In this document: positions 1 through 64,000 of the stretch, one piece after another
Position numbering within the stretch: the stretch's first letter is position 1
How the letters are laid out: every line of letters begins with the position of its first letter
Assembly (NCBI GenBank): GCA_039915165.1
Contig: JBDSNU010000017.1
Location: forward strand, 2,041 to 66,040
From: Minisyncoccota bacterium
Lineage (GTDB): Bacteria > Patescibacteriota > Minisyncoccia > Phycocordibacterales > UBA9973
Direction: 5' to 3'
Length of the DNA: 64,000 nucleotides
Translations under genes and position numbers: made by a program
Notes under the pieces: model-generated
What the model was told of the DNA's origin: nothing
Databases searched by the model: none
What the model saw: the letters and a program-made list of their open reading frames with translations, nothing else

Positions 1-1
1 A

Positions 2-1645
2 TTGCGATTGTCTGGAAATGTTTATAATACATCATCACTTGCCTCTGTTAGAATGGATGTTACAAATGAGTTGCGCCCTGTCTCTTCAACTAATCCCACC
101 TCTTCGCTATTCTGGTCATTTCAAGGTAATGGCGGCGGGTATATCGACGAGGCCGTTCTTACGTCTGGCGGTAGCTACAGTGTCCTTGGCAGTATAGGAA
201 TAGGAACACTTAGTTCCCCTCAGGCATTACTGCAGATTAATCCAACTACATACACAAACTCGACAGCATATAGTGTCAACGGGTTCGCTATTCGAGTTGA
301 TCCAGCTACTTATACTACTTCTGCAGCAGGGGGCACAGTTACCACTGCTGGAGTAAGTACTTTTGGTATTTCAACACTTACTGCATCAAATGCCACTACT
401 CTCACCAGTGCGGCAACATTATATATTGCCGGTGCTCCGACGGCAGGGTCTAATGTATCAATCCCGAACCCTCTAGCATTACTCGTAGGCAGTGGATTCA
501 GTGGTTTTAATGGAGGGCTGGGTACAAATGGTCTAAACACTACTGCAAATTTGTATGTTGCAACTGGAAATGGCGCTATTAATGGATTTAATAACAGCCA
601 GTTGGTATTTGCGGGCGCCACAACTGTCACAAGTCGTATTGTAGTGAACAGTAGTACTTCAACTACTATGTCCATCGGCAATAGCTACGCAAATGCAATA
701 ATAGGTTCATCTCCTATATCTACTGCGGCTTCCGGTACACATGCGCTTCTTGCCAACATGGTAGTAAATCCAATAGGTACTATTACTCAAGGTGCTTCAT
801 CTGTAACAAATACAGCCGCTCTATATGTAGCCGGTGCTGCTTCTGCCACTGTTACTGGAGCAAACTATGCATTGTGGGTTGCATCAGGTTTGTCACAATT
901 CGGCTATGCTTCTGTGACCACGGGCACTACAGTCGCAACCTTCCAAAATGCGGGAGGAACCTGTTCCATTGTTCCCTCTACTTCAGGTGGTGTCAGTTGT
1001 TCTTCTGATATGAATTTGAAGAAAAATATTACTTTGCTCACTGACAACTCATCGTGGTCTTATAACACTAATATAACTACAGACAACCAATCTATACTAG
1101 CAAAAGTCCTTGCATTAACCCCTGTGAATTACAATTGGAATGTTGAACAAGGCTCTGATACTAAACATGCAGGTTTCATTGCACAAGAAGTACGCCAGGT
1201 ATTTCCCGATCTTGTGAACGAGGATCCTAAGACACACTTACTTGCATTGAACTATGCCGGCATTATGCCGTATGCGATTGAGGCAATAAAAGAAATGAAT
1301 CTCAATATCACCTCAATAAATGATTTAACAAAAACAAATAGTTGGAGAGATGCATTAACAAACTGGTTTGCAAGTACAGGGAATGGTATTGGTGATTTGG
1401 TTGCGAAAAAACTGAAAGCAAAAGATCAAATATGTATCAATGATACTTGTGTGACTGAAACGCAACTTAAACAAGTATTACAACAACAGGGAAGTGGAAA
1501 TACGCCTCAGACAACTACTGTGATTTCACCAGCAATTATTATCGATACTCCTCCTGCTATTACACAGACTCCGGAAACACCAGCTCCAGAAGTTGCTACT
1601 CCTATTGTTGAGAGTGAGACTATAGAAACAGCTAATCCATTGTAG
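2..1645 (+). CDS. Surface/tail-fibre-like repeat protein with C-terminal peptidase S74 (endosialidase intramolecular chaperone) domain; 5-prime partial (ORF enters window; listed TTG at nt 2 is not a real start)
   Basis: Repeated Gly/Thr/Ala-rich beta-helix-like units (LYIAGAPTAGSNVS, LYVAGAASATVTGANYALWVASG). C-terminal DMNLKKNI...HAGFIAQEVRQVFPDLV...LNYAGIMPYAIEAIKE matches the S74 chaperone domain consensus. Confidence 0.5.
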   Translation: MRLSGNVYNTSSLASVRMDVTNELRPVSSTNPTSSLFWSFQGNGGGYIDEAVLTSGGSYSVLGSIGIGTLSSPQALLQINPTTYTNSTAYSVNGFAIRVDPATYTTSAAGGTVTTAGVSTFGISTLTASNATTLTSAATLYIAGAPTAGSNVSIPNPLALLVGSGFSGFNGGLGTNGLNTTANLYVATGNGAINGFNNSQLVFAGATTVTSRIVVNSSTSTTMSIGNSYANAIIGSSPISTAASGTHALLANMVVNPIGTITQGASSVTNTAALYVAGAASATVTGANYALWVASGLSQFGYASVTTGTTVATFQNAGGTCSIVPSTSGGVSCSSDMNLKKNITLLTDNSSWSYNTNITTDNQSILAKVLALTPVNYNWNVEQGSDTKHAGFIAQEVRQVFPDLVNEDPKTHLLALNYAGIMPYAIEAIKEMNLNITSINDLTKTNSWRDALTNWFASTGNGIGDLVAKKLKAKDQICINDTCVTETQLKQVLQQQGSGNTPQTTTVISPAIIIDTPPAITQTPETPAPEVATPIVESETIETANPL

Positions 1646-1681
1646 CATTGAAAAATAAGCTTTTTCTGGTACTATAGGGCT

Positions 1682-3508
1682 ATGGAACTGAAAAATATTA
1701 GAAATTTCAGCATTATCGCACACATTGACCATGGTAAGTCTACTTTGGCTGACCGTATGCTTGAAGTAACGGGCACTATTGAAGCACGTAAAATGCGTGA
1801 TCAGGTATTGGACAATATGGAGCTTGAGCGTGAGCGCGGTATTACTATCAAAATGCAGCCGGTTAGAATGCTCTGGCATTCTAACCGCCCTGAGGGAATC
1901 GAAGGGCGTACTGTTGATACTCCTTATATGTTGAACCTCATCGACACTCCTGGGCATATCGACTTCTCATATGAAGTATCTCGTGCATTGAAAGCAGTTG
2001 AAGGTTCTTTGTTGTTAGTGGATTCAACTCAAGGTGTACAAGCACAAACGTTAACTACTTTAGCAATGGCTCGTGAGTCAGGACTCGTTATCATTCCTTG
2101 TCTAACAAAAGTTGACTCGCCACTTTCTAGAATTGAAGAAACAACATTAGAGATCTGTGCATTGATCGGTTGCGATGAAAACGATGTATTAAAAGTTTCT
2201 GGTAAAACAGGTGAAGGAGTGCCAGAACTACTCGCTGCAATTATTGAAAGAATCCCGGCACCAAAAGCTGAAGAGATACATACCAAGACACAAGCATTGG
2301 TGTTTGACTTCAGTTATTCAAACCACAAAGGTGTCATTGTTTTTGTGCGATTGTTTGGAGGAAGAATTGCTAAAGGGGACACATTATCCTTTGCAGCAAG
2401 TAAACAGCAATTTCAAGCATTAGAGGTTGGTATTTTTGCACCAGAAGCAACTCCACAAGATGCGCTTGAAGCGGGAACTATTGGATATATTGTTACTGGA
2501 ATCAAACAACCAGGTATTGCCTCAGTTGGTGATACTATTATTTCTGCAAAGAATGGCGCAGAAGCACTTCACGGTTACAGTCAGCCTCGTCCTGTGGTAT
2601 GGGCATCTATTTATCCAGAAAGTCAGGATGACTTTGATGAATTACGTATGGCATTAGCTCGTCTACGTTTATCTGATTCAGCATTTTCTTTTGAAGAAGA
2701 AGTATCAGGTGCATTGGGCCGCGGTTATCGCTGTGGATTTTTGGGTATGCTGCACTTAGAAATTATTACAGAGCGACTACGACGTGAATTCGATCTTGAA
2801 TTAATCGTTACTATGCCTTCAATTACCTACGAAGTAGAAACACGTTTGAAGCAACGCATTGTGGTGTACTCTCCACACCTTTTTCCTGATGACGGCACAG
2901 TTATGAAAGTCTATGAACCATGGATTACTGTTTCTATTATCACTCCAGAACGCTATGTCAGTGTTTTGATGCCATTTATGTATGAACATGAAGCTACGGT
3001 TGGTAGCATTGATCAATTTGGTGACGATCGTGTAAAAGTTGAAGCAGTTATGCCGTTGCGTGAACTAATGCGAGGGTTTTTTGATGGACTGAAAAGTCTG
3101 ACTTCAGGATATGCATCCGTTGCATACAAGGAAGGCGAGTTGAAAGAAGCAGATGTAGTTCGTCTAGATATTATCATCGGTGATGAGCCACAACCTGCAT
3201 TTACTCGTATTGTTTCTCGTCGCCGAGCGCTTGAAGAAGGCGAAGAGTTTGTAGAGCGTCTAGAAAAGTTGATGCCACGCCAGCAAGTGGAAATGAAAAT
3301 TCAAGCCAAGGCATTCGGACGCATTATTGCTTCTCGCACTATGAAAGCCTTTCGTAAGGACGTGACCCAACACATGTATGGAGGAGACTATTCTCGAAAA
3401 CTGAAGCTGTTAGGAAAACAGAAAAAAGGTAAAAAGAAAATGCGAGAGAACGCAATCGTTAATATCCCGCATGATATCTTTATTAAAGTAATGAAAGAGA
3501 CTGACTAA
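1682..3508 (+). CDS. lepA: Elongation factor 4 (LepA)
   Basis: N-terminus NFSIIAHIDHGKSTLADR (G1 motif), DTPGHIDF (G3), and a LepA-specific C-terminal domain. 608 aa. Confidence 0.9.
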   Translation: MELKNIRNFSIIAHIDHGKSTLADRMLEVTGTIEARKMRDQVLDNMELERERGITIKMQPVRMLWHSNRPEGIEGRTVDTPYMLNLIDTPGHIDFSYEVSRALKAVEGSLLLVDSTQGVQAQTLTTLAMARESGLVIIPCLTKVDSPLSRIEETTLEICALIGCDENDVLKVSGKTGEGVPELLAAIIERIPAPKAEEIHTKTQALVFDFSYSNHKGVIVFVRLFGGRIAKGDTLSFAASKQQFQALEVGIFAPEATPQDALEAGTIGYIVTGIKQPGIASVGDTIISAKNGAEALHGYSQPRPVVWASIYPESQDDFDELRMALARLRLSDSAFSFEEEVSGALGRGYRCGFLGMLHLEIITERLRREFDLELIVTMPSITYEVETRLKQRIVVYSPHLFPDDGTVMKVYEPWITVSIITPERYVSVLMPFMYEHEATVGSIDQFGDDRVKVEAVMPLRELMRGFFDGLKSLTSGYASVAYKEGELKEADVVRLDIIIGDEPQPAFTRIVSRRRALEEGEEFVERLEKLMPRQQVEMKIQAKAFGRIIASRTMKAFRKDVTQHMYGGDYSRKLKLLGKQKKGKKKMRENAIVNIPHDIFIKVMKETD

Positions 3509-3632
3509 CTGAAGAGCGGAAGGAGTGTAAATAACAACAATCCTGCGATCATCAGAATGGAAAAGATTTTCCATGCCAAATCTACTCGTTTTCTGTTATG
3601 ATTGAATAGCATAAGCACTATGCTACCACGCT

Positions 3633-4034
3633 ATGGCAAAAAAGCAATTTTCAGAACCACGTCAATATAGTGTCCCGCCCAAGCGCATATTAGGCGCCGC
3701 CATTTCGTTGGTGATTTTTTTTCTTTTCCTTACTTCAGTTATTGGCTTAGCTCAGAAATATTTTACAATCAAGGCTCGTAATAAAGAATTGAATATTGAA
3801 CAATCAGCATTAGCACAAAAAGAAAAAAGTCTTACTACTACCAATACCTATCTTGCCACACCAGAAGGAACAGAGCAGTCATTACGTGAGCGTTATAATT
3901 ATATCAAACCAGGAGAAGAAATGATTGTTATTACTCCCGATACTGCTCCTCCTATAGTAGAACAAAAAACCGGAGTAGCGCATTGGTGGGACCAATTACT
4001 CCGAGGGCTGGGGCTCCGTAAGGATCAACAATAA
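3633..4034 (+). CDS. FtsB/DivIC-like septum formation initiator (N-terminal TM plus coiled coil)
   Basis: TM helix ILGAAISLVIFFLFLTSVIGL, then a coiled coil and SLRERYNYIKPGEEMIVI, resembling the DivIC/FtsB C-terminal motif. Confidence 0.45.
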   Translation: MAKKQFSEPRQYSVPPKRILGAAISLVIFFLFLTSVIGLAQKYFTIKARNKELNIEQSALAQKEKSLTTTNTYLATPEGTEQSLRERYNYIKPGEEMIVITPDTAPPIVEQKTGVAHWWDQLLRGLGLRKDQQ

Positions 4035-4120
4035 TGTCGTAGACGCTAAGTGCCAGTGAAGTGCTATACTATATATAGCGATCGAATAAGGGAAATATCA
4101 GAATAATATCTTAGAAATAT

Positions 4121-4354
4121 ATGAAACCAGTAACAATCTATACAACAGACACCTGCCATTACTGTAATATGGCAAAAGCGTACTTTAAAGAAAATAACGT
4201 TGCTTATACTGAATACAATGTAGGTACAGACGCTGAAAAGCGCGCAGAAATGATCAACTTAACTCATCAGCTCGGCGTACCTGTTATTGTGGTAGGAGAC
4301 ACAGCTATGGTTGGCTTCCAAGAAAGCAAAGTAGCTGAACTTCTCGCAGCATAA
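4121..4354 (+). CDS. Glutaredoxin-like protein (NrdH/Grx family)
   Basis: 77 aa, CHYC redox motif near the N-terminus, thioredoxin-fold spacing (VPVIVVGD...GF). Confidence 0.7.
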   Translation: MKPVTIYTTDTCHYCNMAKAYFKENNVAYTEYNVGTDAEKRAEMINLTHQLGVPVIVVGDTAMVGFQESKVAELLAA

Positions 4355-4416
4355 GCAATAAAAGTGAAAGGCTTTGCTGCGCCCTAGCCCTGAACATAGC
4401 TGAAGGGCGGCGGCGA

Positions 4417-4488
4417 GTCCTTGTAGTTAAATGGATATAACTGCTCCGTCCTAAGGAGTAATTGTCAGTTCGATTCTGGCCGAGGACA
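4417..4488 (+). tRNA. tRNA-Arg (anticodon CCT)
   Basis: Hand-folded cloverleaf: acceptor GTCCTTG/CGAGGAC (one G-U), D-stem GTTA/TAAC, anticodon stem GCTCC/GGAGT with loop GTCCTAA, T-stem GTCAG/CTGGC with loop TTCGATT. No encoded CCA. Confidence 0.6.
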
Positions 4489-4520
4489 CAATAAAAATGC
4501 ATATGGTATAATTTTCTTAC

Positions 4521-4829
4521 ATGGATACAGAACTCAATGACCGTCTCGATAGAATAGAAAAAATGGTAAGCGACAACAATCGTATGCTGACCAAAATGCG
4601 TAAGGCACAAAAGAATGCTGTCTACTGGCGCATCGTATACTGGCTCGTCATCATCGGGCTGACTATTGCATCGTTTTATGCTATTCAACCCTATATAAGC
4701 CAATTTGGAGCCGCATATGGCATAGGGGGAGGCAGTAGTGCAGATAGTTCTAGTACTACTGAGACAAGTACTACCCAAACTCTTTTAAACCTGGTAAAAC
4801 AATATCAAGCAGATCAGAAAGCTAAGTAA
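4521..4829 (+). CDS. Small membrane protein, hypothetical
   Basis: 102 aa with one TM helix (YWRIVYWLVIIGLTIASFYAI) and a Ser/Thr-rich tail. Lies between two tRNAs. Confidence 0.4.
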   Translation: MDTELNDRLDRIEKMVSDNNRMLTKMRKAQKNAVYWRIVYWLVIIGLTIASFYAIQPYISQFGAAYGIGGGSSADSSSTTETSTTQTLLNLVKQYQADQKAK

Positions 4830-4955
4830 CTGAAGTTGCTTTTCGGGTGTTTTTGCGGTATAAAATAGGAGCCGAACTCGCTCAGGTAAGAAAATCTTCC
4901 CCAAGCGTCGCTCGGATATATAATGAATTCAGTATTCATTATATAGTCCTCACTA

Positions 4956-5028
4956 GCTTGGGTAGCTCAGTTGGTAGAGCGCTCCCCTGAAGAGGGAGAT
5001 GTCACCAGTTCAAATCTGGTCCCAAGCA
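4956..5028 (+). tRNA. tRNA-Phe (anticodon GAA)
   Basis: Perfect acceptor GCTTGGG/CCCAAGC, D-arm GCTC-AGTTGGTA-GAGC, anticodon loop CTGAAGA, T-arm ACCAG-TTCAAAT-CTGGT. Confidence 0.85.
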
Positions 5029-5063
5029 CTTCACTACGTTCAGTGACTGCGACGTAACAAAAA

Positions 5064-5086
5064 ATCCCTCTATGAGGGATTTTTTG
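5064..5086 (+). terminator. Rho-independent terminator after tRNA-Phe
   Basis: ATCCCTC-TATG-AGGGAT hairpin followed by TTTTTT. Confidence 0.6.
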
Positions 5087-5154
5087 CTGCATTGACATAT
5101 ATTAATATTCATTATATGGTAATAAAAATTCACAATTAAAAAAAGGAGGAAAAT

Positions 5155-6411
5155 ATGATATGGGATCCGTATGGAGCGTTCCAAACTCACACATTAGAAA
5201 ATGGTTTGACAATACACGCAGTACAAATGTCGTGTCCATGGCAAAGAATAAGATGCAGTATACATTCAGGTGGAACTCAAGATCCAGAAGACAAGTTGGG
5301 TCTGGCGCATTTCACAGAACATCTACTATCTCAAAATGCACCACTGCCTTGCGAGGAAATCAACGATTATTTTAATGATTTAGGAGGAGATGCAATGCTA
5401 GGGGCAACCAGTTATTGGAAAACGTATTATAGCTTTTACATTCCAGCAAAAGATGACGTACTGAAACAATCACTAGATTTGTTCGGGAAAATGCTACTTA
5501 GTGCTAAATTGGAAAAAAATATTGAACGTGAACGTCAGGTTATTTTAAATGAATTTCATAAAAAATATCCTGTTTCATTCAAGTATGATATTCAAATGAA
5601 AACGCACGAGGTCTTATTTAAAGGTATGGCTATGGGTCGTAGTTTGGATACTCTCGGTAATCCAGCGACCATTAAAACAATTGAAGCGAAAGATGTACAG
5701 TCATTTTATGATGAGCATTATACGCCGGCCAATATGACCATTGTTGCAGTAGGGGCATACTCTCTCGAACAACTTGTAAAATTTTTTTCAGAGAGCTCGT
5801 TTGCAATCACCAAACAAGGATCACGGAATGTATTAGAGCCAATTGTTTCATTTCCTGATGTTGATAAACAACGTATCGAAATTGTAATAAGTGATTATGT
5901 AGATACAAAGTTGTTCGCCCCCAGTTTTTCCTATGAAAGCTATGTTAAGATCCCCTTAAGTTTCAGTGAAGCTGCTGTTGCAATCTGTTGCAGGATGTTA
6001 ACTGATTTATTAGATGAAGAGGTGCGGCAAAATCAAGGCTGGACCTATGGTATTAGTTCTAAATATAGCCAATCTCCTCAGTTTAATAAAATGCAGATAT
6101 TCTCAGCATCAATCGCTATAGTGGCTTTGGATTGTATCGAAGAGAAAATAGATGGGATTATCAGTGCAATTATTAACTCAGAAGCTCTTTTTGAGAAGAT
6201 AAGAAATAATAAACTCGCTGCATCACTCATGGACGATGAAAGTGGTTCCATGATACTCAATACAGCGTCAGAGGAAATCTTCTATCATGGCAAGACCACT
6301 TCTATGAGCGAGCATCAAAGTAATCTCCGGACTGTTACATTTCAAGATGTTTGTGATGTTGCTGCATATTGGAAAACAAAAAAAAGGATAACTGTAATCA
6401 ACAGACCTTAA
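5155..6411 (+). CDS. M16-family (insulinase/pitrilysin-like) zinc peptidase
   Basis: Inverted zinc-binding motif HFTEHLL (HxxEH) near the N-terminus. 418 aa. Confidence 0.7.
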   Translation: MIWDPYGAFQTHTLENGLTIHAVQMSCPWQRIRCSIHSGGTQDPEDKLGLAHFTEHLLSQNAPLPCEEINDYFNDLGGDAMLGATSYWKTYYSFYIPAKDDVLKQSLDLFGKMLLSAKLEKNIERERQVILNEFHKKYPVSFKYDIQMKTHEVLFKGMAMGRSLDTLGNPATIKTIEAKDVQSFYDEHYTPANMTIVAVGAYSLEQLVKFFSESSFAITKQGSRNVLEPIVSFPDVDKQRIEIVISDYVDTKLFAPSFSYESYVKIPLSFSEAAVAICCRMLTDLLDEEVRQNQGWTYGISSKYSQSPQFNKMQIFSASIAIVALDCIEEKIDGIISAIINSEALFEKIRNNKLAASLMDDESGSMILNTASEEIFYHGKTTSMSEHQSNLRTVTFQDVCDVAAYWKTKKRITVINRP

Positions 6412-6419
6412 AAATCAAA

Positions 6420-6454
6420 CACCCTGCTAGTAATTACTAGCAGGGTGTTTTTCT
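6420..6454. terminator. Bidirectional hairpin terminator between convergent genes
   Basis: CACCCTGCTAG-TAATTA-CTAGCAGGGTG perfect hairpin flanked by A-tract and T-tract. Confidence 0.6.
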
Positions 6455-6459
6455 TTGGT

Positions 6460-7038
6460 CTATATAGATTTGATCTTCAGTGCCGCCTTTCGTCCCTTAT
6501 CGAGTTTAGGTAACTTGATCATGAGAAGGCCATGGCGTTCGATTGCTTCAGCATTATCGATTTCAACTTCTACTGGTAGGTCGATGATTCTTTCGAATGC
6601 GCCCCAGTATAGTTCTTGAATATGATAACTGTCTTGTGAGATTGCTTTGTTTTCTTCACGCTTGCCAGAGATTGAAACAACATCACGAGTGATATTAATA
6701 TTCAAATGTTCAGGCATAACTCCTGCGATCAGTGTCTGGATGATAACTTCATGAGCAGTTTCGTAGACATCAACAGGAAGCTGTCCAACTTCTTCTTCAG
6801 GTTGTTGCAATACTACAGGGCGTTCTTCCTCTTCATCATCATTCATAAATGCAGAACTGATAGGGAGTTCGCGTTTTTGTGGCTCAGGGAATGATTGTTG
6901 AGTTGTCAGAGTAGTGCGAATCGGTGCTTTGTATTTGATATCCTTTGATGGCTCTTCACTTGCTTCATCGAAGTCTTCTTCATTTTCATTAAAGCGAAGG
7001 TTGCCGGCTAGTCTTTCAAAAAATGATCGCTTTTTCAT
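6460..7038 (-). CDS. Hsp20/alpha-crystallin family small heat-shock protein with acidic N-terminal extension
   Basis: Alpha-crystallin domain pattern PVDVYETAHEVIIQTLIAGV...ISGKREE...G.FERIIDLP..VE.D...A...HGLLMIKLPK. Confidence 0.75.
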   Translation of the reverse strand: MKKRSFFERLAGNLRFNENEEDFDEASEEPSKDIKYKAPIRTTLTTQQSFPEPQKRELPISSAFMNDDEEEERPVVLQQPEEEVGQLPVDVYETAHEVIIQTLIAGVMPEHLNINITRDVVSISGKREENKAISQDSYHIQELYWGAFERIIDLPVEVEIDNAEAIERHGLLMIKLPKLDKGRKAALKIKSI

Positions 7039-7745
7039 AGTTGGGGTTGAGCTTGATCTTCTTGCACAGGAATGCGACGAAGTTTTTCAAGAATTATGTG
7101 ACTTATAATAGCGGCGATCCACAAGTATCCATAGATTTGCAATACGCTTGCGGTATCGTGCTTAAGTATAAAGAAGTTAAAGGTTGCATGCAAGAAAATT
7201 GCTGCAGTAATACCGACTGGAATAGATATCGAGCGGAATTTTTTTGGTGCAAGACCAATACTTATACCAATCAAACAGCTGGCAATGGTGTGAAGCAGTG
7301 TAGATCCAAAGAAACGCAGACCTCCTGTCAAAAGTATAGCGGTCATATTAGTACTCACACTTGGCTGTAGTACATAAAAAATATTTTCTAATGCAGCGAA
7401 TCCCAGTGCAACCACAATCATGTAGATAGGCGGCTCAATAGCGTGATCGTCATAATCACTTTTGTATGCAATAAAATAAAACACCAAAAATTTAATGATT
7501 TCTTCAATAGCTGCCCATACTACAATGCGCGAATTAGCCCCTACAATGGCCCCCTTAAGGCTTTGCTGTAAGAATGTGGCAACCAATACGCTAATAGCCC
7601 CTGCAATGAAGCACGTCATAAGTAAGCCAAATGGTTCCATGTGATCTTTATCAATATTCAACCAAAAAATCAGCCAAATAACTGAAGGAATAAATCCAAC
7701 CAATAGAGGGATAAGTAATCCTGAATTCATTACTTCATTGGCCAT
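7035..7745 (-). CDS. PrsW-family intramembrane metalloprotease (putative)
   Basis: Polytopic membrane protein with AIEEIIKF (EExxK) and FAALENIFY motifs typical of PrsW/CPBP-like proteases. Confidence 0.5.
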   Translation of the reverse strand: MANEVMNSGLLIPLLVGFIPSVIWLIFWLNIDKDHMEPFGLLMTCFIAGAISVLVATFLQQSLKGAIVGANSRIVVWAAIEEIIKFLVFYFIAYKSDYDDHAIEPPIYMIVVALGFAALENIFYVLQPSVSTNMTAILLTGGLRFFGSTLLHTIASCLIGISIGLAPKKFRSISIPVGITAAIFLHATFNFFILKHDTASVLQIYGYLWIAAIISHIILEKLRRIPVQEDQAQPQL

Positions 7746-9955
7746 GTTGTAACCATGAGTAATTGCTTATTATCAATCGGTAATAGATCGTAAATTGCTT
7801 CAGTCACAAATGGCATAAATGGGTGGAGTGCCGTGATAGTTTCAGAAAGTAGTGTTAACAATAATTTCTGGCGAGATAGTTTGATAGCAGGGTCTTCACT
7901 AGTAAGTAGTGATTTACTTTCTTCAAGAATAGTGTTAGCAAATTCATCCCAAATAAAGTGATATATACCTTCGGTCGCTAAGTGTAGTCTGTATGTTTCT
8001 AAATCAGTAGTAATACTTTGAAGAGTAGTGTGCCATGCAGCAAGTACTACTTCATCATCTTTTGTATATATTGCAGTACTTACTTCGGCAGAATAATTTG
8101 TGAGCACAAATCTAGCAATGTTCCAGAGCTTGTTTGCAAAAAGTTTATATCCTTTGATACGACTTTCATCAAATTTAATATCACTACCCACAGCACTTCC
8201 TACAATAAGGCCCATACGTAGCGCATCGGCACCGTATTTTTCAATCATCTCAAGAGGATCCACGCCATTGTTAAGTGATTTACTAAACTTACGGCCATCT
8301 TTTGCACGAACGAGGCCGTGAATCAATACTTTTTTAAATGGTACCTGTCCAAGGTGAAAACCACTCATCAAAATCATACGAGATACCCATAATGGCAAAA
8401 TCTCATATGCAGGGGCAATCAATGAAGTAGGGTGGTATGTTTTGAGGTCAGGAGTTTCTTCAGGCCAACCTAGTGTAGAGAATGTCCATAATGCAGAAGA
8501 AAACCATGTATCAAGTACATCTACTTCTTGCTCCCAGCCGTCTCCTTCAGGAGCTACGACGTTGCAATAAATTTCTTTACCTTTTTCTGTAGCGCGATAC
8601 CATACGGGGATACGATGACCGAACCAAATCTGACGTGAAATACACCAGTCATGCAAATTTTCAATCCAGTGAAAATATGTTTTACGAAAACCTTCCTGAG
8701 ACATATCAATTGCCCCGCTCTCCACCGCTGTTTTCATCAATGTCTTCAATGTAGTTTCGCTACCACTAGCAATGCCTGGGATTTTTGAGTGGGGAATTAT
8801 AAAAGGCTTGTTAACGCCAATGAACCATTGTTCCATGATCTGAGGTTCAATTGTTGCACCGGTTCGTTCTGATGTTGCAATGTTATGCATATAGTTCTCT
8901 TCAATACGAACTAATAAACCTTTTTCTTTAAGTTTTTCCACAATCTTTTCTCGAGCCTCAGAAATTTTCAATCCAGCAAACTCTCCAGCAATAGGAAGTA
9001 GTTTCCCATACTTATCAATAACTTGTTCTTTGTCGAGGTGGTGACGTTCAGCAATTTCAAAGTCCACCATTGAGTGCCATGGAGTAATAGTCATTGCCCC
9101 AGTACCTATTTCCGGGTCACTGGCAGCGTCTTTAATTACTGTTGCAACAATCGGGCCATTGATCCATTCGAGTTCAATTTTTTGACCATGAGTATACTCT
9201 TGGTATTTTGCATCATCAGGATTAACTACAATATATTTGTCACCAAACTTTGTTTCGGGACGAGCAGTACCGATTACGAAAGGACCGTATTGAAAATAAT
9301 AAAATTTTGCCTTTTCTTCTACGTACACCACTTCATCATCTGAAATAGTGGTTTGCCCCTTTGGATCCCAGTTAACAATACGATGACCTTGATAAATAAG
9401 CCCTGCATCATACATTCGTTTGAATGCGGTAAAGACTGCGCGATTTCTTTTTTCATCCAGTGTGTATGCATAGCGAGTCCAGTCAAGTGAAGCACCCATC
9501 TTTCGAACTTGGCCCAAAATAGTATTTTCACTATCTTTTGCGAATGCATGTACGCGTTTTACCATTTCTTCACGACCAAGATCATGCCGAGTTTTACCTC
9601 CTTCTTTTTGTAAGTTTTTTTCTACACGAGCTTGTGTCGCAATTGCTGCAGAGTCTGTTCCTGGGATCCACAAAGTTTTTTTACCATTCATACGATTAAA
9701 ACGGACAATGATATCTTGCAGTGTATCTTCGTAGGCATGACCAACGTGCAGAGTTCCTGTCACATTGGGAGGGGGGAGGACAATAGTAAATGCTTCGGCA
9801 TCAGGTTTTGTTAACCCATCCTTGATCATATTTTCTGGCGTGAAGTATCCAGAATCTTCCCACTTCTTATAAATAGACACTTCTTCTGCAGCTGGGTCGT
9901 ACGGTTTTAATAATTTTTCGGGTACTTGCCCTGAGGTATTCGAATGGGGTTGCAT
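7730..9955 (-). CDS. valS: Valyl-tRNA synthetase (short form, 741 aa)
   Basis: PPPNVTGTLHVGHAYEDTLQDIIVRFNRMNGKKTLWIPGTD (HIGH region) and KFSKSLNN (KMSKS). Editing-domain region present; C-terminal coiled-coil apparently absent. Confidence 0.85.
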   Translation of the reverse strand: MQPHSNTSGQVPEKLLKPYDPAAEEVSIYKKWEDSGYFTPENMIKDGLTKPDAEAFTIVLPPPNVTGTLHVGHAYEDTLQDIIVRFNRMNGKKTLWIPGTDSAAIATQARVEKNLQKEGGKTRHDLGREEMVKRVHAFAKDSENTILGQVRKMGASLDWTRYAYTLDEKRNRAVFTAFKRMYDAGLIYQGHRIVNWDPKGQTTISDDEVVYVEEKAKFYYFQYGPFVIGTARPETKFGDKYIVVNPDDAKYQEYTHGQKIELEWINGPIVATVIKDAASDPEIGTGAMTITPWHSMVDFEIAERHHLDKEQVIDKYGKLLPIAGEFAGLKISEAREKIVEKLKEKGLLVRIEENYMHNIATSERTGATIEPQIMEQWFIGVNKPFIIPHSKIPGIASGSETTLKTLMKTAVESGAIDMSQEGFRKTYFHWIENLHDWCISRQIWFGHRIPVWYRATEKGKEIYCNVVAPEGDGWEQEVDVLDTWFSSALWTFSTLGWPEETPDLKTYHPTSLIAPAYEILPLWVSRMILMSGFHLGQVPFKKVLIHGLVRAKDGRKFSKSLNNGVDPLEMIEKYGADALRMGLIVGSAVGSDIKFDESRIKGYKLFANKLWNIARFVLTNYSAEVSTAIYTKDDEVVLAAWHTTLQSITTDLETYRLHLATEGIYHFIWDEFANTILEESKSLLTSEDPAIKLSRQKLLLTLLSETITALHPFMPFVTEAIYDLLPIDNKQLLMVTTWPMK

Positions 9956-10101
9956 ATCAAGTTACTATATCATTAATTACCCTTTGTTTCTATAGCGCTA
10001 TGGCGATTTCTCATATGTAATAGCACAGGCAGCATCTTCATTGACTTTTATCATAAAATATGTTTTAATATAATAAATTCACCTCATTAAAATATAGTCG
10101 T

Positions 10102-10617
10102 ATGAAAATAATTTTGCTTTCCGTATTATTTTGGATAATTGCAATCGCAGTATTTGCTCAAGAAAAATGGGTACCAGTTGATGCCAATAAGAAATATCTG
10201 GCAGTAACTATTATGCCTGATGGAACATTCCAAAAAATTATTCTTGATGCAGATGAAAATGCTAAACAAGAATTTGTCCATGTAGCTTTAGCAAATACTA
10301 ACAACACTGCCCCGATTACTTTACAGCAAAGAATGTATTACATTGGTCAAACAGTTAATACAGACGACCTCTCCTCAATTTCCGAAAGTGATGCATATCG
10401 CTTTCTGGCCAATCAATTGTGTGAAAGTTGTAGTGTACAACGAGTAGTGAGTAAAAATGTAGTGACGTTTATGTGTACTCACGATTCATCCGGTAGATTG
10501 ATGCTTATACAAACGTATTGGGATCAACCAACTGCTAAATGGATTGTGAATGTCTCATACACTAACGTTGCTCATCAAACATTCAAAATCATTAAACCTT
10601 CAAGGTTTGTTTATTAA
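10102..10617 (+). CDS. Secreted hypothetical protein
   Basis: N-terminal signal peptide MKIILLSVLFWIIAIAVFA-QE. No recognisable domain. Confidence 0.45.
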   Translation: MKIILLSVLFWIIAIAVFAQEKWVPVDANKKYLAVTIMPDGTFQKIILDADENAKQEFVHVALANTNNTAPITLQQRMYYIGQTVNTDDLSSISESDAYRFLANQLCESCSVQRVVSKNVVTFMCTHDSSGRLMLIQTYWDQPTAKWIVNVSYTNVAHQTFKIIKPSRFVY

Positions 10618-10627
10618 AGCAAACTGT

Positions 10628-10672
10628 CCACATAGGCCATTACAATAATAATTGTAATGGCCTATTTTTTAT
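10628..10672. terminator. Hairpin terminator (bidirectional)
   Basis: ATAGGCCATTACAA-TAATAA-TTGTAATGGCCTAT followed by TTTTTTATT. Confidence 0.6.
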
Positions 10673-11988
10673 TGGGCGATAGAAAGATTACCATTCGCTT
10701 TGAGAGTTTCTGCTGGTTGAATAGTCATTGAACCTGATTGTATTCGAGCAAAAGCCGCCAGACCGATCATTACTGCATTGTCAGTGGCTAGCCATGGCTC
10801 CGGGAAGAGTACGACAACACCAGGCAGTTTCTTTGCTACGCGAGCAGTGAGTTGTTCTTTGAGGTAAGTGTTACCAGAAACACCACCACCAACAACAACA
10901 GTTTGAATACCAAATTCTTCAATTGCGCGCATCGTTTTTTTAGTTAATACATCGATTGCTGCATCTTCAAATGCACATGCCAGCGCTTGTTTTTCAGCTT
11001 CTGTGAGATCACGAACAGGAGCTGTCCCGAGCGTAGTCGAGGGATCTTGCACCAGATCTCGTATCGTATACAACACGGCAGTCTTCAATCCAGAAAATGA
11101 AAAATCATAATCACCTGAGTGCATCATCGGACGCGGAAATTCAAATTTATTTTCTATACCTAATAGCCGGAACTCCCTTGCCAGTTTAGAGACTGCTGGG
11201 CCTCCTGGATAGGGTAGTCCGATCATTCGCGCCACCTTATCAAAAGCTTCACCAACAGCATCATCGCGTGTCTGACCAATCTTTTCATATTCACCATAAC
11301 TTTTTGTTAATACTAGTTCAGTGTGTCCACCAGAAACGAGTAATGCCAAGAGTGGGAATTCTAATTCTTTGAATAAGTACGACTTAGTAGGAGGCAAAAC
11401 AAGAAGACCATATTGCTGGTCCTTGGTCCTCGCTAATCGCTCACCAGACGCATCAATATGGTCTTCTTGTTTTGCCTCCAGAGAAGCCTGGAATTCAATT
11501 ACCGCTGCTGTCACTACATGTCCTTCCATATGATTCACAGGAATCACTGGAATATCCCAGATCTTCGACAATACTTTTGCCGCATTGATGCCAACCCATA
11601 AAGCCGGTTCAAGTCCAGGGCCAACAGTTACTGCGATGTAATCAATGTCAGGTTTTTCATATGTATTAAAAAGGTCAACAAAACCACTAACCATTTCATC
11701 TTCCCGGTTGCAGATCGATGCAACCGTGTCCGTCAAAGCCATGTCTGATGTGGCGACGGAGGATTTGTTAATTAATACTCCAGCTTGCAGCAAAGCATCT
11801 TTTAGAAGAGGAACAATCTTTTCTGCATGCGCGCGTTTTGCCATAGCAGGGAAGACACCGCCGTATTGTGCATGAAGATCGATTTGAGATGCGAGGGCAT
11901 TGCCCAGTAATGTAATACGTTGCCCATCTTGGCTCAAAATTGAGATCCCTGTCTCGTCACAGCTAGTTTCAATAGCCAAAATTTTCAT
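10669..11988 (-). CDS. tsaD: tRNA N6-adenosine threonylcarbamoyltransferase TsaD (Kae1/Gcp family) with an internal insertion
   Basis: MKILAIETSCDETGISIL N-terminus, HMEGH metal site, LVSGGHT. Listed ORF start 12072 moved to the ATG at 11988 (MKILAIET). About 40 aa extra between HMEGH and SGGH relative to E. coli TsaD. Confidence 0.8.
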   Translation of the reverse strand: MKILAIETSCDETGISILSQDGQRITLLGNALASQIDLHAQYGGVFPAMAKRAHAEKIVPLLKDALLQAGVLINKSSVATSDMALTDTVASICNREDEMVSGFVDLFNTYEKPDIDYIAVTVGPGLEPALWVGINAAKVLSKIWDIPVIPVNHMEGHVVTAAVIEFQASLEAKQEDHIDASGERLARTKDQQYGLLVLPPTKSYLFKELEFPLLALLVSGGHTELVLTKSYGEYEKIGQTRDDAVGEAFDKVARMIGLPYPGGPAVSKLAREFRLLGIENKFEFPRPMMHSGDYDFSFSGLKTAVLYTIRDLVQDPSTTLGTAPVRDLTEAEKQALACAFEDAAIDVLTKKTMRAIEEFGIQTVVVGGGVSGNTYLKEQLTARVAKKLPGVVVLFPEPWLATDNAVMIGLAAFARIQSGSMTIQPAETLKANGNLSIAQ

Positions 11989-12062
11989 CGAATTACTATA
12001 GCATTTGATTGATTCTTTTGGAAGGTGTGGTATGATATGGCGAAATAATAAACCAATTAAAT

Positions 12063-12221
12063 ATGAGCTCAATTACTGAAAAAGATGCAGAATTAATTCG
12101 GGATGCGGTGAGATCAACTCAAAAAGTCGTTAGCTTATCTGATCACAGAAAAAAACTAGCGAAAAAACGCCAAGCTGAACAACAAAATGAACAGCTAAAC
12201 AGGCGCAGAGCGTGTTCTTAA
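12063..12221 (+). CDS. Small basic hypothetical protein (52 aa), below the ORF-track cutoff
   Basis: ATG at 12063, open to TAA at 12219-12221, followed by hairpin terminator CCCTTC-ACAT-GAAGGG plus T7 at 12254-12280. Confidence 0.3.
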   Translation: MSSITEKDAELIRDAVRSTQKVVSLSDHRKKLAKKRQAEQQNEQLNRRRACS

Positions 12222-12326
12222 CAATGTAATGTATTTACGACCCGCATCAAAAAGTCCCTTCACATGAAGGGCTTTTTTTCTTGCCAAATTATAAAAATGT
12301 GGTAATGTAATAAAAACAAAATAGTT

Positions 12327-12965
12327 ATGGAACACTCAGATAAAAAATACTTACATGAATTTCATTATCCGATATTAGAAATTTGTGGTCCTTCTGGTGT
12401 TGGTAAGTCCACATTAGTAAGAATTATGAATGAAATTTTTCCTTCGTATGAACTTTCGATTTCGTGTACTACGCGTGAACAAGACCCCCATCAAGAGGTG
12501 CATGGCAAACATTACTACTTTACTACACGAGAAGAATTTCTTCGCATGAAGTCAAATGGTGAGTTTGCTGAAACAAATCCTTTTATGAAAGGTAATTTAT
12601 ACGGCACACCGTGGTCAGAATTTTTGCGAATATTTCAAGCAGGAAAAGTACCCGCGCTCGATATTGATATAAATGGTGTTTGTCAGTTGGATAATGTTAT
12701 CCCGCGATCAAAAACATTTCGTTTGTATTTAGACGTAACACAAGAAGAGCAGCGAGCTCGATTATTGCGGAGAGGGCGAAGTACTGACACCTCAGAAGTG
12801 ATTGAAAAAAGAGTTATGTATGCCTTACAAGAAAAGGAGCAACTCCTCAAGATTGTTGAGTCTGATCCGCAAATGTTTTACATAAAAGATTACAACACCT
12901 GTGATCCAATTATGTTTGCAAATACACTTATTAATCATTTGGTTCACGGGCACCCACTAGATTAA
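12327..12965 (+). CDS. gmk: Guanylate kinase
   Basis: GPSGVGKSTL P-loop, SISCTTR, YYF, YGTP motifs in Gmk order. Confidence 0.75.
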   Translation: MEHSDKKYLHEFHYPILEICGPSGVGKSTLVRIMNEIFPSYELSISCTTREQDPHQEVHGKHYYFTTREEFLRMKSNGEFAETNPFMKGNLYGTPWSEFLRIFQAGKVPALDIDINGVCQLDNVIPRSKTFRLYLDVTQEEQRARLLRRGRSTDTSEVIEKRVMYALQEKEQLLKIVESDPQMFYIKDYNTCDPIMFANTLINHLVHGHPLD

Positions 12966-13065
12966 CCAATCCCTCACTCTACATTTTGTAGGTTGGGGGA
13001 TTTACTATTTATTAAATGTATTGCTTTTTTATAATAAAGTGTTATAATATAAAAAACAATTAGAA

Positions 13066-13431
13066 ATGAAAAAAGGGATTATTATTTTGGTTGGTCCATC
13101 CACTGAATTCAAAACAGCACTGGTTACTTGCCTCACTCAGCAGTTAACTGATTATGCTGGCATCGTTCAAACAACTGAAGTTGCTGGCATCACTAATAGC
13201 TTGGCTAGTAATATGATTTTTGTTATCGACAAAGATGAATTTACCTATGCCGGAGACATAGCTTTCAGTGTCTATCTTGATTGCACTGTTGTTGAGATGA
13301 AAGATAGAAACAAGCACACCATGGTGTTACTGTTTGATCCTGGTACCACTGATTTTCAAAAAACAGTTGAGACTATTGCTGACAGAATTTTTGAGCGCTA
13401 CCATATCTGGCGCTGTTCCGAAGAAGAGTAA
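13066..13431 (+). CDS. Hypothetical protein (121 aa)
   Basis: ORF with own terminator (CCCCACATAT-AAGC-ATATGTGGGG+TTTT at 13442-13472). No domain recognised. Confidence 0.4.
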   Translation: MKKGIIILVGPSTEFKTALVTCLTQQLTDYAGIVQTTEVAGITNSLASNMIFVIDKDEFTYAGDIAFSVYLDCTVVEMKDRNKHTMVLLFDPGTTDFQKTVETIADRIFERYHIWRCSEEE

Positions 13432-13559
13432 TCACTGTAAAACCCCCACATATAAGCATATGTGGGGTTTTGTTATGTATAAGGGAATCATTCATCACAT
13501 TGACTTTTTCATAAACTATGACATTATAGAACTAACCAAAGCACATTAAATATACGAAA

Positions 13560-13964
13560 ATGAAAAACACAGTTATTATGTTAGCAATTGCTGTAATGGC
13601 AACCTTCTGTACGAGTTGCACTCCACAAAAGGGTTCAATAATGTATTACAAAAATTTGATAAAGGTCTTAGATGAAAAAGAAGCTGAATATCTAGCACAT
13701 ATCGATCCTGTTGCTGCTGATGTTATCAGAGCGAATACTAATCGCGATGAAGACAACAGTGCTTCCGTTGCCACATACGATGCCGCTGTTCAAAAATACA
13801 AGCAAGTTTATAATCAACAGCACGGTTTGTTATTAGAAATAAAAAGTATTAGCAAAGAGATTAAAATGGCCCCGAAAGAAGATTTTAGTAAGTTTGATGA
13901 AAATCAAGCAACCACTATTCTCATGGCGACACAAATTATCGATTTCAAAATACCTAAAGAGTAA
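13560..13964 (+). CDS. Putative lipoprotein
   Basis: Signal peptide with lipobox-like ATFCTSC. Terminator at 13984-14013. Confidence 0.45.
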   Translation: MKNTVIMLAIAVMATFCTSCTPQKGSIMYYKNLIKVLDEKEAEYLAHIDPVAADVIRANTNRDEDNSASVATYDAAVQKYKQVYNQQHGLLLEIKSISKEIKMAPKEDFSKFDENQATTILMATQIIDFKIPKE

Positions 13965-14054
13965 TAATAACCACACATTGCTAAGAGACCAGTTCATCCT
14001 GGTCTTTTTTATTGACTTTTTAATAGAAAAAGGTATGGTAAAGAAAACATAAAG

Positions 14055-14492
14055 ATGAAAAAATACTTATTATATGCCGTAGTGTCATGTGCGATAGTAT
14101 TGACCACTACTCCTACGTATGCACAAATAGACCGTGTGCCACCTCTGAGTCTGGAACCAAGCGAGTTGGCCGGACAAAAGATTTGTCAGTATTATTGTCC
14201 TGATACATTGCACCTGATACAAGCTAAATATCTGAAACATACAACAGTACTTCCTGCCGGCACGCAACTTGGAGGAAATCAAATCAGTATGGACTTGGCT
14301 ATTAATTGTGCGATATATTTAGCATCAGACACTGTCACATTTCTTCCTTCCAAAAAAATATGGAATGGTATCCGTACTACCGATGGCATGCTCATCCTGT
14401 TTTGGGAAAAAGGGAAGTGGATACTCTGGTATGACAAAAAGAATCCCGATCAAATTGATCAGGAAATACAACTCTTCACGTACACAAATTAA
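14055..14492 (+). CDS. Secreted hypothetical protein
   Basis: Signal peptide MKKYLLYAVVSCAIVLTTTPTYA-Q. Terminator AAAAAGCCGCT-GCAAG-AGCGGCTTTTT at 14498-14525. Confidence 0.45.
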   Translation: MKKYLLYAVVSCAIVLTTTPTYAQIDRVPPLSLEPSELAGQKICQYYCPDTLHLIQAKYLKHTTVLPAGTQLGGNQISMDLAINCAIYLASDTVTFLPSKKIWNGIRTTDGMLILFWEKGKWILWYDKKNPDQIDQEIQLFTYTN

Positions 14493-14525
14493 AAAACAAA
14501 AAGCCGCTGCAAGAGCGGCTTTTTA

Positions 14526-14553
14526 TTGACATTTTTAATAAATAGTGTAGAGT
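14526..14553 (+). promoter_or_regulatory. Sigma70-type promoter (TTGACA-16-TAGAGT)
   Basis: The listed TTG start of ORF 14526 is actually the -35 hexamer. Same TTTTATTGAC-W-TTTTTAATA terminator-promoter module as at 14006. Confidence 0.4.
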
Positions 14554-14576
14554 TTTTAAAACGTAACATACAAATT

Positions 14577-14984
14577 ATGAAAGCAAAAAACAAAACCATT
14601 ATTATCATTGAGGTATCAGATTTGGTAACAACACTTGAGCATTCAAAAATTATTGCCGCAGGTGGAATACTCGATACAGTTACTATTAATGAGAAAAACC
14701 AAATTGAAATTGTGTTTTTAGCAGGTGGCTCTATAGAAGGTATTGAGAAAATAGTTACTGTTGTAAGCGCAGAAACAGAAGCATTTCTTAGTACGCCATT
14801 AGGTGAATTAGATTTGAGTGTATATCTTATCAATCTACTTAAAGCAAAAGATATAGTAATTATTGGCGATATTAAAAAGCATACCTGGGACGAACTTTTA
14901 AAAACCAGGGGATTTGGCGAAAAAGCCGCAAAATCACTAAAGCAGCTACTGGAAGAACACCATGTTTGTTTGACTCAAAAGTAA
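14577..14984 (+). CDS. Hypothetical protein with C-terminal RNAP alpha-CTD-like helix-hairpin-helix domain
   Basis: C-terminus LDLSVYLINLLKAKDIVIIGDIKKHTWDELLKTRGFGEKAAKSLKQLL aligns to E. coli RpoA CTD ([48 protein letters not shown]). Start moved to the ATG at 14577. Confidence 0.5.
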   Translation: MKAKNKTIIIIEVSDLVTTLEHSKIIAAGGILDTVTINEKNQIEIVFLAGGSIEGIEKIVTVVSAETEAFLSTPLGELDLSVYLINLLKAKDIVIIGDIKKHTWDELLKTRGFGEKAAKSLKQLLEEHHVCLTQK

Positions 14985-15033
14985 TTCTTGGTAAAACACA
15001 TGCAAAGCAATCTTAGAAATAAGATTGCTTTTT

Positions 15034-15177
15034 TATTTTGTGTGTACGCCCTGTCGCTCTTCGAGCTATGAGGTGGGCCCACCGCGAAGCATGAGGTCTT
15101 CGAATGCGAAGTGGTGACCCCACTGCGTGGCTTTCAGAACTTTTAAAGCAAAGTGATTATATAAAAAGTAGTATTAA
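15034..15177 (+). repeat. Cassette-boundary repeat, copy A
   Basis: TTTATTTTGTGTGTACGCC...GTGGTGACCCCACTGCGTGGCTTTCAGAACT...GTGATTATATAAAAAGTAGTATTA. Contains an internal duplication of a CATGAGGT...GCGAAG unit. Sits between convergent terminators. Confidence 0.7.
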
Positions 15178-15252
15178 TTCTCTGAGGATATTGATGAAAT
15201 AAAAAAGAGCATCACGTTAATTCGTAATGCTCTTTACTGTTTTTGAAATCCC

Positions 15253-15717
15253 TTATACAAGCTCTGTGCCGTTCTGTATCGCGAAGCGGAAGCCTCGTGA
15301 TTTAACGTAGCCTTCGAGTATGTCTACCATAGATTGACTGATACCGCGGAACTTTGTCAGCTCGGTTGCAGGCACGGAAAGCATGTCAGAAAGATACACC
15401 CAACCGCTTGCCCTTACTGCCAGACCAATGCGCGTAACACTGTTCTTGTTACCAACGGTATGGTCATGGAAGTCAATCATGAAGTCGCGCAGAGGTATCC
15501 CTTTGGCGTTCTCCATCATTTCCTGACGTTCGGAAATCTCCCTCTTCGTTAGCTTCCTCGCAAATGCAAGGTTTACGAAGATTTTATCAGGCAGGTTCGT
15601 GTTGATGGTAAAGTTCCTGTCTCCCGTGATTTTCATTGCTCCCTTTGCAAGGAGCTTAACAAGGTCTTCTTTGCCAATCTCCAGAGTGGCAGAGATGTCG
15701 TTTTTAGTTACTTTCAT
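15253..15717 (-). CDS. Hypothetical protein with C-terminal RNAP alpha-CTD-like domain
   Basis: C-terminus LAVRASGWVYLSDMLSVPATELTKFRGISQSMVDILEGYVKSRGF resembles the alpha-CTD HhH (weaker than its two neighbours). Own hairpin terminator at about 15200-15235. Confidence 0.45.
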   Translation of the reverse strand: MKVTKNDISATLEIGKEDLVKLLAKGAMKITGDRNFTINTNLPDKIFVNLAFARKLTKREISERQEMMENAKGIPLRDFMIDFHDHTVGNKNSVTRIGLAVRASGWVYLSDMLSVPATELTKFRGISQSMVDILEGYVKSRGFRFAIQNGTELV

Positions 15718-15775
15718 CAGTATAGGTTTTTAATGTTTTACATTTTTTATTTGTCCTAACCCTAGCACAAAACAC

Positions 15776-15804
15776 TTGACATGTCAACGTATTGTGGTAA
15801 TGTG
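15776..15804 (+). promoter_or_regulatory. Promoter with palindromic -35 (TTGACATGTCAA)-16-TAATGT
   Basis: Perfect 12-bp palindrome overlapping -35. Near-identical 28-nt copy at 17188-17215. The listed ORF start 15781 is the ATG inside the palindrome. Confidence 0.45.
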
Positions 15805-15906
15805 AAGGAAACACTAAAACCCAATAACGATGATAGACATACCAAATCCGCCCAAACTCGTAAGCGAGGGCCATCTCTCTCCAGAAGGAGCGGAAACACT
15901 CTTAAA

Positions 15907-16479
15907 ATGGAAGAGGCCTTTGACAAGCTCGGCTACGCCGCTGATATAGAGGAGAGCAACTCTGGCGCTGTGCTTCTAAAAAACGGTGACCTGTTATGGT
16001 TCGATTCCAATGCCGCGCCAATTGACGCTGGCGACTACGCACCGTACATCCACGGTCGTCTGACAAGTGACATGAAAGGTAGTATCTGCATTTACGATCC
16101 CGAGCACGGTTCGGAAAGGTCGTTTAAGAAATGGATAACCATGATCGAGGAAGCCGGCTCTCCTGTTAAGGAAGAAGAAACGTATGGCACGTGGGAGGAG
16201 ATATACAATATCGCCGCCAAGTACGCAGACTTCAGGAACAGCATGATTCCGCCTATCGACAACATTGAGGCCAAGGAAAAGTTCCTCGATACCAGCCTCT
16301 ACGATCTGGAGGTAAGCACACGGGTGTTTACCAGCCTTGCTGCGCAGAATATCTTGACCCCGCGCGACCTTTTAGGCTACACGGCTTCAGAACTTTTGAA
16401 ATTTAATAATTTTGGCAAGAAGACCCTTCCTGAGATTGTAGAGATTCTGAAAAGGTATGATCTTCAGCTAAAGGATTGA
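15907..16479 (+). CDS. Hypothetical protein with C-terminal RNAP alpha-CTD-like domain
   Basis: C-terminus DLEVSTRVFTSLAAQNILTPRDLLGYTASELLKFNNFGKKTLPEIVEILKRYDLQL is a strong match to alpha-CTD (ELLK..N.GKK.L.EI). Start moved from 15781 (in promoter) to ATG 15907 after GGAG. GC-rich (about 50%). Confidence 0.55.
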   Translation: MEEAFDKLGYAADIEESNSGAVLLKNGDLLWFDSNAAPIDAGDYAPYIHGRLTSDMKGSICIYDPEHGSERSFKKWITMIEEAGSPVKEEETYGTWEEIYNIAAKYADFRNSMIPPIDNIEAKEKFLDTSLYDLEVSTRVFTSLAAQNILTPRDLLGYTASELLKFNNFGKKTLPEIVEILKRYDLQLKD

Positions 16480-16523
16480 TTTATTCAAACCGCTTAAGCC
16501 CTCTCAGAAATGAGGGAGCTTTT

Positions 16524-16634
16524 TTTATTTGTGCGTGCACCGCATAGCTCGAGGTCTTCGAGAGCGACGTGGTGACCCCACTGCGTGGCTTTCAGAACTT
16601 TGTAGGAATGGTGATTATATAAAAAGTAGTATTA
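16524..16634 (+). repeat. Cassette-boundary repeat, copy B
   Basis: TTTATTTGTGCGTGCACC...CGAGGTCTTCGAGAGCGACGTGGTGACCCCACTGCGTGGCTTTCAGAACT...GTGATTATATAAAAAGTAGTATTA. Confidence 0.7.
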
Positions 16635-16707
16635 CTGTATTGGAAGTGTTAGTAAAATAAAAAAGCTTCACATCTTAATGTGAAGCTTGAAGAATTTGAT
16701 TCATAAC

Positions 16708-17127
16708 TCAGTGCGTCGGGATGACTGTTTCTTTTGTGGTGCTAATTTCCCACCTGAGCTTAAGCGCCCAGCCCTGAGCGTATGAGTCATAAAGACCCTG
16801 CATCTGCTCAAGGGACTTACATTCCATGCGCTTGTCGCCAAGGCCCTGGTCGTATATCCCGATAACCTTATCGTCTTTGCCTAGTACAGGCATAGACGTG
16901 GGTCGGCCATACAGCTCAAGCGGCCTTGAGCCCATCGCTGTGACATTGATGCCTGCGGAGCCCTTGAACCTAATAGATGCTTCATCTGCTATATTTGAAG
17001 CAATAATGGCTTCGTACCAAAAATCAGGATAGCCATCAAATGCATCTTTAACTGTGCGAATGTTTGCTTCCCATTCCTCGGCGGAAGCGCTACCTCTCAT
17101 TAGATCAATAACTTCTTGTCTTGTCAT
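16708..17127 (-). CDS. Hypothetical protein (139 aa)
   Basis: ORF with hairpin terminator (AAGCTTCACAT-CTTAA-TGTGAAGCTT) downstream. No domain recognised. Confidence 0.45.
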   Translation of the reverse strand: MTRQEVIDLMRGSASAEEWEANIRTVKDAFDGYPDFWYEAIIASNIADEASIRFKGSAGINVTAMGSRPLELYGRPTSMPVLGKDDKVIGIYDQGLGDKRMECKSLEQMQGLYDSYAQGWALKLRWEISTTKETVIPTH

Positions 17128-17187
17128 TGCAAATTTATTTAGAGTGAATTAAAAGTACTTTACTGGTTTTATAATAACAGAATGTCC

Positions 17188-17215
17188 TTGACATGTCAAT
17201 GTATTGTGGTAATGT
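17188..17215 (+). promoter_or_regulatory. Second copy of palindromic-operator promoter TTGACATGTCAA-16-TAATGT
   Basis: CCTTGACATGTCAATGTATTGTGGTAATGT, differing by one base from the 15776 copy. Confidence 0.45.
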
Positions 17216-17234
17216 AAAATAAAGTTTTAATTCC

Positions 17235-17870
17235 TTGCGGATGCAGGGTGGCTCACTTGAGCAACGGAGCATGTTCCCAGCTTCAACCTTGGGAATGTTA
17301 TTTCAAAACAATTTTCGGATGGAAATGTTAACTATCAACGACGGTCCCTCAAGGGAGGAGCTGTTCGACTCAATTCGCCGCAGCATTGATGTATGGTTTG
17401 AATTTGCACCTGTGCGTAATGGCCAAGCGCAGGTATTCTCGGTCAAGCGAGTTGTGCTCAATTATGACCAAAGCAACCATTTCTGGCACGTCATTTTCAA
17501 TGTCGGATTCAAGGGAGAGACCCTGCACGGCAAACAGTATCAGGCTTACTATTCAACAGGCAGTCGCAAGGGCTTTACCGTCGAAAAGGAGGTAAGCTTT
17601 GAACTTGTTAAAGGCGAGACTCATCATTATCCGCTCACATCGGGCGAACTGTATGCAATGCTCAAGTATTCAAAGTTATGTCCGACCTTGCACTGGAACA
17701 TGCTACACGCTCGACTTGATAAAGCCATTCCAAACTACCCGCTGACCGAAGACGTGATGAGGAGGCAGAAAAAGCTTCCGCTACTGCTGTCGAAGATAAG
17801 GAAATCCAAGAAACTGGACGCGGTGGAAAAGCACCTTCCCGAAATGATGCAACTGCTTTGCATGCCTTAA
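17235..17870 (+). CDS. Hypothetical protein (start uncertain; listed TTG)
   Basis: 211-aa ORF downstream of the operator-promoter. No domain recognised. Terminator 17884-17918. Confidence 0.45.
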   Translation: MRMQGGSLEQRSMFPASTLGMLFQNNFRMEMLTINDGPSREELFDSIRRSIDVWFEFAPVRNGQAQVFSVKRVVLNYDQSNHFWHVIFNVGFKGETLHGKQYQAYYSTGSRKGFTVEKEVSFELVKGETHHYPLTSGELYAMLKYSKLCPTLHWNMLHARLDKAIPNYPLTEDVMRRQKKLPLLLSKIRKSKKLDAVEKHLPEMMQLLCMP

Positions 17871-17910
17871 TTGCATGCTGCGCCCTGAAACCTAAAACGT
17901 TTCGGGGCTT

Positions 17911-17991
17911 TTTTATTTGCATAAGTTCTGAATACGCAATGTAGTATGTAAAAATATCTTTACATACTAGCGTTTAAAATTTGTGACCCCA
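17911..17991 (+). repeat. Cassette-boundary repeat, copy C (left-arm type 2, truncated after GTGACCCCA)
   Basis: TTTTATTTGCATAAGTTCTGAATACGCAATGTAGTATGTAAAAATATCTTTACATACTAGCGTTTAAAATTTGTGACCCCA, then unrelated sequence. Left arm shared with copy E. Confidence 0.6.
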
Positions 17992-18120
17992 AGACTTGGA
18001 TTTCCGAACTGGTCCAAGACTACTCATTGATCAAGGCGAGCATTTTTGAAATGAAAGAGTTGGATTTCTCTATCAAATAAAAAAGGCGGACATAAAGGTC
18101 CGCCTCTCAATTTACAAATT

Positions 18121-18672
18121 TTAAATTCTTTCCCTCATCCAATCAAATAGTGCCCTGCGGCTTTTGATAACTTCTGTGAGTGACGTAGGTTCAGGGTAAG
18201 GGTCAATGAACGGAGCAGCATCCTTTGTGTGAGGCTTCAGCAGTACAATGCCCGTGAGCGATCCCGCTATCACTGCAGCCATACCAATCACAACGATGAG
18301 GCTCGCGTAAGCGAAAGTGAACGCAATGGGCCCGAAGAACGCATAGTATACGATTGCCATTATCAGGCTAAATCCCAGTCCTGGCCCGATACCGACCCAC
18401 ATATCTCCCATGGTGTCCATAAAATCGTCAAAGAGGTCATCGGATGCATCGTAAGGCTTGTCTTTCTTGTTAACTACAAAGTATGACCCCAATCCGCCAA
18501 GTGCATAGACTGCCACGAGGGTAATTTTTGCAAAAAGGGCGAAATTTGAGGAGTCGTGCTCTAAGCCCCAACCCATCCGGTAAATAAGTACCCCTGCAAG
18601 AACGAATACTGCGAGTTTTGCGATCGCTACCACTGCTTTTTTCAGGAAGCTAAAGTTGAATGTTGTTTTCAT
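18121..18672 (-). CDS. Polytopic membrane protein, hypothetical
   Basis: Four or five predicted TM helices (VVAIAKLAVFVLAGVLIY, ITLVAVYALGGLGSYFVV, etc.). Confidence 0.45.
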   Translation of the reverse strand: MKTTFNFSFLKKAVVAIAKLAVFVLAGVLIYRMGWGLEHDSSNFALFAKITLVAVYALGGLGSYFVVNKKDKPYDASDDLFDDFMDTMGDMWVGIGPGLGFSLIMAIVYYAFFGPIAFTFAYASLIVVIGMAAVIAGSLTGIVLLKPHTKDAAPFIDPYPEPTSLTEVIKSRRALFDWMRERI

Positions 18673-18684
18673 TTTTTTTGTTTT

Positions 18685-19251
18685 TTAAAGAATGTTGTTT
18701 TCAATACCATACACTTTCCTAAGTGCAGTCCGAGCGTCCTCGCCCAGGCGGTCTGCCACGATAAACCAAAACGGTATGCGGCTTTCCCATTGCTCTTCTC
18801 GCGATACGCGCTGGTCAACCTCTAGGGTGTCCAGCAGCATCATCCATTGCAGCTCAACGAACTGCTTGGGCGTGACAGGAAGATTTGTCAGAAGCTCCCT
18901 GTCTAATAAAAAATAGGGTGTGTTTTCCAACACGCTTCGGTCAAAGGACTGCTGCGACATGCGGCAATAGGCATATACTAAGGCTTCTGCCTCAGCGCCA
19001 ATCTTTTCCCGTACTTCGCCACGACGCTCAAGTGAAATTGAGAAGCCGTTGAAGTTTTCAGTGCCGTAAATTGAATGGAAGAGCCCAGCCACTATCGTTG
19101 AGAATGGGCGGTTATACCTTTCCAGATATTTTGCCAAGCCTTTCAGGTGAGGGAGAAACTTTCCGTTAGTGTGCTCGACGTCTGTGACGCCAAGCGTAAG
19201 CAGGTAGTCCGATAACGGACCGTTCAGAAGCGTTTTTTCTTGTGTTGTCAT
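18685..19251 (-). CDS. Hypothetical protein
   Basis: Start moved from the listed TTG at 19278 to the ATG at 19251 (MTTQEKT...). No confident domain. Confidence 0.4.
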   Translation of the reverse strand: MTTQEKTLLNGPLSDYLLTLGVTDVEHTNGKFLPHLKGLAKYLERYNRPFSTIVAGLFHSIYGTENFNGFSISLERRGEVREKIGAEAEALVYAYCRMSQQSFDRSVLENTPYFLLDRELLTNLPVTPKQFVELQWMMLLDTLEVDQRVSREEQWESRIPFWFIVADRLGEDARTALRKVYGIENNIL

Positions 19252-19297
19252 GAGGTTACATTTTTTAACATAATGCAATATATGTTAAAAAATGTCA

Positions 19298-19367
19298 ATG
19301 TTTTGTGACCCCACTGCGTGGCTTTCAGAACTCGTTAAGAACGGTGATTGCATAAAAAGCAGTATTA
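19298..19367 (+). repeat. Cassette-boundary repeat, copy D (right arm only, fused to a promoter fragment)
   Basis: ATGTCAATGTTTTGTGACCCCACTGCGTGGCTTTCAGAACTCGTTAAGAACGGTGATTGCATAAAAAGCAGTATTA. The preceding ATGTCAATGT is a half-copy of the operator-promoter. Confidence 0.6.
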
Positions 19368-19473
19368 TAGAGTTGAGAAACATCAAGGTGGTGTGAAGCT
19401 ATTGAACCTATACGCGTTACTTGACATTTTTCATATAGATGATATTGTAATTTCAAACTTAAAACAAATAAAT

Positions 19474-20037
19474 ATGAATTGGTACTCAATCTTTTACTGG
19501 TTGACCGTAGCGGACAGCGTAAAAAAATTCTTCGATACTACAAGCAATATCTTTACTTGGTTTGCAGTTCTATCATTCCTTGTAGTAGTTGCTACGACAA
19601 TCGGCAAGTCTTATCAGATTTCCGAAAATAGCATTAAAACTCCAGAGGAAGAAGCAACGGACGCTGACGTGAGAAGTTGGGATTTCCTTAAAAGGATATC
19701 TAGCAAATTCTTCTGGTGGATGTTGCCCCTTGCCCTTGTTACATGGCTTGGTTATGTAATGACTCCTACTAAAAAGGACTGTCTGCTGATTGTTGCCGGT
19801 GGTGCTGTTGGAAACTTTATGACCACTGACACTTCCGCAAGGAAACTGCCGTCTGATGTAACCAAGTTTCTGCACTTGAGCTTAAAAAATGAAATTGCGG
19901 GACTCAGCGACACGGCGAAGAAAGAACTCGGCATAACAACTCCGAAAGATGAGTTCTTAAAGAAGGCCGCTAAAATGTCCAAAGAGCAATTGCTGAAATA
20001 CTTACAAGCAGACACAACAGTTTTAAAGGATAACTAA
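19474..20037 (+). CDS. Membrane protein, hypothetical
   Basis: Two TM helices. Start moved to the ATG at 19474 because the listed upstream start lies inside repeat D. Confidence 0.45.
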   Translation: MNWYSIFYWLTVADSVKKFFDTTSNIFTWFAVLSFLVVVATTIGKSYQISENSIKTPEEEATDADVRSWDFLKRISSKFFWWMLPLALVTWLGYVMTPTKKDCLLIVAGGAVGNFMTTDTSARKLPSDVTKFLHLSLKNEIAGLSDTAKKELGITTPKDEFLKKAAKMSKEQLLKYLQADTTVLKDN

Positions 20038-20085
20038 CTCCTTATTATTACTATCCTAAACCGCACTTTACGAAAGGGCGGTTTT

Positions 20086-20218
20086 TTATTTGCAAAAATT
20101 CTGAAGACGCATTTGGGTATATAAAAATATCTTTACAGGATAGCGTTTAAAATCTGTGACCCCACTGCGTGGCTTTCAGAACTTATGAGGAGCAGTGATT
20201 ATATAAAAAGTAGTATTA
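20086..20218 (+). repeat. Cassette-boundary repeat, copy E (full length, carries both arms)
   Basis: TTTTTTATTTGCAAAAATTCTGAAGACGCA...TAAAAATATCTTTACAGGATAGCGTTTAAAATCTGTGACCCCACTGCGTGGCTTTCAGAACT...GTGATTATATAAAAAGTAGTATTA. Confidence 0.7.
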
Positions 20219-20246
20219 TTGAACTAGTACAGCTTGTGAAATAATT

Positions 20247-20275
20247 TTGACAAAAATCTATTTTTGAAATCTAAT
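20247..20275 (+). promoter_or_regulatory. Promoter TTGACA-17-TCTAAT for umuDC
   Basis: Canonical -35 with a plausible -10, 18 nt upstream of the SOS box. Confidence 0.4.
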
Positions 20276-20292
20276 ACAGCTTCTATTTACAA

Positions 20293-20308
20293 GTGAACGT
20301 TTGTTCAC
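20293..20308 (+). promoter_or_regulatory. SOS (LexA/DinR-type) box GTGAAC-N4-GTTCAC
   Basis: Perfect inverted repeat GTGAACgtttGTTCAC matching the GAAC-N4-GTTC Cheo-box consensus, placed between promoter and umuD. Confidence 0.5.
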
Positions 20309-20750
20309 TAAACTAACCTCTGTGAAAGTATCTATTTTAACGACCTTACCTCATTCCCACCATAAAGTTATCCCTATTGTATTAGCCAAGGTACAAGCGG
20401 GTTTTCCTTCACCTGCCGATGATTATATTGAATCTGCATTGAATATTAACGACCTTTTTCAAGTGGATGAATCAAGTACCTTCTTTGTTCGTGTTGAAGG
20501 AAGTTCAATGATAAATGCAGGAATCATGAATGGAGACATATTGTGTGTCCGTAGAGATTTAGAGCCAAAAGAAGGCAAGATTGTCATTGCTATTATCGAT
20601 AGCGAATTCACCGTTAAAAGATTTATGAAAAAAGGCAAGAGAGTAATATTCGAAGCAGCTAATGATGACTACCCATCAATTGAGCCCCAGGACGGTCAGA
20701 GCGTCGAGATATGGGGTGTTGTAACAGGGTTTGCCCGAACGTTTAAATAA
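20301..20750 (+). CDS. umuD: UmuD-like S24 peptidase (translesion synthesis accessory subunit); start uncertain
   Basis: QAGFPSPADDYIE, catalytic GSSM serine and FTVKRF lysine in UmuD/LexA-C-terminal spacing. No N-terminal HTH. The listed TTG start lies inside the SOS box. Confidence 0.7.
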   Translation: MFTKLTSVKVSILTTLPHSHHKVIPIVLAKVQAGFPSPADDYIESALNINDLFQVDESSTFFVRVEGSSMINAGIMNGDILCVRRDLEPKEGKIVIAIIDSEFTVKRFMKKGKRVIFEAANDDYPSIEPQDGQSVEIWGVVTGFARTFK

Positions 20751-20751
20751 T

Positions 20752-22098
20752 ATGTACAAGAAGCTCTACGCCCTCATAGACTGCTCCTCATTCTATTGCT
20801 CTTGTGAAAGGGCTTTTCGTGCTGACTTAAAAGGAAAGGCAATTTGCGTCCTTTCAAACAACGATGGCTGTATTATTTCTTTAACACCCGATACTAAAGC
20901 ACTAGGGTTTAAAATGGGCACACCGTACTATCAAATTAAAGATGATCTCGCCCAAAAAGGGGTTGCGGTCTTTTCATCTAACTATTGTCTCTACGCTGAT
21001 ATGAGCAAGCGTATTGTGAAGATAATACGATCGTTTAGTGATTTTGTTGAGCAATACTCAATTGATGAATCGTTTGTACAGTTTGAAGCAAATACAAATA
21101 ATATAGAACAAGAAAGAATACGGTTACATGCTCTGGCTGAAGAGATACATTTTACTATCCTAAAGAAAACGGGAGTGCCAGTAAGAGTTTCAATTGCTGA
21201 AACAAAAACATTGGCTAAGGTTGGTAGTGAGTATACAAAGTGCCTTATTAAGCAAGGTATTGTCCCAGCAGTGTGCTTTTGGGAACACCCAGACAAAGAT
21301 GGCTATATGAAAACACTTCCCGTAAATGATGTATGGGGCATAGGACGACAATGGAGTAAAAAGTTAGAAATGTCAGGAATTAAAACAGCAAAAGATTTAT
21401 CAATGGCTAATCCTGACTTACTGAAAAAGAATTACTCTATTGTTATGGAGCGCACAGCAAGAGAGCTTTCTGGATTCTCTTGCATATTGTTTGAACTAGT
21501 TGCTCCTGAACGTAAAAGCCTGGTACGAAGTCGCATGTTTTCTCATAAGATAACTGATGCCAAATACCTTAAACAGGCTATTTCGTTCCACCTAGCTCGA
21601 GCCAGTGAGAAACTACGGAGTGATAAACTTATGGCTACTGAACTATCAATATTTATGTCCACTGGTAGACACACCGAAATAACTAAATATAGTTATGCAC
21701 ATCAGACATTACTTCGTCCAACGAATGACATAATAATTCTGGCAGAAGTCGCAGACAAACTATTTAAAGAATGTTATGTGAAAAATGACAAATTTGGTAA
21801 TGAATATAAGTATTCAAAAGCAGGAGTATCACTTAGTGGATTTTCAAGTATTGATAAACAGAGTGAACCACTTTTTGATATTGGTATTACAGAAAGACCC
21901 GCGTTAATGAAAATACTTGATGGGCTTAATAGAAAGTTTGGAAAGCATACCGTAGTTCTCGCTTCTATGGGGGTCCCAAAAAAACTACAGAAAATAGAAG
22001 CAGCTAAAGACGATGCTATTGAATGGGGTATGAAGAGAGGGTTAATGAGTAAGCGGTTTACAACAGTTTGGGAAGAAATTTTACAAGTTAAAATATAA
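20752..22098 (+). CDS. umuC: UmuC-like Y-family DNA polymerase
   Basis: MYKKLYALIDCSSFYCSCERAFRADLKGKAICVLSNNDGCIISLTPDTKALGFKMGTP matches the UmuC N-terminus. The ATG at 20752 is 2 nt after the umuD stop. Confidence 0.8.
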   Translation: MYKKLYALIDCSSFYCSCERAFRADLKGKAICVLSNNDGCIISLTPDTKALGFKMGTPYYQIKDDLAQKGVAVFSSNYCLYADMSKRIVKIIRSFSDFVEQYSIDESFVQFEANTNNIEQERIRLHALAEEIHFTILKKTGVPVRVSIAETKTLAKVGSEYTKCLIKQGIVPAVCFWEHPDKDGYMKTLPVNDVWGIGRQWSKKLEMSGIKTAKDLSMANPDLLKKNYSIVMERTARELSGFSCILFELVAPERKSLVRSRMFSHKITDAKYLKQAISFHLARASEKLRSDKLMATELSIFMSTGRHTEITKYSYAHQTLLRPTNDIIILAEVADKLFKECYVKNDKFGNEYKYSKAGVSLSGFSSIDKQSEPLFDIGITERPALMKILDGLNRKFGKHTVVLASMGVPKKLQKIEAAKDDAIEWGMKRGLMSKRFTTVWEEILQVKI

Positions 22099-22318
22099 GT
22101 ACTAATTATTATCATTAGTATCCTGTAATTTAGAAAGCACCTTATTTAATTTGATAAATTGTTCTTGTAACTGGTTATTTAGGTATTCAATATTTAGATA
22201 TATTTTAGTGATTTCTTCATTCATATAGGCAAGAATAGCAAATAGGTGATAAAGAAAATATCAAGAAATAATAAACTAAATAAAGTTATTTAAGTTTTTC
22301 CTTATAAACCTTTTCATA

Positions 22319-22900
22319 CTAATTGCTCACCAGCAGCAGGTCGTACTGTGCCTGAAGAAGGTCAAAGGTGTTTCGGTACTTTACATAGTCAGCGACGCCG
22401 TTCGCCTTGTCTATCGCATACTGGGCGTTAAGGATGGCCATCTGCTTTTTTGTATTCTGCAGTTTCCACGCCGTCGTGGTTTCCAGCTCCTGCTGCGCTC
22501 TCGCTGCGGCATTGGCACGGTCTGCGGCGTCTTTCATTGCCTTCAGACTAGCCGCCTCGTCATCGCGCTGCTTTTGCGCTAAAGCTGCCTGACCAGCCAT
22601 TTCAGCGTTTACCCTGATTTGGTCTGACGTGAGCTGTGGCGTTGTCGGAACAGCTGGAGCTGCTGTTGCGGGAGCGACGACTTGCGGCTGAACAACCTTG
22701 GCGGATGTGGTTGTCTTTGCCTCGGTCTTTGCCGTAGGTACGATACTTTGAGCTGTTGGCGTTACGGTAGCTGTAGCAGGCTGTTGAGCCTGAACTTCTA
22801 CAGGAACAGGAACTTGGACAGCTACAGGTGCCGCAGGTGCGGTATGTATACCGATAGCAATCAATAGTGAGCTGAAGATTTTGTGGAATATATTAAACAT
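22319..22900 (-). CDS. Secreted Ala/Pro/Val-rich protein with C-terminal coiled coil, hypothetical
   Basis: Signal peptide, low-complexity APAAPVAVQVPVPVEVQAQQPATA region, then a heptad-rich C-terminus. GC-rich relative to flanks. Confidence 0.45.
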   Translation of the reverse strand: MFNIFHKIFSSLLIAIGIHTAPAAPVAVQVPVPVEVQAQQPATATVTPTAQSIVPTAKTEAKTTTSAKVVQPQVVAPATAAPAVPTTPQLTSDQIRVNAEMAGQAALAQKQRDDEAASLKAMKDAADRANAAARAQQELETTTAWKLQNTKKQMAILNAQYAIDKANGVADYVKYRNTFDLLQAQYDLLLVSN

Positions 22901-22915
22901 TTTATTTTAAATTAA

Positions 22916-23137
22916 CTAATAGCTTAAGTTGCGAATTGAGTCATCTAGACTTGAGAAAGAATCTTCTAATATATTTCTTGTTCTTATTGAATTACTGTCT
23001 GATATGTCAGTGTTTTGAAAAATAGACTCATTGATCGTGCCTAGTCTGGTGTATATCATGACCAAGAGCAATGTAATAAAAAGCTTAAACCAGTTTTCTT
23101 TTAGAAATTCTATAGTTGTATGTGTTTTTGTTTGCAT
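22916..23137 (-). CDS. Small membrane protein, hypothetical
   Basis: 73 aa with one TM helix (WFKLFITLLLVMIYT). Confidence 0.3.
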   Translation of the reverse strand: MQTKTHTTIEFLKENWFKLFITLLLVMIYTRLGTINESIFQNTDISDSNSIRTRNILEDSFSSLDDSIRNLSY

Positions 23138-23438
23138 GGATATTGAAGGGATAATGTTTATATTTGGTGATTGATGACCCCTATAATGGGATCAGTGGAC
23201 GCAAAAATCCCACCACAAGGGTGAGAGCTTTCGCCCTCCAATACTCGTTTCCAAGTACGGCCTCTTAAGCACTCCCGTATGGCGGGGTTTTTACTTAAGA
23301 GGACTTTTGCCATGCCGTTGATTGCTCAAGGGGTTAGGCCATATCTATTGATTTGTACCCCAAAACTATACATTGTAGAGATTGTATTTACAATGGCACA
23401 TAGGTATATAATGTTCACAACGTTCACAACACTCACGC

Positions 23439-24977
23439 GTGCAATATGATATGAAGCCTGTATACCATGACTATGACAATAAGACCTATGTAGAATACCT
23501 TGATGAGGCTATATCTATCTTGATAATGACGGGTGACCAGGAGACTATGGAGAAGCTGGCTTCAAAATTATCAGGCGTTCATTCTGAGATTTTTTGGAAA
23601 ATTATCGGGTACAAAACGCTTCAAAGGATAGCAAAAGCTGGACATGCCAAGGTTTATTCAGAAAACCAGTATGATTTTGAACGACTTCATGAGTTTCGTG
23701 AACTTAAGACGGAAACTGATAGCTTATATGAAGAATATCTGGCATTGATCGAACCCGCAATCTTCCTCGAGGCAATTGCCAATATTGCATATCAATTAGC
23801 TAGATTGGTGCTAAAAAAACAAGTTGTGATTCATATAGACTTTTTAAAAGCCTGGTTGGAATGGCACATGTATCTCACTAACAAAAATAAAAACAAACGG
23901 AAAGGTGAGAAAATAAAGGAAAAACTCAGGGCTATACTTGGCGACAAGATAGATGATTTTGAGAAAATCCAACAAGAATACAGCGATAATATGCAAAGGG
24001 TAAAAGAAGGCAGGGCTAATCTTTTTGTTAATATCGACAAAGAGGTTATGACTGATGACTGTCCTTCACATGAAAACCTTTTCCTACCCCGTAGGCTTGA
24101 TGCCTCTGATATTTTAGTTGTGGAGGAACATACCAAATGCGTTGAAATTGAAGGACAAATTTATTCCCTTCGAGACTATTATGAAATAATTGAAAATAAG
24201 ATTGACCAGTCATGGCTTCAAAGCACGGACTTGCTCAAGCGGATTATCATTGTCTACCTTATCAAGAAATGTCAGAATGGGGACGAAAAAGCGTTCAATA
24301 AACTCTTTAGTTTTTACGTTACCAAAGCTGAGCATTTAGCAGTATCGTTTATCCGTCATAAAGCTCAAGGCAGAAATAAACTAGCTTTTAGTGAGGGAGG
24401 AAATCTGTCTGAAAGTGCTGCAAAAAGTGCAATCTGGACAATAATGGAAAAGCTGCTCAGAGGTGACAACCCGACTAATATCTACAAATATTTAGATAAG
24501 AATAGGAACGGGAAAAAGGGGGTTGATTTTTTAAACAAAAGACCCTACGCAGCCTTAGAAGAGTCCTACGGACTGCTTTTTCAATTGGTTAATAATCAGT
24601 ACAACATGCTAGTCCAGTACCAGTCAGACCTTATCCAAAGCACTAAAGATCCGCTGCACAGGCATAAGACAGCAAAGAAATCATCGACCAGAAAGCAGTA
24701 CATGCAAAGTCTGTTTCGTATTAGCCAGCACTATCTTCGTCATGCCGAGTATTCGTCCACAATATTCACTATGTTCGATCCGCTTGCCCTGCTCAGTATC
24801 TCTACCCTGCATAATAAAAACCTTTTCAACCCGACTAATAAGGGAAACCTGACGATATGGCTGTTCGGGGTGAAGGGTGTTTTCCCTGGGAAACTTATGG
24901 AGGGCCTTAATGATTGGTTTAAGGCAAATACCAAAACAAAGAATGGTAAAAGAATTGTCCCCGAAGATGATTACTGA
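23439..24977 (+). CDS. Hypothetical protein; weak sigma-70 region-2-like segment
   Basis: 512 aa. LLKRIIIVYLIKKCQNGDEKAFNKLFSFYVTKAEHLAVSFI resembles sigma-70 region 2 (GD..AF..L...Y). Otherwise unassigned. Confidence 0.4.
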   Translation: MQYDMKPVYHDYDNKTYVEYLDEAISILIMTGDQETMEKLASKLSGVHSEIFWKIIGYKTLQRIAKAGHAKVYSENQYDFERLHEFRELKTETDSLYEEYLALIEPAIFLEAIANIAYQLARLVLKKQVVIHIDFLKAWLEWHMYLTNKNKNKRKGEKIKEKLRAILGDKIDDFEKIQQEYSDNMQRVKEGRANLFVNIDKEVMTDDCPSHENLFLPRRLDASDILVVEEHTKCVEIEGQIYSLRDYYEIIENKIDQSWLQSTDLLKRIIIVYLIKKCQNGDEKAFNKLFSFYVTKAEHLAVSFIRHKAQGRNKLAFSEGGNLSESAAKSAIWTIMEKLLRGDNPTNIYKYLDKNRNGKKGVDFLNKRPYAALEESYGLLFQLVNNQYNMLVQYQSDLIQSTKDPLHRHKTAKKSSTRKQYMQSLFRISQHYLRHAEYSSTIFTMFDPLALLSISTLHNKNLFNPTNKGNLTIWLFGVKGVFPGKLMEGLNDWFKANTKTKNGKRIVPEDDY

Positions 24978-25160
24978 GCCGCTTTATTTTCAGAAGAAGA
25001 CTTTGATGACAACATTCACAGGGACAAACTAGTATAAAAGTGCGAAAAAACGATCTGAAATAAACCCTTATTTTAAGCCATTTTGTGGCTCTTTTTTTTA
25101 TTTTCCATATATAGAGCATACCTGAACGTTTTTCAGGCTTTAGTAACAAATAATAATAAA

Positions 25161-25427
25161 ATGAGAACCACCACACACTTACCCAATGACGAATACGAAG
25201 AGCTTTTCGACATTAACCTCGTTGCTGCTTGCGTACTCGACGACATACCAATCGAAGCCTATAACAGAGATCCTAAAAATGCACCGCGTGTAGGTTTTTT
25301 ACTTAGAAAAAGCAATAAATTGAAAAACCTTATAAACCTCTACCTTTCAGGATTGCTGACTGTGGAGCCAAAACAGTTTGCTGCAGAAATTAGAAACCTG
25401 AAAGCCCGAACTAAAATTCCTTATTAA
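25161..25427 (+). CDS. Small hypothetical protein (88 aa)
   Basis: ATG at 25161 (MRTTTHLPNDEYEELFDIN...). The listed start at 25083 extends upstream without support. Confidence 0.35.
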   Translation: MRTTTHLPNDEYEELFDINLVAACVLDDIPIEAYNRDPKNAPRVGFLLRKSNKLKNLINLYLSGLLTVEPKQFAAEIRNLKARTKIPY

Positions 25428-25447
25428 ATAACAAACACTTAAATGAT

Positions 25448-26812
25448 ATGAAAAATGAACAAAAAGAAATTCTTAAAACAACAGTAGTTACGCCTGACAC
25501 CCTATATGAGATGGTTTATGACGACATTGGTGAAACCACATCCTTTATAAAGCAATCCAAAGACGGCGATTTCGAGGCGGGAGTAGAAAAGGTTGAGATA
25601 AACGGTATGACATACACTCCTCTGCCGCCTGACTATATTCTTTTGAAGAAAAAGGTCATCTTATTCCCATCAAAAGTTTCTCCATATGTAAGCGAGGAGC
25701 AGCTTCTTGAAGAGGTTAGGTGCTTTATACACAAATACTTAGACATCTCCGAAGTGTTTGAGCAAATTGCTACTTATTACGTCTTGTTCTCATGGATGTA
25801 TGACCGTTTCAACGAAGTGCCTTACCTAAGAGCACTCGGCGACTTTGGCAGCGGCAAATCACGTTTTCTTCAGACTATTGGAATCATTTGTTATAAGCCC
25901 GTATTCACAGGCGGAGCAACTACTCCGAGTCCGATATTTCGAATTATCGACGAGGTTAAGGGGACGCTTATCATAGACGAAGCCGACTTCAAGTTCTCGG
26001 ATATGAGCTCTGAAATCGTGAAGATTCTGAACACTGGATACCAGAAGGGCATGCCAGTGCTTCGCTCCGAGGGCAAGGGCACTTTCGAGGTAAAGGCATA
26101 CGATGTCTTCTGTCCCAAGATCATTGCTACCCGCGAGACATTCACCGACAAGGCCCTTGAGAGCCGTTTTCTGATAGAGGAAATGGGCACGAGCAAGCTT
26201 CGCAACGACATACCCCGAACGCTCGATGAGAGCTTCTACAGCGACGCTGAGGGCATCAGGAACAAGCTCCTCATGTGGAGACTGGATAACTATTTCGAAC
26301 CAATCGAGAGGTGCAACGACATCATCGAGGGTATCCACCCACGTCTCAACCAGATCGTCATGCCCCTGCTCTCAATCATAAAAAGCGAGGCAATCCGCGA
26401 GCGACTCAAGACCTTTATCATCCAGTACAACACCGACCTGACTGCCGACCGAGGACTGTCATGGGAAAGCGACATTGTCTTTGCCATCCTGAAGCTCGAG
26501 CACGAGACAGGCAGCATGGAGATAACGGTGAAGCAGATAACGGAGGAGGTAAACAAGGAAAGCGACATTGGCGAAGACACGCTTCAGCCCCGAAAGGTGG
26601 GATGGTATCTGCGCGCACGCCTGCAGCTCAAGCCGTACAAGACACGCAAGGGATTCGTGCTCTCATTCAAGGAAAACCGAAAACGATTGGACATGTGGAA
26701 AGAGCGGTTTGCCATCTCTGACGCGGACATTCGCGGCGAACATGTGAACGATGTGAAGGTCGTAGAGAGCAGTGAATTTGTCATGCCAACAGCGCAGGAG
26801 CTGGGGTTTTAG
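25448..26812 (+). CDS. P-loop NTPase of the phage/plasmid primase-helicase (SF3/D5/VirE-like) type, putative replication protein
   Basis: Walker A GDFGSGKS, Walker B LIIDEADF, ATRE sensor-like segment. About 50% GC block. Confidence 0.5.
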   Translation: MKNEQKEILKTTVVTPDTLYEMVYDDIGETTSFIKQSKDGDFEAGVEKVEINGMTYTPLPPDYILLKKKVILFPSKVSPYVSEEQLLEEVRCFIHKYLDISEVFEQIATYYVLFSWMYDRFNEVPYLRALGDFGSGKSRFLQTIGIICYKPVFTGGATTPSPIFRIIDEVKGTLIIDEADFKFSDMSSEIVKILNTGYQKGMPVLRSEGKGTFEVKAYDVFCPKIIATRETFTDKALESRFLIEEMGTSKLRNDIPRTLDESFYSDAEGIRNKLLMWRLDNYFEPIERCNDIIEGIHPRLNQIVMPLLSIIKSEAIRERLKTFIIQYNTDLTADRGLSWESDIVFAILKLEHETGSMEITVKQITEEVNKESDIGEDTLQPRKVGWYLRARLQLKPYKTRKGFVLSFKENRKRLDMWKERFAISDADIRGEHVNDVKVVESSEFVMPTAQELGF

Positions 26813-26815
26813 GCT

Positions 26816-27424
26816 ATGAAAAAGAAAAAGGAACTGACCAGATACGATCCCGAAAAAACAAAGAAAATGGTGCTGCAACATACGCGCCTTACGGGGGACA
26901 AGGATGAATTGCTGGAGCTGCTCGGGCAGAAACTTTTGCCTATCCTTGCCGACGGCACGCCAGAGGAAAAAGCGACTGCCATGAAGGAGATACAGGACAA
27001 GGCGATGGAGCTGATGCGGATTTTCGAGGGCGTAACGCATTTAGGCCTCATGGAAACCTTCACGGAAAAGTACCGCATGTTCGCCCGAGAAATGGCCAAG
27101 ACCATGATCGTGGAGCTCAACTGCAGCAACGAGGCCGAGCGTGCGCTCGCAGAGCTGGCGGTAAACGCCTACGTCAGGGTTATCGACAACTCGAGACGGC
27201 TCAACAACGAGTACGAATCTCGCGAAATAACCCCGAACAGGAACGTATATATTGCAAACCTGAGCAAGCAGATCGACAGAGCGAACCGCCAGTACCTGTC
27301 GGCCATCATGACGCTCAGGCAGCTGAAATCACCTACGGTCGAAATGACCATCAAAGCCAACACTGCGTTTGTGTCCCACAACCAGCAGGTAAACGTCCAG
27401 AAAGATGAAAGCATTACCCCTTAA
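26816..27424 (+). CDS. Hypothetical protein (202 aa), GC-rich block
   Basis: ORF contiguous with and the same composition as the NTPase gene. No domain recognised. Confidence 0.45.
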   Translation: MKKKKELTRYDPEKTKKMVLQHTRLTGDKDELLELLGQKLLPILADGTPEEKATAMKEIQDKAMELMRIFEGVTHLGLMETFTEKYRMFAREMAKTMIVELNCSNEAERALAELAVNAYVRVIDNSRRLNNEYESREITPNRNVYIANLSKQIDRANRQYLSAIMTLRQLKSPTVEMTIKANTAFVSHNQQVNVQKDESITP

Positions 27425-27734
27425 TGATTTCGGAAAAAAAGTCTTAGTTGAGGACTGCCAGAAAGTCCTGATCAGCGACTTCATACGCAGTGCCAAGAGC
27501 AAGCTCAAGCAAGCGCTGCTGGCCGCAGAGCTGCAGTCTCAGGACCTGGATGTCAGCCTCACCACGTCGCCAGTGCACCGCAACGGCCTTCGATACTGGT
27601 TCGCATGCCCGCTTTGCCAAAAGCGAGTCGGGGTACTTTACGTGCATCCTATCAACCATAACCTGGGCTGCAGAGAATGCCTGAACCTGAAATACAAGAA
27701 GTGTCGATTTAAAGGGATGGTCGAGATTTTCTAA
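27405..27734 (+). CDS. Zinc-ribbon hypothetical protein
   Basis: CPLCQKR...GCRECLNLKYKKC four-Cys arrangement. Confidence 0.4.
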   Translation: MKALPLNDFGKKVLVEDCQKVLISDFIRSAKSKLKQALLAAELQSQDLDVSLTTSPVHRNGLRYWFACPLCQKRVGVLYVHPINHNLGCRECLNLKYKKCRFKGMVEIF

Positions 27735-27889
27735 CGAAAATGGTATTATGAGTGAGCTACACAACAGACCAATAAACGACGATTTTTTTGTACTCGAAGA
27801 GGGGCAAGGTGGTTCGTTGTGTAGCAACAAAGAGTCGTTTCCTTGTCCCTCTTTGGGTGTAAGGAACATCCTTACAAAAGATACTATCG

Positions 27890-29707
27890 ATGCTCTTGAA
27901 GGGCTTGGGGAGGTATTGCGGGGCATACGGAAAAGAATGTTGTCCGAAGGATATGAAATCCATAATGGAGCCGTTTCTAAAAAGCATGAGCAAGCAAATT
28001 ATTAAAACTGAAAAAGAACTCATAGCAGAGATAGTGAACGGCAAATACCGCGAGTGCTATTTTATATACAACCGCAAGAGCACTGACGATGATGACAATC
28101 AGAAAAATTCCATTTCATATCAGAAAGCAGAGAATGCTCGATTTGCATTTAAAGAAAAGCTACCGATGGCACACCTTACAATAAAGGGTTTTTGTACCGA
28201 CGGGATTGTCTCGGAAAAGCATTCAGGATTTAAGGAGGATAATGATTTTAATATCACAGCTGATGGTCTAGTTCAGTATCGTATTGATAGACCAAAGTTT
28301 CAGCAAATGCTCCAGTTCGCAAGCCAGGGGCTTATAAGAGGTGTCGTTTGTCTTTGCTGGGACCGTATTAGTAGAAACAAAGGAGATGATACCCTTGTAA
28401 GAAAGCTTATGCGCAAAGGTGTAGATTTTCGATTCGTGTATGCAAACTATGATAAGACCAGTTCTGGTGCATTGCATATGGATATTGATGGAATGTTTTC
28501 CCAGCATCACTCTAGAGTTACTAGCGAAAAAGTTTCCATCACTACAAGGCACTCCAGAGAAAAAGGTATCTGTACCTACCGTGCACCCATCGGCTATTTG
28601 AACGAGGGTAACATGGATCACAAGCCCTTTGACCCTGAGCGTGCTCCCGTAATTACCCAGATGTATGAATTTTACGCTACTGGTGAGTGGAGCTTGTCTG
28701 ACCTGGCACGATACGCTGCAGAGCAAGGCTTCGTTACTGTTCCTATGAGACGAAGGAGAACGCAGGAGGAAATACTCGGTGAAGAGGATGAATTCGACGA
28801 GATTCAAAAGACATCTAGGCCAGTAAATGAGAATCATATCAGCCGAATACTCACCAATCCTTTTTATACAGGAAAGATTTTAGACTCAGGAGGCAAGCAC
28901 ATTGAAAGCAACAGCCACGAACCCCTTGTCAGCGAAGAGCTTTTTAATAAGGTGCAGGGTGTGCTCAAAAAGAAAAAGACTAGCGTGCATTACACAGAGA
29001 AATTAGATCTCCCGCTTCGGGGCGTTGTACGTTGTGAACTTTGTGAACGTGTATATACACCATACGAGAGAAAAGGAATTCTGTATTTCAACTCCCGCTG
29101 TATTAAGGGCTGTACTAACGAGCTCAAAAACTTTAACATTTCCTTCATTACTGAAAAGATCGCTGGGCTTATTGGCAACCTATACTTTACCGATGATGAA
29201 ATGGCTCAAATGGACGCTCGTATGGGTACAGACGTAGCGTTGCTTGAAGAAAAGCGCCTAAAGCAGCTAGACCAGGTCGAGAGAAGAAAAAAGAAAGTGC
29301 GTGAAGACCTTGCATATATTCGCTCGAACAAGCTCTCACTGCTTAAGACAGGCGTCTATACTGCCGAAGCGTTAGTTGAAGAAGAGTCAAATTTAAACGA
29401 GGAGCTCTTGATTCTTCAGAATCAAGAACAGTCTTCTGACATCGCTATGCACGAAACAATGAAGGACGTACAGAAACTTTCAGAACTAGTGAAGGACGTT
29501 ATGCCATATTACAATTTTGCCAATGCACATGAAAAAGAGAAAATAATCAGAGTTATCTTTTCAGAACTGACTATTTCACAGAATACGTTTAAATATAAAT
29601 GCAAAAGTGGCTTTCAGTGCTTTGAAAATCGCTTAAATGCAATGGGTGACCCCACGGGGAATCGAACCCCGATTAACGGCTTGAAAAGCCGGCGTCCTAA
29701 CCGTTAG
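27890..29707 (+). CDS. Large serine recombinase (resolvase/invertase-type catalytic domain plus recombinase and zinc-ribbon domains); start uncertain
   Basis: FIYNRKSTDDDDNQ...SISYQ catalytic-serine motif, DRISRN, recombinase domain, Zn ribbon VRCELCERVYTPYERKGILYFNSRCIKGC, coiled coil. The ORF reads through the antisense tRNA-Glu gene. Confidence 0.7.
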   Translation: MLLKGLGRYCGAYGKECCPKDMKSIMEPFLKSMSKQIIKTEKELIAEIVNGKYRECYFIYNRKSTDDDDNQKNSISYQKAENARFAFKEKLPMAHLTIKGFCTDGIVSEKHSGFKEDNDFNITADGLVQYRIDRPKFQQMLQFASQGLIRGVVCLCWDRISRNKGDDTLVRKLMRKGVDFRFVYANYDKTSSGALHMDIDGMFSQHHSRVTSEKVSITTRHSREKGICTYRAPIGYLNEGNMDHKPFDPERAPVITQMYEFYATGEWSLSDLARYAAEQGFVTVPMRRRRTQEEILGEEDEFDEIQKTSRPVNENHISRILTNPFYTGKILDSGGKHIESNSHEPLVSEELFNKVQGVLKKKKTSVHYTEKLDLPLRGVVRCELCERVYTPYERKGILYFNSRCIKGCTNELKNFNISFITEKIAGLIGNLYFTDDEMAQMDARMGTDVALLEEKRLKQLDQVERRKKKVREDLAYIRSNKLSLLKTGVYTAEALVEEESNLNEELLILQNQEQSSDIAMHETMKDVQKLSELVKDVMPYYNFANAHEKEKIIRVIFSELTISQNTFKYKCKSGFQCFENRLNAMGDPTGNRTPINGLKSRRPNR

Positions 29708-29718
29708 ACGATGGGGCC
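29647..29718 (-). tRNA. tRNA-Glu (anticodon TTC)
   Basis: Reverse complement folds as GGCCCCA-TC-GTCT-AACGGTTA-GGAC-G-CCGGC-TTTTCAA-GCCGT-TAAT-CGGGG-TTCGATT-CCCCG-TGGGGTC-A. Followed by CCCA, not an exact CCA. Confidence 0.75.
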
Positions 29719-29811
29719 ATAGTAAATGGCGTGAGTAACGTGACCATTATAAATAAAATTTGGAAAAAGTAAACCGTGCTTGTTTTTGCAAGCACGGCAG
29801 TGGGAGGGAAT

Positions 29812-30237
29812 TTAATTGTGGAGAAATTCGGTTTTGAGCGGGTAATACCCTTTAGTTTCATTTTCATCAATCAAATAATACAGTTCATAGCCTTTGGTCT
29901 CATTGCTATGGCTATTAAATTGCACATATTCAATGAATTCAGGTGAGCCAATAGGTGTTTTGTCTAACTCTTGCACAAGCCTGGTAATTATTGATTTACA
30001 GGCTATTACAACTATTGGTTGTCCTGACGACTCTCTCGCACATAAAATTGTCTGCATAATATCCTTGATGGAATTTTTGTCATAAGAAAACAAGACCTGT
30101 GAGTCATTTAGGATTATTTCCGGAGGAACTTCAACTAGGTCTGCACCAGGAGGAATTTTTAGAAATGAAAATAAATTGAAAGTGTTTCTTTCTAGGAGCG
30201 GAATCAAACGAATAACGGAGTCTGGATAACCATTCAT
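29812..30237 (-). CDS. Hypothetical protein (141 aa)
   Basis: Start moved to the ATG at 30237, because the listed upstream extension crosses the hairpin terminator (CCCTCCATTGTAATGGAGGG, 30292-30325) of the next gene. Own terminator at 29764-29792. Confidence 0.4.
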   Translation of the reverse strand: MNGYPDSVIRLIPLLERNTFNLFSFLKIPPGADLVEVPPEIILNDSQVLFSYDKNSIKDIMQTILCARESSGQPIVVIACKSIITRLVQELDKTPIGSPEFIEYVQFNSHSNETKGYELYYLIDENETKGYYPLKTEFLHN

Positions 30238-30340
30238 ATGTGTATATTTTTTTGCATTGTGTATAAAAAATCCTATTTTGTCAATAAACAAAAACCGCCC
30301 TCCATTGTAATGGAGGGTGGGGAATGATAGGTGGTTAAAA

Positions 30341-30814
30341 TCAGGCAACAGTTTGTGCAAGGTTATGTTCAGAAATACGAATAAAATATTCATCGCAATC
30401 TTTAACTTTTGCCATGAAAATTTTACGCCCAAAACAAGGAACAATTGTTTGTTCATCTGCGTCACATATCAGATAGTTAAATGCACGATCTCTCGTATCA
30501 TTTTCTAATAGGCTTCGCACGCTGGCTAATTGTTCCGGCTGAATAAAAAGGAGTTGCTTCGGCAAATCACTCATTGCCCACTCATTTAGACTCAGAATAA
30601 TTGTATTAAGCATTTGTTCTGAAGTAAGAGCAGGGTACAGCATTTCTGTAAAACCTGACCATCCATACGTCATGAGGTTGTTGATGACATAAGTTGGAAG
30701 AGTGGCAAAGTGTGATGAAACAGAAATGTTGGCCCGCTGTTCGAGCGGGAATCTCATTACATCGTCGGCACTAGGGACATTCGGATAGCAAATAATAATC
30801 GTGAGCTCTTTCAT
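30341..30814 (-). CDS. Hypothetical protein (157 aa)
   Basis: ORF with downstream hairpin terminator. No domain recognised. Confidence 0.45.
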   Translation of the reverse strand: MKELTIIICYPNVPSADDVMRFPLEQRANISVSSHFATLPTYVINNLMTYGWSGFTEMLYPALTSEQMLNTIILSLNEWAMSDLPKQLLFIQPEQLASVRSLLENDTRDRAFNYLICDADEQTIVPCFGRKIFMAKVKDCDEYFIRISEHNLAQTVA

Positions 30815-30874
30815 ATGTTTTTTAAGTTTGAGCTAGTTTGCCTAAAATGAGATTATTTGTCAAACTATTTTTGC

Positions 30875-30948
30875 GCGCGATTAGCTCAGATGGTTAGAGC
30901 GCAACATCGACATTGTTGAGGTCACAGGTTCGATCCCCGTATCGCGCA
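30875..30948 (+). tRNA. tRNA-Val (anticodon GAC), slightly atypical
   Basis: GCGCGAT-TA-GCTC-AGATGGTTA-GAGC-G-CAACA-TCGACAT-TGTTG-AGGTC-ACAGG-TTCGATC-CCCGT-ATCGCGC-A. C at position 33 and an A-C mismatch in the T-stem. Confidence 0.5.
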
Positions 30949-31167
30949 CACTGTTGGACATAAACTTACAAAGCGTAAAAACCTTACCCAACAAGGTTAT
31001 TATGGCACATAACAACCTTGATTTTTTATTCGTCAATTCACCCTGGAGGGATCGAACCTCTGTCCGCCTATTTAGGCTTTTTCAGCGGTGTAATTAAAAA
31101 ACAAACTTTTATACCAAAGCCCTGTATTATTTATAGGTGCTATGTTGCACTGTTAAATTTTACGACC

Positions 31168-31362
31168 ATGGGACATAAAGAAAAAGGAATCGATGATGCT
31201 CGCGCAGGTAAACCGTATGAAGAACCTACAAAGGATCTTATCGATCATGTTGGACTTGGTTACTCTAATGAGGAAATTAAGAACCAAAAGGATGATTATG
31301 GCTCGGGATATGAAATTGGCACCGCACAAAGAGTAGCCGATTCTAACGAGAAAAAAGACTAA
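31168..31362 (+). CDS. Small hydrophilic hypothetical protein (64 aa)
   Basis: In-frame ATG at 31168 (MGHKEKGIDDARAG...). The listed TTG start at 31018 overlaps a tRNA-like fragment. Confidence 0.3.
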   Translation: MGHKEKGIDDARAGKPYEEPTKDLIDHVGLGYSNEEIKNQKDDYGSGYEIGTAQRVADSNEKKD

Positions 31363-31391
31363 TAATCCGGGTAAGGGCAACTTATCAGCCC

Positions 31392-32060
31392 TTACCCGAT
31401 TACCTTATACACGTACAACCTGTGAGAGCCAAAGGTTGGCCCCGGTACGTGAATGGTTCTCACTAATTTTAGGTTTGAAAGGGCGAAATCGTAGCTAACG
31501 ATTATTGTACCACCCCTGCATTCGGACAGAATCTTTCTCTCCAGTTCGAGTATGGTTGCTGGAAGGAGGTACATATAGATGTGTGTGGCCTCCTGAAGAT
31601 TTACCTTATTGAAGTCCATGGATAATATTTTAACGTTCATATTCCTCGTCCTAAATCTTGCAATGGTAGAAGCAATTATGTTTACTTCTATTCCTACCCC
31701 TTTGGAGCAATTGGTTTGCTTCATCGCAGTTTCCAAGATTCTTCCATCGCCGCACCCTAAATCGTATAGTACGCTGCCATTGTCCAAATTAAGTGCAGCA
31801 ATTGCCAAGTTCACACCCTCCTGCTTTGTCGTGACGAAAGGCGGCCTCCTTAATATAACTGCCTTAATGTGATAAAACAAAAAAGCACAAAGCAGTGAGA
31901 AAAGTGCGCATAGTCCTATTAGTGAAAAAATCATAAAGGTTATTGTTTTATATTTATACCACATAAAGACAATACGCGGGAATAGGCTACCCAACAGTAC
32001 CGTCGTGATTAAAATTTCATAAGCAGGTTCCGAACGTCCTGTAGTAGGGTGCACAAACAA
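31392..32060 (-). CDS. Membrane-anchored class I SAM-dependent methyltransferase
   Basis: Two N-terminal TM helices, then VLYDLGCGDGRILE (motif I) and downstream motif II/III spacing. Confidence 0.6.
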   Translation of the reverse strand: MFVHPTTGRSEPAYEILITTVLLGSLFPRIVFMWYKYKTITFMIFSLIGLCALFSLLCAFLFYHIKAVILRRPPFVTTKQEGVNLAIAALNLDNGSVLYDLGCGDGRILETAMKQTNCSKGVGIEVNIIASTIARFRTRNMNVKILSMDFNKVNLQEATHIYMYLLPATILELERKILSECRGGTIIVSYDFALSNLKLVRTIHVPGPTFGSHRLYVYKVIG

Positions 32061-32074
32061 AAAAGTCGCTAGTG

Positions 32075-32425
32075 TTAACTAACGACTTCCAGATGATGGA
32101 TGCGTTTACAGTCCCAAAGAACTTCCCCTAAGTTAGAGGTAGTTATTGTAACTAGTTTGCCCCAGTTTTTCATATTTTTTTCGAAGGCGAGAATACCATC
32201 AACCAGTGGCTGACACTGAGCTCGTAGCGTAGCCATAATAACAAGGTCGGGATTGGTGGCAGTATTGTTATCTACGTCGCTAGTATCTATACCTGCAAAC
32301 TTTCCTTGTTTAGAAATCGCTCCGATTTTTTTGAAAAGATCTTTTTCCTGTTCTTTGGTAAAACAAAAAACAGCTTTGTAAATTTTAATGCCACCTCTGG
32401 TGACGGTTAATTCAAACTTTTTCAT
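32075..32425 (-). CDS. Hypothetical protein (116 aa)
   Basis: ORF only. Confidence 0.4.
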   Translation of the reverse strand: MKKFELTVTRGGIKIYKAVFCFTKEQEKDLFKKIGAISKQGKFAGIDTSDVDNNTATNPDLVIMATLRAQCQPLVDGILAFEKNMKNWGKLVTITTSNLGEVLWDCKRIHHLEVVS

Positions 32426-32561
32426 TTTCGTTTTTTTTGTTTATATTGCCTTATTGGTTGATAATGTCAATTCTAGCTCTTGTATGGTTTTAATATTCCA
32501 AAGACACCGATATTTAAAATAAAAAGTGCATCCCATGTAAATAGAATGCACTGATAGTGAA

Positions 32562-33032
32562 TTAAAAGATGCTGTCGGAGTTATCCAGGGTGAACTGTAA
32601 TAGCTCTTCGAAAAAAAGTAATTTTTTAATTGCCCGAGGTAGATCTTTTAGTACGGCCTCTTCGCCTAGCTCACTAACTGCTTGAGGCGATACCCAAACA
32701 CGATTCATGTAATTGCTGTATCCAAAATTTTCGACACGAACTGATTTACTGTCAGCGCGGATAAGGTCATCTGCAGAAAATTTAATAACAGTAACATCAT
32801 AATGGGCCGCTTTGAATTCTTTTCCAAATGAATCCTCTGGCCAGTTTACATAGACCAGCAGGCTTTGCCGGAGCATGTGTATTGCCCGCGGGTCGCTGGT
32901 ATATTTTTCTTCAGTTTCATTATCCACCTCGAAGGGGATGTTCAATGTCATTGCCGTAAGAATAGGGCACCGTAACTCAATTTTATTTTCCATATTTAAT
33001 GTAATTTCCCTTACTCTACGTTTTATTATCAA
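32562..33032 (-). CDS. Hypothetical protein (start possibly at M14, nt 32993)
   Basis: ORF only. Confidence 0.4.
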   Translation of the reverse strand: MIIKRRVREITLNMENKIELRCPILTAMTLNIPFEVDNETEEKYTSDPRAIHMLRQSLLVYVNWPEDSFGKEFKAAHYDVTVIKFSADDLIRADSKSVRVENFGYSNYMNRVWVSPQAVSELGEEAVLKDLPRAIKKLLFFEELLQFTLDNSDSIF

Positions 33033-33329
33033 TATGTCAATAGATTAGTGGTATACAAAAAATTCCTTGACATATAAAGTAGGAGGTATACACTCCCATT
33101 GTAAGTTCTTCATAGATCTTACAAAGCATGGGTGAATTATTTTCACACATACAAGCAACCTTTCAGCTGTTTTCAACAAAAAGTTTGCTTGTACCCATTC
33201 TTTATTTGTTCTTTCCGTACTTATCCCGTACCTCCTTGGTACGTCAACATATAGCTCAGTTATATTTTAAAAAAGCCTTTCTCCGGAAAGGCTTTTTCTT
33301 TTTTATATATAACTAAAATTAAAACCCTA

Positions 33330-33719
33330 TCAGCTTGCTGCTGATAGGGTTGGTGAAACAATTTTTTTAATTCGATAGGCAGAACCATTTTGAGTTGTCA
33401 CTAAAATGGTATCAGCCCTGGTTTTATCTATTCGCTTAATTCGTCCTGTGGGCTGGCCATCTATAATGATGGGCTGATTACACACTATTGAATGTGATAA
33501 CACAATTTCAATTGGCTCGGCGAGATAGGGTACAGGGGATTTGGAGTGAGGAGCATCTGTGATTTTTTTAATCGAAACAGTGTCACCTTTTTTTAGGAAC
33601 TTTTCCTCAGAGGATCTCCAGAATTTAAAATCAGATAATAGGTTGCGGAAGAAAAATTTGCTAAATATCATGTTTTTTCTTTTACCATAAATCATTAAAC
33701 ACTGTTTGTCAACAGTCAT
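33330..33719 (-). CDS. Hypothetical protein (129 aa)
   Basis: ORF only. Hairpin CCCTATCAG-CTTGCTG-CTGATAGGG at its 3-prime end. Confidence 0.4.
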   Translation of the reverse strand: MTVDKQCLMIYGKRKNMIFSKFFFRNLLSDFKFWRSSEEKFLKKGDTVSIKKITDAPHSKSPVPYLAEPIEIVLSHSIVCNQPIIIDGQPTGRIKRIDKTRADTILVTTQNGSAYRIKKIVSPTLSAAS

Positions 33720-33761
33720 ATATTGATATAAATTTTACCCCGCACATGTTATAGTTGTGGC

Positions 33762-34661
33762 ATGAAAATTCTCGTATCATTCAAATGGTTATACCGTTGG
33801 CTCGGAAAAAAAATGGCAGTACCACGCTTTGTATTTATAGTGGTCACACTCTTTGCATTGATTGGTTTGGTTTTTACAGCAGTATTTTTTGCGATGCAAT
33901 ATGGATTGTTGAATGTTAAAGGTTCAAGCATTGCTCGTAATATTTCTCTTGGTGCAATTCCTCAAGCTGCGATTGTAAGTACCTGTGCCACAGTGAATGG
34001 TACAACTCCCAAGACCTGCGACTGGTCAGCAACATCTGAATGGGGCGTGCTTCATAGTGCGATCACAAAAGATAGTAGTGTGTTAAATAAAGTAGCTGAC
34101 CAAACAGGTGTCTCTGGACGGTTGATTGCTTCGGCTGTGGTACCTGAACAACTTCGTTACTTTACTTCCAATCGTGAAAGTTTTAAGAAATATTTTGAAC
34201 CATTGAAAATCCTCTCATCGCTTTCAAAGTTTTCACTCGGTGTGTCAGGTATTAAGCAAGACACCGCTATTCAGATTGAACAATATGCCAACAATCCCAA
34301 CTCACAGTTTTATCCCGGTCCAGAAATCGCACCACTACTTGCATATCCTGCCGGCGTAGATCATGACACCGAGCTCTACAATCGTCTAACAGATGCGCAT
34401 GACCACTATTACTCATATTTGTATACGGCAGCATTTATTAAAGAGGTTGAGGCACAGTGGGCCAAAGCAGGGTATGATGTAACCAATCGTCCAGATGTAG
34501 TCGTAACGCTTTTCAATATAGGTTTTGGTGTGTCACATCCCAATGCCAATCCACAAGTTGCTGGCTCCAAAATCACCCTTGGTGGCAAAGACTATGCTTT
34601 TGGCGAACTCGGCACATTGTTCTACCAATCAGATCAATTGCTCAATATATTGCCACGATAA
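33762..34661 (+). CDS. Secreted/membrane-anchored hypothetical protein
   Basis: N-terminal TM/signal anchor (FVFIVVTLFALIGLVFTAVFFA). Ends 14 nt before glyA. Confidence 0.45.
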   Translation: MKILVSFKWLYRWLGKKMAVPRFVFIVVTLFALIGLVFTAVFFAMQYGLLNVKGSSIARNISLGAIPQAAIVSTCATVNGTTPKTCDWSATSEWGVLHSAITKDSSVLNKVADQTGVSGRLIASAVVPEQLRYFTSNRESFKKYFEPLKILSSLSKFSLGVSGIKQDTAIQIEQYANNPNSQFYPGPEIAPLLAYPAGVDHDTELYNRLTDAHDHYYSYLYTAAFIKEVEAQWAKAGYDVTNRPDVVVTLFNIGFGVSHPNANPQVAGSKITLGGKDYAFGELGTLFYQSDQLLNILPR

Positions 34662-34674
34662 TGAATCACAAACT

Positions 34675-35850
34675 ATGCACGATAAAGAAATTCACACATT
34701 ACTCAATCAAGAAATTCAGCGACAAGACCATGTCGTTAATTTAATCGCGTCTGAAAACTATGTTTCAAAAGACGTACTAGTTGCACTTGGTAGTGTATTC
34801 ACCAACAAGTATGCAGAAGGATATCCCTCAGCACGCTACTATGGCGGCAATACCATTATTGATCAATTAGAAAAACTGACCCAACAGCGGGCATTAGCAT
34901 TATTTGGTTTGTCTGCTGATGAATGGTCAGTGAATGTACAGGCGCTCTCTGGTTCTCCTGCAAACTTGGCGGTATATACAGCACTCGTTCCACTCGGTCA
35001 GTCCATCATGGGACTATCTCTTGATCAAGGAGGACATCTTACTCATGGCCACAAAGCATCAGTGACAGGCAAATGGTGGAAACAAATTCCGTATACATTG
35101 AACAAAGAAACTGAGTTGTTGGATTATGATGCAATAGCTACTTCTGCAACTGCAGAGAAGCCCGCTATGATTGTGGCAGGATATACCGCATACTCAGGCA
35201 CTATTGATTGGGCAGCACTCCGTACAATTGCCGATGTATCTGGTGCATTACTCCATGCGGATGTATCACATACTGCAGGATTGATCGCTGGCGGTGTACA
35301 AGAAAGCCCTTTTGCCTATGCAGATACAGTAGTGATGACTACTCACAAAACATTACGCGGTCCACGTGGTGCTTTGATCTTTTCAAAGAAACAGTTCTCA
35401 GACAAAATCGACAAAGCAGTCTTCCCAGGACTACAAGGCGGTCCACATATGAATACTATCGCTGGTATTGCTGTAGCATTGCACGAAGCTCAACAATCAT
35501 CCTTCAAAGAATATGCTGCTCACGTTATACAAAATGCTCAAACACTGGCACGAGTATTACAAGACAGTGGTTGGCGTATTATTTCTGGCGGAACTGATAG
35601 TCATTTATTCTTAGTTGATACATGGAGTAATGGTATTTCTGGTAAAGATGCTAGTGATGCATTGGAACAAGCGGGGATTATTGTTAACAAAAATACTATC
35701 CCTTTTGATGAACGGAGCCCCGTCGATCCTTCGGGTATTCGCATCGGTACTGCAGCAGAAACCACTCGTGGCAAAACAACTGCAGACATGATTGAGATCG
35801 CACAAAAAATAGATAGCATTTTAAGAAGCAGTACACTCACTGTAAAATAA
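34675..35850 (+). CDS. glyA: Serine hydroxymethyltransferase
   Basis: LIASENYVSKDVLVALGSVFTNKYAEGYPSARYYGG and THKTLRGPRG (PLP-lysine region). Start moved to the ATG at 34675. Confidence 0.85.
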   Translation: MHDKEIHTLLNQEIQRQDHVVNLIASENYVSKDVLVALGSVFTNKYAEGYPSARYYGGNTIIDQLEKLTQQRALALFGLSADEWSVNVQALSGSPANLAVYTALVPLGQSIMGLSLDQGGHLTHGHKASVTGKWWKQIPYTLNKETELLDYDAIATSATAEKPAMIVAGYTAYSGTIDWAALRTIADVSGALLHADVSHTAGLIAGGVQESPFAYADTVVMTTHKTLRGPRGALIFSKKQFSDKIDKAVFPGLQGGPHMNTIAGIAVALHEAQQSSFKEYAAHVIQNAQTLARVLQDSGWRIISGGTDSHLFLVDTWSNGISGKDASDALEQAGIIVNKNTIPFDERSPVDPSGIRIGTAAETTRGKTTADMIEIAQKIDSILRSSTLTVK

Positions 35851-35852
35851 TT

Positions 35853-36662
35853 ATGGTTATTGATGCACCAACAATTAAAAAAGATATTTTGGAAGAAATC
35901 ATCGCAGTAAACAGGACTTCGCTAAAAAAGAAGCGAGTATGTTTCGTGCAATTTGGTAATGATGCTAGTAGTACAAAGTTTATCGAAATGAAAGTAAAGA
36001 TGGCACAAGACTTAGGCATTGAAGCAGTAGTAGTAAAAGACCCTTCAATAACTACTGAAGAGGCGTTGTTGTCACTTGGCACTGTTATCGAGCAAGAATA
36101 TGATGGCATAGTGGTACAGCTACCCTTGCCTGAAGGTATTGATACCAACCTGGTGATCGATAGTATTCCGACAGAAATGGATATCGATATGATCAGTGAA
36201 GATTCAAAGGTTCACTATCGTGCAGCAGATACTGAGCGTACTGCTCCTGTGGCGGCTGCCGTGCAAGCCATGCTTTGGTATCACAAGATTATTTTGATAG
36301 ATAAAAAAGTAGTGGTGGTAGGCCGCGGCCGTCTTGTTGGTGAGTCAATACTGATGTTGCTTGATCGCCAAGAGCTTCCTTATACTGTGATTGATATCAA
36401 CACTCCTGAAGAAGAAAAATTAGCCGCATTACAATCTGCTGACGTTATCATTTCTGGTACTGGTGTACCGCATAGTATCACTGTAGATATGGTCAAAGAA
36501 GGAGTAGTACTTATCGATGCTGGCACAAGTGAACAAGCAGGCAAGCTCGTTGGCGATATAGATCCGGCATGTTATGAAAAAGCACAATGGTATACGCCCG
36601 TTCCAGGTGGAGTTGGTCCACTGACTGTGGTGTGTTTATTTAGAAACCTTTTTCTGAGTTAA
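35853..36662 (+). CDS. folD: Methylenetetrahydrofolate dehydrogenase/cyclohydrolase
   Basis: IVVQLPLPEGID, VVGRGRLVGESI, TPVPGGVGPLTV motifs. Adjacent to glyA. Confidence 0.75.
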   Translation: MVIDAPTIKKDILEEIIAVNRTSLKKKRVCFVQFGNDASSTKFIEMKVKMAQDLGIEAVVVKDPSITTEEALLSLGTVIEQEYDGIVVQLPLPEGIDTNLVIDSIPTEMDIDMISEDSKVHYRAADTERTAPVAAAVQAMLWYHKIILIDKKVVVVGRGRLVGESILMLLDRQELPYTVIDINTPEEEKLAALQSADVIISGTGVPHSITVDMVKEGVVLIDAGTSEQAGKLVGDIDPACYEKAQWYTPVPGGVGPLTVVCLFRNLFLS

Positions 36663-37247
36663 TTTGTTAACTAGATATCTTCCACCAAAAATAATGATAG
36701 CAACAATAAGGAGTAAAAGTACTCCTTTTTGTATGCCTTTCACTGCGTATTGTGCATTAAGCCAATATTTTCCCAGAATTCTTCCTAATAATACATAGCC
36801 GCCAGTCCATACTATTGCAGAAGCAATAACAGATAAAAGAAATTTCTTTGGTTTAATGTGTAATAGCCCCGCTGCCACTGAAGCATATCCTCGTACTAAC
36901 GGCAGCATTCTGCCAATGAAAATCCCCCATGAGCCATGCTTTTCTACTCGGTCAATTAACCCCGCGATACTATCTTGAGAAATAGGGATCCACTTTTTGG
37001 CTAAAATTTTAGGCCCTACTGTATAAAAGACCCAATATAGTAATGTTGTGCCAATAATATCAGCGGTAACAGCAGAAAGAAAAATTAATGGAAATGAAAG
37101 CACCCCGCTATATCCTAAAGATCCCGCAAAAAGCAACACAAGTTCATTGGTGATTGGATTGGGTATACCAATTTCTTGTAAAAAAACTAATGCAAAAATT
37201 GCAGCGTAGCCATAATGAGTAATAAATAAAATGAGAGATTGAGGCAT
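36636..37247 (-). CDS. DedA/SNARE-associated family membrane protein
   Basis: ALVFLQEIGIPNPITNELVLLFAGSLG and VRGYASVAAG motifs. About 200 aa, polytopic. Confidence 0.55.
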   Translation of the reverse strand: MPQSLILFITHYGYAAIFALVFLQEIGIPNPITNELVLLFAGSLGYSGVLSFPLIFLSAVTADIIGTTLLYWVFYTVGPKILAKKWIPISQDSIAGLIDRVEKHGSWGIFIGRMLPLVRGYASVAAGLLHIKPKKFLLSVIASAIVWTGGYVLLGRILGKYWLNAQYAVKGIQKGVLLLLIVAIIIFGGRYLVNKLTQKKVSK

Positions 37248-37250
37248 AGG

Positions 37251-38444
37251 TTACTCTTTCTTAATTGATATTTTTGAATAAAGTTTTGTGAACTCTGTAG
37301 AAATTTCTGGCCAGGTAAAATGTGTAATATTTTTTGAATAGTGTGATTTTAATTCAATACAAGCATTTGGATTATCAAGTAAGAAAGAGGTTTTTTCATA
37401 AAAGCTTGCGGGGTCTTTTGTTTTTGCCAATATTCCAAAACCAAATTTTTCATGAGTGATAATATGGGCGGGAGTATCTGCAACTATAGTTACAAGATTG
37501 GAAGCAACTGCCTCCAGTGACACTCGTTCAAAAACTTCTGTACTTGAAGGGAAAAGAAAAATATCTGAAGATGCATAGATAGTTGAGAGCTCGGCTCCTT
37601 GCTTATGTCCCAAAAATAATGCTGTAGGCAATAATTTTCTCAAGGCTTCTTTTGCAGGGCCTTCACCAACAATTACTAATGCAAAATCAGTACGATTTTT
37701 TTTAAGCATAGCATAGGTGTCTGCTAGTGTTTTAATATCTTTATACCACACTAGTCTACCAACATAGAGTAGTATAGTTTTTTGATTCTCTTTAAGAATA
37801 GTATGGCGCCATGCCTCAGAGCGAAATGCCGCACTAAATTTTTCTGTATCCACGCCCCATGCTATTGTTTTTACATTTTTTATATTGCGTTCAGCAAGCT
37901 CATTTGTTGCACCATATGATGGGGTAGTGACTACGTCCATTTTATTGTATAAGTTGCTCAGATACTTCCACAATATTGGCTTTAATGAAGAGAGGTGGAA
38001 GTAATTAAGATATCTACCAAAATTAGTGTGATATGTTGCTGCTATAGGAACTTTATATTTCTTAGCAAACCTTAACGCAGCCCATGCTGAGGTTTCAGGA
38101 CTGTGGACATGTAAAATATCGGGCTTGAAATCAAGCAATGCTTTCTCAAAGCCTTTTATGCCAGGGAGAGGGATTTTGTATTCTTTATAAAGTGGAAAAG
38201 AAAGAGATGTTGTTTTAATTACAGGCACAGGCACAATAAAATCTTCATCAACATGTCCTGTTATAATGATCACCTCGTCACCTTTTTTGACTGATTCGTT
38301 GATAAGATCAAGTAATACTAATCCTACGCCATCTTCTTTTTTGATAGTACCTACAAAGTGAGCAATTCTCATAAGATGGTATTGTACATTATTTAATTCC
38401 GGCGTGTTAGTTTGCCTTTTTAATCCAGATGTAAAGATCCTCAA
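37251..38444 (-). CDS. GT4-family glycosyltransferase
   Basis: GT-B fold length with C-terminal E-x7-E-like segment (FPSSTEVFERVSLEAVA). Confidence 0.6.
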   Translation of the reverse strand: MRIFTSGLKRQTNTPELNNVQYHLMRIAHFVGTIKKEDGVGLVLLDLINESVKKGDEVIIITGHVDEDFIVPVPVIKTTSLSFPLYKEYKIPLPGIKGFEKALLDFKPDILHVHSPETSAWAALRFAKKYKVPIAATYHTNFGRYLNYFHLSSLKPILWKYLSNLYNKMDVVTTPSYGATNELAERNIKNVKTIAWGVDTEKFSAAFRSEAWRHTILKENQKTILLYVGRLVWYKDIKTLADTYAMLKKNRTDFALVIVGEGPAKEALRKLLPTALFLGHKQGAELSTIYASSDIFLFPSSTEVFERVSLEAVASNLVTIVADTPAHIITHEKFGFGILAKTKDPASFYEKTSFLLDNPNACIELKSHYSKNITHFTWPEISTEFTKLYSKISIKKE

Positions 38445-39342
38445 TTGCTTTCACTGCATCTCCAGCAGCGATGTTGTTTTGGTGATAGAGGCCATCAGTA
38501 CAATCTCCTGCAGCCCACATGCCTTCAACGCTAGTACGCTGGTTCTTTGGGTCAACAATAACTTTCTTGTATTCGTTTAAGGCTACGGTACCGGCTACGA
38601 GGTCAGTGTTTGGCAACTGTCCTATTTCTACGAAGACTGCATTCACGGCAAGTTCAATACTTTCTTCACTACCATTGTTTTTATATGTCAGGCCGTTAAC
38701 GAACATGTCACCCTTTACTTCTGCTAAGGTAACATTAGTAAGTACTGTTACATTTGTTAATGCGCGAACTTTTTCGACAGTGATCTCATCGGCGCGAAAT
38801 TCGTTACTGCGATGTAATAGGGTAACGTGTGAAGTGTAGGCGGCGAGTTGCAGTACCGCTTCAAGTGCAGCGTTTCCTCCACCAATCACTGCTACCGGCT
38901 GCCCACTAAAGAGTGGTCCATCACATGATGCACAATAGGTAATACCTTTGTTGTCGAACTCTACCGCTCCAGGCACTTCGATGTGTCGATGGCGAGACCC
39001 TGTTGCTACGAGTACACTCTTGGCAGTAAATGATTCTTTGTCAGTTGTTACCACAAAACCTTCTTCGGACTTCGTTACTAAGTTGGCCCGGTGCCCAATG
39101 GAAAGGGTGAGAGTATTGTTGTCTTTGGCATAGTATTCGAGATGAGACTGCAGGGTCTTTGCAAGATCGGGGCCAGTAATTTCTGGTGTACCAATCCAGT
39201 TGAAAATAGTATCAGATACAATAGACTGACCTCCTATCTCCTCTGCGATGACCAATGTATTGAGTCGTTTACGTGCTGCATATACTGCGGCAGAGACGCC
39301 AGCTGGAGCTCCTCCAATAATAATTAGGTCATAGGTATTCAT
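38407..39342 (-). CDS. trxB: Thioredoxin-disulfide reductase
   Basis: YDLIIIGGAPAG FAD motif, CASCDG redox-active disulfide, VIGGGNAALE NADPH motif. Confidence 0.8.
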   Translation of the reverse strand: MNTYDLIIIGGAPAGVSAAVYAARKRLNTLVIAEEIGGQSIVSDTIFNWIGTPEITGPDLAKTLQSHLEYYAKDNNTLTLSIGHRANLVTKSEEGFVVTTDKESFTAKSVLVATGSRHRHIEVPGAVEFDNKGITYCASCDGPLFSGQPVAVIGGGNAALEAVLQLAAYTSHVTLLHRSNEFRADEITVEKVRALTNVTVLTNVTLAEVKGDMFVNGLTYKNNGSEESIELAVNAVFVEIGQLPNTDLVAGTVALNEYKKVIVDPKNQRTSVEGMWAAGDCTDGLYHQNNIAAGDAVKAIEDLYIWIKKAN

Positions 39343-39396
39343 AAGGTAATTATACTCTAGTCGTCAAGAAAAAAGAAAAATAGGGTCAGGTACTAT

Positions 39397-39423
39397 TGAC
39401 ATTTTGATCAAAATGTGTATAAT
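39397..39423 (+). promoter_or_regulatory. Near-consensus sigma70 promoter TTGACA-15-TGTGTATAAT
   Basis: Exact -35 and -10 with a TGn extension, upstream of small ORF 39450. Confidence 0.5.
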
Positions 39424-39449
39424 ATAATCAAACTTAAAAAGCAAAAAAC

Positions 39450-39650
39450 ATGCAAAACAACGCAGTGAGAACTAGTCGCATCCCGAGGGATTTGCTTATG
39501 TGTGGATTTGGCGAACCGCTAATCAGAACACCAAAGAAATTTAATGTAGCAGTAAACGTTCCTGATAAGGGAATTAAAACTTTTACACTGCCATCTGGCT
39601 ACGAAAACCATGAATTGTTAAACGAAGAGCTTGATGAAATAGTTGAATAA
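39450..39650 (+). CDS. Small hypothetical protein (66 aa)
   Basis: ORF with strong promoter and hairpin terminator (39668-39706). No homology recognised. Confidence 0.3.
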   Translation: MQNNAVRTSRIPRDLLMCGFGEPLIRTPKKFNVAVNVPDKGIKTFTLPSGYENHELLNEELDEIVE

Positions 39651-39721
39651 CAATTTTCATCCAAAAAAGCCTCAACATACTTAGATATGGTGAGGCTTTT
39701 CTTTTTGGTAATTAGTAAAAA

Positions 39722-40948
39722 TTATTTTTTATTGCGGCGGAGAAATGCTGGAATTGCGCCCCAGTCTTCTTCTTCATTGCCTTCCGGTTCGATCACTTCT
39801 GGTTCAGTTGCAGGACGGATGTCTGCTTTTTGTACCATTGGACGAACTGGCTCTCGTTCAACTTGCTGTTGAGGCATTTGTTGTTGAACTGCTGGCTGTT
39901 GTTGCTGCTGTAATGGAGCGGGTGCTGATTGCTGTTCTGCACGATTGAAGAGTTGTGCATTACCGCCAAACAGATTTTGCTTTTTTGAAGTGTCAGTAGG
40001 GAATCCTGTAGCGATCACAGTGATTTTCATTTCACCTTTTTTCATACGATCATCAACGATGGTACCGATGATAACGCGAGCGTCTTTGTCGATTGATTCG
40101 GTGATTACTTTTGCTGAGTCCTGGAATTCAGCCATAGTGAGGTCATCATTGGAAGAGATGGCGAATAGTACGCCACGAGCACCGTTAATAGAGATATCAA
40201 GCAAAGGAGAGTTAATAGCTTGGATGGCAGCTTTTTCAGCACGACCTTCACCAGAAGCACTACCAACACCCATCAATGCTGTACCAGCATCAGTGAGGAC
40301 TGATTTCATATCGGCGAAGTCGACGTTGATGATACCTGGAGAGGCAATAAGATCAGAGATGCCTTCAACTGCCTGACGAAGTACCTCATCACACTTGGCA
40401 AATGCATCCTTGAATGTTGTGTCCTTGCCAGCGATAGCAAGCAATCGGTCGTTAGGAATAACGATGATAGCATCTACTTCACTTTCAAGTTCTTCAATAC
40501 CGCGCTCAGCGATTTTCATGCGCTGGTTACCCTCGAAGAAGAATGGCTTTGTAACCACAGCAACAGTCAGGATACCCTGTTCTTTTGCTGCACGTGCTAC
40601 TACTGGAGCAGCACCTGTTCCTGTACCACCGCCCATTCCACAAGCGATGAATACCATGTCGGCACCCTTCACTGCATCTTGAATTTCGGCTTTTGTTTCC
40701 TCGGCTGCACGCATACCCACTTCTGGGTTCATGCCGGCTCCAAGACCCTTAGTAAGATTCTTACCAAGGTGAATTTTCTTTTCTGCGGCTGACTTGTGCA
40801 AATCCTGCACGTCAGTATTCATAACGATAAATTCCACAGAACGGACTCTTCCTCCGATCATATGGTTTACGGCATTGCTGCCTGATCCACCCACGCCAAT
40901 CACTTTGATGCGCGCGGCAGTTTCAATTTCTGGGCTTAATTTTGGCAT
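39722..40948 (-). CDS. ftsZ: Cell division GTPase FtsZ
   Basis: [23 protein letters not shown] tubulin signature, NTD in FtsZ order. Disordered Q/P-rich C-terminal linker. Confidence 0.9.
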
Positions 40949-41315
40949 ATTTCACTCTCCCTTCCACGGGCTATTGCTATGGTGACAATAGTACCACAAG
41001 GCGTTAAAAGGGCAATCAGCATTGACAATAAAGGATATTAGTAGTATTTTTTGAGAAACCCTAACCATTATGTGCAACATAAGACGCCCGATCATTACTG
41101 ACGAGTTCGTCAATAGTGATCCACTCGATGTAAAATATTTATTGTCAGGAGGAGGAGTAAGTAATATTACTTCAGCAAAAGAGTTTGCAGCAACGATCGA
41201 TGAGTTACCTCAAAAATTATCACCATTTGATGTTATTATCCCGATTGCTGATATTTATTTCCCCCGACACTAAATAAAAAGCTTTCCCATACTATTATGA
41301 GAAAGCTTTTTTTAT

Positions 41316-42506
41316 TTACGGAATTAATTGTTTGAAGAATGCTTTGATAGTGTCTACGATACCGTCGCCGTCACCACTACTGATCTTGGGCATGATGGAT
41401 TTGCGAGTACTAGTTGAACCACCTTGCTGACTTTCTTCATTACTTGCAGCAATTGCATACGCAACAAGTAGCCGGTTATCTTTCACAGGACCCTTGGTGC
41501 CTGGCAGATCAACATGGGCTACCTTAACCGGTATACGTAACAAGCCTTTTGCAACAGGGTCAACAAGCTGCATGCGACTACCGCCGCCAATAATAATTGC
41601 TCCTGCTGGTAACAGTCCGCTACGACCAATCTTTTTAAAATACTTATCTATTAGTTCAAAAATATCTGATAGTCGTGCATCAATAATCTCATCAAGTTTC
41701 TTCTTGGGTGCATGTTGAAATGAAACAGTGCCCAGCTTAATACTCTCAGCTTCTTCTGGAGTCACACGCAAACCAAGTGCAATGTCTTTTGTAATATCTA
41801 ATGAGCCGAGTCCAAATACAAAAAGGGAAGTCAGGGTATTGTTTTCAAATACAGATACAGAAACAGTCTCTGCCCCGATGTCGATCAGACTACAACCGAA
41901 GTTGCGTTGTAGATCTGTTAATAAAAGTTTTTGTGTAGCAAGAGGGGTAGCGGTGAAGCCACTGATACGAATGCCAATATCATGAGCCACCGCAAGTAAG
42001 TCATCGAGGTGTTGCTGGAAACAAGTGACAAACAATGTTTTCACTTCTAGTTTGATGCCATTGATTCCTTCAGGGCGAGCAGGCAGTTCCTTGCCGTCTA
42101 CACGGAAGACAATCGGAAAGGCATGAAGGATAGCTTTGTTTTTGAGGTCAATATGAGTTTCAGAGTCCGCTATAGCTTTTTCAATATCAAATTTACTAAT
42201 GATGCCGTCAGCTCGTGAAGCGATAGCATTACCGATTGCATATTCAGAACCAATGCCAACACCGCCAATGGCAATAGCAGCTGTTTTGATTTTGGTGCCA
42301 AGCTCCTTTTCTACTTCTGAGATTGCCTGACGAAGACTCGCTGATACTTCTTCACGGTTAGTGATATAGCCATGACGCATACCACGAGTTTCAACAGATG
42401 CATGTGCCGCAATTTTTGGAAGCGAGCCAGTGCCGTCATCAATACACGCTACGACGCGAGTCATAGAAGTACCAATATCAATACCGATTCGTAGCTGTTG
42501 CTTCAT
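41316..42506 (-). CDS. ftsA: Cell division protein FtsA
   Basis: Actin-fold motifs GIDIGTSMTRVVA, IIGGGS. Located immediately upstream of ftsZ. Confidence 0.8.
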   Translation of the reverse strand: MKQQLRIGIDIGTSMTRVVACIDDGTGSLPKIAAHASVETRGMRHGYITNREEVSASLRQAISEVEKELGTKIKTAAIAIGGVGIGSEYAIGNAIASRADGIISKFDIEKAIADSETHIDLKNKAILHAFPIVFRVDGKELPARPEGINGIKLEVKTLFVTCFQQHLDDLLAVAHDIGIRISGFTATPLATQKLLLTDLQRNFGCSLIDIGAETVSVSVFENNTLTSLFVFGLGSLDITKDIALGLRVTPEEAESIKLGTVSFQHAPKKKLDEIIDARLSDIFELIDKYFKKIGRSGLLPAGAIIIGGGSRMQLVDPVAKGLLRIPVKVAHVDLPGTKGPVKDNRLLVAYAIAASNEESQQGGSTSTRKSIMPKISSGDGDGIVDTIKAFFKQLIP

Positions 42507-42509
42507 GTG

Positions 42510-42893
42510 TTAGTTAAAAAGTGCGAGGTAATCCCGCTCCTTACGCTCCATTGTACTCCCATGTTCGTATCCTTTCAAATGCAACATGCTGTGGATGATA
42601 ATAAAAATGAGATATTGATCGTATTCCATATCAAAATCTTTGTATTCACGACGCATTGCAGAGCGACAAAGAATAATTTCTCCACTGGTTTCAGAAAGAG
42701 GGAATGATAATGTATTGGGAATGTAGTCCTTGTTACGATGAGTAATGTTTAATGCCTGTGCTTCTGCTGGTGCAACAAAACGAATTGAGAGTTCGTATTT
42801 CTTGCCGAGAATTTTTTCCTTCATTGCCAAAAAAGGCACGCTGGGTAGCGTGCCTTTTGAGGATACTGTCATTGTGTCAGTATCGAGTGTCAT
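42510..42893 (-). CDS. ybeY: rRNA maturation endoribonuclease YbeY
   Basis: HSMLHLKGYEH (HxxxHxxxxxH zinc motif). 127 aa. Confidence 0.7.
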   Translation of the reverse strand: MTLDTDTMTVSSKGTLPSVPFLAMKEKILGKKYELSIRFVAPAEAQALNITHRNKDYIPNTLSFPLSETSGEIILCRSAMRREYKDFDMEYDQYLIFIIIHSMLHLKGYEHGSTMERKERDYLALFN

Positions 42894-42895
42894 AA

Positions 42896-43156
42896 TTACA
42901 TCTTTCCGAGCTTTTTGAGTTTTTCAACTTCTACACGGCGAGACAGGCGACGGATCTTCATGTTCTTTTCCGCTAGTTTTGAAATTGGACGAATATTGTA
43001 TTTCTGTCCTTTTACTTTCGGGATGATTCCGCTTTCTTGCATCTTGCGACTGAAACGACGAATAACACCGAGGGCGTTTTCTGTTCCATTTCTTTTGATT
43101 TCTACATTAGTCATTGGCATGGGAGTGATAATAACACGGCTTTTATTATCCTGCAA
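42896..43156 (-). CDS. rpsU: Ribosomal protein bS21 (probable; true start likely at MPMTN or MTNVEI)
   Basis: VEIKRNGTENALGVIRRFSRKMQESGII...RRLSRR basic pattern similar to S21. Confidence 0.45.
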   Translation of the reverse strand: MQDNKSRVIITPMPMTNVEIKRNGTENALGVIRRFSRKMQESGIIPKVKGQKYNIRPISKLAEKNMKIRRLSRRVEVEKLKKLGKM

Positions 43157-43360
43157 CCAATTTTAGGGGACTGTCCCCATCGATTCGCTCTAAAATAAAG
43201 GGGTCTGACCCTATTTCTAAAGTATCCTTTATATTAATACTAGTTTTAGCCTTATTTTAAAGAAAAACATATTTGATGAAATCTCGAGACCTGTCCCCAA
43301 AGAATATATTGACTTTATAAGAAAATTAGGTAAAGTACTTAAAAATTAAATAACGTAACA

Positions 43361-43843
43361 ATGAAAAAAATAGTATGTATCGTAGTTGTGATGGCATTTG
43401 TCATTACACAATTTTCTTGTATTAAAGAAGCGTTCAAGGTTTATTATTTCCCTAAGACGCACTTCCTGGCATTAGATCATGATCCATATACTGGAAATCC
43501 TTTGCCTGATACGACTTCCTTTTTGCTACTAACGGGGCCTATTGGTGATGACTTAATAATGAGCTGTCGTACAATCTATAAAAATAGGATGACAGGTTTA
43601 ATCCTCAGTACAGGGCACAGTACAATAGACAACTTGCCGGACGACAGAATTTTTTTTGGACCAGATGAGGTGAGAGTTCCTCTTAAGTTCGGCTCTGTTA
43701 TCACTACTAGTCCTGATAGTTTGCGATTTAAGGCAGATAGTATAATAGCCGGTAGGCAATACGTGATATTGCGACGCCGCAATAATCCAGCATCACCTGA
43801 GAAAGATTATTTTGTCATCGAAACACTATCCGCAACTCAATGA
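43361..43843 (+). CDS. Putative lipoprotein
   Basis: Signal peptide with Cys (VITQFSC). Confidence 0.45.
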   Translation: MKKIVCIVVVMAFVITQFSCIKEAFKVYYFPKTHFLALDHDPYTGNPLPDTTSFLLLTGPIGDDLIMSCRTIYKNRMTGLILSTGHSTIDNLPDDRIFFGPDEVRVPLKFGSVITTSPDSLRFKADSIIAGRQYVILRRRNNPASPEKDYFVIETLSATQ

Positions 43844-43895
43844 TCAAAGTACTCGGAGTACTTAAAAGCCGCCATTCCTTGGACGGCTTTTATTT

Positions 43896-45773
43896 TTATA
43901 ATCGCTCTGGGTTTTCTTCAATCATATAAGGGAAATGAAGTGAAGTCAGGAATGAAGCCAATGATGGACCTTCTTCTTCAATATAAGAGGTATTGGTTTT
44001 GAGGATCCAAGTCAGCAAGACTTTCATGCTGCCAACACTGATACGTCGCGCTGGCATCATTGTTGCTTCCATATCTGTAAGAAAGGCCTGCATCTTTTCA
44101 ATAACTGCAAGACGATAGCCTTCAGGGACGGTTAAGCTAATTTTTATAATACTGCCATATGGTGGATAGCCAATTTCTTTTCGTAATACTAATTCCTCAG
44201 CAATCAATGAATTAATTTTTTGTGTCTCAAGCTGCTTAATCAAAGGAAACTCAGGCTGGCGAGTAAAAAGTAGTACACCATCAGATGCTTTTTCATTACA
44301 TTCCATTACTAACCGCAATGTATTTTCTGTTGTATAGAGTGATGGTGTTGAAAGCAGTCGATCGAAAAATGGAAAAAGTGTGTAATTAATATTTTTTAAA
44401 AATGGCAATACTTTTATTGTGCCAATGATTACGGAAAACTTTTGCTTCTCTGTATTTGCAAGCAGTGTTTCAATGGTGTTGCCATTAGGGGTCAGGTCGT
44501 CATCAATTGTGGTCACTGCTTCATATCCAACAAGTGCAGCAATGGCATCACGAATACTTTCCGTGCCAATTGATACAGGGGTAATATTCCAACTACCACA
44601 ATAGGTACAAGTATGTGATGCAGGCAATGTAGCTACGCAATGAGTGCAGACGAAATACCGCTCTTCGAGTCCTTCGCTGTTACGGCGATTTTTCAATACC
44701 ATTGGCAGTCCGCATACTTCACAGGTCACTATGGTGCCACAGTCAGCACAGCGGGACAGTGGGGCAACACCTTTACGGGTAGCGTATATGTACAGCCGCT
44801 TCTTTTTTGTTTCAGCGTGACGAATGATCTCGATCACTTCTGTTGGCAAGATGGTTCGATACGGCTCTACGGGGACCACATGAAGCTTGTCGGCAATAAA
44901 GGCCCGTGGTAATTGGGTTTTTTGTGTTCGCTCTAATGTTTCAAATCGTGGAATAGTATCTCCCCAGCATAGTTGCAATTGTGCTGACTTGGCAAACGCT
45001 CCTAAAAATATTCGTAAATCAGTTTTGAAGCGGTCACTACTTTTATATAAAGAATTACTCTCATCTTCAACGATCAATGTGCCGATATCATGACGGGGCA
45101 ATACTGAGTATCCCGGTGTAGCAAATATGATCAACGGGCGATCACTTTGCTTGATCAATGCAAATGCGCTGCGCAAATCTTTTTTTGTCGCCTTACTGTG
45201 AACTGTTACAACGTGTTTAGGAATACCTTTTTGTAAAATACTTTTCCATTGCTCGAGATTTTTAATTGTAGGAGCAATAAATAAAATACTTCTCTTCGCA
45301 GCAAAAGAAGTACGGATCAGTCGTTTGTAATAATCAGTACGATCAACAATGGTGCCAACTACACTTTCTTCTTTGTATGATTTTTTATTTATTTCTTGTT
45401 CGGCGGCGTCTGATGCGATGACAATTTTTTCAACTGTTACATAATCAAACAGAGTACTTGGCATGACGCATCCGGCAATTGCTCCTAGAGGACTCAGTGT
45501 GCGTGCTGAAGTTTCTACGAGGCCATCAATGACTGCTCCAAGTAATGGAACATGGCCAACTGTAGAGGTGATTTTTTTTAATGCGAACGATGCCTGCTTG
45601 GTTGCAGTTTTGGCTTCCGATAGGTTGTGGCACTCTGCGATAATTGCATTGATTTTTTGTTTGCCGAAGGGGACAGAAACAATTGTGCCGCGATCAAGAA
45701 GCTCGGCACTATAGTAGCTAAGTGTGTCAAAAGGGATGCCTTTACTGATTGGAATGACTGTTGCGATGTACAT
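43896..45773 (-). CDS. priA: Primosomal protein N-prime (PriA) homologue with degenerate Walker A and DEEH motifs
   Basis: N-terminal 3-prime-DNA-binding domain, Cys-rich zinc region CADCGTIVTCEVCG...CTHCVATLPASHTCTYCGS, C-terminal domain. The Walker A position reads GTIVDRTDYY (E. coli GVTGSGKTEVY); motif II reads VEDESN (E. coli IDEEHD). Confidence 0.65.
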   Translation of the reverse strand: MYIATVIPISKGIPFDTLSYYSAELLDRGTIVSVPFGKQKINAIIAECHNLSEAKTATKQASFALKKITSTVGHVPLLGAVIDGLVETSARTLSPLGAIAGCVMPSTLFDYVTVEKIVIASDAAEQEINKKSYKEESVVGTIVDRTDYYKRLIRTSFAAKRSILFIAPTIKNLEQWKSILQKGIPKHVVTVHSKATKKDLRSAFALIKQSDRPLIIFATPGYSVLPRHDIGTLIVEDESNSLYKSSDRFKTDLRIFLGAFAKSAQLQLCWGDTIPRFETLERTQKTQLPRAFIADKLHVVPVEPYRTILPTEVIEIIRHAETKKKRLYIYATRKGVAPLSRCADCGTIVTCEVCGLPMVLKNRRNSEGLEERYFVCTHCVATLPASHTCTYCGSWNITPVSIGTESIRDAIAALVGYEAVTTIDDDLTPNGNTIETLLANTEKQKFSVIIGTIKVLPFLKNINYTLFPFFDRLLSTPSLYTTENTLRLVMECNEKASDGVLLFTRQPEFPLIKQLETQKINSLIAEELVLRKEIGYPPYGSIIKISLTVPEGYRLAVIEKMQAFLTDMEATMMPARRISVGSMKVLLTWILKTNTSYIEEEGPSLASFLTSLHFPYMIEENPERL

Positions 45774-45828
45774 ATTTTTTCAGCGCGCTTTACATCAGTG
45801 CTAAGGCCACTATACTATAGTCATTCAT

Positions 45829-46848
45829 ATGTGGAAACTTCCCGGAAAAAAGAAGCTCGGAATTGATCTTGGTACTGCCAATACGCTAGTTTTTATGGCA
45901 GGAAGCGGCATTGTGCTCAACGAGCCGACTGTGGTAGCAATCAACCGTACTACTAAATCAATTGAGGCAATTGGTAATGATGCAAAAGACATGATCGGTA
46001 AAACACCCGACTCTGTTTCTGTGCACCGACCTATGCAAGATGGTGTAATTGCCAACTATACTGTGACCTATGCTATGTTGCACCACTTCATAAACAAAGC
46101 CTTAGGACGAACATCCTTGTTCAAGCCTGATGTACTTGTTTCTGTTCCTGTTGGCATTACTTCAACGGAGCGTCGTGCTGTGATCGAAGCAACGATGAAA
46201 GCCGGTGCGCGCACTGCAATCATTGTGAAAGAACCAATTCTGGCGGCTCTAGGTGCTGGTGTTCCTATTAATGAAGCTCGCGGCTGTATGATCATCGACT
46301 CAGGTGGCGGTACGACTGATGTCGCAGTGATCTCTCTCGGCGGTATTATTGCTTCGACGTCTGTAAAATGTGCCGGTAATAAATTTGATCAAGCGATCAT
46401 CGACTATATTCGTCATACATATAATGTAGCGATTGGTGATCAGACTGCAGAAGAAATTAAAAAAACACTGTGCTCAGCATTGGCAGTAAATCCAGATGTC
46501 AGTGGGGAAGTAAAAGGACGCGACATTGTTACAGGCTTGCCAAAAACACTGACTATTACTACAAATGAGCTAGTAAAGGCTATTCAGTATGAATTGGAAA
46601 TTATTATTAAGGCAATTAAGACTGTCTTGGAAAATACCCCACCAGAGCTAGCATCAGACATTATCGACTACGGTATTGTTATGACAGGCGGCACTTCATC
46701 ATTGGCACATCTACCAGAGCTTATTGAGCAGCAAACTGGTGTAAAGGTTCGTCTTGCTGATGATCCTTTATACTGTGTAGTAAAAGGCACTGGTGTATTG
46801 CTCGGACACCTTGATGATTATAAGCGTTCTATTTTAGCGAAAAGATAA
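45829..46848 (+). CDS. mreB: Rod-shape-determining actin homologue MreB
   Basis: LGIDLGTANTLV, DSGGGTTDVAV, VMTGGTSSLAHL motifs. Confidence 0.85.
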   Translation: MWKLPGKKKLGIDLGTANTLVFMAGSGIVLNEPTVVAINRTTKSIEAIGNDAKDMIGKTPDSVSVHRPMQDGVIANYTVTYAMLHHFINKALGRTSLFKPDVLVSVPVGITSTERRAVIEATMKAGARTAIIVKEPILAALGAGVPINEARGCMIIDSGGGTTDVAVISLGGIIASTSVKCAGNKFDQAIIDYIRHTYNVAIGDQTAEEIKKTLCSALAVNPDVSGEVKGRDIVTGLPKTLTITTNELVKAIQYELEIIIKAIKTVLENTPPELASDIIDYGIVMTGGTSSLAHLPELIEQQTGVKVRLADDPLYCVVKGTGVLLGHLDDYKRSILAKR

Positions 46849-46860
46849 TACAATAGGTAT

Positions 46861-47490
46861 ATGACTATTGATGACTTCATAGCATCTGCCCCACAAAAAA
46901 CATTTTTATTACAAGGTGATGAAAATCAATTTGATGAGCTTTTTGCTACAGCTGTAGTAAATAATCCACTTACCAATGGCATGGCCGTACCACGCTTCAC
47001 TACTGACCATGCGAAAAATTTAGTAACATTTATCAACGAAGGCACAGGCACCGATAGATATTTTATTGTATATTTTTCTATTTTTTCTCCTGATGCAGCA
47101 GAGATCTTACTTAAATCTCTCGAAGAACCAGATCTTGATACAACTATTATTTTAATGACACCGCATCCTTATTTGGTGCCGGGAACTATTCGATCTCGAA
47201 CGATGCTTATACAATCCCACTCCGCACTGAGTGCTACGCGGGACGTCGCACCACGTATACTTTCAAGAGAGGTGGTGCTAGCCCAAATCAAAGATGAATT
47301 CGCCAGTGATGCAGATGACGATGCTGCAACGCGCCGAGCAAAAGCAATAGAGATGCTGGACATTCTTGAAGCCTATGTTCGATCGACTCCAAAAAAAGCC
47401 GATATAATTTATAAAGCCAAGGACATGCTCTTCGCTGGTAATCTGCCAACAAAGTATGTACTTGAATATGCGGCAAGTATGGTGCTCTAA
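46861..47490 (+). CDS. holB: DNA polymerase III delta-prime-like clamp-loader subunit lacking P-loop
   Basis: LLKSLEEPDLDTTIILMT...PGTIRSRTM matches the delta-prime box VII/sensor region (LLKTLEEPP...TIRSRC). No Walker A. Confidence 0.45.
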   Translation: MTIDDFIASAPQKTFLLQGDENQFDELFATAVVNNPLTNGMAVPRFTTDHAKNLVTFINEGTGTDRYFIVYFSIFSPDAAEILLKSLEEPDLDTTIILMTPHPYLVPGTIRSRTMLIQSHSALSATRDVAPRILSREVVLAQIKDEFASDADDDAATRRAKAIEMLDILEAYVRSTPKKADIIYKAKDMLFAGNLPTKYVLEYAASMVL

Positions 47491-47506
47491 CTTTATGGTA
47501 TAATCA

Positions 47507-48049
47507 TTGTCTATGTACGATTTAAACCCTTTCAAACAAGAAGTAAAACAAGCTCAAGAATGGCTTGTAAAAGAATATTCACAAATTCACACTGGTCGTG
47601 CTGCCCCAGCACTATTGGATGGAGTTAATGTAGAAGCCTACGGTTCATTTCAACCATTGAAGAATGTAGCCACTACTACTATTGAAGATCCAAAGACGCT
47701 TCGTATTTCACCGTGGGACAAAGGTCAGATCAAAGATATTGAGCGCGCATTGTATGCTGCTGACCTCAATTTCTCTGTAGTTGTTGATGATTCAGGTATT
47801 CGCGTTATCATTCCTGCACTAACTACTGAAACTCGTCAGAAACTTGCTAAGAGTGCAAAAGAACGTCTCGAAGATGCACGTATCACTATTCGCAAAGCCC
47901 GCGAAAGTGCTCTTGATGAATGTAAGAAACTTAGTCTTCCTGAAGATGCTATGCGTAATGCAAAAGAAGACATCCAGAAACTTGTTGATAGTGCAAACAA
48001 TGATCTTGAATCGTTGTACAAAAAGAAAGAAGGAGAAATTCTTAACTAA
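47507..48049 (+). CDS. frr: Ribosome recycling factor
   Basis: Full-length similarity pattern (IHTGRAAPALLDGVNVEAYG...ISPWDK...IERAL...DDSGIRVIIP...TEERR). Confidence 0.85.
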   Translation: MSMYDLNPFKQEVKQAQEWLVKEYSQIHTGRAAPALLDGVNVEAYGSFQPLKNVATTTIEDPKTLRISPWDKGQIKDIERALYAADLNFSVVVDDSGIRVIIPALTTETRQKLAKSAKERLEDARITIRKARESALDECKKLSLPEDAMRNAKEDIQKLVDSANNDLESLYKKKEGEILN

Positions 48050-48052
48050 TAT

Positions 48053-49105
48053 ATGACCATTATCATTTTCATCTTGGTGCTGCTCGTTACCGTTATCGTA
48101 CATGAATGGGGGCATTTTTTTATTGCGCGCAAAAGCGGGATGGCGGTAGAAGAATTTGGTTTCGGTATTCCACCACGATTGTTTTCATGGAAGCGAGGGG
48201 AAACACTCTACACTATTAACCTATTACCAATCGGTGGCTTTGTAAAAATCGCAGGTGAAAATGGTATTGAAGGCGGCTTTCCTGTTGAGAGACAGTTTGA
48301 ATCAAAGCCGTGGTATTTGAAGAGCGCTGTACTGATTGCTGGTGTCGTGATGAACCTCGTGCTCGCCATTGTATTGTTTACAGCTGCATATACTATCGGT
48401 ATGCCTGTAACCAGTGATCATGGCACTCCAACCATCGTAAGTGTTGTTGCTGGTTCTCCTTCAGCACAAAGTGGTTTATCTGTAGGCGACACTGTAACGA
48501 GTGTGACAGTTGGCGGTACTACATTGCCCGCCCCCATCTCTACAGATGCACTTCACAGTGCGGTGATGAAAAGCACTGGTCCTATTACGGTTACGTATAA
48601 TCACTTAGGCAAGTCTCACACAGTTGATGTGATGCCCTCTGGTAGTGGTGCTTCACGTATTGTTGGTCTAGCAATCGAACCTGTAAGTAATGTACGGTTA
48701 TCATTGCCAGCTGCATTTGTTGCAGCGTTGCACCAAACCTACACTATTGGTTCAGAAATTTTTAGTACACTCGCTAGTTTGATAGCCGGTATTTTTCATC
48801 ATAACAATACTGCTAGTGGCTTAGTAGGGCCTGTGGGTCTAGCTCAAGAAGTAGGAAGTGCGGCAAGTATCGGCTTCACCTACCTGCTGGCATTCACTGC
48901 AGCAATTTCAGTAAACTTAGCGGTCATCAATATTATGCCATTTCCAGCTTTGGATGGAGGGCGATTGATTGTAGTGCTCCTTGAGGCTATTACTCGACGC
49001 AAATTCTCGCAAAATACCGTTGGTATTATTCATGCAATTGGGTTTTTGCTTCTTTTGGGACTGATGGTATTTCTCACAGTCGGAGACGTTCGCCGGCTCT
49101 TATAG
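48053..49105 (+). CDS. rseP: RseP-type site-2 protease (M50) with PDZ domain
   Basis: HEWGHFFIAR (HExxH) in TM1, PDZ-like segment, C-terminal LDGG motif (ALDGGRLIVVL). Confidence 0.8.
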   Translation: MTIIIFILVLLVTVIVHEWGHFFIARKSGMAVEEFGFGIPPRLFSWKRGETLYTINLLPIGGFVKIAGENGIEGGFPVERQFESKPWYLKSAVLIAGVVMNLVLAIVLFTAAYTIGMPVTSDHGTPTIVSVVAGSPSAQSGLSVGDTVTSVTVGGTTLPAPISTDALHSAVMKSTGPITVTYNHLGKSHTVDVMPSGSGASRIVGLAIEPVSNVRLSLPAAFVAALHQTYTIGSEIFSTLASLIAGIFHHNNTASGLVGPVGLAQEVGSAASIGFTYLLAFTAAISVNLAVINIMPFPALDGGRLIVVLLEAITRRKFSQNTVGIIHAIGFLLLLGLMVFLTVGDVRRLL

Positions 49106-49193
49106 GGTAGGGAGGTACTCTTGACAAAAGTTTGACTTTTATTTTATATATGATAAAGTATTAACTATATAACTAATATAAAAACACAGACAC

Positions 49194-50228
49194 ATGGCAA
49201 CTATCAGTTTTAAACCTAAACAAGTCACTAAGCGCTTGCTTTCCAATCTCCAAGATCGCGCACATGACATTATCGTGAACCGATACGGTCTCGAGGATAC
49301 AGCTGATTCAAAAACACTGGAAGCAATCGGGAAAAAATACGGTATCACTCGTGAACGTGTTCGCCAAATCGAAAACGCGGCTCTTGCTGCGATTCGTAAG
49401 AGTGATAACTTCAAAGCCGAAACAAAAGTATTTGGTGAATTGAAGGAACTTGTAGAAGCTATGGGCAGTATGGTTCATGAAGATGACTTCCTTTCTTACG
49501 TGTCAAAAGACAAGGCAGTGCAGAACCACATTCGTTTTTATATGGTACTCGGTGATGAATTTGAAAAGATGAAAGAAGATGATCACTTCGAAACTCGTTG
49601 GACAGTTGATCAGGAACTTTCTGAAGTAATTCATGATGCATTACACAAAGTGTACAAAAGTCTCGATGACAAAGAATTGCTCAGTGAAGATGACCTTGTA
49701 GTACGTTTTCTTGATGAATTGAAAGGGGTAGCCGTTCAATACAAAAATGAAGAAGTTGCTCGTCGCTGGTTAAATATCTCAAAGAAAATCGGCAAAAATC
49801 CTCTCGGTGAATGGGGTCCTTCTGAATCTCAGAACATTAAAACTCGAGGCATCAAAGACTATGCATTCTTAATGATGCGCAAACATGGTTCACCGATGCA
49901 CTTCCGTGAAGTAGCAAAAGCTATTGTTGATACATTTGGTCGCAAGACACATGTTGCAACTACTCACAATGAATTGATCAAAGACCCACGTTTTGTTCTT
50001 GTTGGTCGCGGTTACTACGCGCTCTCTGAATGGGGATACAAGCCAGGTGTTGTGCGTGATGTTATTAAGGAAATTCTTGTAAAAGAAGGCCCTCTTACTA
50101 AAGAAGATGTTGTAGACCGAGTGTTAAAAGAACGTTTCCTTAAAAAGAACACTATTCTTGTTAACCTCCAGAACGCAAAATACTTTACTAAATTAGAGAA
50201 CGGTACATATACCGTTGCAAAGAAATAG
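49194..50228 (+). CDS. Protein with N-terminal sigma-70 region-4-like HTH, otherwise unassigned
   Basis: TLEAIGKKYGITRERVRQIENAALAAIRK is a classic region-4.2 HTH. No region 2 detected downstream. Confidence 0.4.
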   Translation: MATISFKPKQVTKRLLSNLQDRAHDIIVNRYGLEDTADSKTLEAIGKKYGITRERVRQIENAALAAIRKSDNFKAETKVFGELKELVEAMGSMVHEDDFLSYVSKDKAVQNHIRFYMVLGDEFEKMKEDDHFETRWTVDQELSEVIHDALHKVYKSLDDKELLSEDDLVVRFLDELKGVAVQYKNEEVARRWLNISKKIGKNPLGEWGPSESQNIKTRGIKDYAFLMMRKHGSPMHFREVAKAIVDTFGRKTHVATTHNELIKDPRFVLVGRGYYALSEWGYKPGVVRDVIKEILVKEGPLTKEDVVDRVLKERFLKKNTILVNLQNAKYFTKLENGTYTVAKK

Positions 50229-50231
50229 CAT

Positions 50232-50978
50232 ATGGCTGACGCTCCAAGTGGTGGTAGTGGAAGCGGCTGGGGTGCGCTTGAGGTAATCTTGGCGCTCATT
50301 CTCGGTATCGGACTTATTACGACACTTACTGGCGGCACTATTCAGCCACTCTTTGGTACAGCAACAACCGGCAAAAAAACTGTTGCGACTGGTACTGCAA
50401 AAACAACCGCGCCTACTGGATGCGGCATTGTTGTTAGTCGACCAAAAACAAAAGAAAAAGTAACTACTGAAGTAGCTGTGGCCGGTAGTTTCCCAGAATG
50501 TATTACAGCAGCAAATATTCCTACTACGATCAATGCACAAGTTGTTGATAGTACCGGCACACCGCTTTCTGTATATACTTCTATCCCCATAAATAAAGGA
50601 TTTTTTGGATTGGGTGGCGGATCTACTTTTAATGCGACTATTCCATTGGTTGGTGTAGCACATAGTACTAGCGGATATTTGATACTTTCTGCTCCAACAC
50701 AAGCAGATGGCAGTGTGTTATCTACACGTGTGGCGATTCAATTTGCCACAGGCACAACTTCCAATGCAACAAATGCTGGTCAGCCAACATATATTCCGAA
50801 TACCACTACGACTGGTGGTTCATATTTTGTACCTAGTACAACATATCCTTCAAATACCTCAGGACAAACAACTACGACCACCACTACTAATACAAATACT
50901 CAGACTACTGCACCGACCTATACTCCTCCTGCAACAACTACCGGATCAGGATCAGGTTCTGGAAGTAACACTTTTTAA
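50232..50978 (+). CDS. Secreted Thr/Gly-rich low-complexity protein
   Basis: N-terminal hydrophobic anchor. T-runs (TTTTTTTNTNTQTT) and GSGSGSGS tail. Confidence 0.45.
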   Translation: MADAPSGGSGSGWGALEVILALILGIGLITTLTGGTIQPLFGTATTGKKTVATGTAKTTAPTGCGIVVSRPKTKEKVTTEVAVAGSFPECITAANIPTTINAQVVDSTGTPLSVYTSIPINKGFFGLGGGSTFNATIPLVGVAHSTSGYLILSAPTQADGSVLSTRVAIQFATGTTSNATNAGQPTYIPNTTTTGGSYFVPSTTYPSNTSGQTTTTTTTNTNTQTTAPTYTPPATTTGSGSGSGSNTF

Positions 50979-51004
50979 ACACTCAATGGTATACTAATAC
51001 CTAT

Positions 51005-52270
51005 ATGCAACAAACGATCATCGCTCCTTCATTTTGGCAAGGAGTAATCGGACTTATTATCGCTGCTCCTGTACTAACATATCTTGCTTGGCATCTTTGG
51101 GTAACATATGTTCAGACACTTTGGCTCAATTCACTGAAGTGGACATTGTTAGAAGTGAAACCGCCAAAAGAAGTTTTTAAATCTCCACTAGCAATGGAGC
51201 TGGTGATTAATTCACTCTATCAAACAGGGGGTCACGGTAACTGGCTGCAAAAATATTGGCTAGGTGCTATGCGCGCATGGTTCTCATTGGAAATTGTTTC
51301 CAATGAAGGAAACATTCATTTTTATATTCGTACTCAAACTAAATTCAAAAATGTTATCCAGTCACAAATTTATGCGCAGTATCCACAAGCAGAAGTAAGT
51401 GAAGTAGAAGACTATACCAGTTCAGTGCCAGACTTCACGAGTGGTACTATTGGATTGTGGGGGTGTAATTTAGTATTAACAAAAGACGATCCATATCCTA
51501 TCAAAACATATATTGATTTTGGTCTTGACCGTGCAGTGGGTTCTTTGGATGAAGAGCAACGTATTGACCCTATCACTCCGATGTTGGAATTCATGGGCTC
51601 AATTGGTGTAGGTGAACAAATCTGGTTTCAAATTTTAGTGCGAGCAGATACCAAGCGTTTTACTATTAAAGGTAAAGAAGGGGATGAAACTGGTAAGGGC
51701 TGGACTGATAAAGCAAAAGAGCTGATCAAGGATTTTAATATTAGTCTGACTGAAAAAGATAAAGAAGGGAAAACTATTGCCACTCGCCGTGCTACAAAAG
51801 GTGAAATGGGTGTTATCGATGCATTAGAACGCAATGCCAGTAAGTTTGGCTTTGATGCTGGTGTACGCACACTGTATATCACTCAAAAAGATAAATTCGA
51901 TGCAAACAAAATTGCTGGATTAACAGGTATGGTCCGTCAATACAACTCCAATGATTTCAATAGTTTCAAGCCAGATGGCGCAACGGCTTTTGATTTCCCT
52001 TGGCAAGATATTACAGGCAAGAGAATTATCAAACTCAAACAAGGCATTCTTGATGCATACAAAGGTCGCGCTTATTTCTACGGAGCATTTGATATCAAGA
52101 AACCGGAAAAATATTTTACCTATCCTGAAAAGTCTGGTGCAAAGCCTTTTATTCTTTCAACAGAAGAGCTCGCTACAATGTTCCACTTGCCTGGTCGTGT
52201 TGCTGAAACTCCAAGCTTCACTCGTATTGAGGCGACAAAAGCAGAGCCACCAGCGAACCTTCCAATGTAA
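51005..52270 (+). CDS. Membrane-anchored hypothetical protein (421 aa)
   Basis: N-terminal TM (VIGLIIAAPVLTYLAWHLW). Confidence 0.45.
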   Translation: MQQTIIAPSFWQGVIGLIIAAPVLTYLAWHLWVTYVQTLWLNSLKWTLLEVKPPKEVFKSPLAMELVINSLYQTGGHGNWLQKYWLGAMRAWFSLEIVSNEGNIHFYIRTQTKFKNVIQSQIYAQYPQAEVSEVEDYTSSVPDFTSGTIGLWGCNLVLTKDDPYPIKTYIDFGLDRAVGSLDEEQRIDPITPMLEFMGSIGVGEQIWFQILVRADTKRFTIKGKEGDETGKGWTDKAKELIKDFNISLTEKDKEGKTIATRRATKGEMGVIDALERNASKFGFDAGVRTLYITQKDKFDANKIAGLTGMVRQYNSNDFNSFKPDGATAFDFPWQDITGKRIIKLKQGILDAYKGRAYFYGAFDIKKPEKYFTYPEKSGAKPFILSTEELATMFHLPGRVAETPSFTRIEATKAEPPANLPM

Positions 52271-52272
52271 TC

Positions 52273-53184
52273 ATGCAGCATTTTCACAGAGAATTTCAAA
52301 AAGGGTTTATTGGACAGGCATTACTCACTATCATACTGGGGGTGATATTTTTCAGTGCAGTGAACAAAACATTTGTGGCAGCTCCGAGTTCATTTCCCTC
52401 ACCATATACACTTACTGTTTCTTCTGGAGAAAGTTTGGCGGATATTTCAAAACAGCTGCGCACTGACGGCGCAATTACATCTGCTCGAGTATTTGAATTA
52501 TCAATGCGTATTCTTGGTGATGATAAACATATTAGTGAGGGAGAATATAGTTTTGATCAACCTTTGTCTTCACTGAGTATTGCTATGAGAATTTCTGGTA
52601 AAGAGTTTGGTATCAATAAACAAAAAATTACTTTCCCTGAAGGATATACCAATGCAGACATGGCGCACCATCTCAAACAAATATTTCCAGAATTTGATGC
52701 GACACAATTCATGGTGCTAACAAAAGAAAAACAAGGATATTTATTCCCGGACACATACAGTTTCTTCCCAACACCATTACCCGGTGATGTAGTAATTTCT
52801 ATTCAAAAAAATTATGAAAAGAAAGTTGCCCCACTACGTGATGATATTGCCGCCAGTGGTCATACAGAGTCAGAAATAATCATCATGGCGTCTATTATTG
52901 AAAAGGAGGCACACGGAGCGAATGATCGAGCTATCATTGCAGGTATATTGTGGAACCGTATTAATAATGGTATGGCATTGCAGGTTGATGCTGCTCCAAC
53001 CACATATAAACATAAAGGATTGCCGGACAGTCCTATTAGTAACCCTGGTCTTGCAACGATCAAGGCTGCTATTGCACCTGTTGCTTCAAACTATGTCTAC
53101 TATTTACATGACAGCGCTGGCAACATACACTATGCTTCTACTTACAAAGAACACGAACAGAATATTACAAAGTATTTAAAATAA
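52273..53184 (+). CDS. mltG: Endolytic murein transglycosylase MltG (YceG-like)
   Basis: N-terminal TM, YceG-like core with conserved Glu region (IIEKEAHG) and GLPP-like segment. Confidence 0.65.
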   Translation: MQHFHREFQKGFIGQALLTIILGVIFFSAVNKTFVAAPSSFPSPYTLTVSSGESLADISKQLRTDGAITSARVFELSMRILGDDKHISEGEYSFDQPLSSLSIAMRISGKEFGINKQKITFPEGYTNADMAHHLKQIFPEFDATQFMVLTKEKQGYLFPDTYSFFPTPLPGDVVISIQKNYEKKVAPLRDDIAASGHTESEIIIMASIIEKEAHGANDRAIIAGILWNRINNGMALQVDAAPTTYKHKGLPDSPISNPGLATIKAAIAPVASNYVYYLHDSAGNIHYASTYKEHEQNITKYLK

Positions 53185-53185
53185 T

Positions 53186-53728
53186 ATGATCCTCCAACAA
53201 TCACTGGCATTTATAGACGTAGAGACTACCGGTCTCGATCATGACAAGGCTGAAATCATTGAACTCGGTGTAGTTATCGCCAAGCTTCGAGATGGTGAAC
53301 TTGTCGTTACTGATCAGCTTGATGTGAAAATTCACCCAAAACATTTGGAGACTGCCGAACCGGCAGCACTTCGCATCAATGGCTATAACGAAGCTGATTG
53401 GATGTTTGCTGTTTCTCTTGAAGATGCAATGAAAAGTTTTGCGGACAAAACTGACGGTGCAGTATTCGTCGCGCATAATATTACTTTTGATTATGGTTTT
53501 GTTGAAAAAGCATTCAAAGACACTGGCATAGAAAACAAAATGCATTATCACAAGCTCGATACAATCGCTATGGCATTCGGTATTTTGCATGACCAAGATG
53601 ACATTAGCCGCTTTTCATTGAAAGCATTGTGCGAATACTACGGCATCGAAAATAAAAAAGCCCACTCAGCATTTGCAGATGCGTACGCAACGTATGAGGT
53701 GTTTAAGAAGTTATTAAAGTTGAAATAA
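53186..53728 (+). CDS. DnaQ-like DEDDh 3-prime-5-prime exonuclease
   Basis: Exo I FIDVETTGLD, Exo II VAHNITFDYGF, Exo III HSAFADAYATY. Confidence 0.7.
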   Translation: MILQQSLAFIDVETTGLDHDKAEIIELGVVIAKLRDGELVVTDQLDVKIHPKHLETAEPAALRINGYNEADWMFAVSLEDAMKSFADKTDGAVFVAHNITFDYGFVEKAFKDTGIENKMHYHKLDTIAMAFGILHDQDDISRFSLKALCEYYGIENKKAHSAFADAYATYEVFKKLLKLK

Positions 53729-53797
53729 GTACTACAGGTATACCCTGGCATCTATATCCACAGCCACTATATGTGCGTTGCTAAGCAAAGCACATAG

Positions 53798-54898
53798 TTG
53801 TGTGTTACTATCAAAATCGTGAAAGATAAAGAAACAATTTTAGTAGGGATCTCTGGCGGAGTGGATAGCTCTGTTGCAGCTTTTTTGTTGAAAGAGCAAG
53901 GATATGATGTTCAGGGGATTTTTGTGAAGACCTGGGCTCCTGACTGGGTGCCCTGTACATGGGTAGATGAAAAGAGAGATGCAATGCGTATTTGCGCCGC
54001 ATTGGATATTCCTTTTCATTTCCTCGATGCGAGTGAAGAATACAAACAAGGCGTTGCTGACTATATGATCAGTGAATACAAACTTGGGCGCACTCCCAAC
54101 CCGGACGTACTCTGTAACAAAATTATTAAGTTTGGTGCCATGTGGAAGTATGCACAAGAACACGGGGCAAAATTTATTGCCACCGGGCACTATGCGCGCA
54201 ATGCTCACATTGCGCGTCCCGAGGGAATCGAGGGATCTATTCTTCAAAAAGGGGTGGACCCTGCCAAAGACCAATCCTATTTCCTCTGGATGGTGCCAAA
54301 AGAACTACTCCCTCAAATCAAGTTTTCCATTGGTCATCTGCAAAAGAAAGAAGTACGTGCCATTGCGGAAAGAGCGGGATTGTTTACCGCAGTAAAAAAG
54401 GATAGTCAGGGTATTTGCTTCCTCGGTGAAATAGATATGAAAGATTTTTTACGTCACTACATTGATGAAAAGCCAGGAGTAGTACTAAATGATGATGGGG
54501 TAGTTGTTGGCGAACATAATGGTGTTTGGTTTTATACACTCGGTGAGCGTCACGGTTTTCGCATCACAGAAAAAGATACTAACCGCACGCCGTATTATAT
54601 TGTTGGCAAAGATGTTGAAAACAATACCATTACAGTTGCTCGTAGTGTAAATAATAATATCAAGACAGACGGCAAAGTGATTATAAAGTTGCGTGATACA
54701 AACTGGTTTATTGATCCAAAGCAGGGAATTGAGTACACGGCACAGATCCGATATCACGGAGCACTTTTGCAGGCAAAAATGCTCGATAGTCATACAGTGG
54801 TACTGCAATGTAATGAAGCAATTCCTCTCGGTCAATCATTGTTACTATATCAAGGTGACAATGTGATCGGTGGTGGAGTGCTTGACATTTTAGCATAA
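53798..54898 (+). CDS. mnmA: tRNA-specific 2-thiouridylase MnmA
   Basis: PP-loop SGGVDSSVAA, catalytic Cys region, GHYAR motif. Confidence 0.85.
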   Translation: MCVTIKIVKDKETILVGISGGVDSSVAAFLLKEQGYDVQGIFVKTWAPDWVPCTWVDEKRDAMRICAALDIPFHFLDASEEYKQGVADYMISEYKLGRTPNPDVLCNKIIKFGAMWKYAQEHGAKFIATGHYARNAHIARPEGIEGSILQKGVDPAKDQSYFLWMVPKELLPQIKFSIGHLQKKEVRAIAERAGLFTAVKKDSQGICFLGEIDMKDFLRHYIDEKPGVVLNDDGVVVGEHNGVWFYTLGERHGFRITEKDTNRTPYYIVGKDVENNTITVARSVNNNIKTDGKVIIKLRDTNWFIDPKQGIEYTAQIRYHGALLQAKMLDSHTVVLQCNEAIPLGQSLLLYQGDNVIGGGVLDILA

Positions 54899-54962
54899 AA
54901 GTGCTATAGTATTAGGGAAGTTCAAAGAGTTCATCACAAACAAACCACATAAAAAACACATC

Positions 54963-55199
54963 ATGAAAAAGTTACTTTCAGTTATCGCAGTATTAACTTT
55001 AATTGCTACCTCATTTTCTTCATGCGCAGTAGGTAATGCTGCCCTGAATGCTTACGCAAACGGATATCGCCCAGGCCAAACAATCTATGGCCCGCCAGCG
55101 CAACATCCATTTGGTTCCGTATCAACACATACTGACCCGGCCGTTGCTGCAGCACAAACACAACATGTTGCCTCCGTAGGCTTAGGCAGTACTTACTAA
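54963..55199 (+). CDS. Small secreted hypothetical protein
   Basis: Signal peptide with Cys (SFSSCAVG). Confidence 0.35.
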   Translation: MKKLLSVIAVLTLIATSFSSCAVGNAALNAYANGYRPGQTIYGPPAQHPFGSVSTHTDPAVAAAQTQHVASVGLGSTY

Positions 55200-55286
55200 A
55201 CCACTACCGGTTAAAATTCAAGAGCATATACATTTTATAAATGTGTATGCTTTTTTTATTTCCTCGCTCTACTGTATACTATCTGC

Positions 55287-55763
55287 ATGACTGCAATATT
55301 AACGAATGTTATTTATATTAAATTATTCATGGCCATGCTTTTGGGTATGATCTTGGGTGTGGAACGCTTTGTCGCCCACAAAACTGCTGGTATGCGCACC
55401 TACACATTGGTATCGCTTGGCGCTGCAATGTTTGTTGTTATTTCTCAAATGGTTTCTGCACAATACGGCATCACCACCTACGACTTTCACTTAGTAGCAG
55501 CCATTGTTTCTGCTGCCGGATTCCTTGGTGTCGGCTCTATCATTCGTAGTGATATGAAAGTGATCGGTATCACTACTGCAACAGGTCTCTGGGTTGCTAC
55601 TGGTATAGGTATGGCCTGCGGCTTTGGTTTTTATCAACTTGCTTCAATCGTAACAATGCTGACCCTCTTTGCATTTATAGTATTGTGGTTTGTTGAGAAA
55701 CAAGTAAGCAAACTTAGTATTATGAAAATCGATCCGACCACGCCGATCGATCCGCAGTTATAG
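55287..55763 (+). CDS. MgtC/SapB family membrane protein
   Basis: MLLGMILGVERFVAHKTAGMRTYTLVSLGAAMF is the family-defining N-terminal segment. Confidence 0.65.
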   Translation: MTAILTNVIYIKLFMAMLLGMILGVERFVAHKTAGMRTYTLVSLGAAMFVVISQMVSAQYGITTYDFHLVAAIVSAAGFLGVGSIIRSDMKVIGITTATGLWVATGIGMACGFGFYQLASIVTMLTLFAFIVLWFVEKQVSKLSIMKIDPTTPIDPQL

Positions 55764-55767
55764 AAAT

Positions 55768-57798
55768 ATGGAAAACCCACTACTGAACTTGCATACATTA
55801 GGAAACAATGAATACATTCCTTTTGATAAAATTAAGAATGAACATTTTGAATCCGCTTTTGCAGTTGCGTTTACAGTAGCACGAGAAAATCTTGAGAAAA
55901 TCATCACTAATACTGAAGTAGCTACATTTGAAAATACAATTGAAGCAATAGAATATTGTAGTGAACAGCTTGATGCAATCGTAAGAGTATTCACTAATCT
56001 AAAAGAAGCTCATACAAACGACGAGATTAATCGCATTGCTGAAACATTGATGCCACAGCTCGCTGATTGGGCAAATGATCTTTTATTAAATGAAAAACTT
56101 TTTGAAAGAGTTAAATATGTATTTGAATCAAATCCAGATTTAAAAAGTGTAGAGCAAAAAAGATTGTTGCAAAATACCTACGATTCATTTGTAGTTAATG
56201 GCGCACTGTTATCTAATGAGGATAAAGTGCTATTAAGAAATTACGATCAGCAAATAGAATCACTGAGTGAATCTTTTGCTAGCAATGTGCTTAATGCCAC
56301 AAATGCATATGAACTCGTTATTGATAATGAGCAAGATTTAGCAGGGTTGCCTGAACGTGTCCGCGAAGGAGCTAAGGGGGAGGCAGTATCAAGAGGAAAA
56401 GATCAGAGCTGGATATTCACACTGCAGCACCCAAGTTATGGTCCGTTTTTACAATATGCAGACAGTGAAAAGTTACGAAGGGAATTATCAATTGCATTGG
56501 CTTCCCGAGCTATGAGCGGTGAATACAATAATCAGTCAATTGTACTTGAGATGGTAAGCCTGCGTAATAAAAAGGCAGCACTACTGGGATTCAATAGTTT
56601 TGCAGATCTTGTTTTGCATAATCGAATGGCCAAGACCCCTCAAAAAGTATACGATTTTTTCAACGAGTTATATTCTGTAGCGAGACCTAAAGCAGAAGAA
56701 GATTTTGAAGAATTACGAGCCCACAAAGAATTATTAACTGGTAATAACGTACTAGAATCTTGGGATGTTTCTTATATTGCCGAAAAGATTAAACAAAGTA
56801 AGTATGAGTTTAATGAAGAGGCTTTTAGGCCTTATTTTGAAATTAATAATGTATTGGAAAGTGTGTTTGAGCATGCTCGCCGTTTGTATGGTCTACAATT
56901 TAAGCAAATAAAAGATATTCCTGTATATCATGAGGATGTTACAGCATATGAAATAAAAGATGACGCTGGAAAATATGTCGGTACTATGTATTTTGACTTA
57001 TTTACTCGGGCCTCAAAAAGGGGTGGGGCCTGGATTGATGCACTTCGCATGCAACACAATAAGAACGGAAAAAATATTCGTTCGCAGGCACTCATTGTTG
57101 GAAGTTTAACAAAGCCAACAAAAACAGTTCCATCCCTACTTAGTTTTTGGGATGTTGAAACACTATTTCATGAATTTGGACATGGCATGCATTTAATACT
57201 TTCACAGTGTACATATCCGTCTCTGGCAGGTTTCAACAGCCTATGGGATTTTGTTGAAATGCCCTCCCAGTTTATGCAGGCTTTTGCAACACAAAAAGAA
57301 TCGTTGGAAATTATTGGAAAGCATTATCAGACAGGGGAGCTAATACCCGCTGAGTTTATTGAAAAAAATACCGCAGTAAAAAGGTTTATGGCAGCATATT
57401 ATATGATTGGACAAATTGGCGCTGCTGCTTTGGATATGAAATGGCATGATGGCAGTGCAATAGATGCAACTAGCGTAGAATCATTTGAGTATGAGGCAAG
57501 AAAGCCATATAGATTTTTTCAACCAATACCAGGAACAAGTCACTCAGCTACTTTTAGTCATATCTTTCATGGAGGGTATCCTGCCGGGTATTATAGTTAT
57601 CATTGGGCTGAAGTACTTTCTGCAGATGCATTTGAATATTTTAAACAGAATGGATTATTCAATAAAGATTTAGCACAATCACTCAAAGATAACATTCTCT
57701 CAAGAGGCAACACTGAAGAACCGATGGTGCTATACAAAAGATTTAGAGGGCAAGAGCCTGATCCTCATGCTTTGTTGCGCATTAAAGGATTGCTGTAA
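55768..57798 (+). CDS. M3-family oligopeptidase (oligoendopeptidase/Dcp-like)
   Basis: HEFGHGMH zinc motif with downstream Glu, M3 length and layout. Confidence 0.75.
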   Translation: MENPLLNLHTLGNNEYIPFDKIKNEHFESAFAVAFTVARENLEKIITNTEVATFENTIEAIEYCSEQLDAIVRVFTNLKEAHTNDEINRIAETLMPQLADWANDLLLNEKLFERVKYVFESNPDLKSVEQKRLLQNTYDSFVVNGALLSNEDKVLLRNYDQQIESLSESFASNVLNATNAYELVIDNEQDLAGLPERVREGAKGEAVSRGKDQSWIFTLQHPSYGPFLQYADSEKLRRELSIALASRAMSGEYNNQSIVLEMVSLRNKKAALLGFNSFADLVLHNRMAKTPQKVYDFFNELYSVARPKAEEDFEELRAHKELLTGNNVLESWDVSYIAEKIKQSKYEFNEEAFRPYFEINNVLESVFEHARRLYGLQFKQIKDIPVYHEDVTAYEIKDDAGKYVGTMYFDLFTRASKRGGAWIDALRMQHNKNGKNIRSQALIVGSLTKPTKTVPSLLSFWDVETLFHEFGHGMHLILSQCTYPSLAGFNSLWDFVEMPSQFMQAFATQKESLEIIGKHYQTGELIPAEFIEKNTAVKRFMAAYYMIGQIGAAALDMKWHDGSAIDATSVESFEYEARKPYRFFQPIPGTSHSATFSHIFHGGYPAGYYSYHWAEVLSADAFEYFKQNGLFNKDLAQSLKDNILSRGNTEEPMVLYKRFRGQEPDPHALLRIKGLL

Positions 57799-57837
57799 TA
57801 TCTTTATTTATTGATCTTTTTTTGCTACAGTAGCCTT

Positions 57838-59604
57838 ATGACCTCCTCAGAAATTCGTCAGAGATTTTTAGACTTTTTTGCCAAGCGCGGACATGCTATT
57901 TTGCCGAGCGCTTCTTTGGTACCAAAGAATGATCCTTCAGTATTGTTTAATACTGCTGGTATGCAGCCGCTGGTTCCTTATCTAATGGGCCGTCCACACC
58001 CACTTGGTAACCGTCTCGCTAGTTCACAGAAATGTGTACGTACTGGTGATATTGAAGATGTAGGCGACTCTCGTCACCTGACCTTTTTTGAAATGCTGGG
58101 TAACTGGTCACTCGGTGATTATTTTAAGGAAGATGCTATTAAATGGAGTTATGAATTCTTAACTTCAAAAGAAGAAGGGCTCGGGCTTGATCCTGCTCGC
58201 CTATATGTAACTGTATTTGAAGGTGATGAAAATGCACCACGTGATTTGGAGGCGGTAGAAATCTGGAAAAACTATATGCCAGAAAATCGCATTTATTTCT
58301 TACCAGCAAAAAATAATTGGTGGAGTGCTGGTGATAATGGACCTTGCGGTCCTGACAGTGAAATGTTTTATGATCCAACACCTGAAGGTTTGGGTGATAT
58401 GACACATGAACAATATATTGCTGCTGATGAAGCAGGAGATATTGTTGAAATCTGGAATGATGTGTTCATGGAATTCGAGAAAGAAAACGGCAAAGTAATC
58501 GGCAAACTTGGGTTAAAAAATATTGATACAGGTTCTGGTCTTGAGCGTATCAGTATGATGGTGCAAGGCAAATCAAATGTATACGAAGCCGATATGTTTG
58601 CTCCAGTGATGCAGTTGATAAAAGAACATGCTGGTAACTACTCAGAACGCAATGCTCGCATTGTTGCTGATCATTTGCGCACAGCACTATTTTTAATTGC
58701 TGATGGCGTTACTCCTTCAAATAAAGACCAGGGATATATCTTGCGTCGTATTATTCGCCGCGGTGTATTGAAGATGCGTACATTGATGCTGCCCGAAGGT
58801 ACACCAATTGGTAACAATATTCTTGATCACTACATAAACTTTTATGCAGAGGCATATCCTGAGATTTTGAAAGCTGATGTTCGTGCAATATTTAAAATCG
58901 AAGAAGATAAATTTCAAAAGACATTGATCAGTGGTTTGAAAGAGTTCGAAAAAGGGGTAGATCCGTTCATGCTTGCAACAACATATGGTTTCCCAATTGA
59001 GATCACTGAAGAGTTAGCATTTGAGCGCGGACTGGTAATCGATCGTGAACTATTTAATACACAAATGAGAGCTCATCAAGACTCGTCTCGTGCCGGTGCT
59101 GCTGCCAAGTTCAAAGGTGGACTAGCTGATACTAGTGAAAAGACTACACAGCTCCATACAACCCATCACTTATTACTTGCTGCATTACAACAAGTTCTCG
59201 GACCAGAAGTTCATCAGCGGGGAAGTAATATTACAGAAGAACGTCTTCGTACCGACTTCAACTTCGACCGCAAGATGACAGATGAAGAAAAATCTTCAGT
59301 TGAGCAGCTGGTTAATAGTTGGATACAGACCAATCACAAAGTATGTCGTAAGGAAATGCCTTTGGCTGAAGCGAAACAACTAGGTGCCGAAATGGAGTTT
59401 GGAGCAAAATATCCGGATATAGTGAGTGTTTATTATATAAGCCCTTCAACTAGCGTTCAGGGCGATACTATGGCTGACGCCATTAGTATCGAATTTTGTG
59501 GCGGACCTCATGTAGAACAAACTTCAGGACTCGGTACATTCAAGATACAAAAAGAAGAAGCCGTCGCTGCAGGGATACGTCGTATCAAAGCAACGCTTTC
59601 GTAA
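57838..59604 (+). CDS. alaS: Alanyl-tRNA synthetase, short form lacking C-Ala domain
   Basis: FLDFFAKRGHAILPSASLVP...DPSVLFNTAGM class II motifs. Editing-domain HHLL...CGGPHV present; protein ends soon after. Start moved to the ATG at 57838. Confidence 0.8.
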   Translation: MTSSEIRQRFLDFFAKRGHAILPSASLVPKNDPSVLFNTAGMQPLVPYLMGRPHPLGNRLASSQKCVRTGDIEDVGDSRHLTFFEMLGNWSLGDYFKEDAIKWSYEFLTSKEEGLGLDPARLYVTVFEGDENAPRDLEAVEIWKNYMPENRIYFLPAKNNWWSAGDNGPCGPDSEMFYDPTPEGLGDMTHEQYIAADEAGDIVEIWNDVFMEFEKENGKVIGKLGLKNIDTGSGLERISMMVQGKSNVYEADMFAPVMQLIKEHAGNYSERNARIVADHLRTALFLIADGVTPSNKDQGYILRRIIRRGVLKMRTLMLPEGTPIGNNILDHYINFYAEAYPEILKADVRAIFKIEEDKFQKTLISGLKEFEKGVDPFMLATTYGFPIEITEELAFERGLVIDRELFNTQMRAHQDSSRAGAAAKFKGGLADTSEKTTQLHTTHHLLLAALQQVLGPEVHQRGSNITEERLRTDFNFDRKMTDEEKSSVEQLVNSWIQTNHKVCRKEMPLAEAKQLGAEMEFGAKYPDIVSVYYISPSTSVQGDTMADAISIEFCGGPHVEQTSGLGTFKIQKEEAVAAGIRRIKATLS

Positions 59605-59687
59605 AATAAAAAACGTAGAGGTTCGACTTCTACGTTTTTTTATTTTATTAACACTGCAATTTACTTCGTTGCTGCTATACTATACGC

Positions 59688-60851
59688 ATGGCTTCACAAG
59701 CAACTCCTATTGCGGTTTTTGATATTAGTTCAAGTAGTGTTGGCGGTGCGCACGCATTAGTATCACGCAATTCATCAGGTCAAAATGCTGTGACTATTTT
59801 AGTACAAGAGCGTCGTGATAGTGGCCTTGATGATGAATTGAACATTGAGCGATTCGTTGAAGATACAACGAAGGCATTAGAGGTCGTTATCGATCACGTA
59901 CGTACTGCAGATGTTCATCATCCTGAAGCAATTCAAATATTGCTGAGCTCACCATGGTATGTCGCACATACTCGCACTATTGTATATAACAAGACTACAG
60001 TATTTAGCTGTACGCGACGCCTCGTAGACTCTTTAATTGAAAAAGAAGTAGAGTTTTTGTTGAAACAAGCTTCTACCACTGGCGATGCCTTCGGATCCAA
60101 TTTTAAAGTAGTTGAACAACAGATTACAGAAATACTAGTGAATGGGTATCCAACAGGCGATGCATTTGGCAAAAAGGGTCAATCATTACAGATCACATTG
60201 ATGGTGACGCTTGTCCCTGATGTCGTCGTAGACCGATTTACTAGCGTATTGCGACGCAGCTATGGTGATCGTAAGATTCATGTAACTACAGCGGCACATG
60301 CAGCCTATGTGGCACTACGTGATAATGGCGGAGTACAAGCAAATTGTCTCATTGTTGATGTTGGCGAGGAAGTTACTGACATAGCATTCGTAAAAAATAA
60401 TTTATTTCTATCGCAGCATTCATTTCCTATCGGTACCTATGAACTATATCGTTCACTCGGTGCTTATACTGGCAGTACTTCTGAGGCGCGTACATTAGTT
60501 GAAGCATATCGTTTGAAGAAGCTCTCGCCGGGCAATGTTCGTTTGGTAGAAAAGGCAATTCAAACATTTGCTCTGCAGTGGCAAAAATCTTTACACCTAT
60601 CTATTGAAGAAGGTGCCCAGGGTTTTCGCATACCTGCACAATGGTATATAACTGCTGATCACCGATTTGAAACTCTTTTCCCGGCACTCCTCTCTTCTGA
60701 TACATTTTTGCAACATACCAGTGCCTCAAAAGATTTGCAGGTTACTTTTATCAAGGCAATGAGTTTCTCGGGTACAATAAAAACCATGAGCGCAGAAGAT
60801 GCTGATGCCAATTTGACCATTGGAGCATTATTTATAGAACGACTGTTATAA
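59688..60851 (+). CDS. Actin-fold (ASKHA) ATPase-like protein, PilM/FtsA-like
   Basis: IAVFDISSSSVGGA (phosphate-1-like) and CLIVDVGEEVTDIAFV (phosphate-2-like). Confidence 0.35.
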   Translation: MASQATPIAVFDISSSSVGGAHALVSRNSSGQNAVTILVQERRDSGLDDELNIERFVEDTTKALEVVIDHVRTADVHHPEAIQILLSSPWYVAHTRTIVYNKTTVFSCTRRLVDSLIEKEVEFLLKQASTTGDAFGSNFKVVEQQITEILVNGYPTGDAFGKKGQSLQITLMVTLVPDVVVDRFTSVLRRSYGDRKIHVTTAAHAAYVALRDNGGVQANCLIVDVGEEVTDIAFVKNNLFLSQHSFPIGTYELYRSLGAYTGSTSEARTLVEAYRLKKLSPGNVRLVEKAIQTFALQWQKSLHLSIEEGAQGFRIPAQWYITADHRFETLFPALLSSDTFLQHTSASKDLQVTFIKAMSFSGTIKTMSAEDADANLTIGALFIERLL

Positions 60852-60853
60852 TT

Positions 60854-62149
60854 ATGGCAATGAAACTCTATGATGTAATACGTAAGGAGCACAAGGACAA
60901 AGGAATTGTAGATCCTGAACCAATGCCAACTATGTGGAAGGGTAGTCTCGAAGAGATCGAGCAACGCAAACATATTTCCGAACTCGGTGTTGAGGGTGCA
61001 AAGCGCGCCAATTGGAGAAAGCTTGTAGTGATTGTATGTGCTTTGACATTCATAGGGGGGCTTTATTTAGTTGGTATCAAATTGGTACATGCCAAGGTAA
61101 CTATTACGGAACGACGCATACCGTTTTCACTTTTCAATACACAGCTAGAGGTTGCAAATGAAAAAAACGTTGATTCAGGAAGATTATCTTTTCAAACAAT
61201 GGTAGTGACTGATACTGTTACTCGACAAGTGTTTGGTTCCGCATTGACTACCAGTACCACTAAAGCAACAGGGAGTGCTGTTGTATTCAACCAATATAGT
61301 AAGTCCGCTCAAACTATCCGCAGTGGAACTACGTTTACAGGCGCTAATGGTAAAAAATATGTTACCCAAGCATCAGTAACAGTTCCTGGATATACAGGCA
61401 CGGGTACCACTAAGGCAGCAGGGAGTACAACTGTTAATTTGATAGCAGTAGACGTTGGTCCAACATATAACTCAACTGGCACATCATTCACTATTGCAGG
61501 ATGGTCTGGTGCAAATGCAAAACTTTTATATGCTAGCTCAGCCGGAGCAATTAATGGAGGGCAAAATGGAGCTGTGCATACATTGACTGAAAGTGATCGC
61601 CAACAAGCATTGATAACACTACAAGGCGCGTTACAAGAAAAATTGGCTAGAGAAACTCGATCACAGATCCCGGACGACTTGGTAACATTCCCAGATATTC
61701 AATTTACTTCAGTTGATAGTTCGACATTAGTATTGCAAGGAACCACCATTCAATTTCCAGTTACCATCAAAGGTACAATGGTTTCTTATCTTATTCCCAG
61801 AGATCGTTTAGAGCAGGCAATTGCGAGCAAAGCTATCAGTGATCATTTATATCCTGATGTGAGTATTCCTGATCTAGGTTCAATACATGTAGAGCCTGTT
61901 TCCGTCTTACCTGCAGATCCAAAAAATATCCCATCAAGTATTTCAATTTCTGTTTCAGGACAGGGGACTATCATTACTAAAGCACCATTAACTACTATTC
62001 AACAAGCATTGCTGGGGGCTTCACATAGTGAATTTGAGCGAGTTATTTCATCTATTCCGGAAATCGATACCGCTCAATACTCTCTAACACCATTTTGGGC
62101 ACCGTATTTCCCCTATAATGCTGATCGAATAAAGCTACAAGTGAAGTAA
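60854..62149 (+). CDS. Bitopic membrane protein with large extracytoplasmic Thr/Gly-rich domain
   Basis: Cytoplasmic N-terminus, one TM (LVVIVCALTFIGGLYLVGI). Start overlaps the upstream gene stop by 2 nt. Confidence 0.4.
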   Translation: MAMKLYDVIRKEHKDKGIVDPEPMPTMWKGSLEEIEQRKHISELGVEGAKRANWRKLVVIVCALTFIGGLYLVGIKLVHAKVTITERRIPFSLFNTQLEVANEKNVDSGRLSFQTMVVTDTVTRQVFGSALTTSTTKATGSAVVFNQYSKSAQTIRSGTTFTGANGKKYVTQASVTVPGYTGTGTTKAAGSTTVNLIAVDVGPTYNSTGTSFTIAGWSGANAKLLYASSAGAINGGQNGAVHTLTESDRQQALITLQGALQEKLARETRSQIPDDLVTFPDIQFTSVDSSTLVLQGTTIQFPVTIKGTMVSYLIPRDRLEQAIASKAISDHLYPDVSIPDLGSIHVEPVSVLPADPKNIPSSISISVSGQGTIITKAPLTTIQQALLGASHSEFERVISSIPEIDTAQYSLTPFWAPYFPYNADRIKLQVK

Positions 62150-62186
62150 TGCTTGACCCATATTGGAATCTTTAGTATAGTGTCAC

Positions 62187-62414
62187 TTGTCAATGGCAAC
62201 ACAAGAAGAATCAGTTAGAGGAACCGTCACAGAAGCCCTCCCAAACACTATGTTTCGGGTGGAATTTGTCTCTGGTATCACTACTGGTGACACTCTCGTA
62301 TGTTACCTCGCTGGTAAAATGCGGTTGCACCGAATTAAGGTTTTAGTAGGTGATACTGTTGAAGTATTACTCGATCCCTATGGAGGAAAAGGACGTATTG
62401 TCAGAAGAGTTTAA
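62187..62414 (+). CDS. infA: Translation initiation factor IF-1
   Basis: GTVTEALPNTMFRVEF...GKMR...VGDTVEVLLDPYGGKGRIVRR. Confidence 0.85.
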   Translation: MSMATQEESVRGTVTEALPNTMFRVEFVSGITTGDTLVCYLAGKMRLHRIKVLVGDTVEVLLDPYGGKGRIVRRV

Positions 62415-62462
62415 ATAGTATATACTACTCCGGCTTGACTCAATTGAGATCAATTTTTATTT

Positions 62463-62573
62463 ATGAAGATAAAATCAACAGTAAAAAAAATGTGCGATAA
62501 GTGTAAGATTGTTAAACGCAATCGCCACTTAGTAGTGATTTGTGATAACCCAAAGCACAAGCAAAAACAATAA
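62463..62573 (+). CDS. rpmJ: Ribosomal protein bL36
   Basis: [36 protein letters not shown] (36 aa; C-x2-C...C-x4-H zinc ribbon). Below the ORF-track cutoff. Confidence 0.8.
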
Positions 62574-62587
62574 ACCATCAGTAATAT

Positions 62588-62968
62588 ATGCGTATTTTAG
62601 GTATAAACATTCCAAATGAAAAGCGTCTCGACATTGGCCTCACTACCCTTTATGGTATTGGCCGTGCGACTGCAAACAAAGTTCTAGCTGATGCTGGAGT
62701 TACTCCAGAAACAAAGCCTACAGATCTTTCTGTAGAAAAAGAAAACGTTATTCGTAAGAATATCGAAGACCGCACTATTGAAGGAAACCTCAAGCGTGAG
62801 ATCTCTGCAAACATCAAACGTTTGAAAGATATCAAAGCATACCGTGGCGTACGTCACATGCGCAAATTACCAGTAAAGGGCCAGCGTACCAAAACTAATT
62901 CTCGAACTGTTCGTGGAAACGTTCGTAATACTATGGGAAGTGGTCGCCGTAAAGAAAGTAAGACATAA
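62588..62968 (+). CDS. rpsM: Ribosomal protein uS13
   Basis: MRILGINIPNEKRLDIGLTTLYGIGRATANKVL...YRGVRHMRKLPVKGQRTKTN. Confidence 0.9.
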   Translation: MRILGINIPNEKRLDIGLTTLYGIGRATANKVLADAGVTPETKPTDLSVEKENVIRKNIEDRTIEGNLKREISANIKRLKDIKAYRGVRHMRKLPVKGQRTKTNSRTVRGNVRNTMGSGRRKESKT

Positions 62969-62973
62969 ATAGT

Positions 62974-63408
62974 ATGGGAAAGAAACGTATTGCAACTCAA
63001 GAAGGACAATTGGTGGATGCTGACAAGCGCGGTCGCGCTGTTGGACGTACTCCAAAAAAGAAACTCACTACAGCTGTGTTAGCTATTGAAGCTACTTTTA
63101 ATAATACAAAGGCTGTAGTTAGTGACGTTAAAGGTAACATCCTATTTTGGTCTTCATCAGGATCTCTTGGATTCAAAGGTGCAAAAAAGGGTACACCTTT
63201 TGCTGCCTCTAAGGTGGGTGAAATTCTTGCTGAAAAAGCTGTAACTGCTGGTATCAAAGAAGTAAATGTTATGGTAAAAGGTGTTGGAAGTGGACGCGAA
63301 CCCTTGATCCGCGCATTCGTTGCACCCGGTATCGAACTATTATCAATTAAAGATAAGACTCCGGTTCCACACAATGGTCCAAAGGCTAAGAAGCCACGAA
63401 GAGTTTAA
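62974..63408 (+). CDS. rpsK: Ribosomal protein uS11
   Basis: FNNTKAVVSDVKGNILFWSSSGSLGFKGAKKGTPFAA...VKGVGSGRE. Confidence 0.9.
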   Translation: MGKKRIATQEGQLVDADKRGRAVGRTPKKKLTTAVLAIEATFNNTKAVVSDVKGNILFWSSSGSLGFKGAKKGTPFAASKVGEILAEKAVTAGIKEVNVMVKGVGSGREPLIRAFVAPGIELLSIKDKTPVPHNGPKAKKPRRV

Positions 63409-63419
63409 AGTAAAAATAT

Positions 63420-64000
63420 ATGATTTTAGGAGCAAAATACAAAATGTGTCGTCGATTGGGTTCTGGAGTGTTTGAAAAGTGTCAAACTCCAAAATACCTT
63501 TTGTCTGAGGCAAAAAAATCTAAAGTAGGTAAAGGCAAGCGCCCAAAGGCTTTGTCTGGCTACGGTACACAGCTTATTGAAAAGCAAAAAGTTCGTTTTT
63601 CATATGGTGTTAGTGAACGTCAGCTTTCAAACTATGTAAAAAGTGCTACACAAGTAAAAGGTATGCCTGTTACTGACAAGCTTTACGAGGAACTAGAAAA
63701 TCGTCTTGATAACGTAGTGTATCGTCTAGGTTTTGCACACACACGTCGTTTCGCCCGTCAGCTCGTTTCTCACGGTCACTTCACTGTTAATGGCAAGAAA
63801 ACTACTGTTGCATCTCAAACAGTTCACGTGGGTGATATTGTTGCAGTTCGCGAAGGTAGTCGTAAGAGTCCAATCTTCACTGACTTTACTACAAAAGTTA
63901 AAAACTACACTTGGCCAAAATGGTTGAAACTTACACCTGAATCTCTTCAGGCAGAAGTGGTATCAAAGCCAAAAAATGAAGAAAACTTTCTTCAGTTCGA
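63420..64000 (+). CDS. rpsD: Ribosomal protein uS4 (3-prime partial, runs off window)
   Basis: Own translation from ATG 63420: MILGAKYKMCRRLG...YGTQLIEKQKVRFSYGVSERQ...LDNVVYRLGFAHTRRFARQLVSHGHFTVNGKK. Not in ORF track because there is no stop in the window. Confidence 0.85.
   Translation, partial: MILGAKYKMCRRLGSGVFEKCQTPKYLLSEAKKSKVGKGKRPKALSGYGTQLIEKQKVRFSYGVSERQLSNYVKSATQVKGMPVTDKLYEELENRLDNVVYRLGFAHTRRFARQLVSHGHFTVNGKKTTVASQTVHVGDIVAVREGSRKSPIFTDFTTKVKNYTWPKWLKLTPESLQAEVVSKPKNEENFLQF

Follow-up and report, generated by a model that had tools for sequence, protein, structure and literature searches.

A probable orphan attL-type junction in an array of recombinase-tail repeats beside tRNA-Glu in a Minisyncoccota bacterium

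The analysed stretch of 64,000 nucleotides (the window) comes from a Minisyncoccota contig and carries five repeats in direct orientation (tails A–E), which lie to the left of a single element bearing a large serine recombinase (LSR) gene, beside tRNA-Glu. The LSR gene occupies positions 27986–29707 on the + strand (open reading frame 27890–29707), and its product is 100% identical to P0001. The integration target, tRNA-Glu(UUC), is encoded at 29643–29719 on the − strand, with the attR crossover window GTGAC at 29646–29650. The recombinase contains a Resolvase domain (Pfam, E = 1.2e-12) and a Recombinase domain (E = 4.7e-13), and its catalytic Y-x-R-x-S motif (Y28, R30, and S32) is unvarying across 36 LSR homologues. 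These domain matches, together with the homologue search, agree with an earlier note on this DNA in which a serine recombinase was proposed as the responsible enzyme. The LSR gene reads into the tRNA-Glu gene on the opposite strand, and its last 20 codons, with the terminal residues ..NAMGDPTGNRTPINGLKSRRPNR, are the reverse complement of tRNA-Glu; the 29643–29719 end is therefore in the attR state. At this junction the + strand reads ATGGGTGACCCCACGGGG, and GGTGACCCCAC is common to the tRNA and the repeats, so that the tRNA 3' end does share the repeat core, as the same note had supposed.

The search with the LSR returned 1361 homologues. Among the best 120 of these, 77 are in an attR-type state, ending in ..[CG]DPT[GE][NS]RT.., which corresponds to reading into the tRNA, while 25 are intact and of the attP type, being 10–30 residues longer and ending in ..[CG]DPTAWLSEL...I..SI..L... 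The WLSEL tail of these 25 homologues is the peptide encoded by the repeats, which identifies the repeat as the native 3' end of the recombinase gene; the earlier note had missed that the repeat is the recombinase's own C-terminal coding tail. Judged from its sequence, the repeat is not an operator and not an RNA but the P' arm of the LSR attP, and it encodes the native C-terminal helix of the recombinase (DPTAWLSEL..IKSSI..L). In the AF2 model of the intact homologue P0035 (pLDDT 76), the zinc ribbon is formed by β-strand elements at residues 348–384 and 525–539, with long helices (403–511) in between. The last zinc-ribbon strands precede a low-confidence linker that contains D-P-T (551–553), and the linker is followed by a separate C-terminal helix comprising residues 558–580. 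The closest intact homologues of the LSR are P0008 (72% identity), P0035, and P0054. A third class of C-terminus, ..C[ED]E[IL]IT[FL]ARTYF.., which is neither tRNA-derived nor of the WLSEL type, was observed in P0015, P0037, P0080, and P0119, and probably reflects another target or another tail family. The 3' coding DNA of the recombinase also contains a palindrome in the region encoding GF[EQ]CFE, located 30–45 nt from the crossover (window 29590–29625; L017 11615–11640; L015 3400–3420), whose arms co-vary between loci, as in GGCTTTCGAG-tgt-CTCGAAAGCC of L017. This palindrome might act as a terminator or as a processing hairpin for the tRNA after integration.

Tails A (15116–15202), B (16574–16660), C (17985–18080), D (19307–19396), and E (20158–20244) all lie on the + strand. 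A and B were each recognized by an exact core copy, a tail open reading frame, and the peptide profile; the DNA of C has diverged with its reading frame kept (DPKTWISEL...), and D, an orphan C-terminal tail, encodes DPTAWLSELVKNGDCIKSSIIELRNIKVV followed by a stop codon. The core GTGACCCCACTGCGTG occurs in four exact copies, all on the + strand, at 15114, 16572, 19305, and 20156, with 0.18 copies expected by chance. The repeat is about 89 nt long. In a single frame, all tail copies encode DPTAWLSEL-x4-D[YC]IKSSI-x2-L..., with a stop after 28–31 codons; the open reading frames end at a common point, and no upstream gene or long open reading frame is present at any copy. A search of the window with the peptide profile recovered exactly five tail copies and none elsewhere, and the pairwise dN/dS values among them range from 0.16 to 0.82, all below 1. 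Tail E is probably the attL that belongs to the 9.5-kb LSR element, since the resulting element length agrees with those at the related loci L019, L023, and L029. An exact 24-mer scan located the repeat at two genome loci and 12 metagenome loci, and further copies were found on the contigs of homologues, while the same scan of viral contigs gave no match. A megablast search of window positions 14000–21000 against phages and plasmids likewise gave no match, and Rfam returned nothing at the repeats, either with gathering thresholds or with a relaxed E-value.

The homology among the copies begins at [G/A]T immediately followed by GACCCC, in all five tails and in some 20 further copies at 15 other loci; leftward of this point the sequence is either unrelated or belongs to one of a few arm families. 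The alignment indicates that this breakpoint is common to the whole repeat family. A recombination junction at a fixed position, as put forward in the earlier note, is thereby borne out: the breakpoints do not differ between the five window copies and the approximately 20 found elsewhere. C (17985) and E (20156) do reach the core through TTTGTG and TCTGTG, respectively, but TTGTG as a conserved part of the site had to be abandoned, as the left arms agree in [T/G]GT only. The commonest arm ending is TTTGT, found in 7 of 21 arms; it is seen in L002, L008, L019, and L023, in the C arm of the window, and in the debris on the left side of A and B.

The 2-bp crossover in copy D lies within the interval GTGAC at 19305–19309 (+). 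In the window, the identity between attP and attB spans the whole of GTGACCCCAC, so that the window alone cannot place the cut, and the limits of the interval were taken from comparison. The left limit is the homology onset in all copies, and the right limit is given by the core differences between attL and attR in L019 and L029, together with the tRNA-specific cores of L029 and L030. With a slash marking the homology onset, attL and attR of L019 read ..TTTGT/GACCCACTAGCG and ..TTTGT/GACTCCACGGGG, and those of L029 read ..ATTGT/GACCCTATTGC and ..TTTGT/GACCTTACGGGG. The 60-nt P (recombinase-side) arms of L029 and L030 are identical, but the cores differ, being GACCTTAC (tRNA-Glu UUC) and GACTCTAC (tRNA-Glu CUC), each of which matches the 5' acceptor strand of its own tRNA. 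Since the sequence from +4 onward (counting the G of GACCCC as +1) is target-derived in attR and element-derived in attL, the crossover falls within GTGAC, which leaves GT, TG, GA, and AC as candidate dinucleotides. The crossover at TG (19306–19307) favored in the earlier note thus falls inside the interval but is not distinguished from the other three. In L015 (3448–3522) and L016, an occupied tRNA-Glu(CUC) site shows three G·U pairs between the acceptor strands, in which the 3' strand AGCCCCA does not co-vary with the tRNA 5' strand GGCCTTA. This sole non-co-varying case, which would fit a crossover further to the right, could represent a chimeric tRNA. L015 suggested that the crossover might be at AC, rightward of the acceptor stem, but this was rejected for the family because L019, L029, and L030 contradict it; an attP center at about −1.5, derived from TGAAA/TTTCA symmetry, was not relied on because it involves a single 5-nt motif.

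The units of the array share a layout consisting of a tail, leftward gene(s), a bidirectional promoter, rightward gene(s), a terminator, an arm, and the next tail, and all units of the window other than the one between C and D (unit C..D) end in a terminator and an arm. Tail A, the gene at 15253–15717 (−), and the palindromic promoter next to it are the counterpart of the left end of the L023 element, with 67% identity at the protein level. The left arms of copies C (17904–17984, +) and E (20077–20157, +), designated type 2, are homologous to each other (z = 22.7), and they score z = 15–16.5 against the flank abutting tRNA-Glu in L014. Homology was also observed between the A and B arms (z = 10.8) and, in L003, between the arm to the left of the tail and the tRNA flank (z = 12.6). 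A relationship of the type-1 arms, which flank A and B on the left, with the tRNA flank and tail arm of L003 was discarded (z about 0), as was a decayed forward P' site within the type-1 arms, for which the scores lay within those of shuffles. The type-2 arms (17904–17984 and 20077–20157, and L014 3055–3141) contain an inverted, decayed P'-like site approximately 40 nt to the left of the crossover, with the reverse complement ACCCAAATGCGT-C-TTCAGAATTT and a score of 22–24, compared with 11 ± 2 for shuffles. Among the related loci, the simple order host, attL, about 9 kb, LSR, and tRNA-Glu is found in L019, L023, and L029; recombinase-less units lie directly against tRNA-Glu in L014 and L011; and multi-tail arrays occur in L001, L010, L014, and L028. 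No attL was found within 10 kb upstream in L017.

The bidirectional promoters of unit A..B (15775–15811; TTGACATGTCAA followed by TGTGGTAATGT, likewise present in L023 at 3210) and of unit B..C (17187–17223) are palindromic. The latter is the "intact promoter" of the earlier note, and its string CCTTGACATGTCAATGTATTGTGGTAATGTAAAAT was found at 17186–17220 as described there. The interpretation of TTGACATGTCAA as an operator, however, did not find support: it consists of two overlapping divergent −35 hexamers of a bidirectional promoter located between divergent genes. The extended −10 element TGTGGTAATGT, shared with these cassette promoters, also occurs upstream of gmk at 12298 (promoter at 12280–12316). 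This sharing suggests that it is the promoter form in standard use in the host, with sigma-70-like TTGACA −35 boxes.

The left arm of D (19252–19306, −) is the promoter region of a DUF6817 gene (18685–19251, −; PF20680, E = 7e-24), whose product is 100% identical to P0121, a protein that bears the NCBI name Candidatus Paceibacterota; by this name the host is a CPR MAG. The promoter, with its −35 TTGACA at 19298–19293 and its −10 CATTAT at 19275–19270 (TTGACA-17-CATTAT), matches at 10 of 12 promoter positions and lies about 20 nt upstream of the gene. A perfect 15-nt inverted repeat (I25, 19258–19295; ACATTTTTTAACATA, 8 nt, TATGTTAAAAAATGT) extends over this promoter and is a candidate operator. 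The closest DUF6817 relative outside the genome of the window is P0122 (74% identity), which is located in L028. Window positions 18698–19301 can be aligned with the L028 unit over 604 nt (73% identity) and no further than 19301 (..AAATGTCAAYGT), after which L028 goes on with GAGATAGGGG.. and the window with TTTGT/GACCCC. In the orientation of the window, the L028 unit comprises a tail, a leftward gene, the leftward DUF6817 gene, and a 115-nt divergent promoter region. Its rightward half then opens with a gene for 182 aa, which a TTGACTTGTCAATGTATTATGGTAATGT promoter separates from a gene for 156 aa, and closes with a terminator, an arm, and a decayed tail. Unit C..D of the window is without the entire rightward half and ends in the promoter region, at most 5 nt from the crossover. 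Since the L028 homologue possesses a rightward half that is absent from the window, D truncates the unit in mid-promoter.

The fusion of D with half a promoter had been deduced in the earlier note from the identity of its left side with the palindromic promoter. The string in question, AAAAAATGTCAATGTTTTGTGACCCCACTGCGTG, is present in repeat D, but it spans 19287–19320 rather than 19291–19320, an offset of 4 nt. Within it, ATGTCAATGTTTTGTG (19292–19307) matches 17193–17208 at 15 of 16 positions and has two mismatches relative to 15781–15796; a 16-mer match with at most one mismatch appeared in none of 200 shuffles of the window. The identity is thus real, but most of it is the −35 region of the DUF6817 promoter itself. 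The first 10 of the 16 matching bases, ATGTCAAYGT, also occur in the homologous promoter of L028, where no repeat is present, and are therefore not evidence of fusion; only the last 5–6 matched bases bear on the junction. The bases TTTGT (19302–19306) match neither L028 nor the P' arm, and they may be either the promoter spacer ATTGT with one change or an ordinary arm ending. Population variants of the D junction, which the earlier note had proposed to look for, were not found: L026 and L027, independent Logan assemblies of this genome (SRR26386601 and SRR26386600), match the window at 100% identity, and repeat B (16572) is the exact point at which each of them breaks off, which indicates that the repeat array limits assembly.

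Given the identity of the repeat, the common breakpoint, the GTGAC crossover window, and the truncation relative to L028, we consider it likely, with a probability of about 0.8, that D is an orphan attL-type junction of an LSR integrative element whose attP lies inside the recombinase gene, and that it truncates unit C..D. In the proposed mechanism, the crossover would take place in the codons for Cys/Gly-Asp-Pro-Thr (..GT/GAC CCC AC..), which would encode a flexible linker, and the roughly 90 nt to its right, the P' arm, would encode the last helix of the protein. The recombining site is predicted to be GTGACCCCAC-TGCGTGGCTTTCAGAACT, with the tRNA-Glu 3' end as its partner; the element would integrate there, the acceptor stem contributing an identical GTGACCCCAC. 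Integration would part the tail from the gene, leaving the recombinase to end in tRNA-encoded residues (attR, 29646 onward) and the tail to remain at the far end of the element (attL). At D, unit C..D would stop in its bidirectional promoter region and be joined to the next tail at the family-wide breakpoint. We infer that the recombinase catalyzed the truncating event, for which two routes are conceivable: a secondary site in the promoter, ending in ..TTGT/G, may have recombined with the true junction, or the next unit may have been inserted at the D point. D would presumably still be able to serve as an alternative attL, and excision between D and attR would then yield a 10.3-kb circle and an intact recombinase open reading frame. 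Neither an excised circle nor an empty site for D was found, and none of the contigs fetched was circular.

The 15/16 match between D (CAATGTTTTGT/G) and the promoter (CAATGTATTGT/G) is also what would be expected if the recombinase had cut at TG inside a palindromic promoter of the 17187 type (..CAATGTATTGTG/GTAATGT) and joined its left half to the P' arm, the rightward half of the promoter being deleted or displaced. TG falls inside the bounded crossover window, and the two neighboring units and L023 have the palindromic promoter type at the equivalent position. However, the closest relative, L028, differs after CAAYGT (GAGATAGGGG) and has no overlapping-palindrome promoter, TG is not separable from GT, GA, and AC, and TGTG is too short to define a secondary site. 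We therefore regard a cut at this specific promoter as possible but take it up with reserve.

The homology with L028 reaches only as far as 19301, five bases before the crossover, and TTTGT is matched in neither L028 nor the P' arm, which leaves room for an ordinary deletion in which all but the last bases of a standard arm were lost. Such a deletion, involving no recombinase, would extend from after CAATGT (19301) to the last 5 nt of the arm, and it presumes that a standard junction (terminator..ATTTGT/P') once followed unit C..D. The commonness of the ending TTTGT among the arms speaks for it, but it requires an endpoint lying no more than 5 nt from the crossover by coincidence, and no variant in which the deleted segment survives was found; a promoter continuing as ..CAATGTATTGTGGTAATGT.. 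in a related locus would be incompatible with it. We consider this explanation doubtful. It is unlikely that nothing was truncated and that a mobile unit without an LSR ends naturally, on its right, in the left arm of D; once circular, such a unit would carry promoter/P'(C) as an attP-like site. Units of this kind abut tRNA-Glu directly in L014 and L011, and left arms are very diverse; nevertheless, the homologous L028 unit has the full rightward half, and the other units of the window all finish with a terminator and an arm. Finally, the notion that the repeats are small genes, sRNAs, or REP-like intergenic elements, which resemble the promoter by chance, draws on an in-frame ATG in copies A and D and is touched neither way by the absence of an Rfam match, but it is effectively refuted by the homologue search, in which 25 intact LSR homologues have the tail as their C-terminus; it is further opposed by the DNA core being the tRNA acceptor stem at the LSR/tRNA junction, by start codons that are not conserved among copies, and by the shuffle result for the 16-mer.

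We conclude that D is a real recombination junction and that the system consists of LSR integrative elements that have an unusual att site, embedded in their own recombinase gene, and that tend to form arrays. Recombination of attP with attR is not carried out by canonical LSRs, and the build-up of attL-type arrays is not accounted for by the standard attP × attB rule. Beyond the reading of D as an orphan attL-type junction, we tentatively raise a broader scheme, in which the locus would be an LSR cassette-capture platform that moves recombinase-less units in trans, combined with a tail swap that acts as an integration-state switch. The units of such a platform, bounded by an arm resembling the tRNA flank and by a copy of the recombinase tail, would be excised and re-inserted beside tRNA-Glu in an integron-like manner. 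A last helix that alternates between the native tail and residues encoded by the tRNA would signal the integration state and bias the element toward integration or excision.

In comparison with known systems, the junction has the composition of an attL, in which a target-side arm is joined to an element-side arm at a fixed position with a core common to the target, and the cognate recombinase combines serine catalytic and recombinase domains with a zinc ribbon and coiled coil. The LSR elements of phiC31, Bxb1, A118, and TP901-1 similarly have Resolvase and Recombinase domains, a zinc ribbon with an inserted coiled coil, short att cores, a fixed breakpoint, and the integrase at one end of the element. 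In contrast to those elements, integration here is targeted to a tRNA 3' end, the integrase open reading frame contains attP, the C-terminal helix is exchanged, and orphan attL copies accumulate in arrays. The window LSR shares no more than about 25% identity with its best phage or plasmid matches, a phmmer search of the LSR against PDB sequences gave no hit, and PHROGs detected no phage hallmark genes on the LSR element. As in tRNA-targeting islands, an intact tRNA-Glu is accompanied by a 10–11 nt repeat of its 3' end at each tail, although typical tyrosine-integrase islands have a far longer one; no tyrosine recombinase was found in the island. SCCmec/SCC composite islands are inserted by CcrAB at the 3' end of rlmH. 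They share with the present locus an LSR-family insertion at the 3' end of a conserved gene and tandem units that arise by successive insertions, many of them lacking a recombinase, with direct repeats of the att core between them. They differ in their rlmH target, in place of which a tRNA is used here, and in their enzyme and repeat: the LSR is not a Ccr (47.7 bits against the NCBIfam CcrB cut-off of 900, and far below the XisF cut-off as well), and the repeat encodes the recombinase tail. The array pattern is closer to that of SCC composite islands than to what a canonical, one-shot serine integrase produces.

An att site inside the integrase gene has a precedent in the SSV-type ("suicidal") tyrosine integrases of archaeal viruses and plasmids, in which the gene is split by integration at a tRNA (PMC7253208, PMC8371274). 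The location of att in the integrase open reading frame and the tRNA target are shared, whereas the SSV-type enzyme is an archaeal tyrosine recombinase whose gene is split into two non-functional parts. The present enzyme is a bacterial serine recombinase with neither a tyrosine fold nor a gene in inactive halves; only its last ~29 residues are swapped, and the catalytic and DNA-binding domains remain intact. In mycobacteriophages with integration-dependent immunity, such as BPs and Brujita, integration alters the C-terminus of the repressor and hence its activity or stability (PMC4557955, PMC3694055). There, too, attP lies within a coding sequence, but a tyrosine integrase cuts the repressor gene, whereas here the serine recombinase itself is altered, any functional consequence being putative. 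Integrons share short gene units, a repeated recombination site, and a single adjoining recombinase gene. They differ in that no IntI, attC hairpin, or attI/Pc is present here, promoters and terminators belong to the units themselves, a tRNA serves as the anchor, and the repeat is a coding tail and not a hairpin or attC palindrome. Within a literature search of incomplete coverage, no description was found of a serine recombinase whose own last helix is exchanged at a tRNA.

Serine integrases are valued for genome engineering, having short sites and a direction set by a separate factor. Because att lies inside the LSR coding sequence, the C-terminal helix changes at every integration or excision, which provides a testable idea of how direction could be encoded without a separate factor. 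The LSR clade is large and previously uncharacterized, a single search having returned 1361 homologues, many of them from candidate-phyla-radiation bacteria, whose mobile elements are, to our knowledge, almost unknown. The stacked orphan sites show a tRNA-Glu locus of these tiny genomes to be a landing pad that accumulates and reshuffles small gene units, including polymerase-alpha-CTD-like proteins and an error-prone polymerase pair. A module resembling the C-terminal domain of RNA polymerase alpha (PF03118, E = 7e-12 and 8e-15) was found in two island proteins (14526–14984 and 15781–16479, +). The leftward gene beside tail A (15253–15717, −) has 67% identity to the first gene of the L023 element. 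The first cargo after tail E is a pair of genes for a umuD-like (Peptidase_S24) and a umuC-like (IMS family) protein, forming the error-prone polymerase pair at 20301–22098 (+). A LOOT RNA (Rfam RF03000) lies inside the 9.5-kb recombinase element at 23223–23340 (−), with a score of 72 bits against a gathering threshold of 46. Compared with L025, the segment from tRNA-Val to tRNA-Glu together with the island (window 6460–12072 and 29643–30949) appears to be inverted relative to the genes for TsaD, a class-I tRNA synthetase, PrsW, and HSP20.
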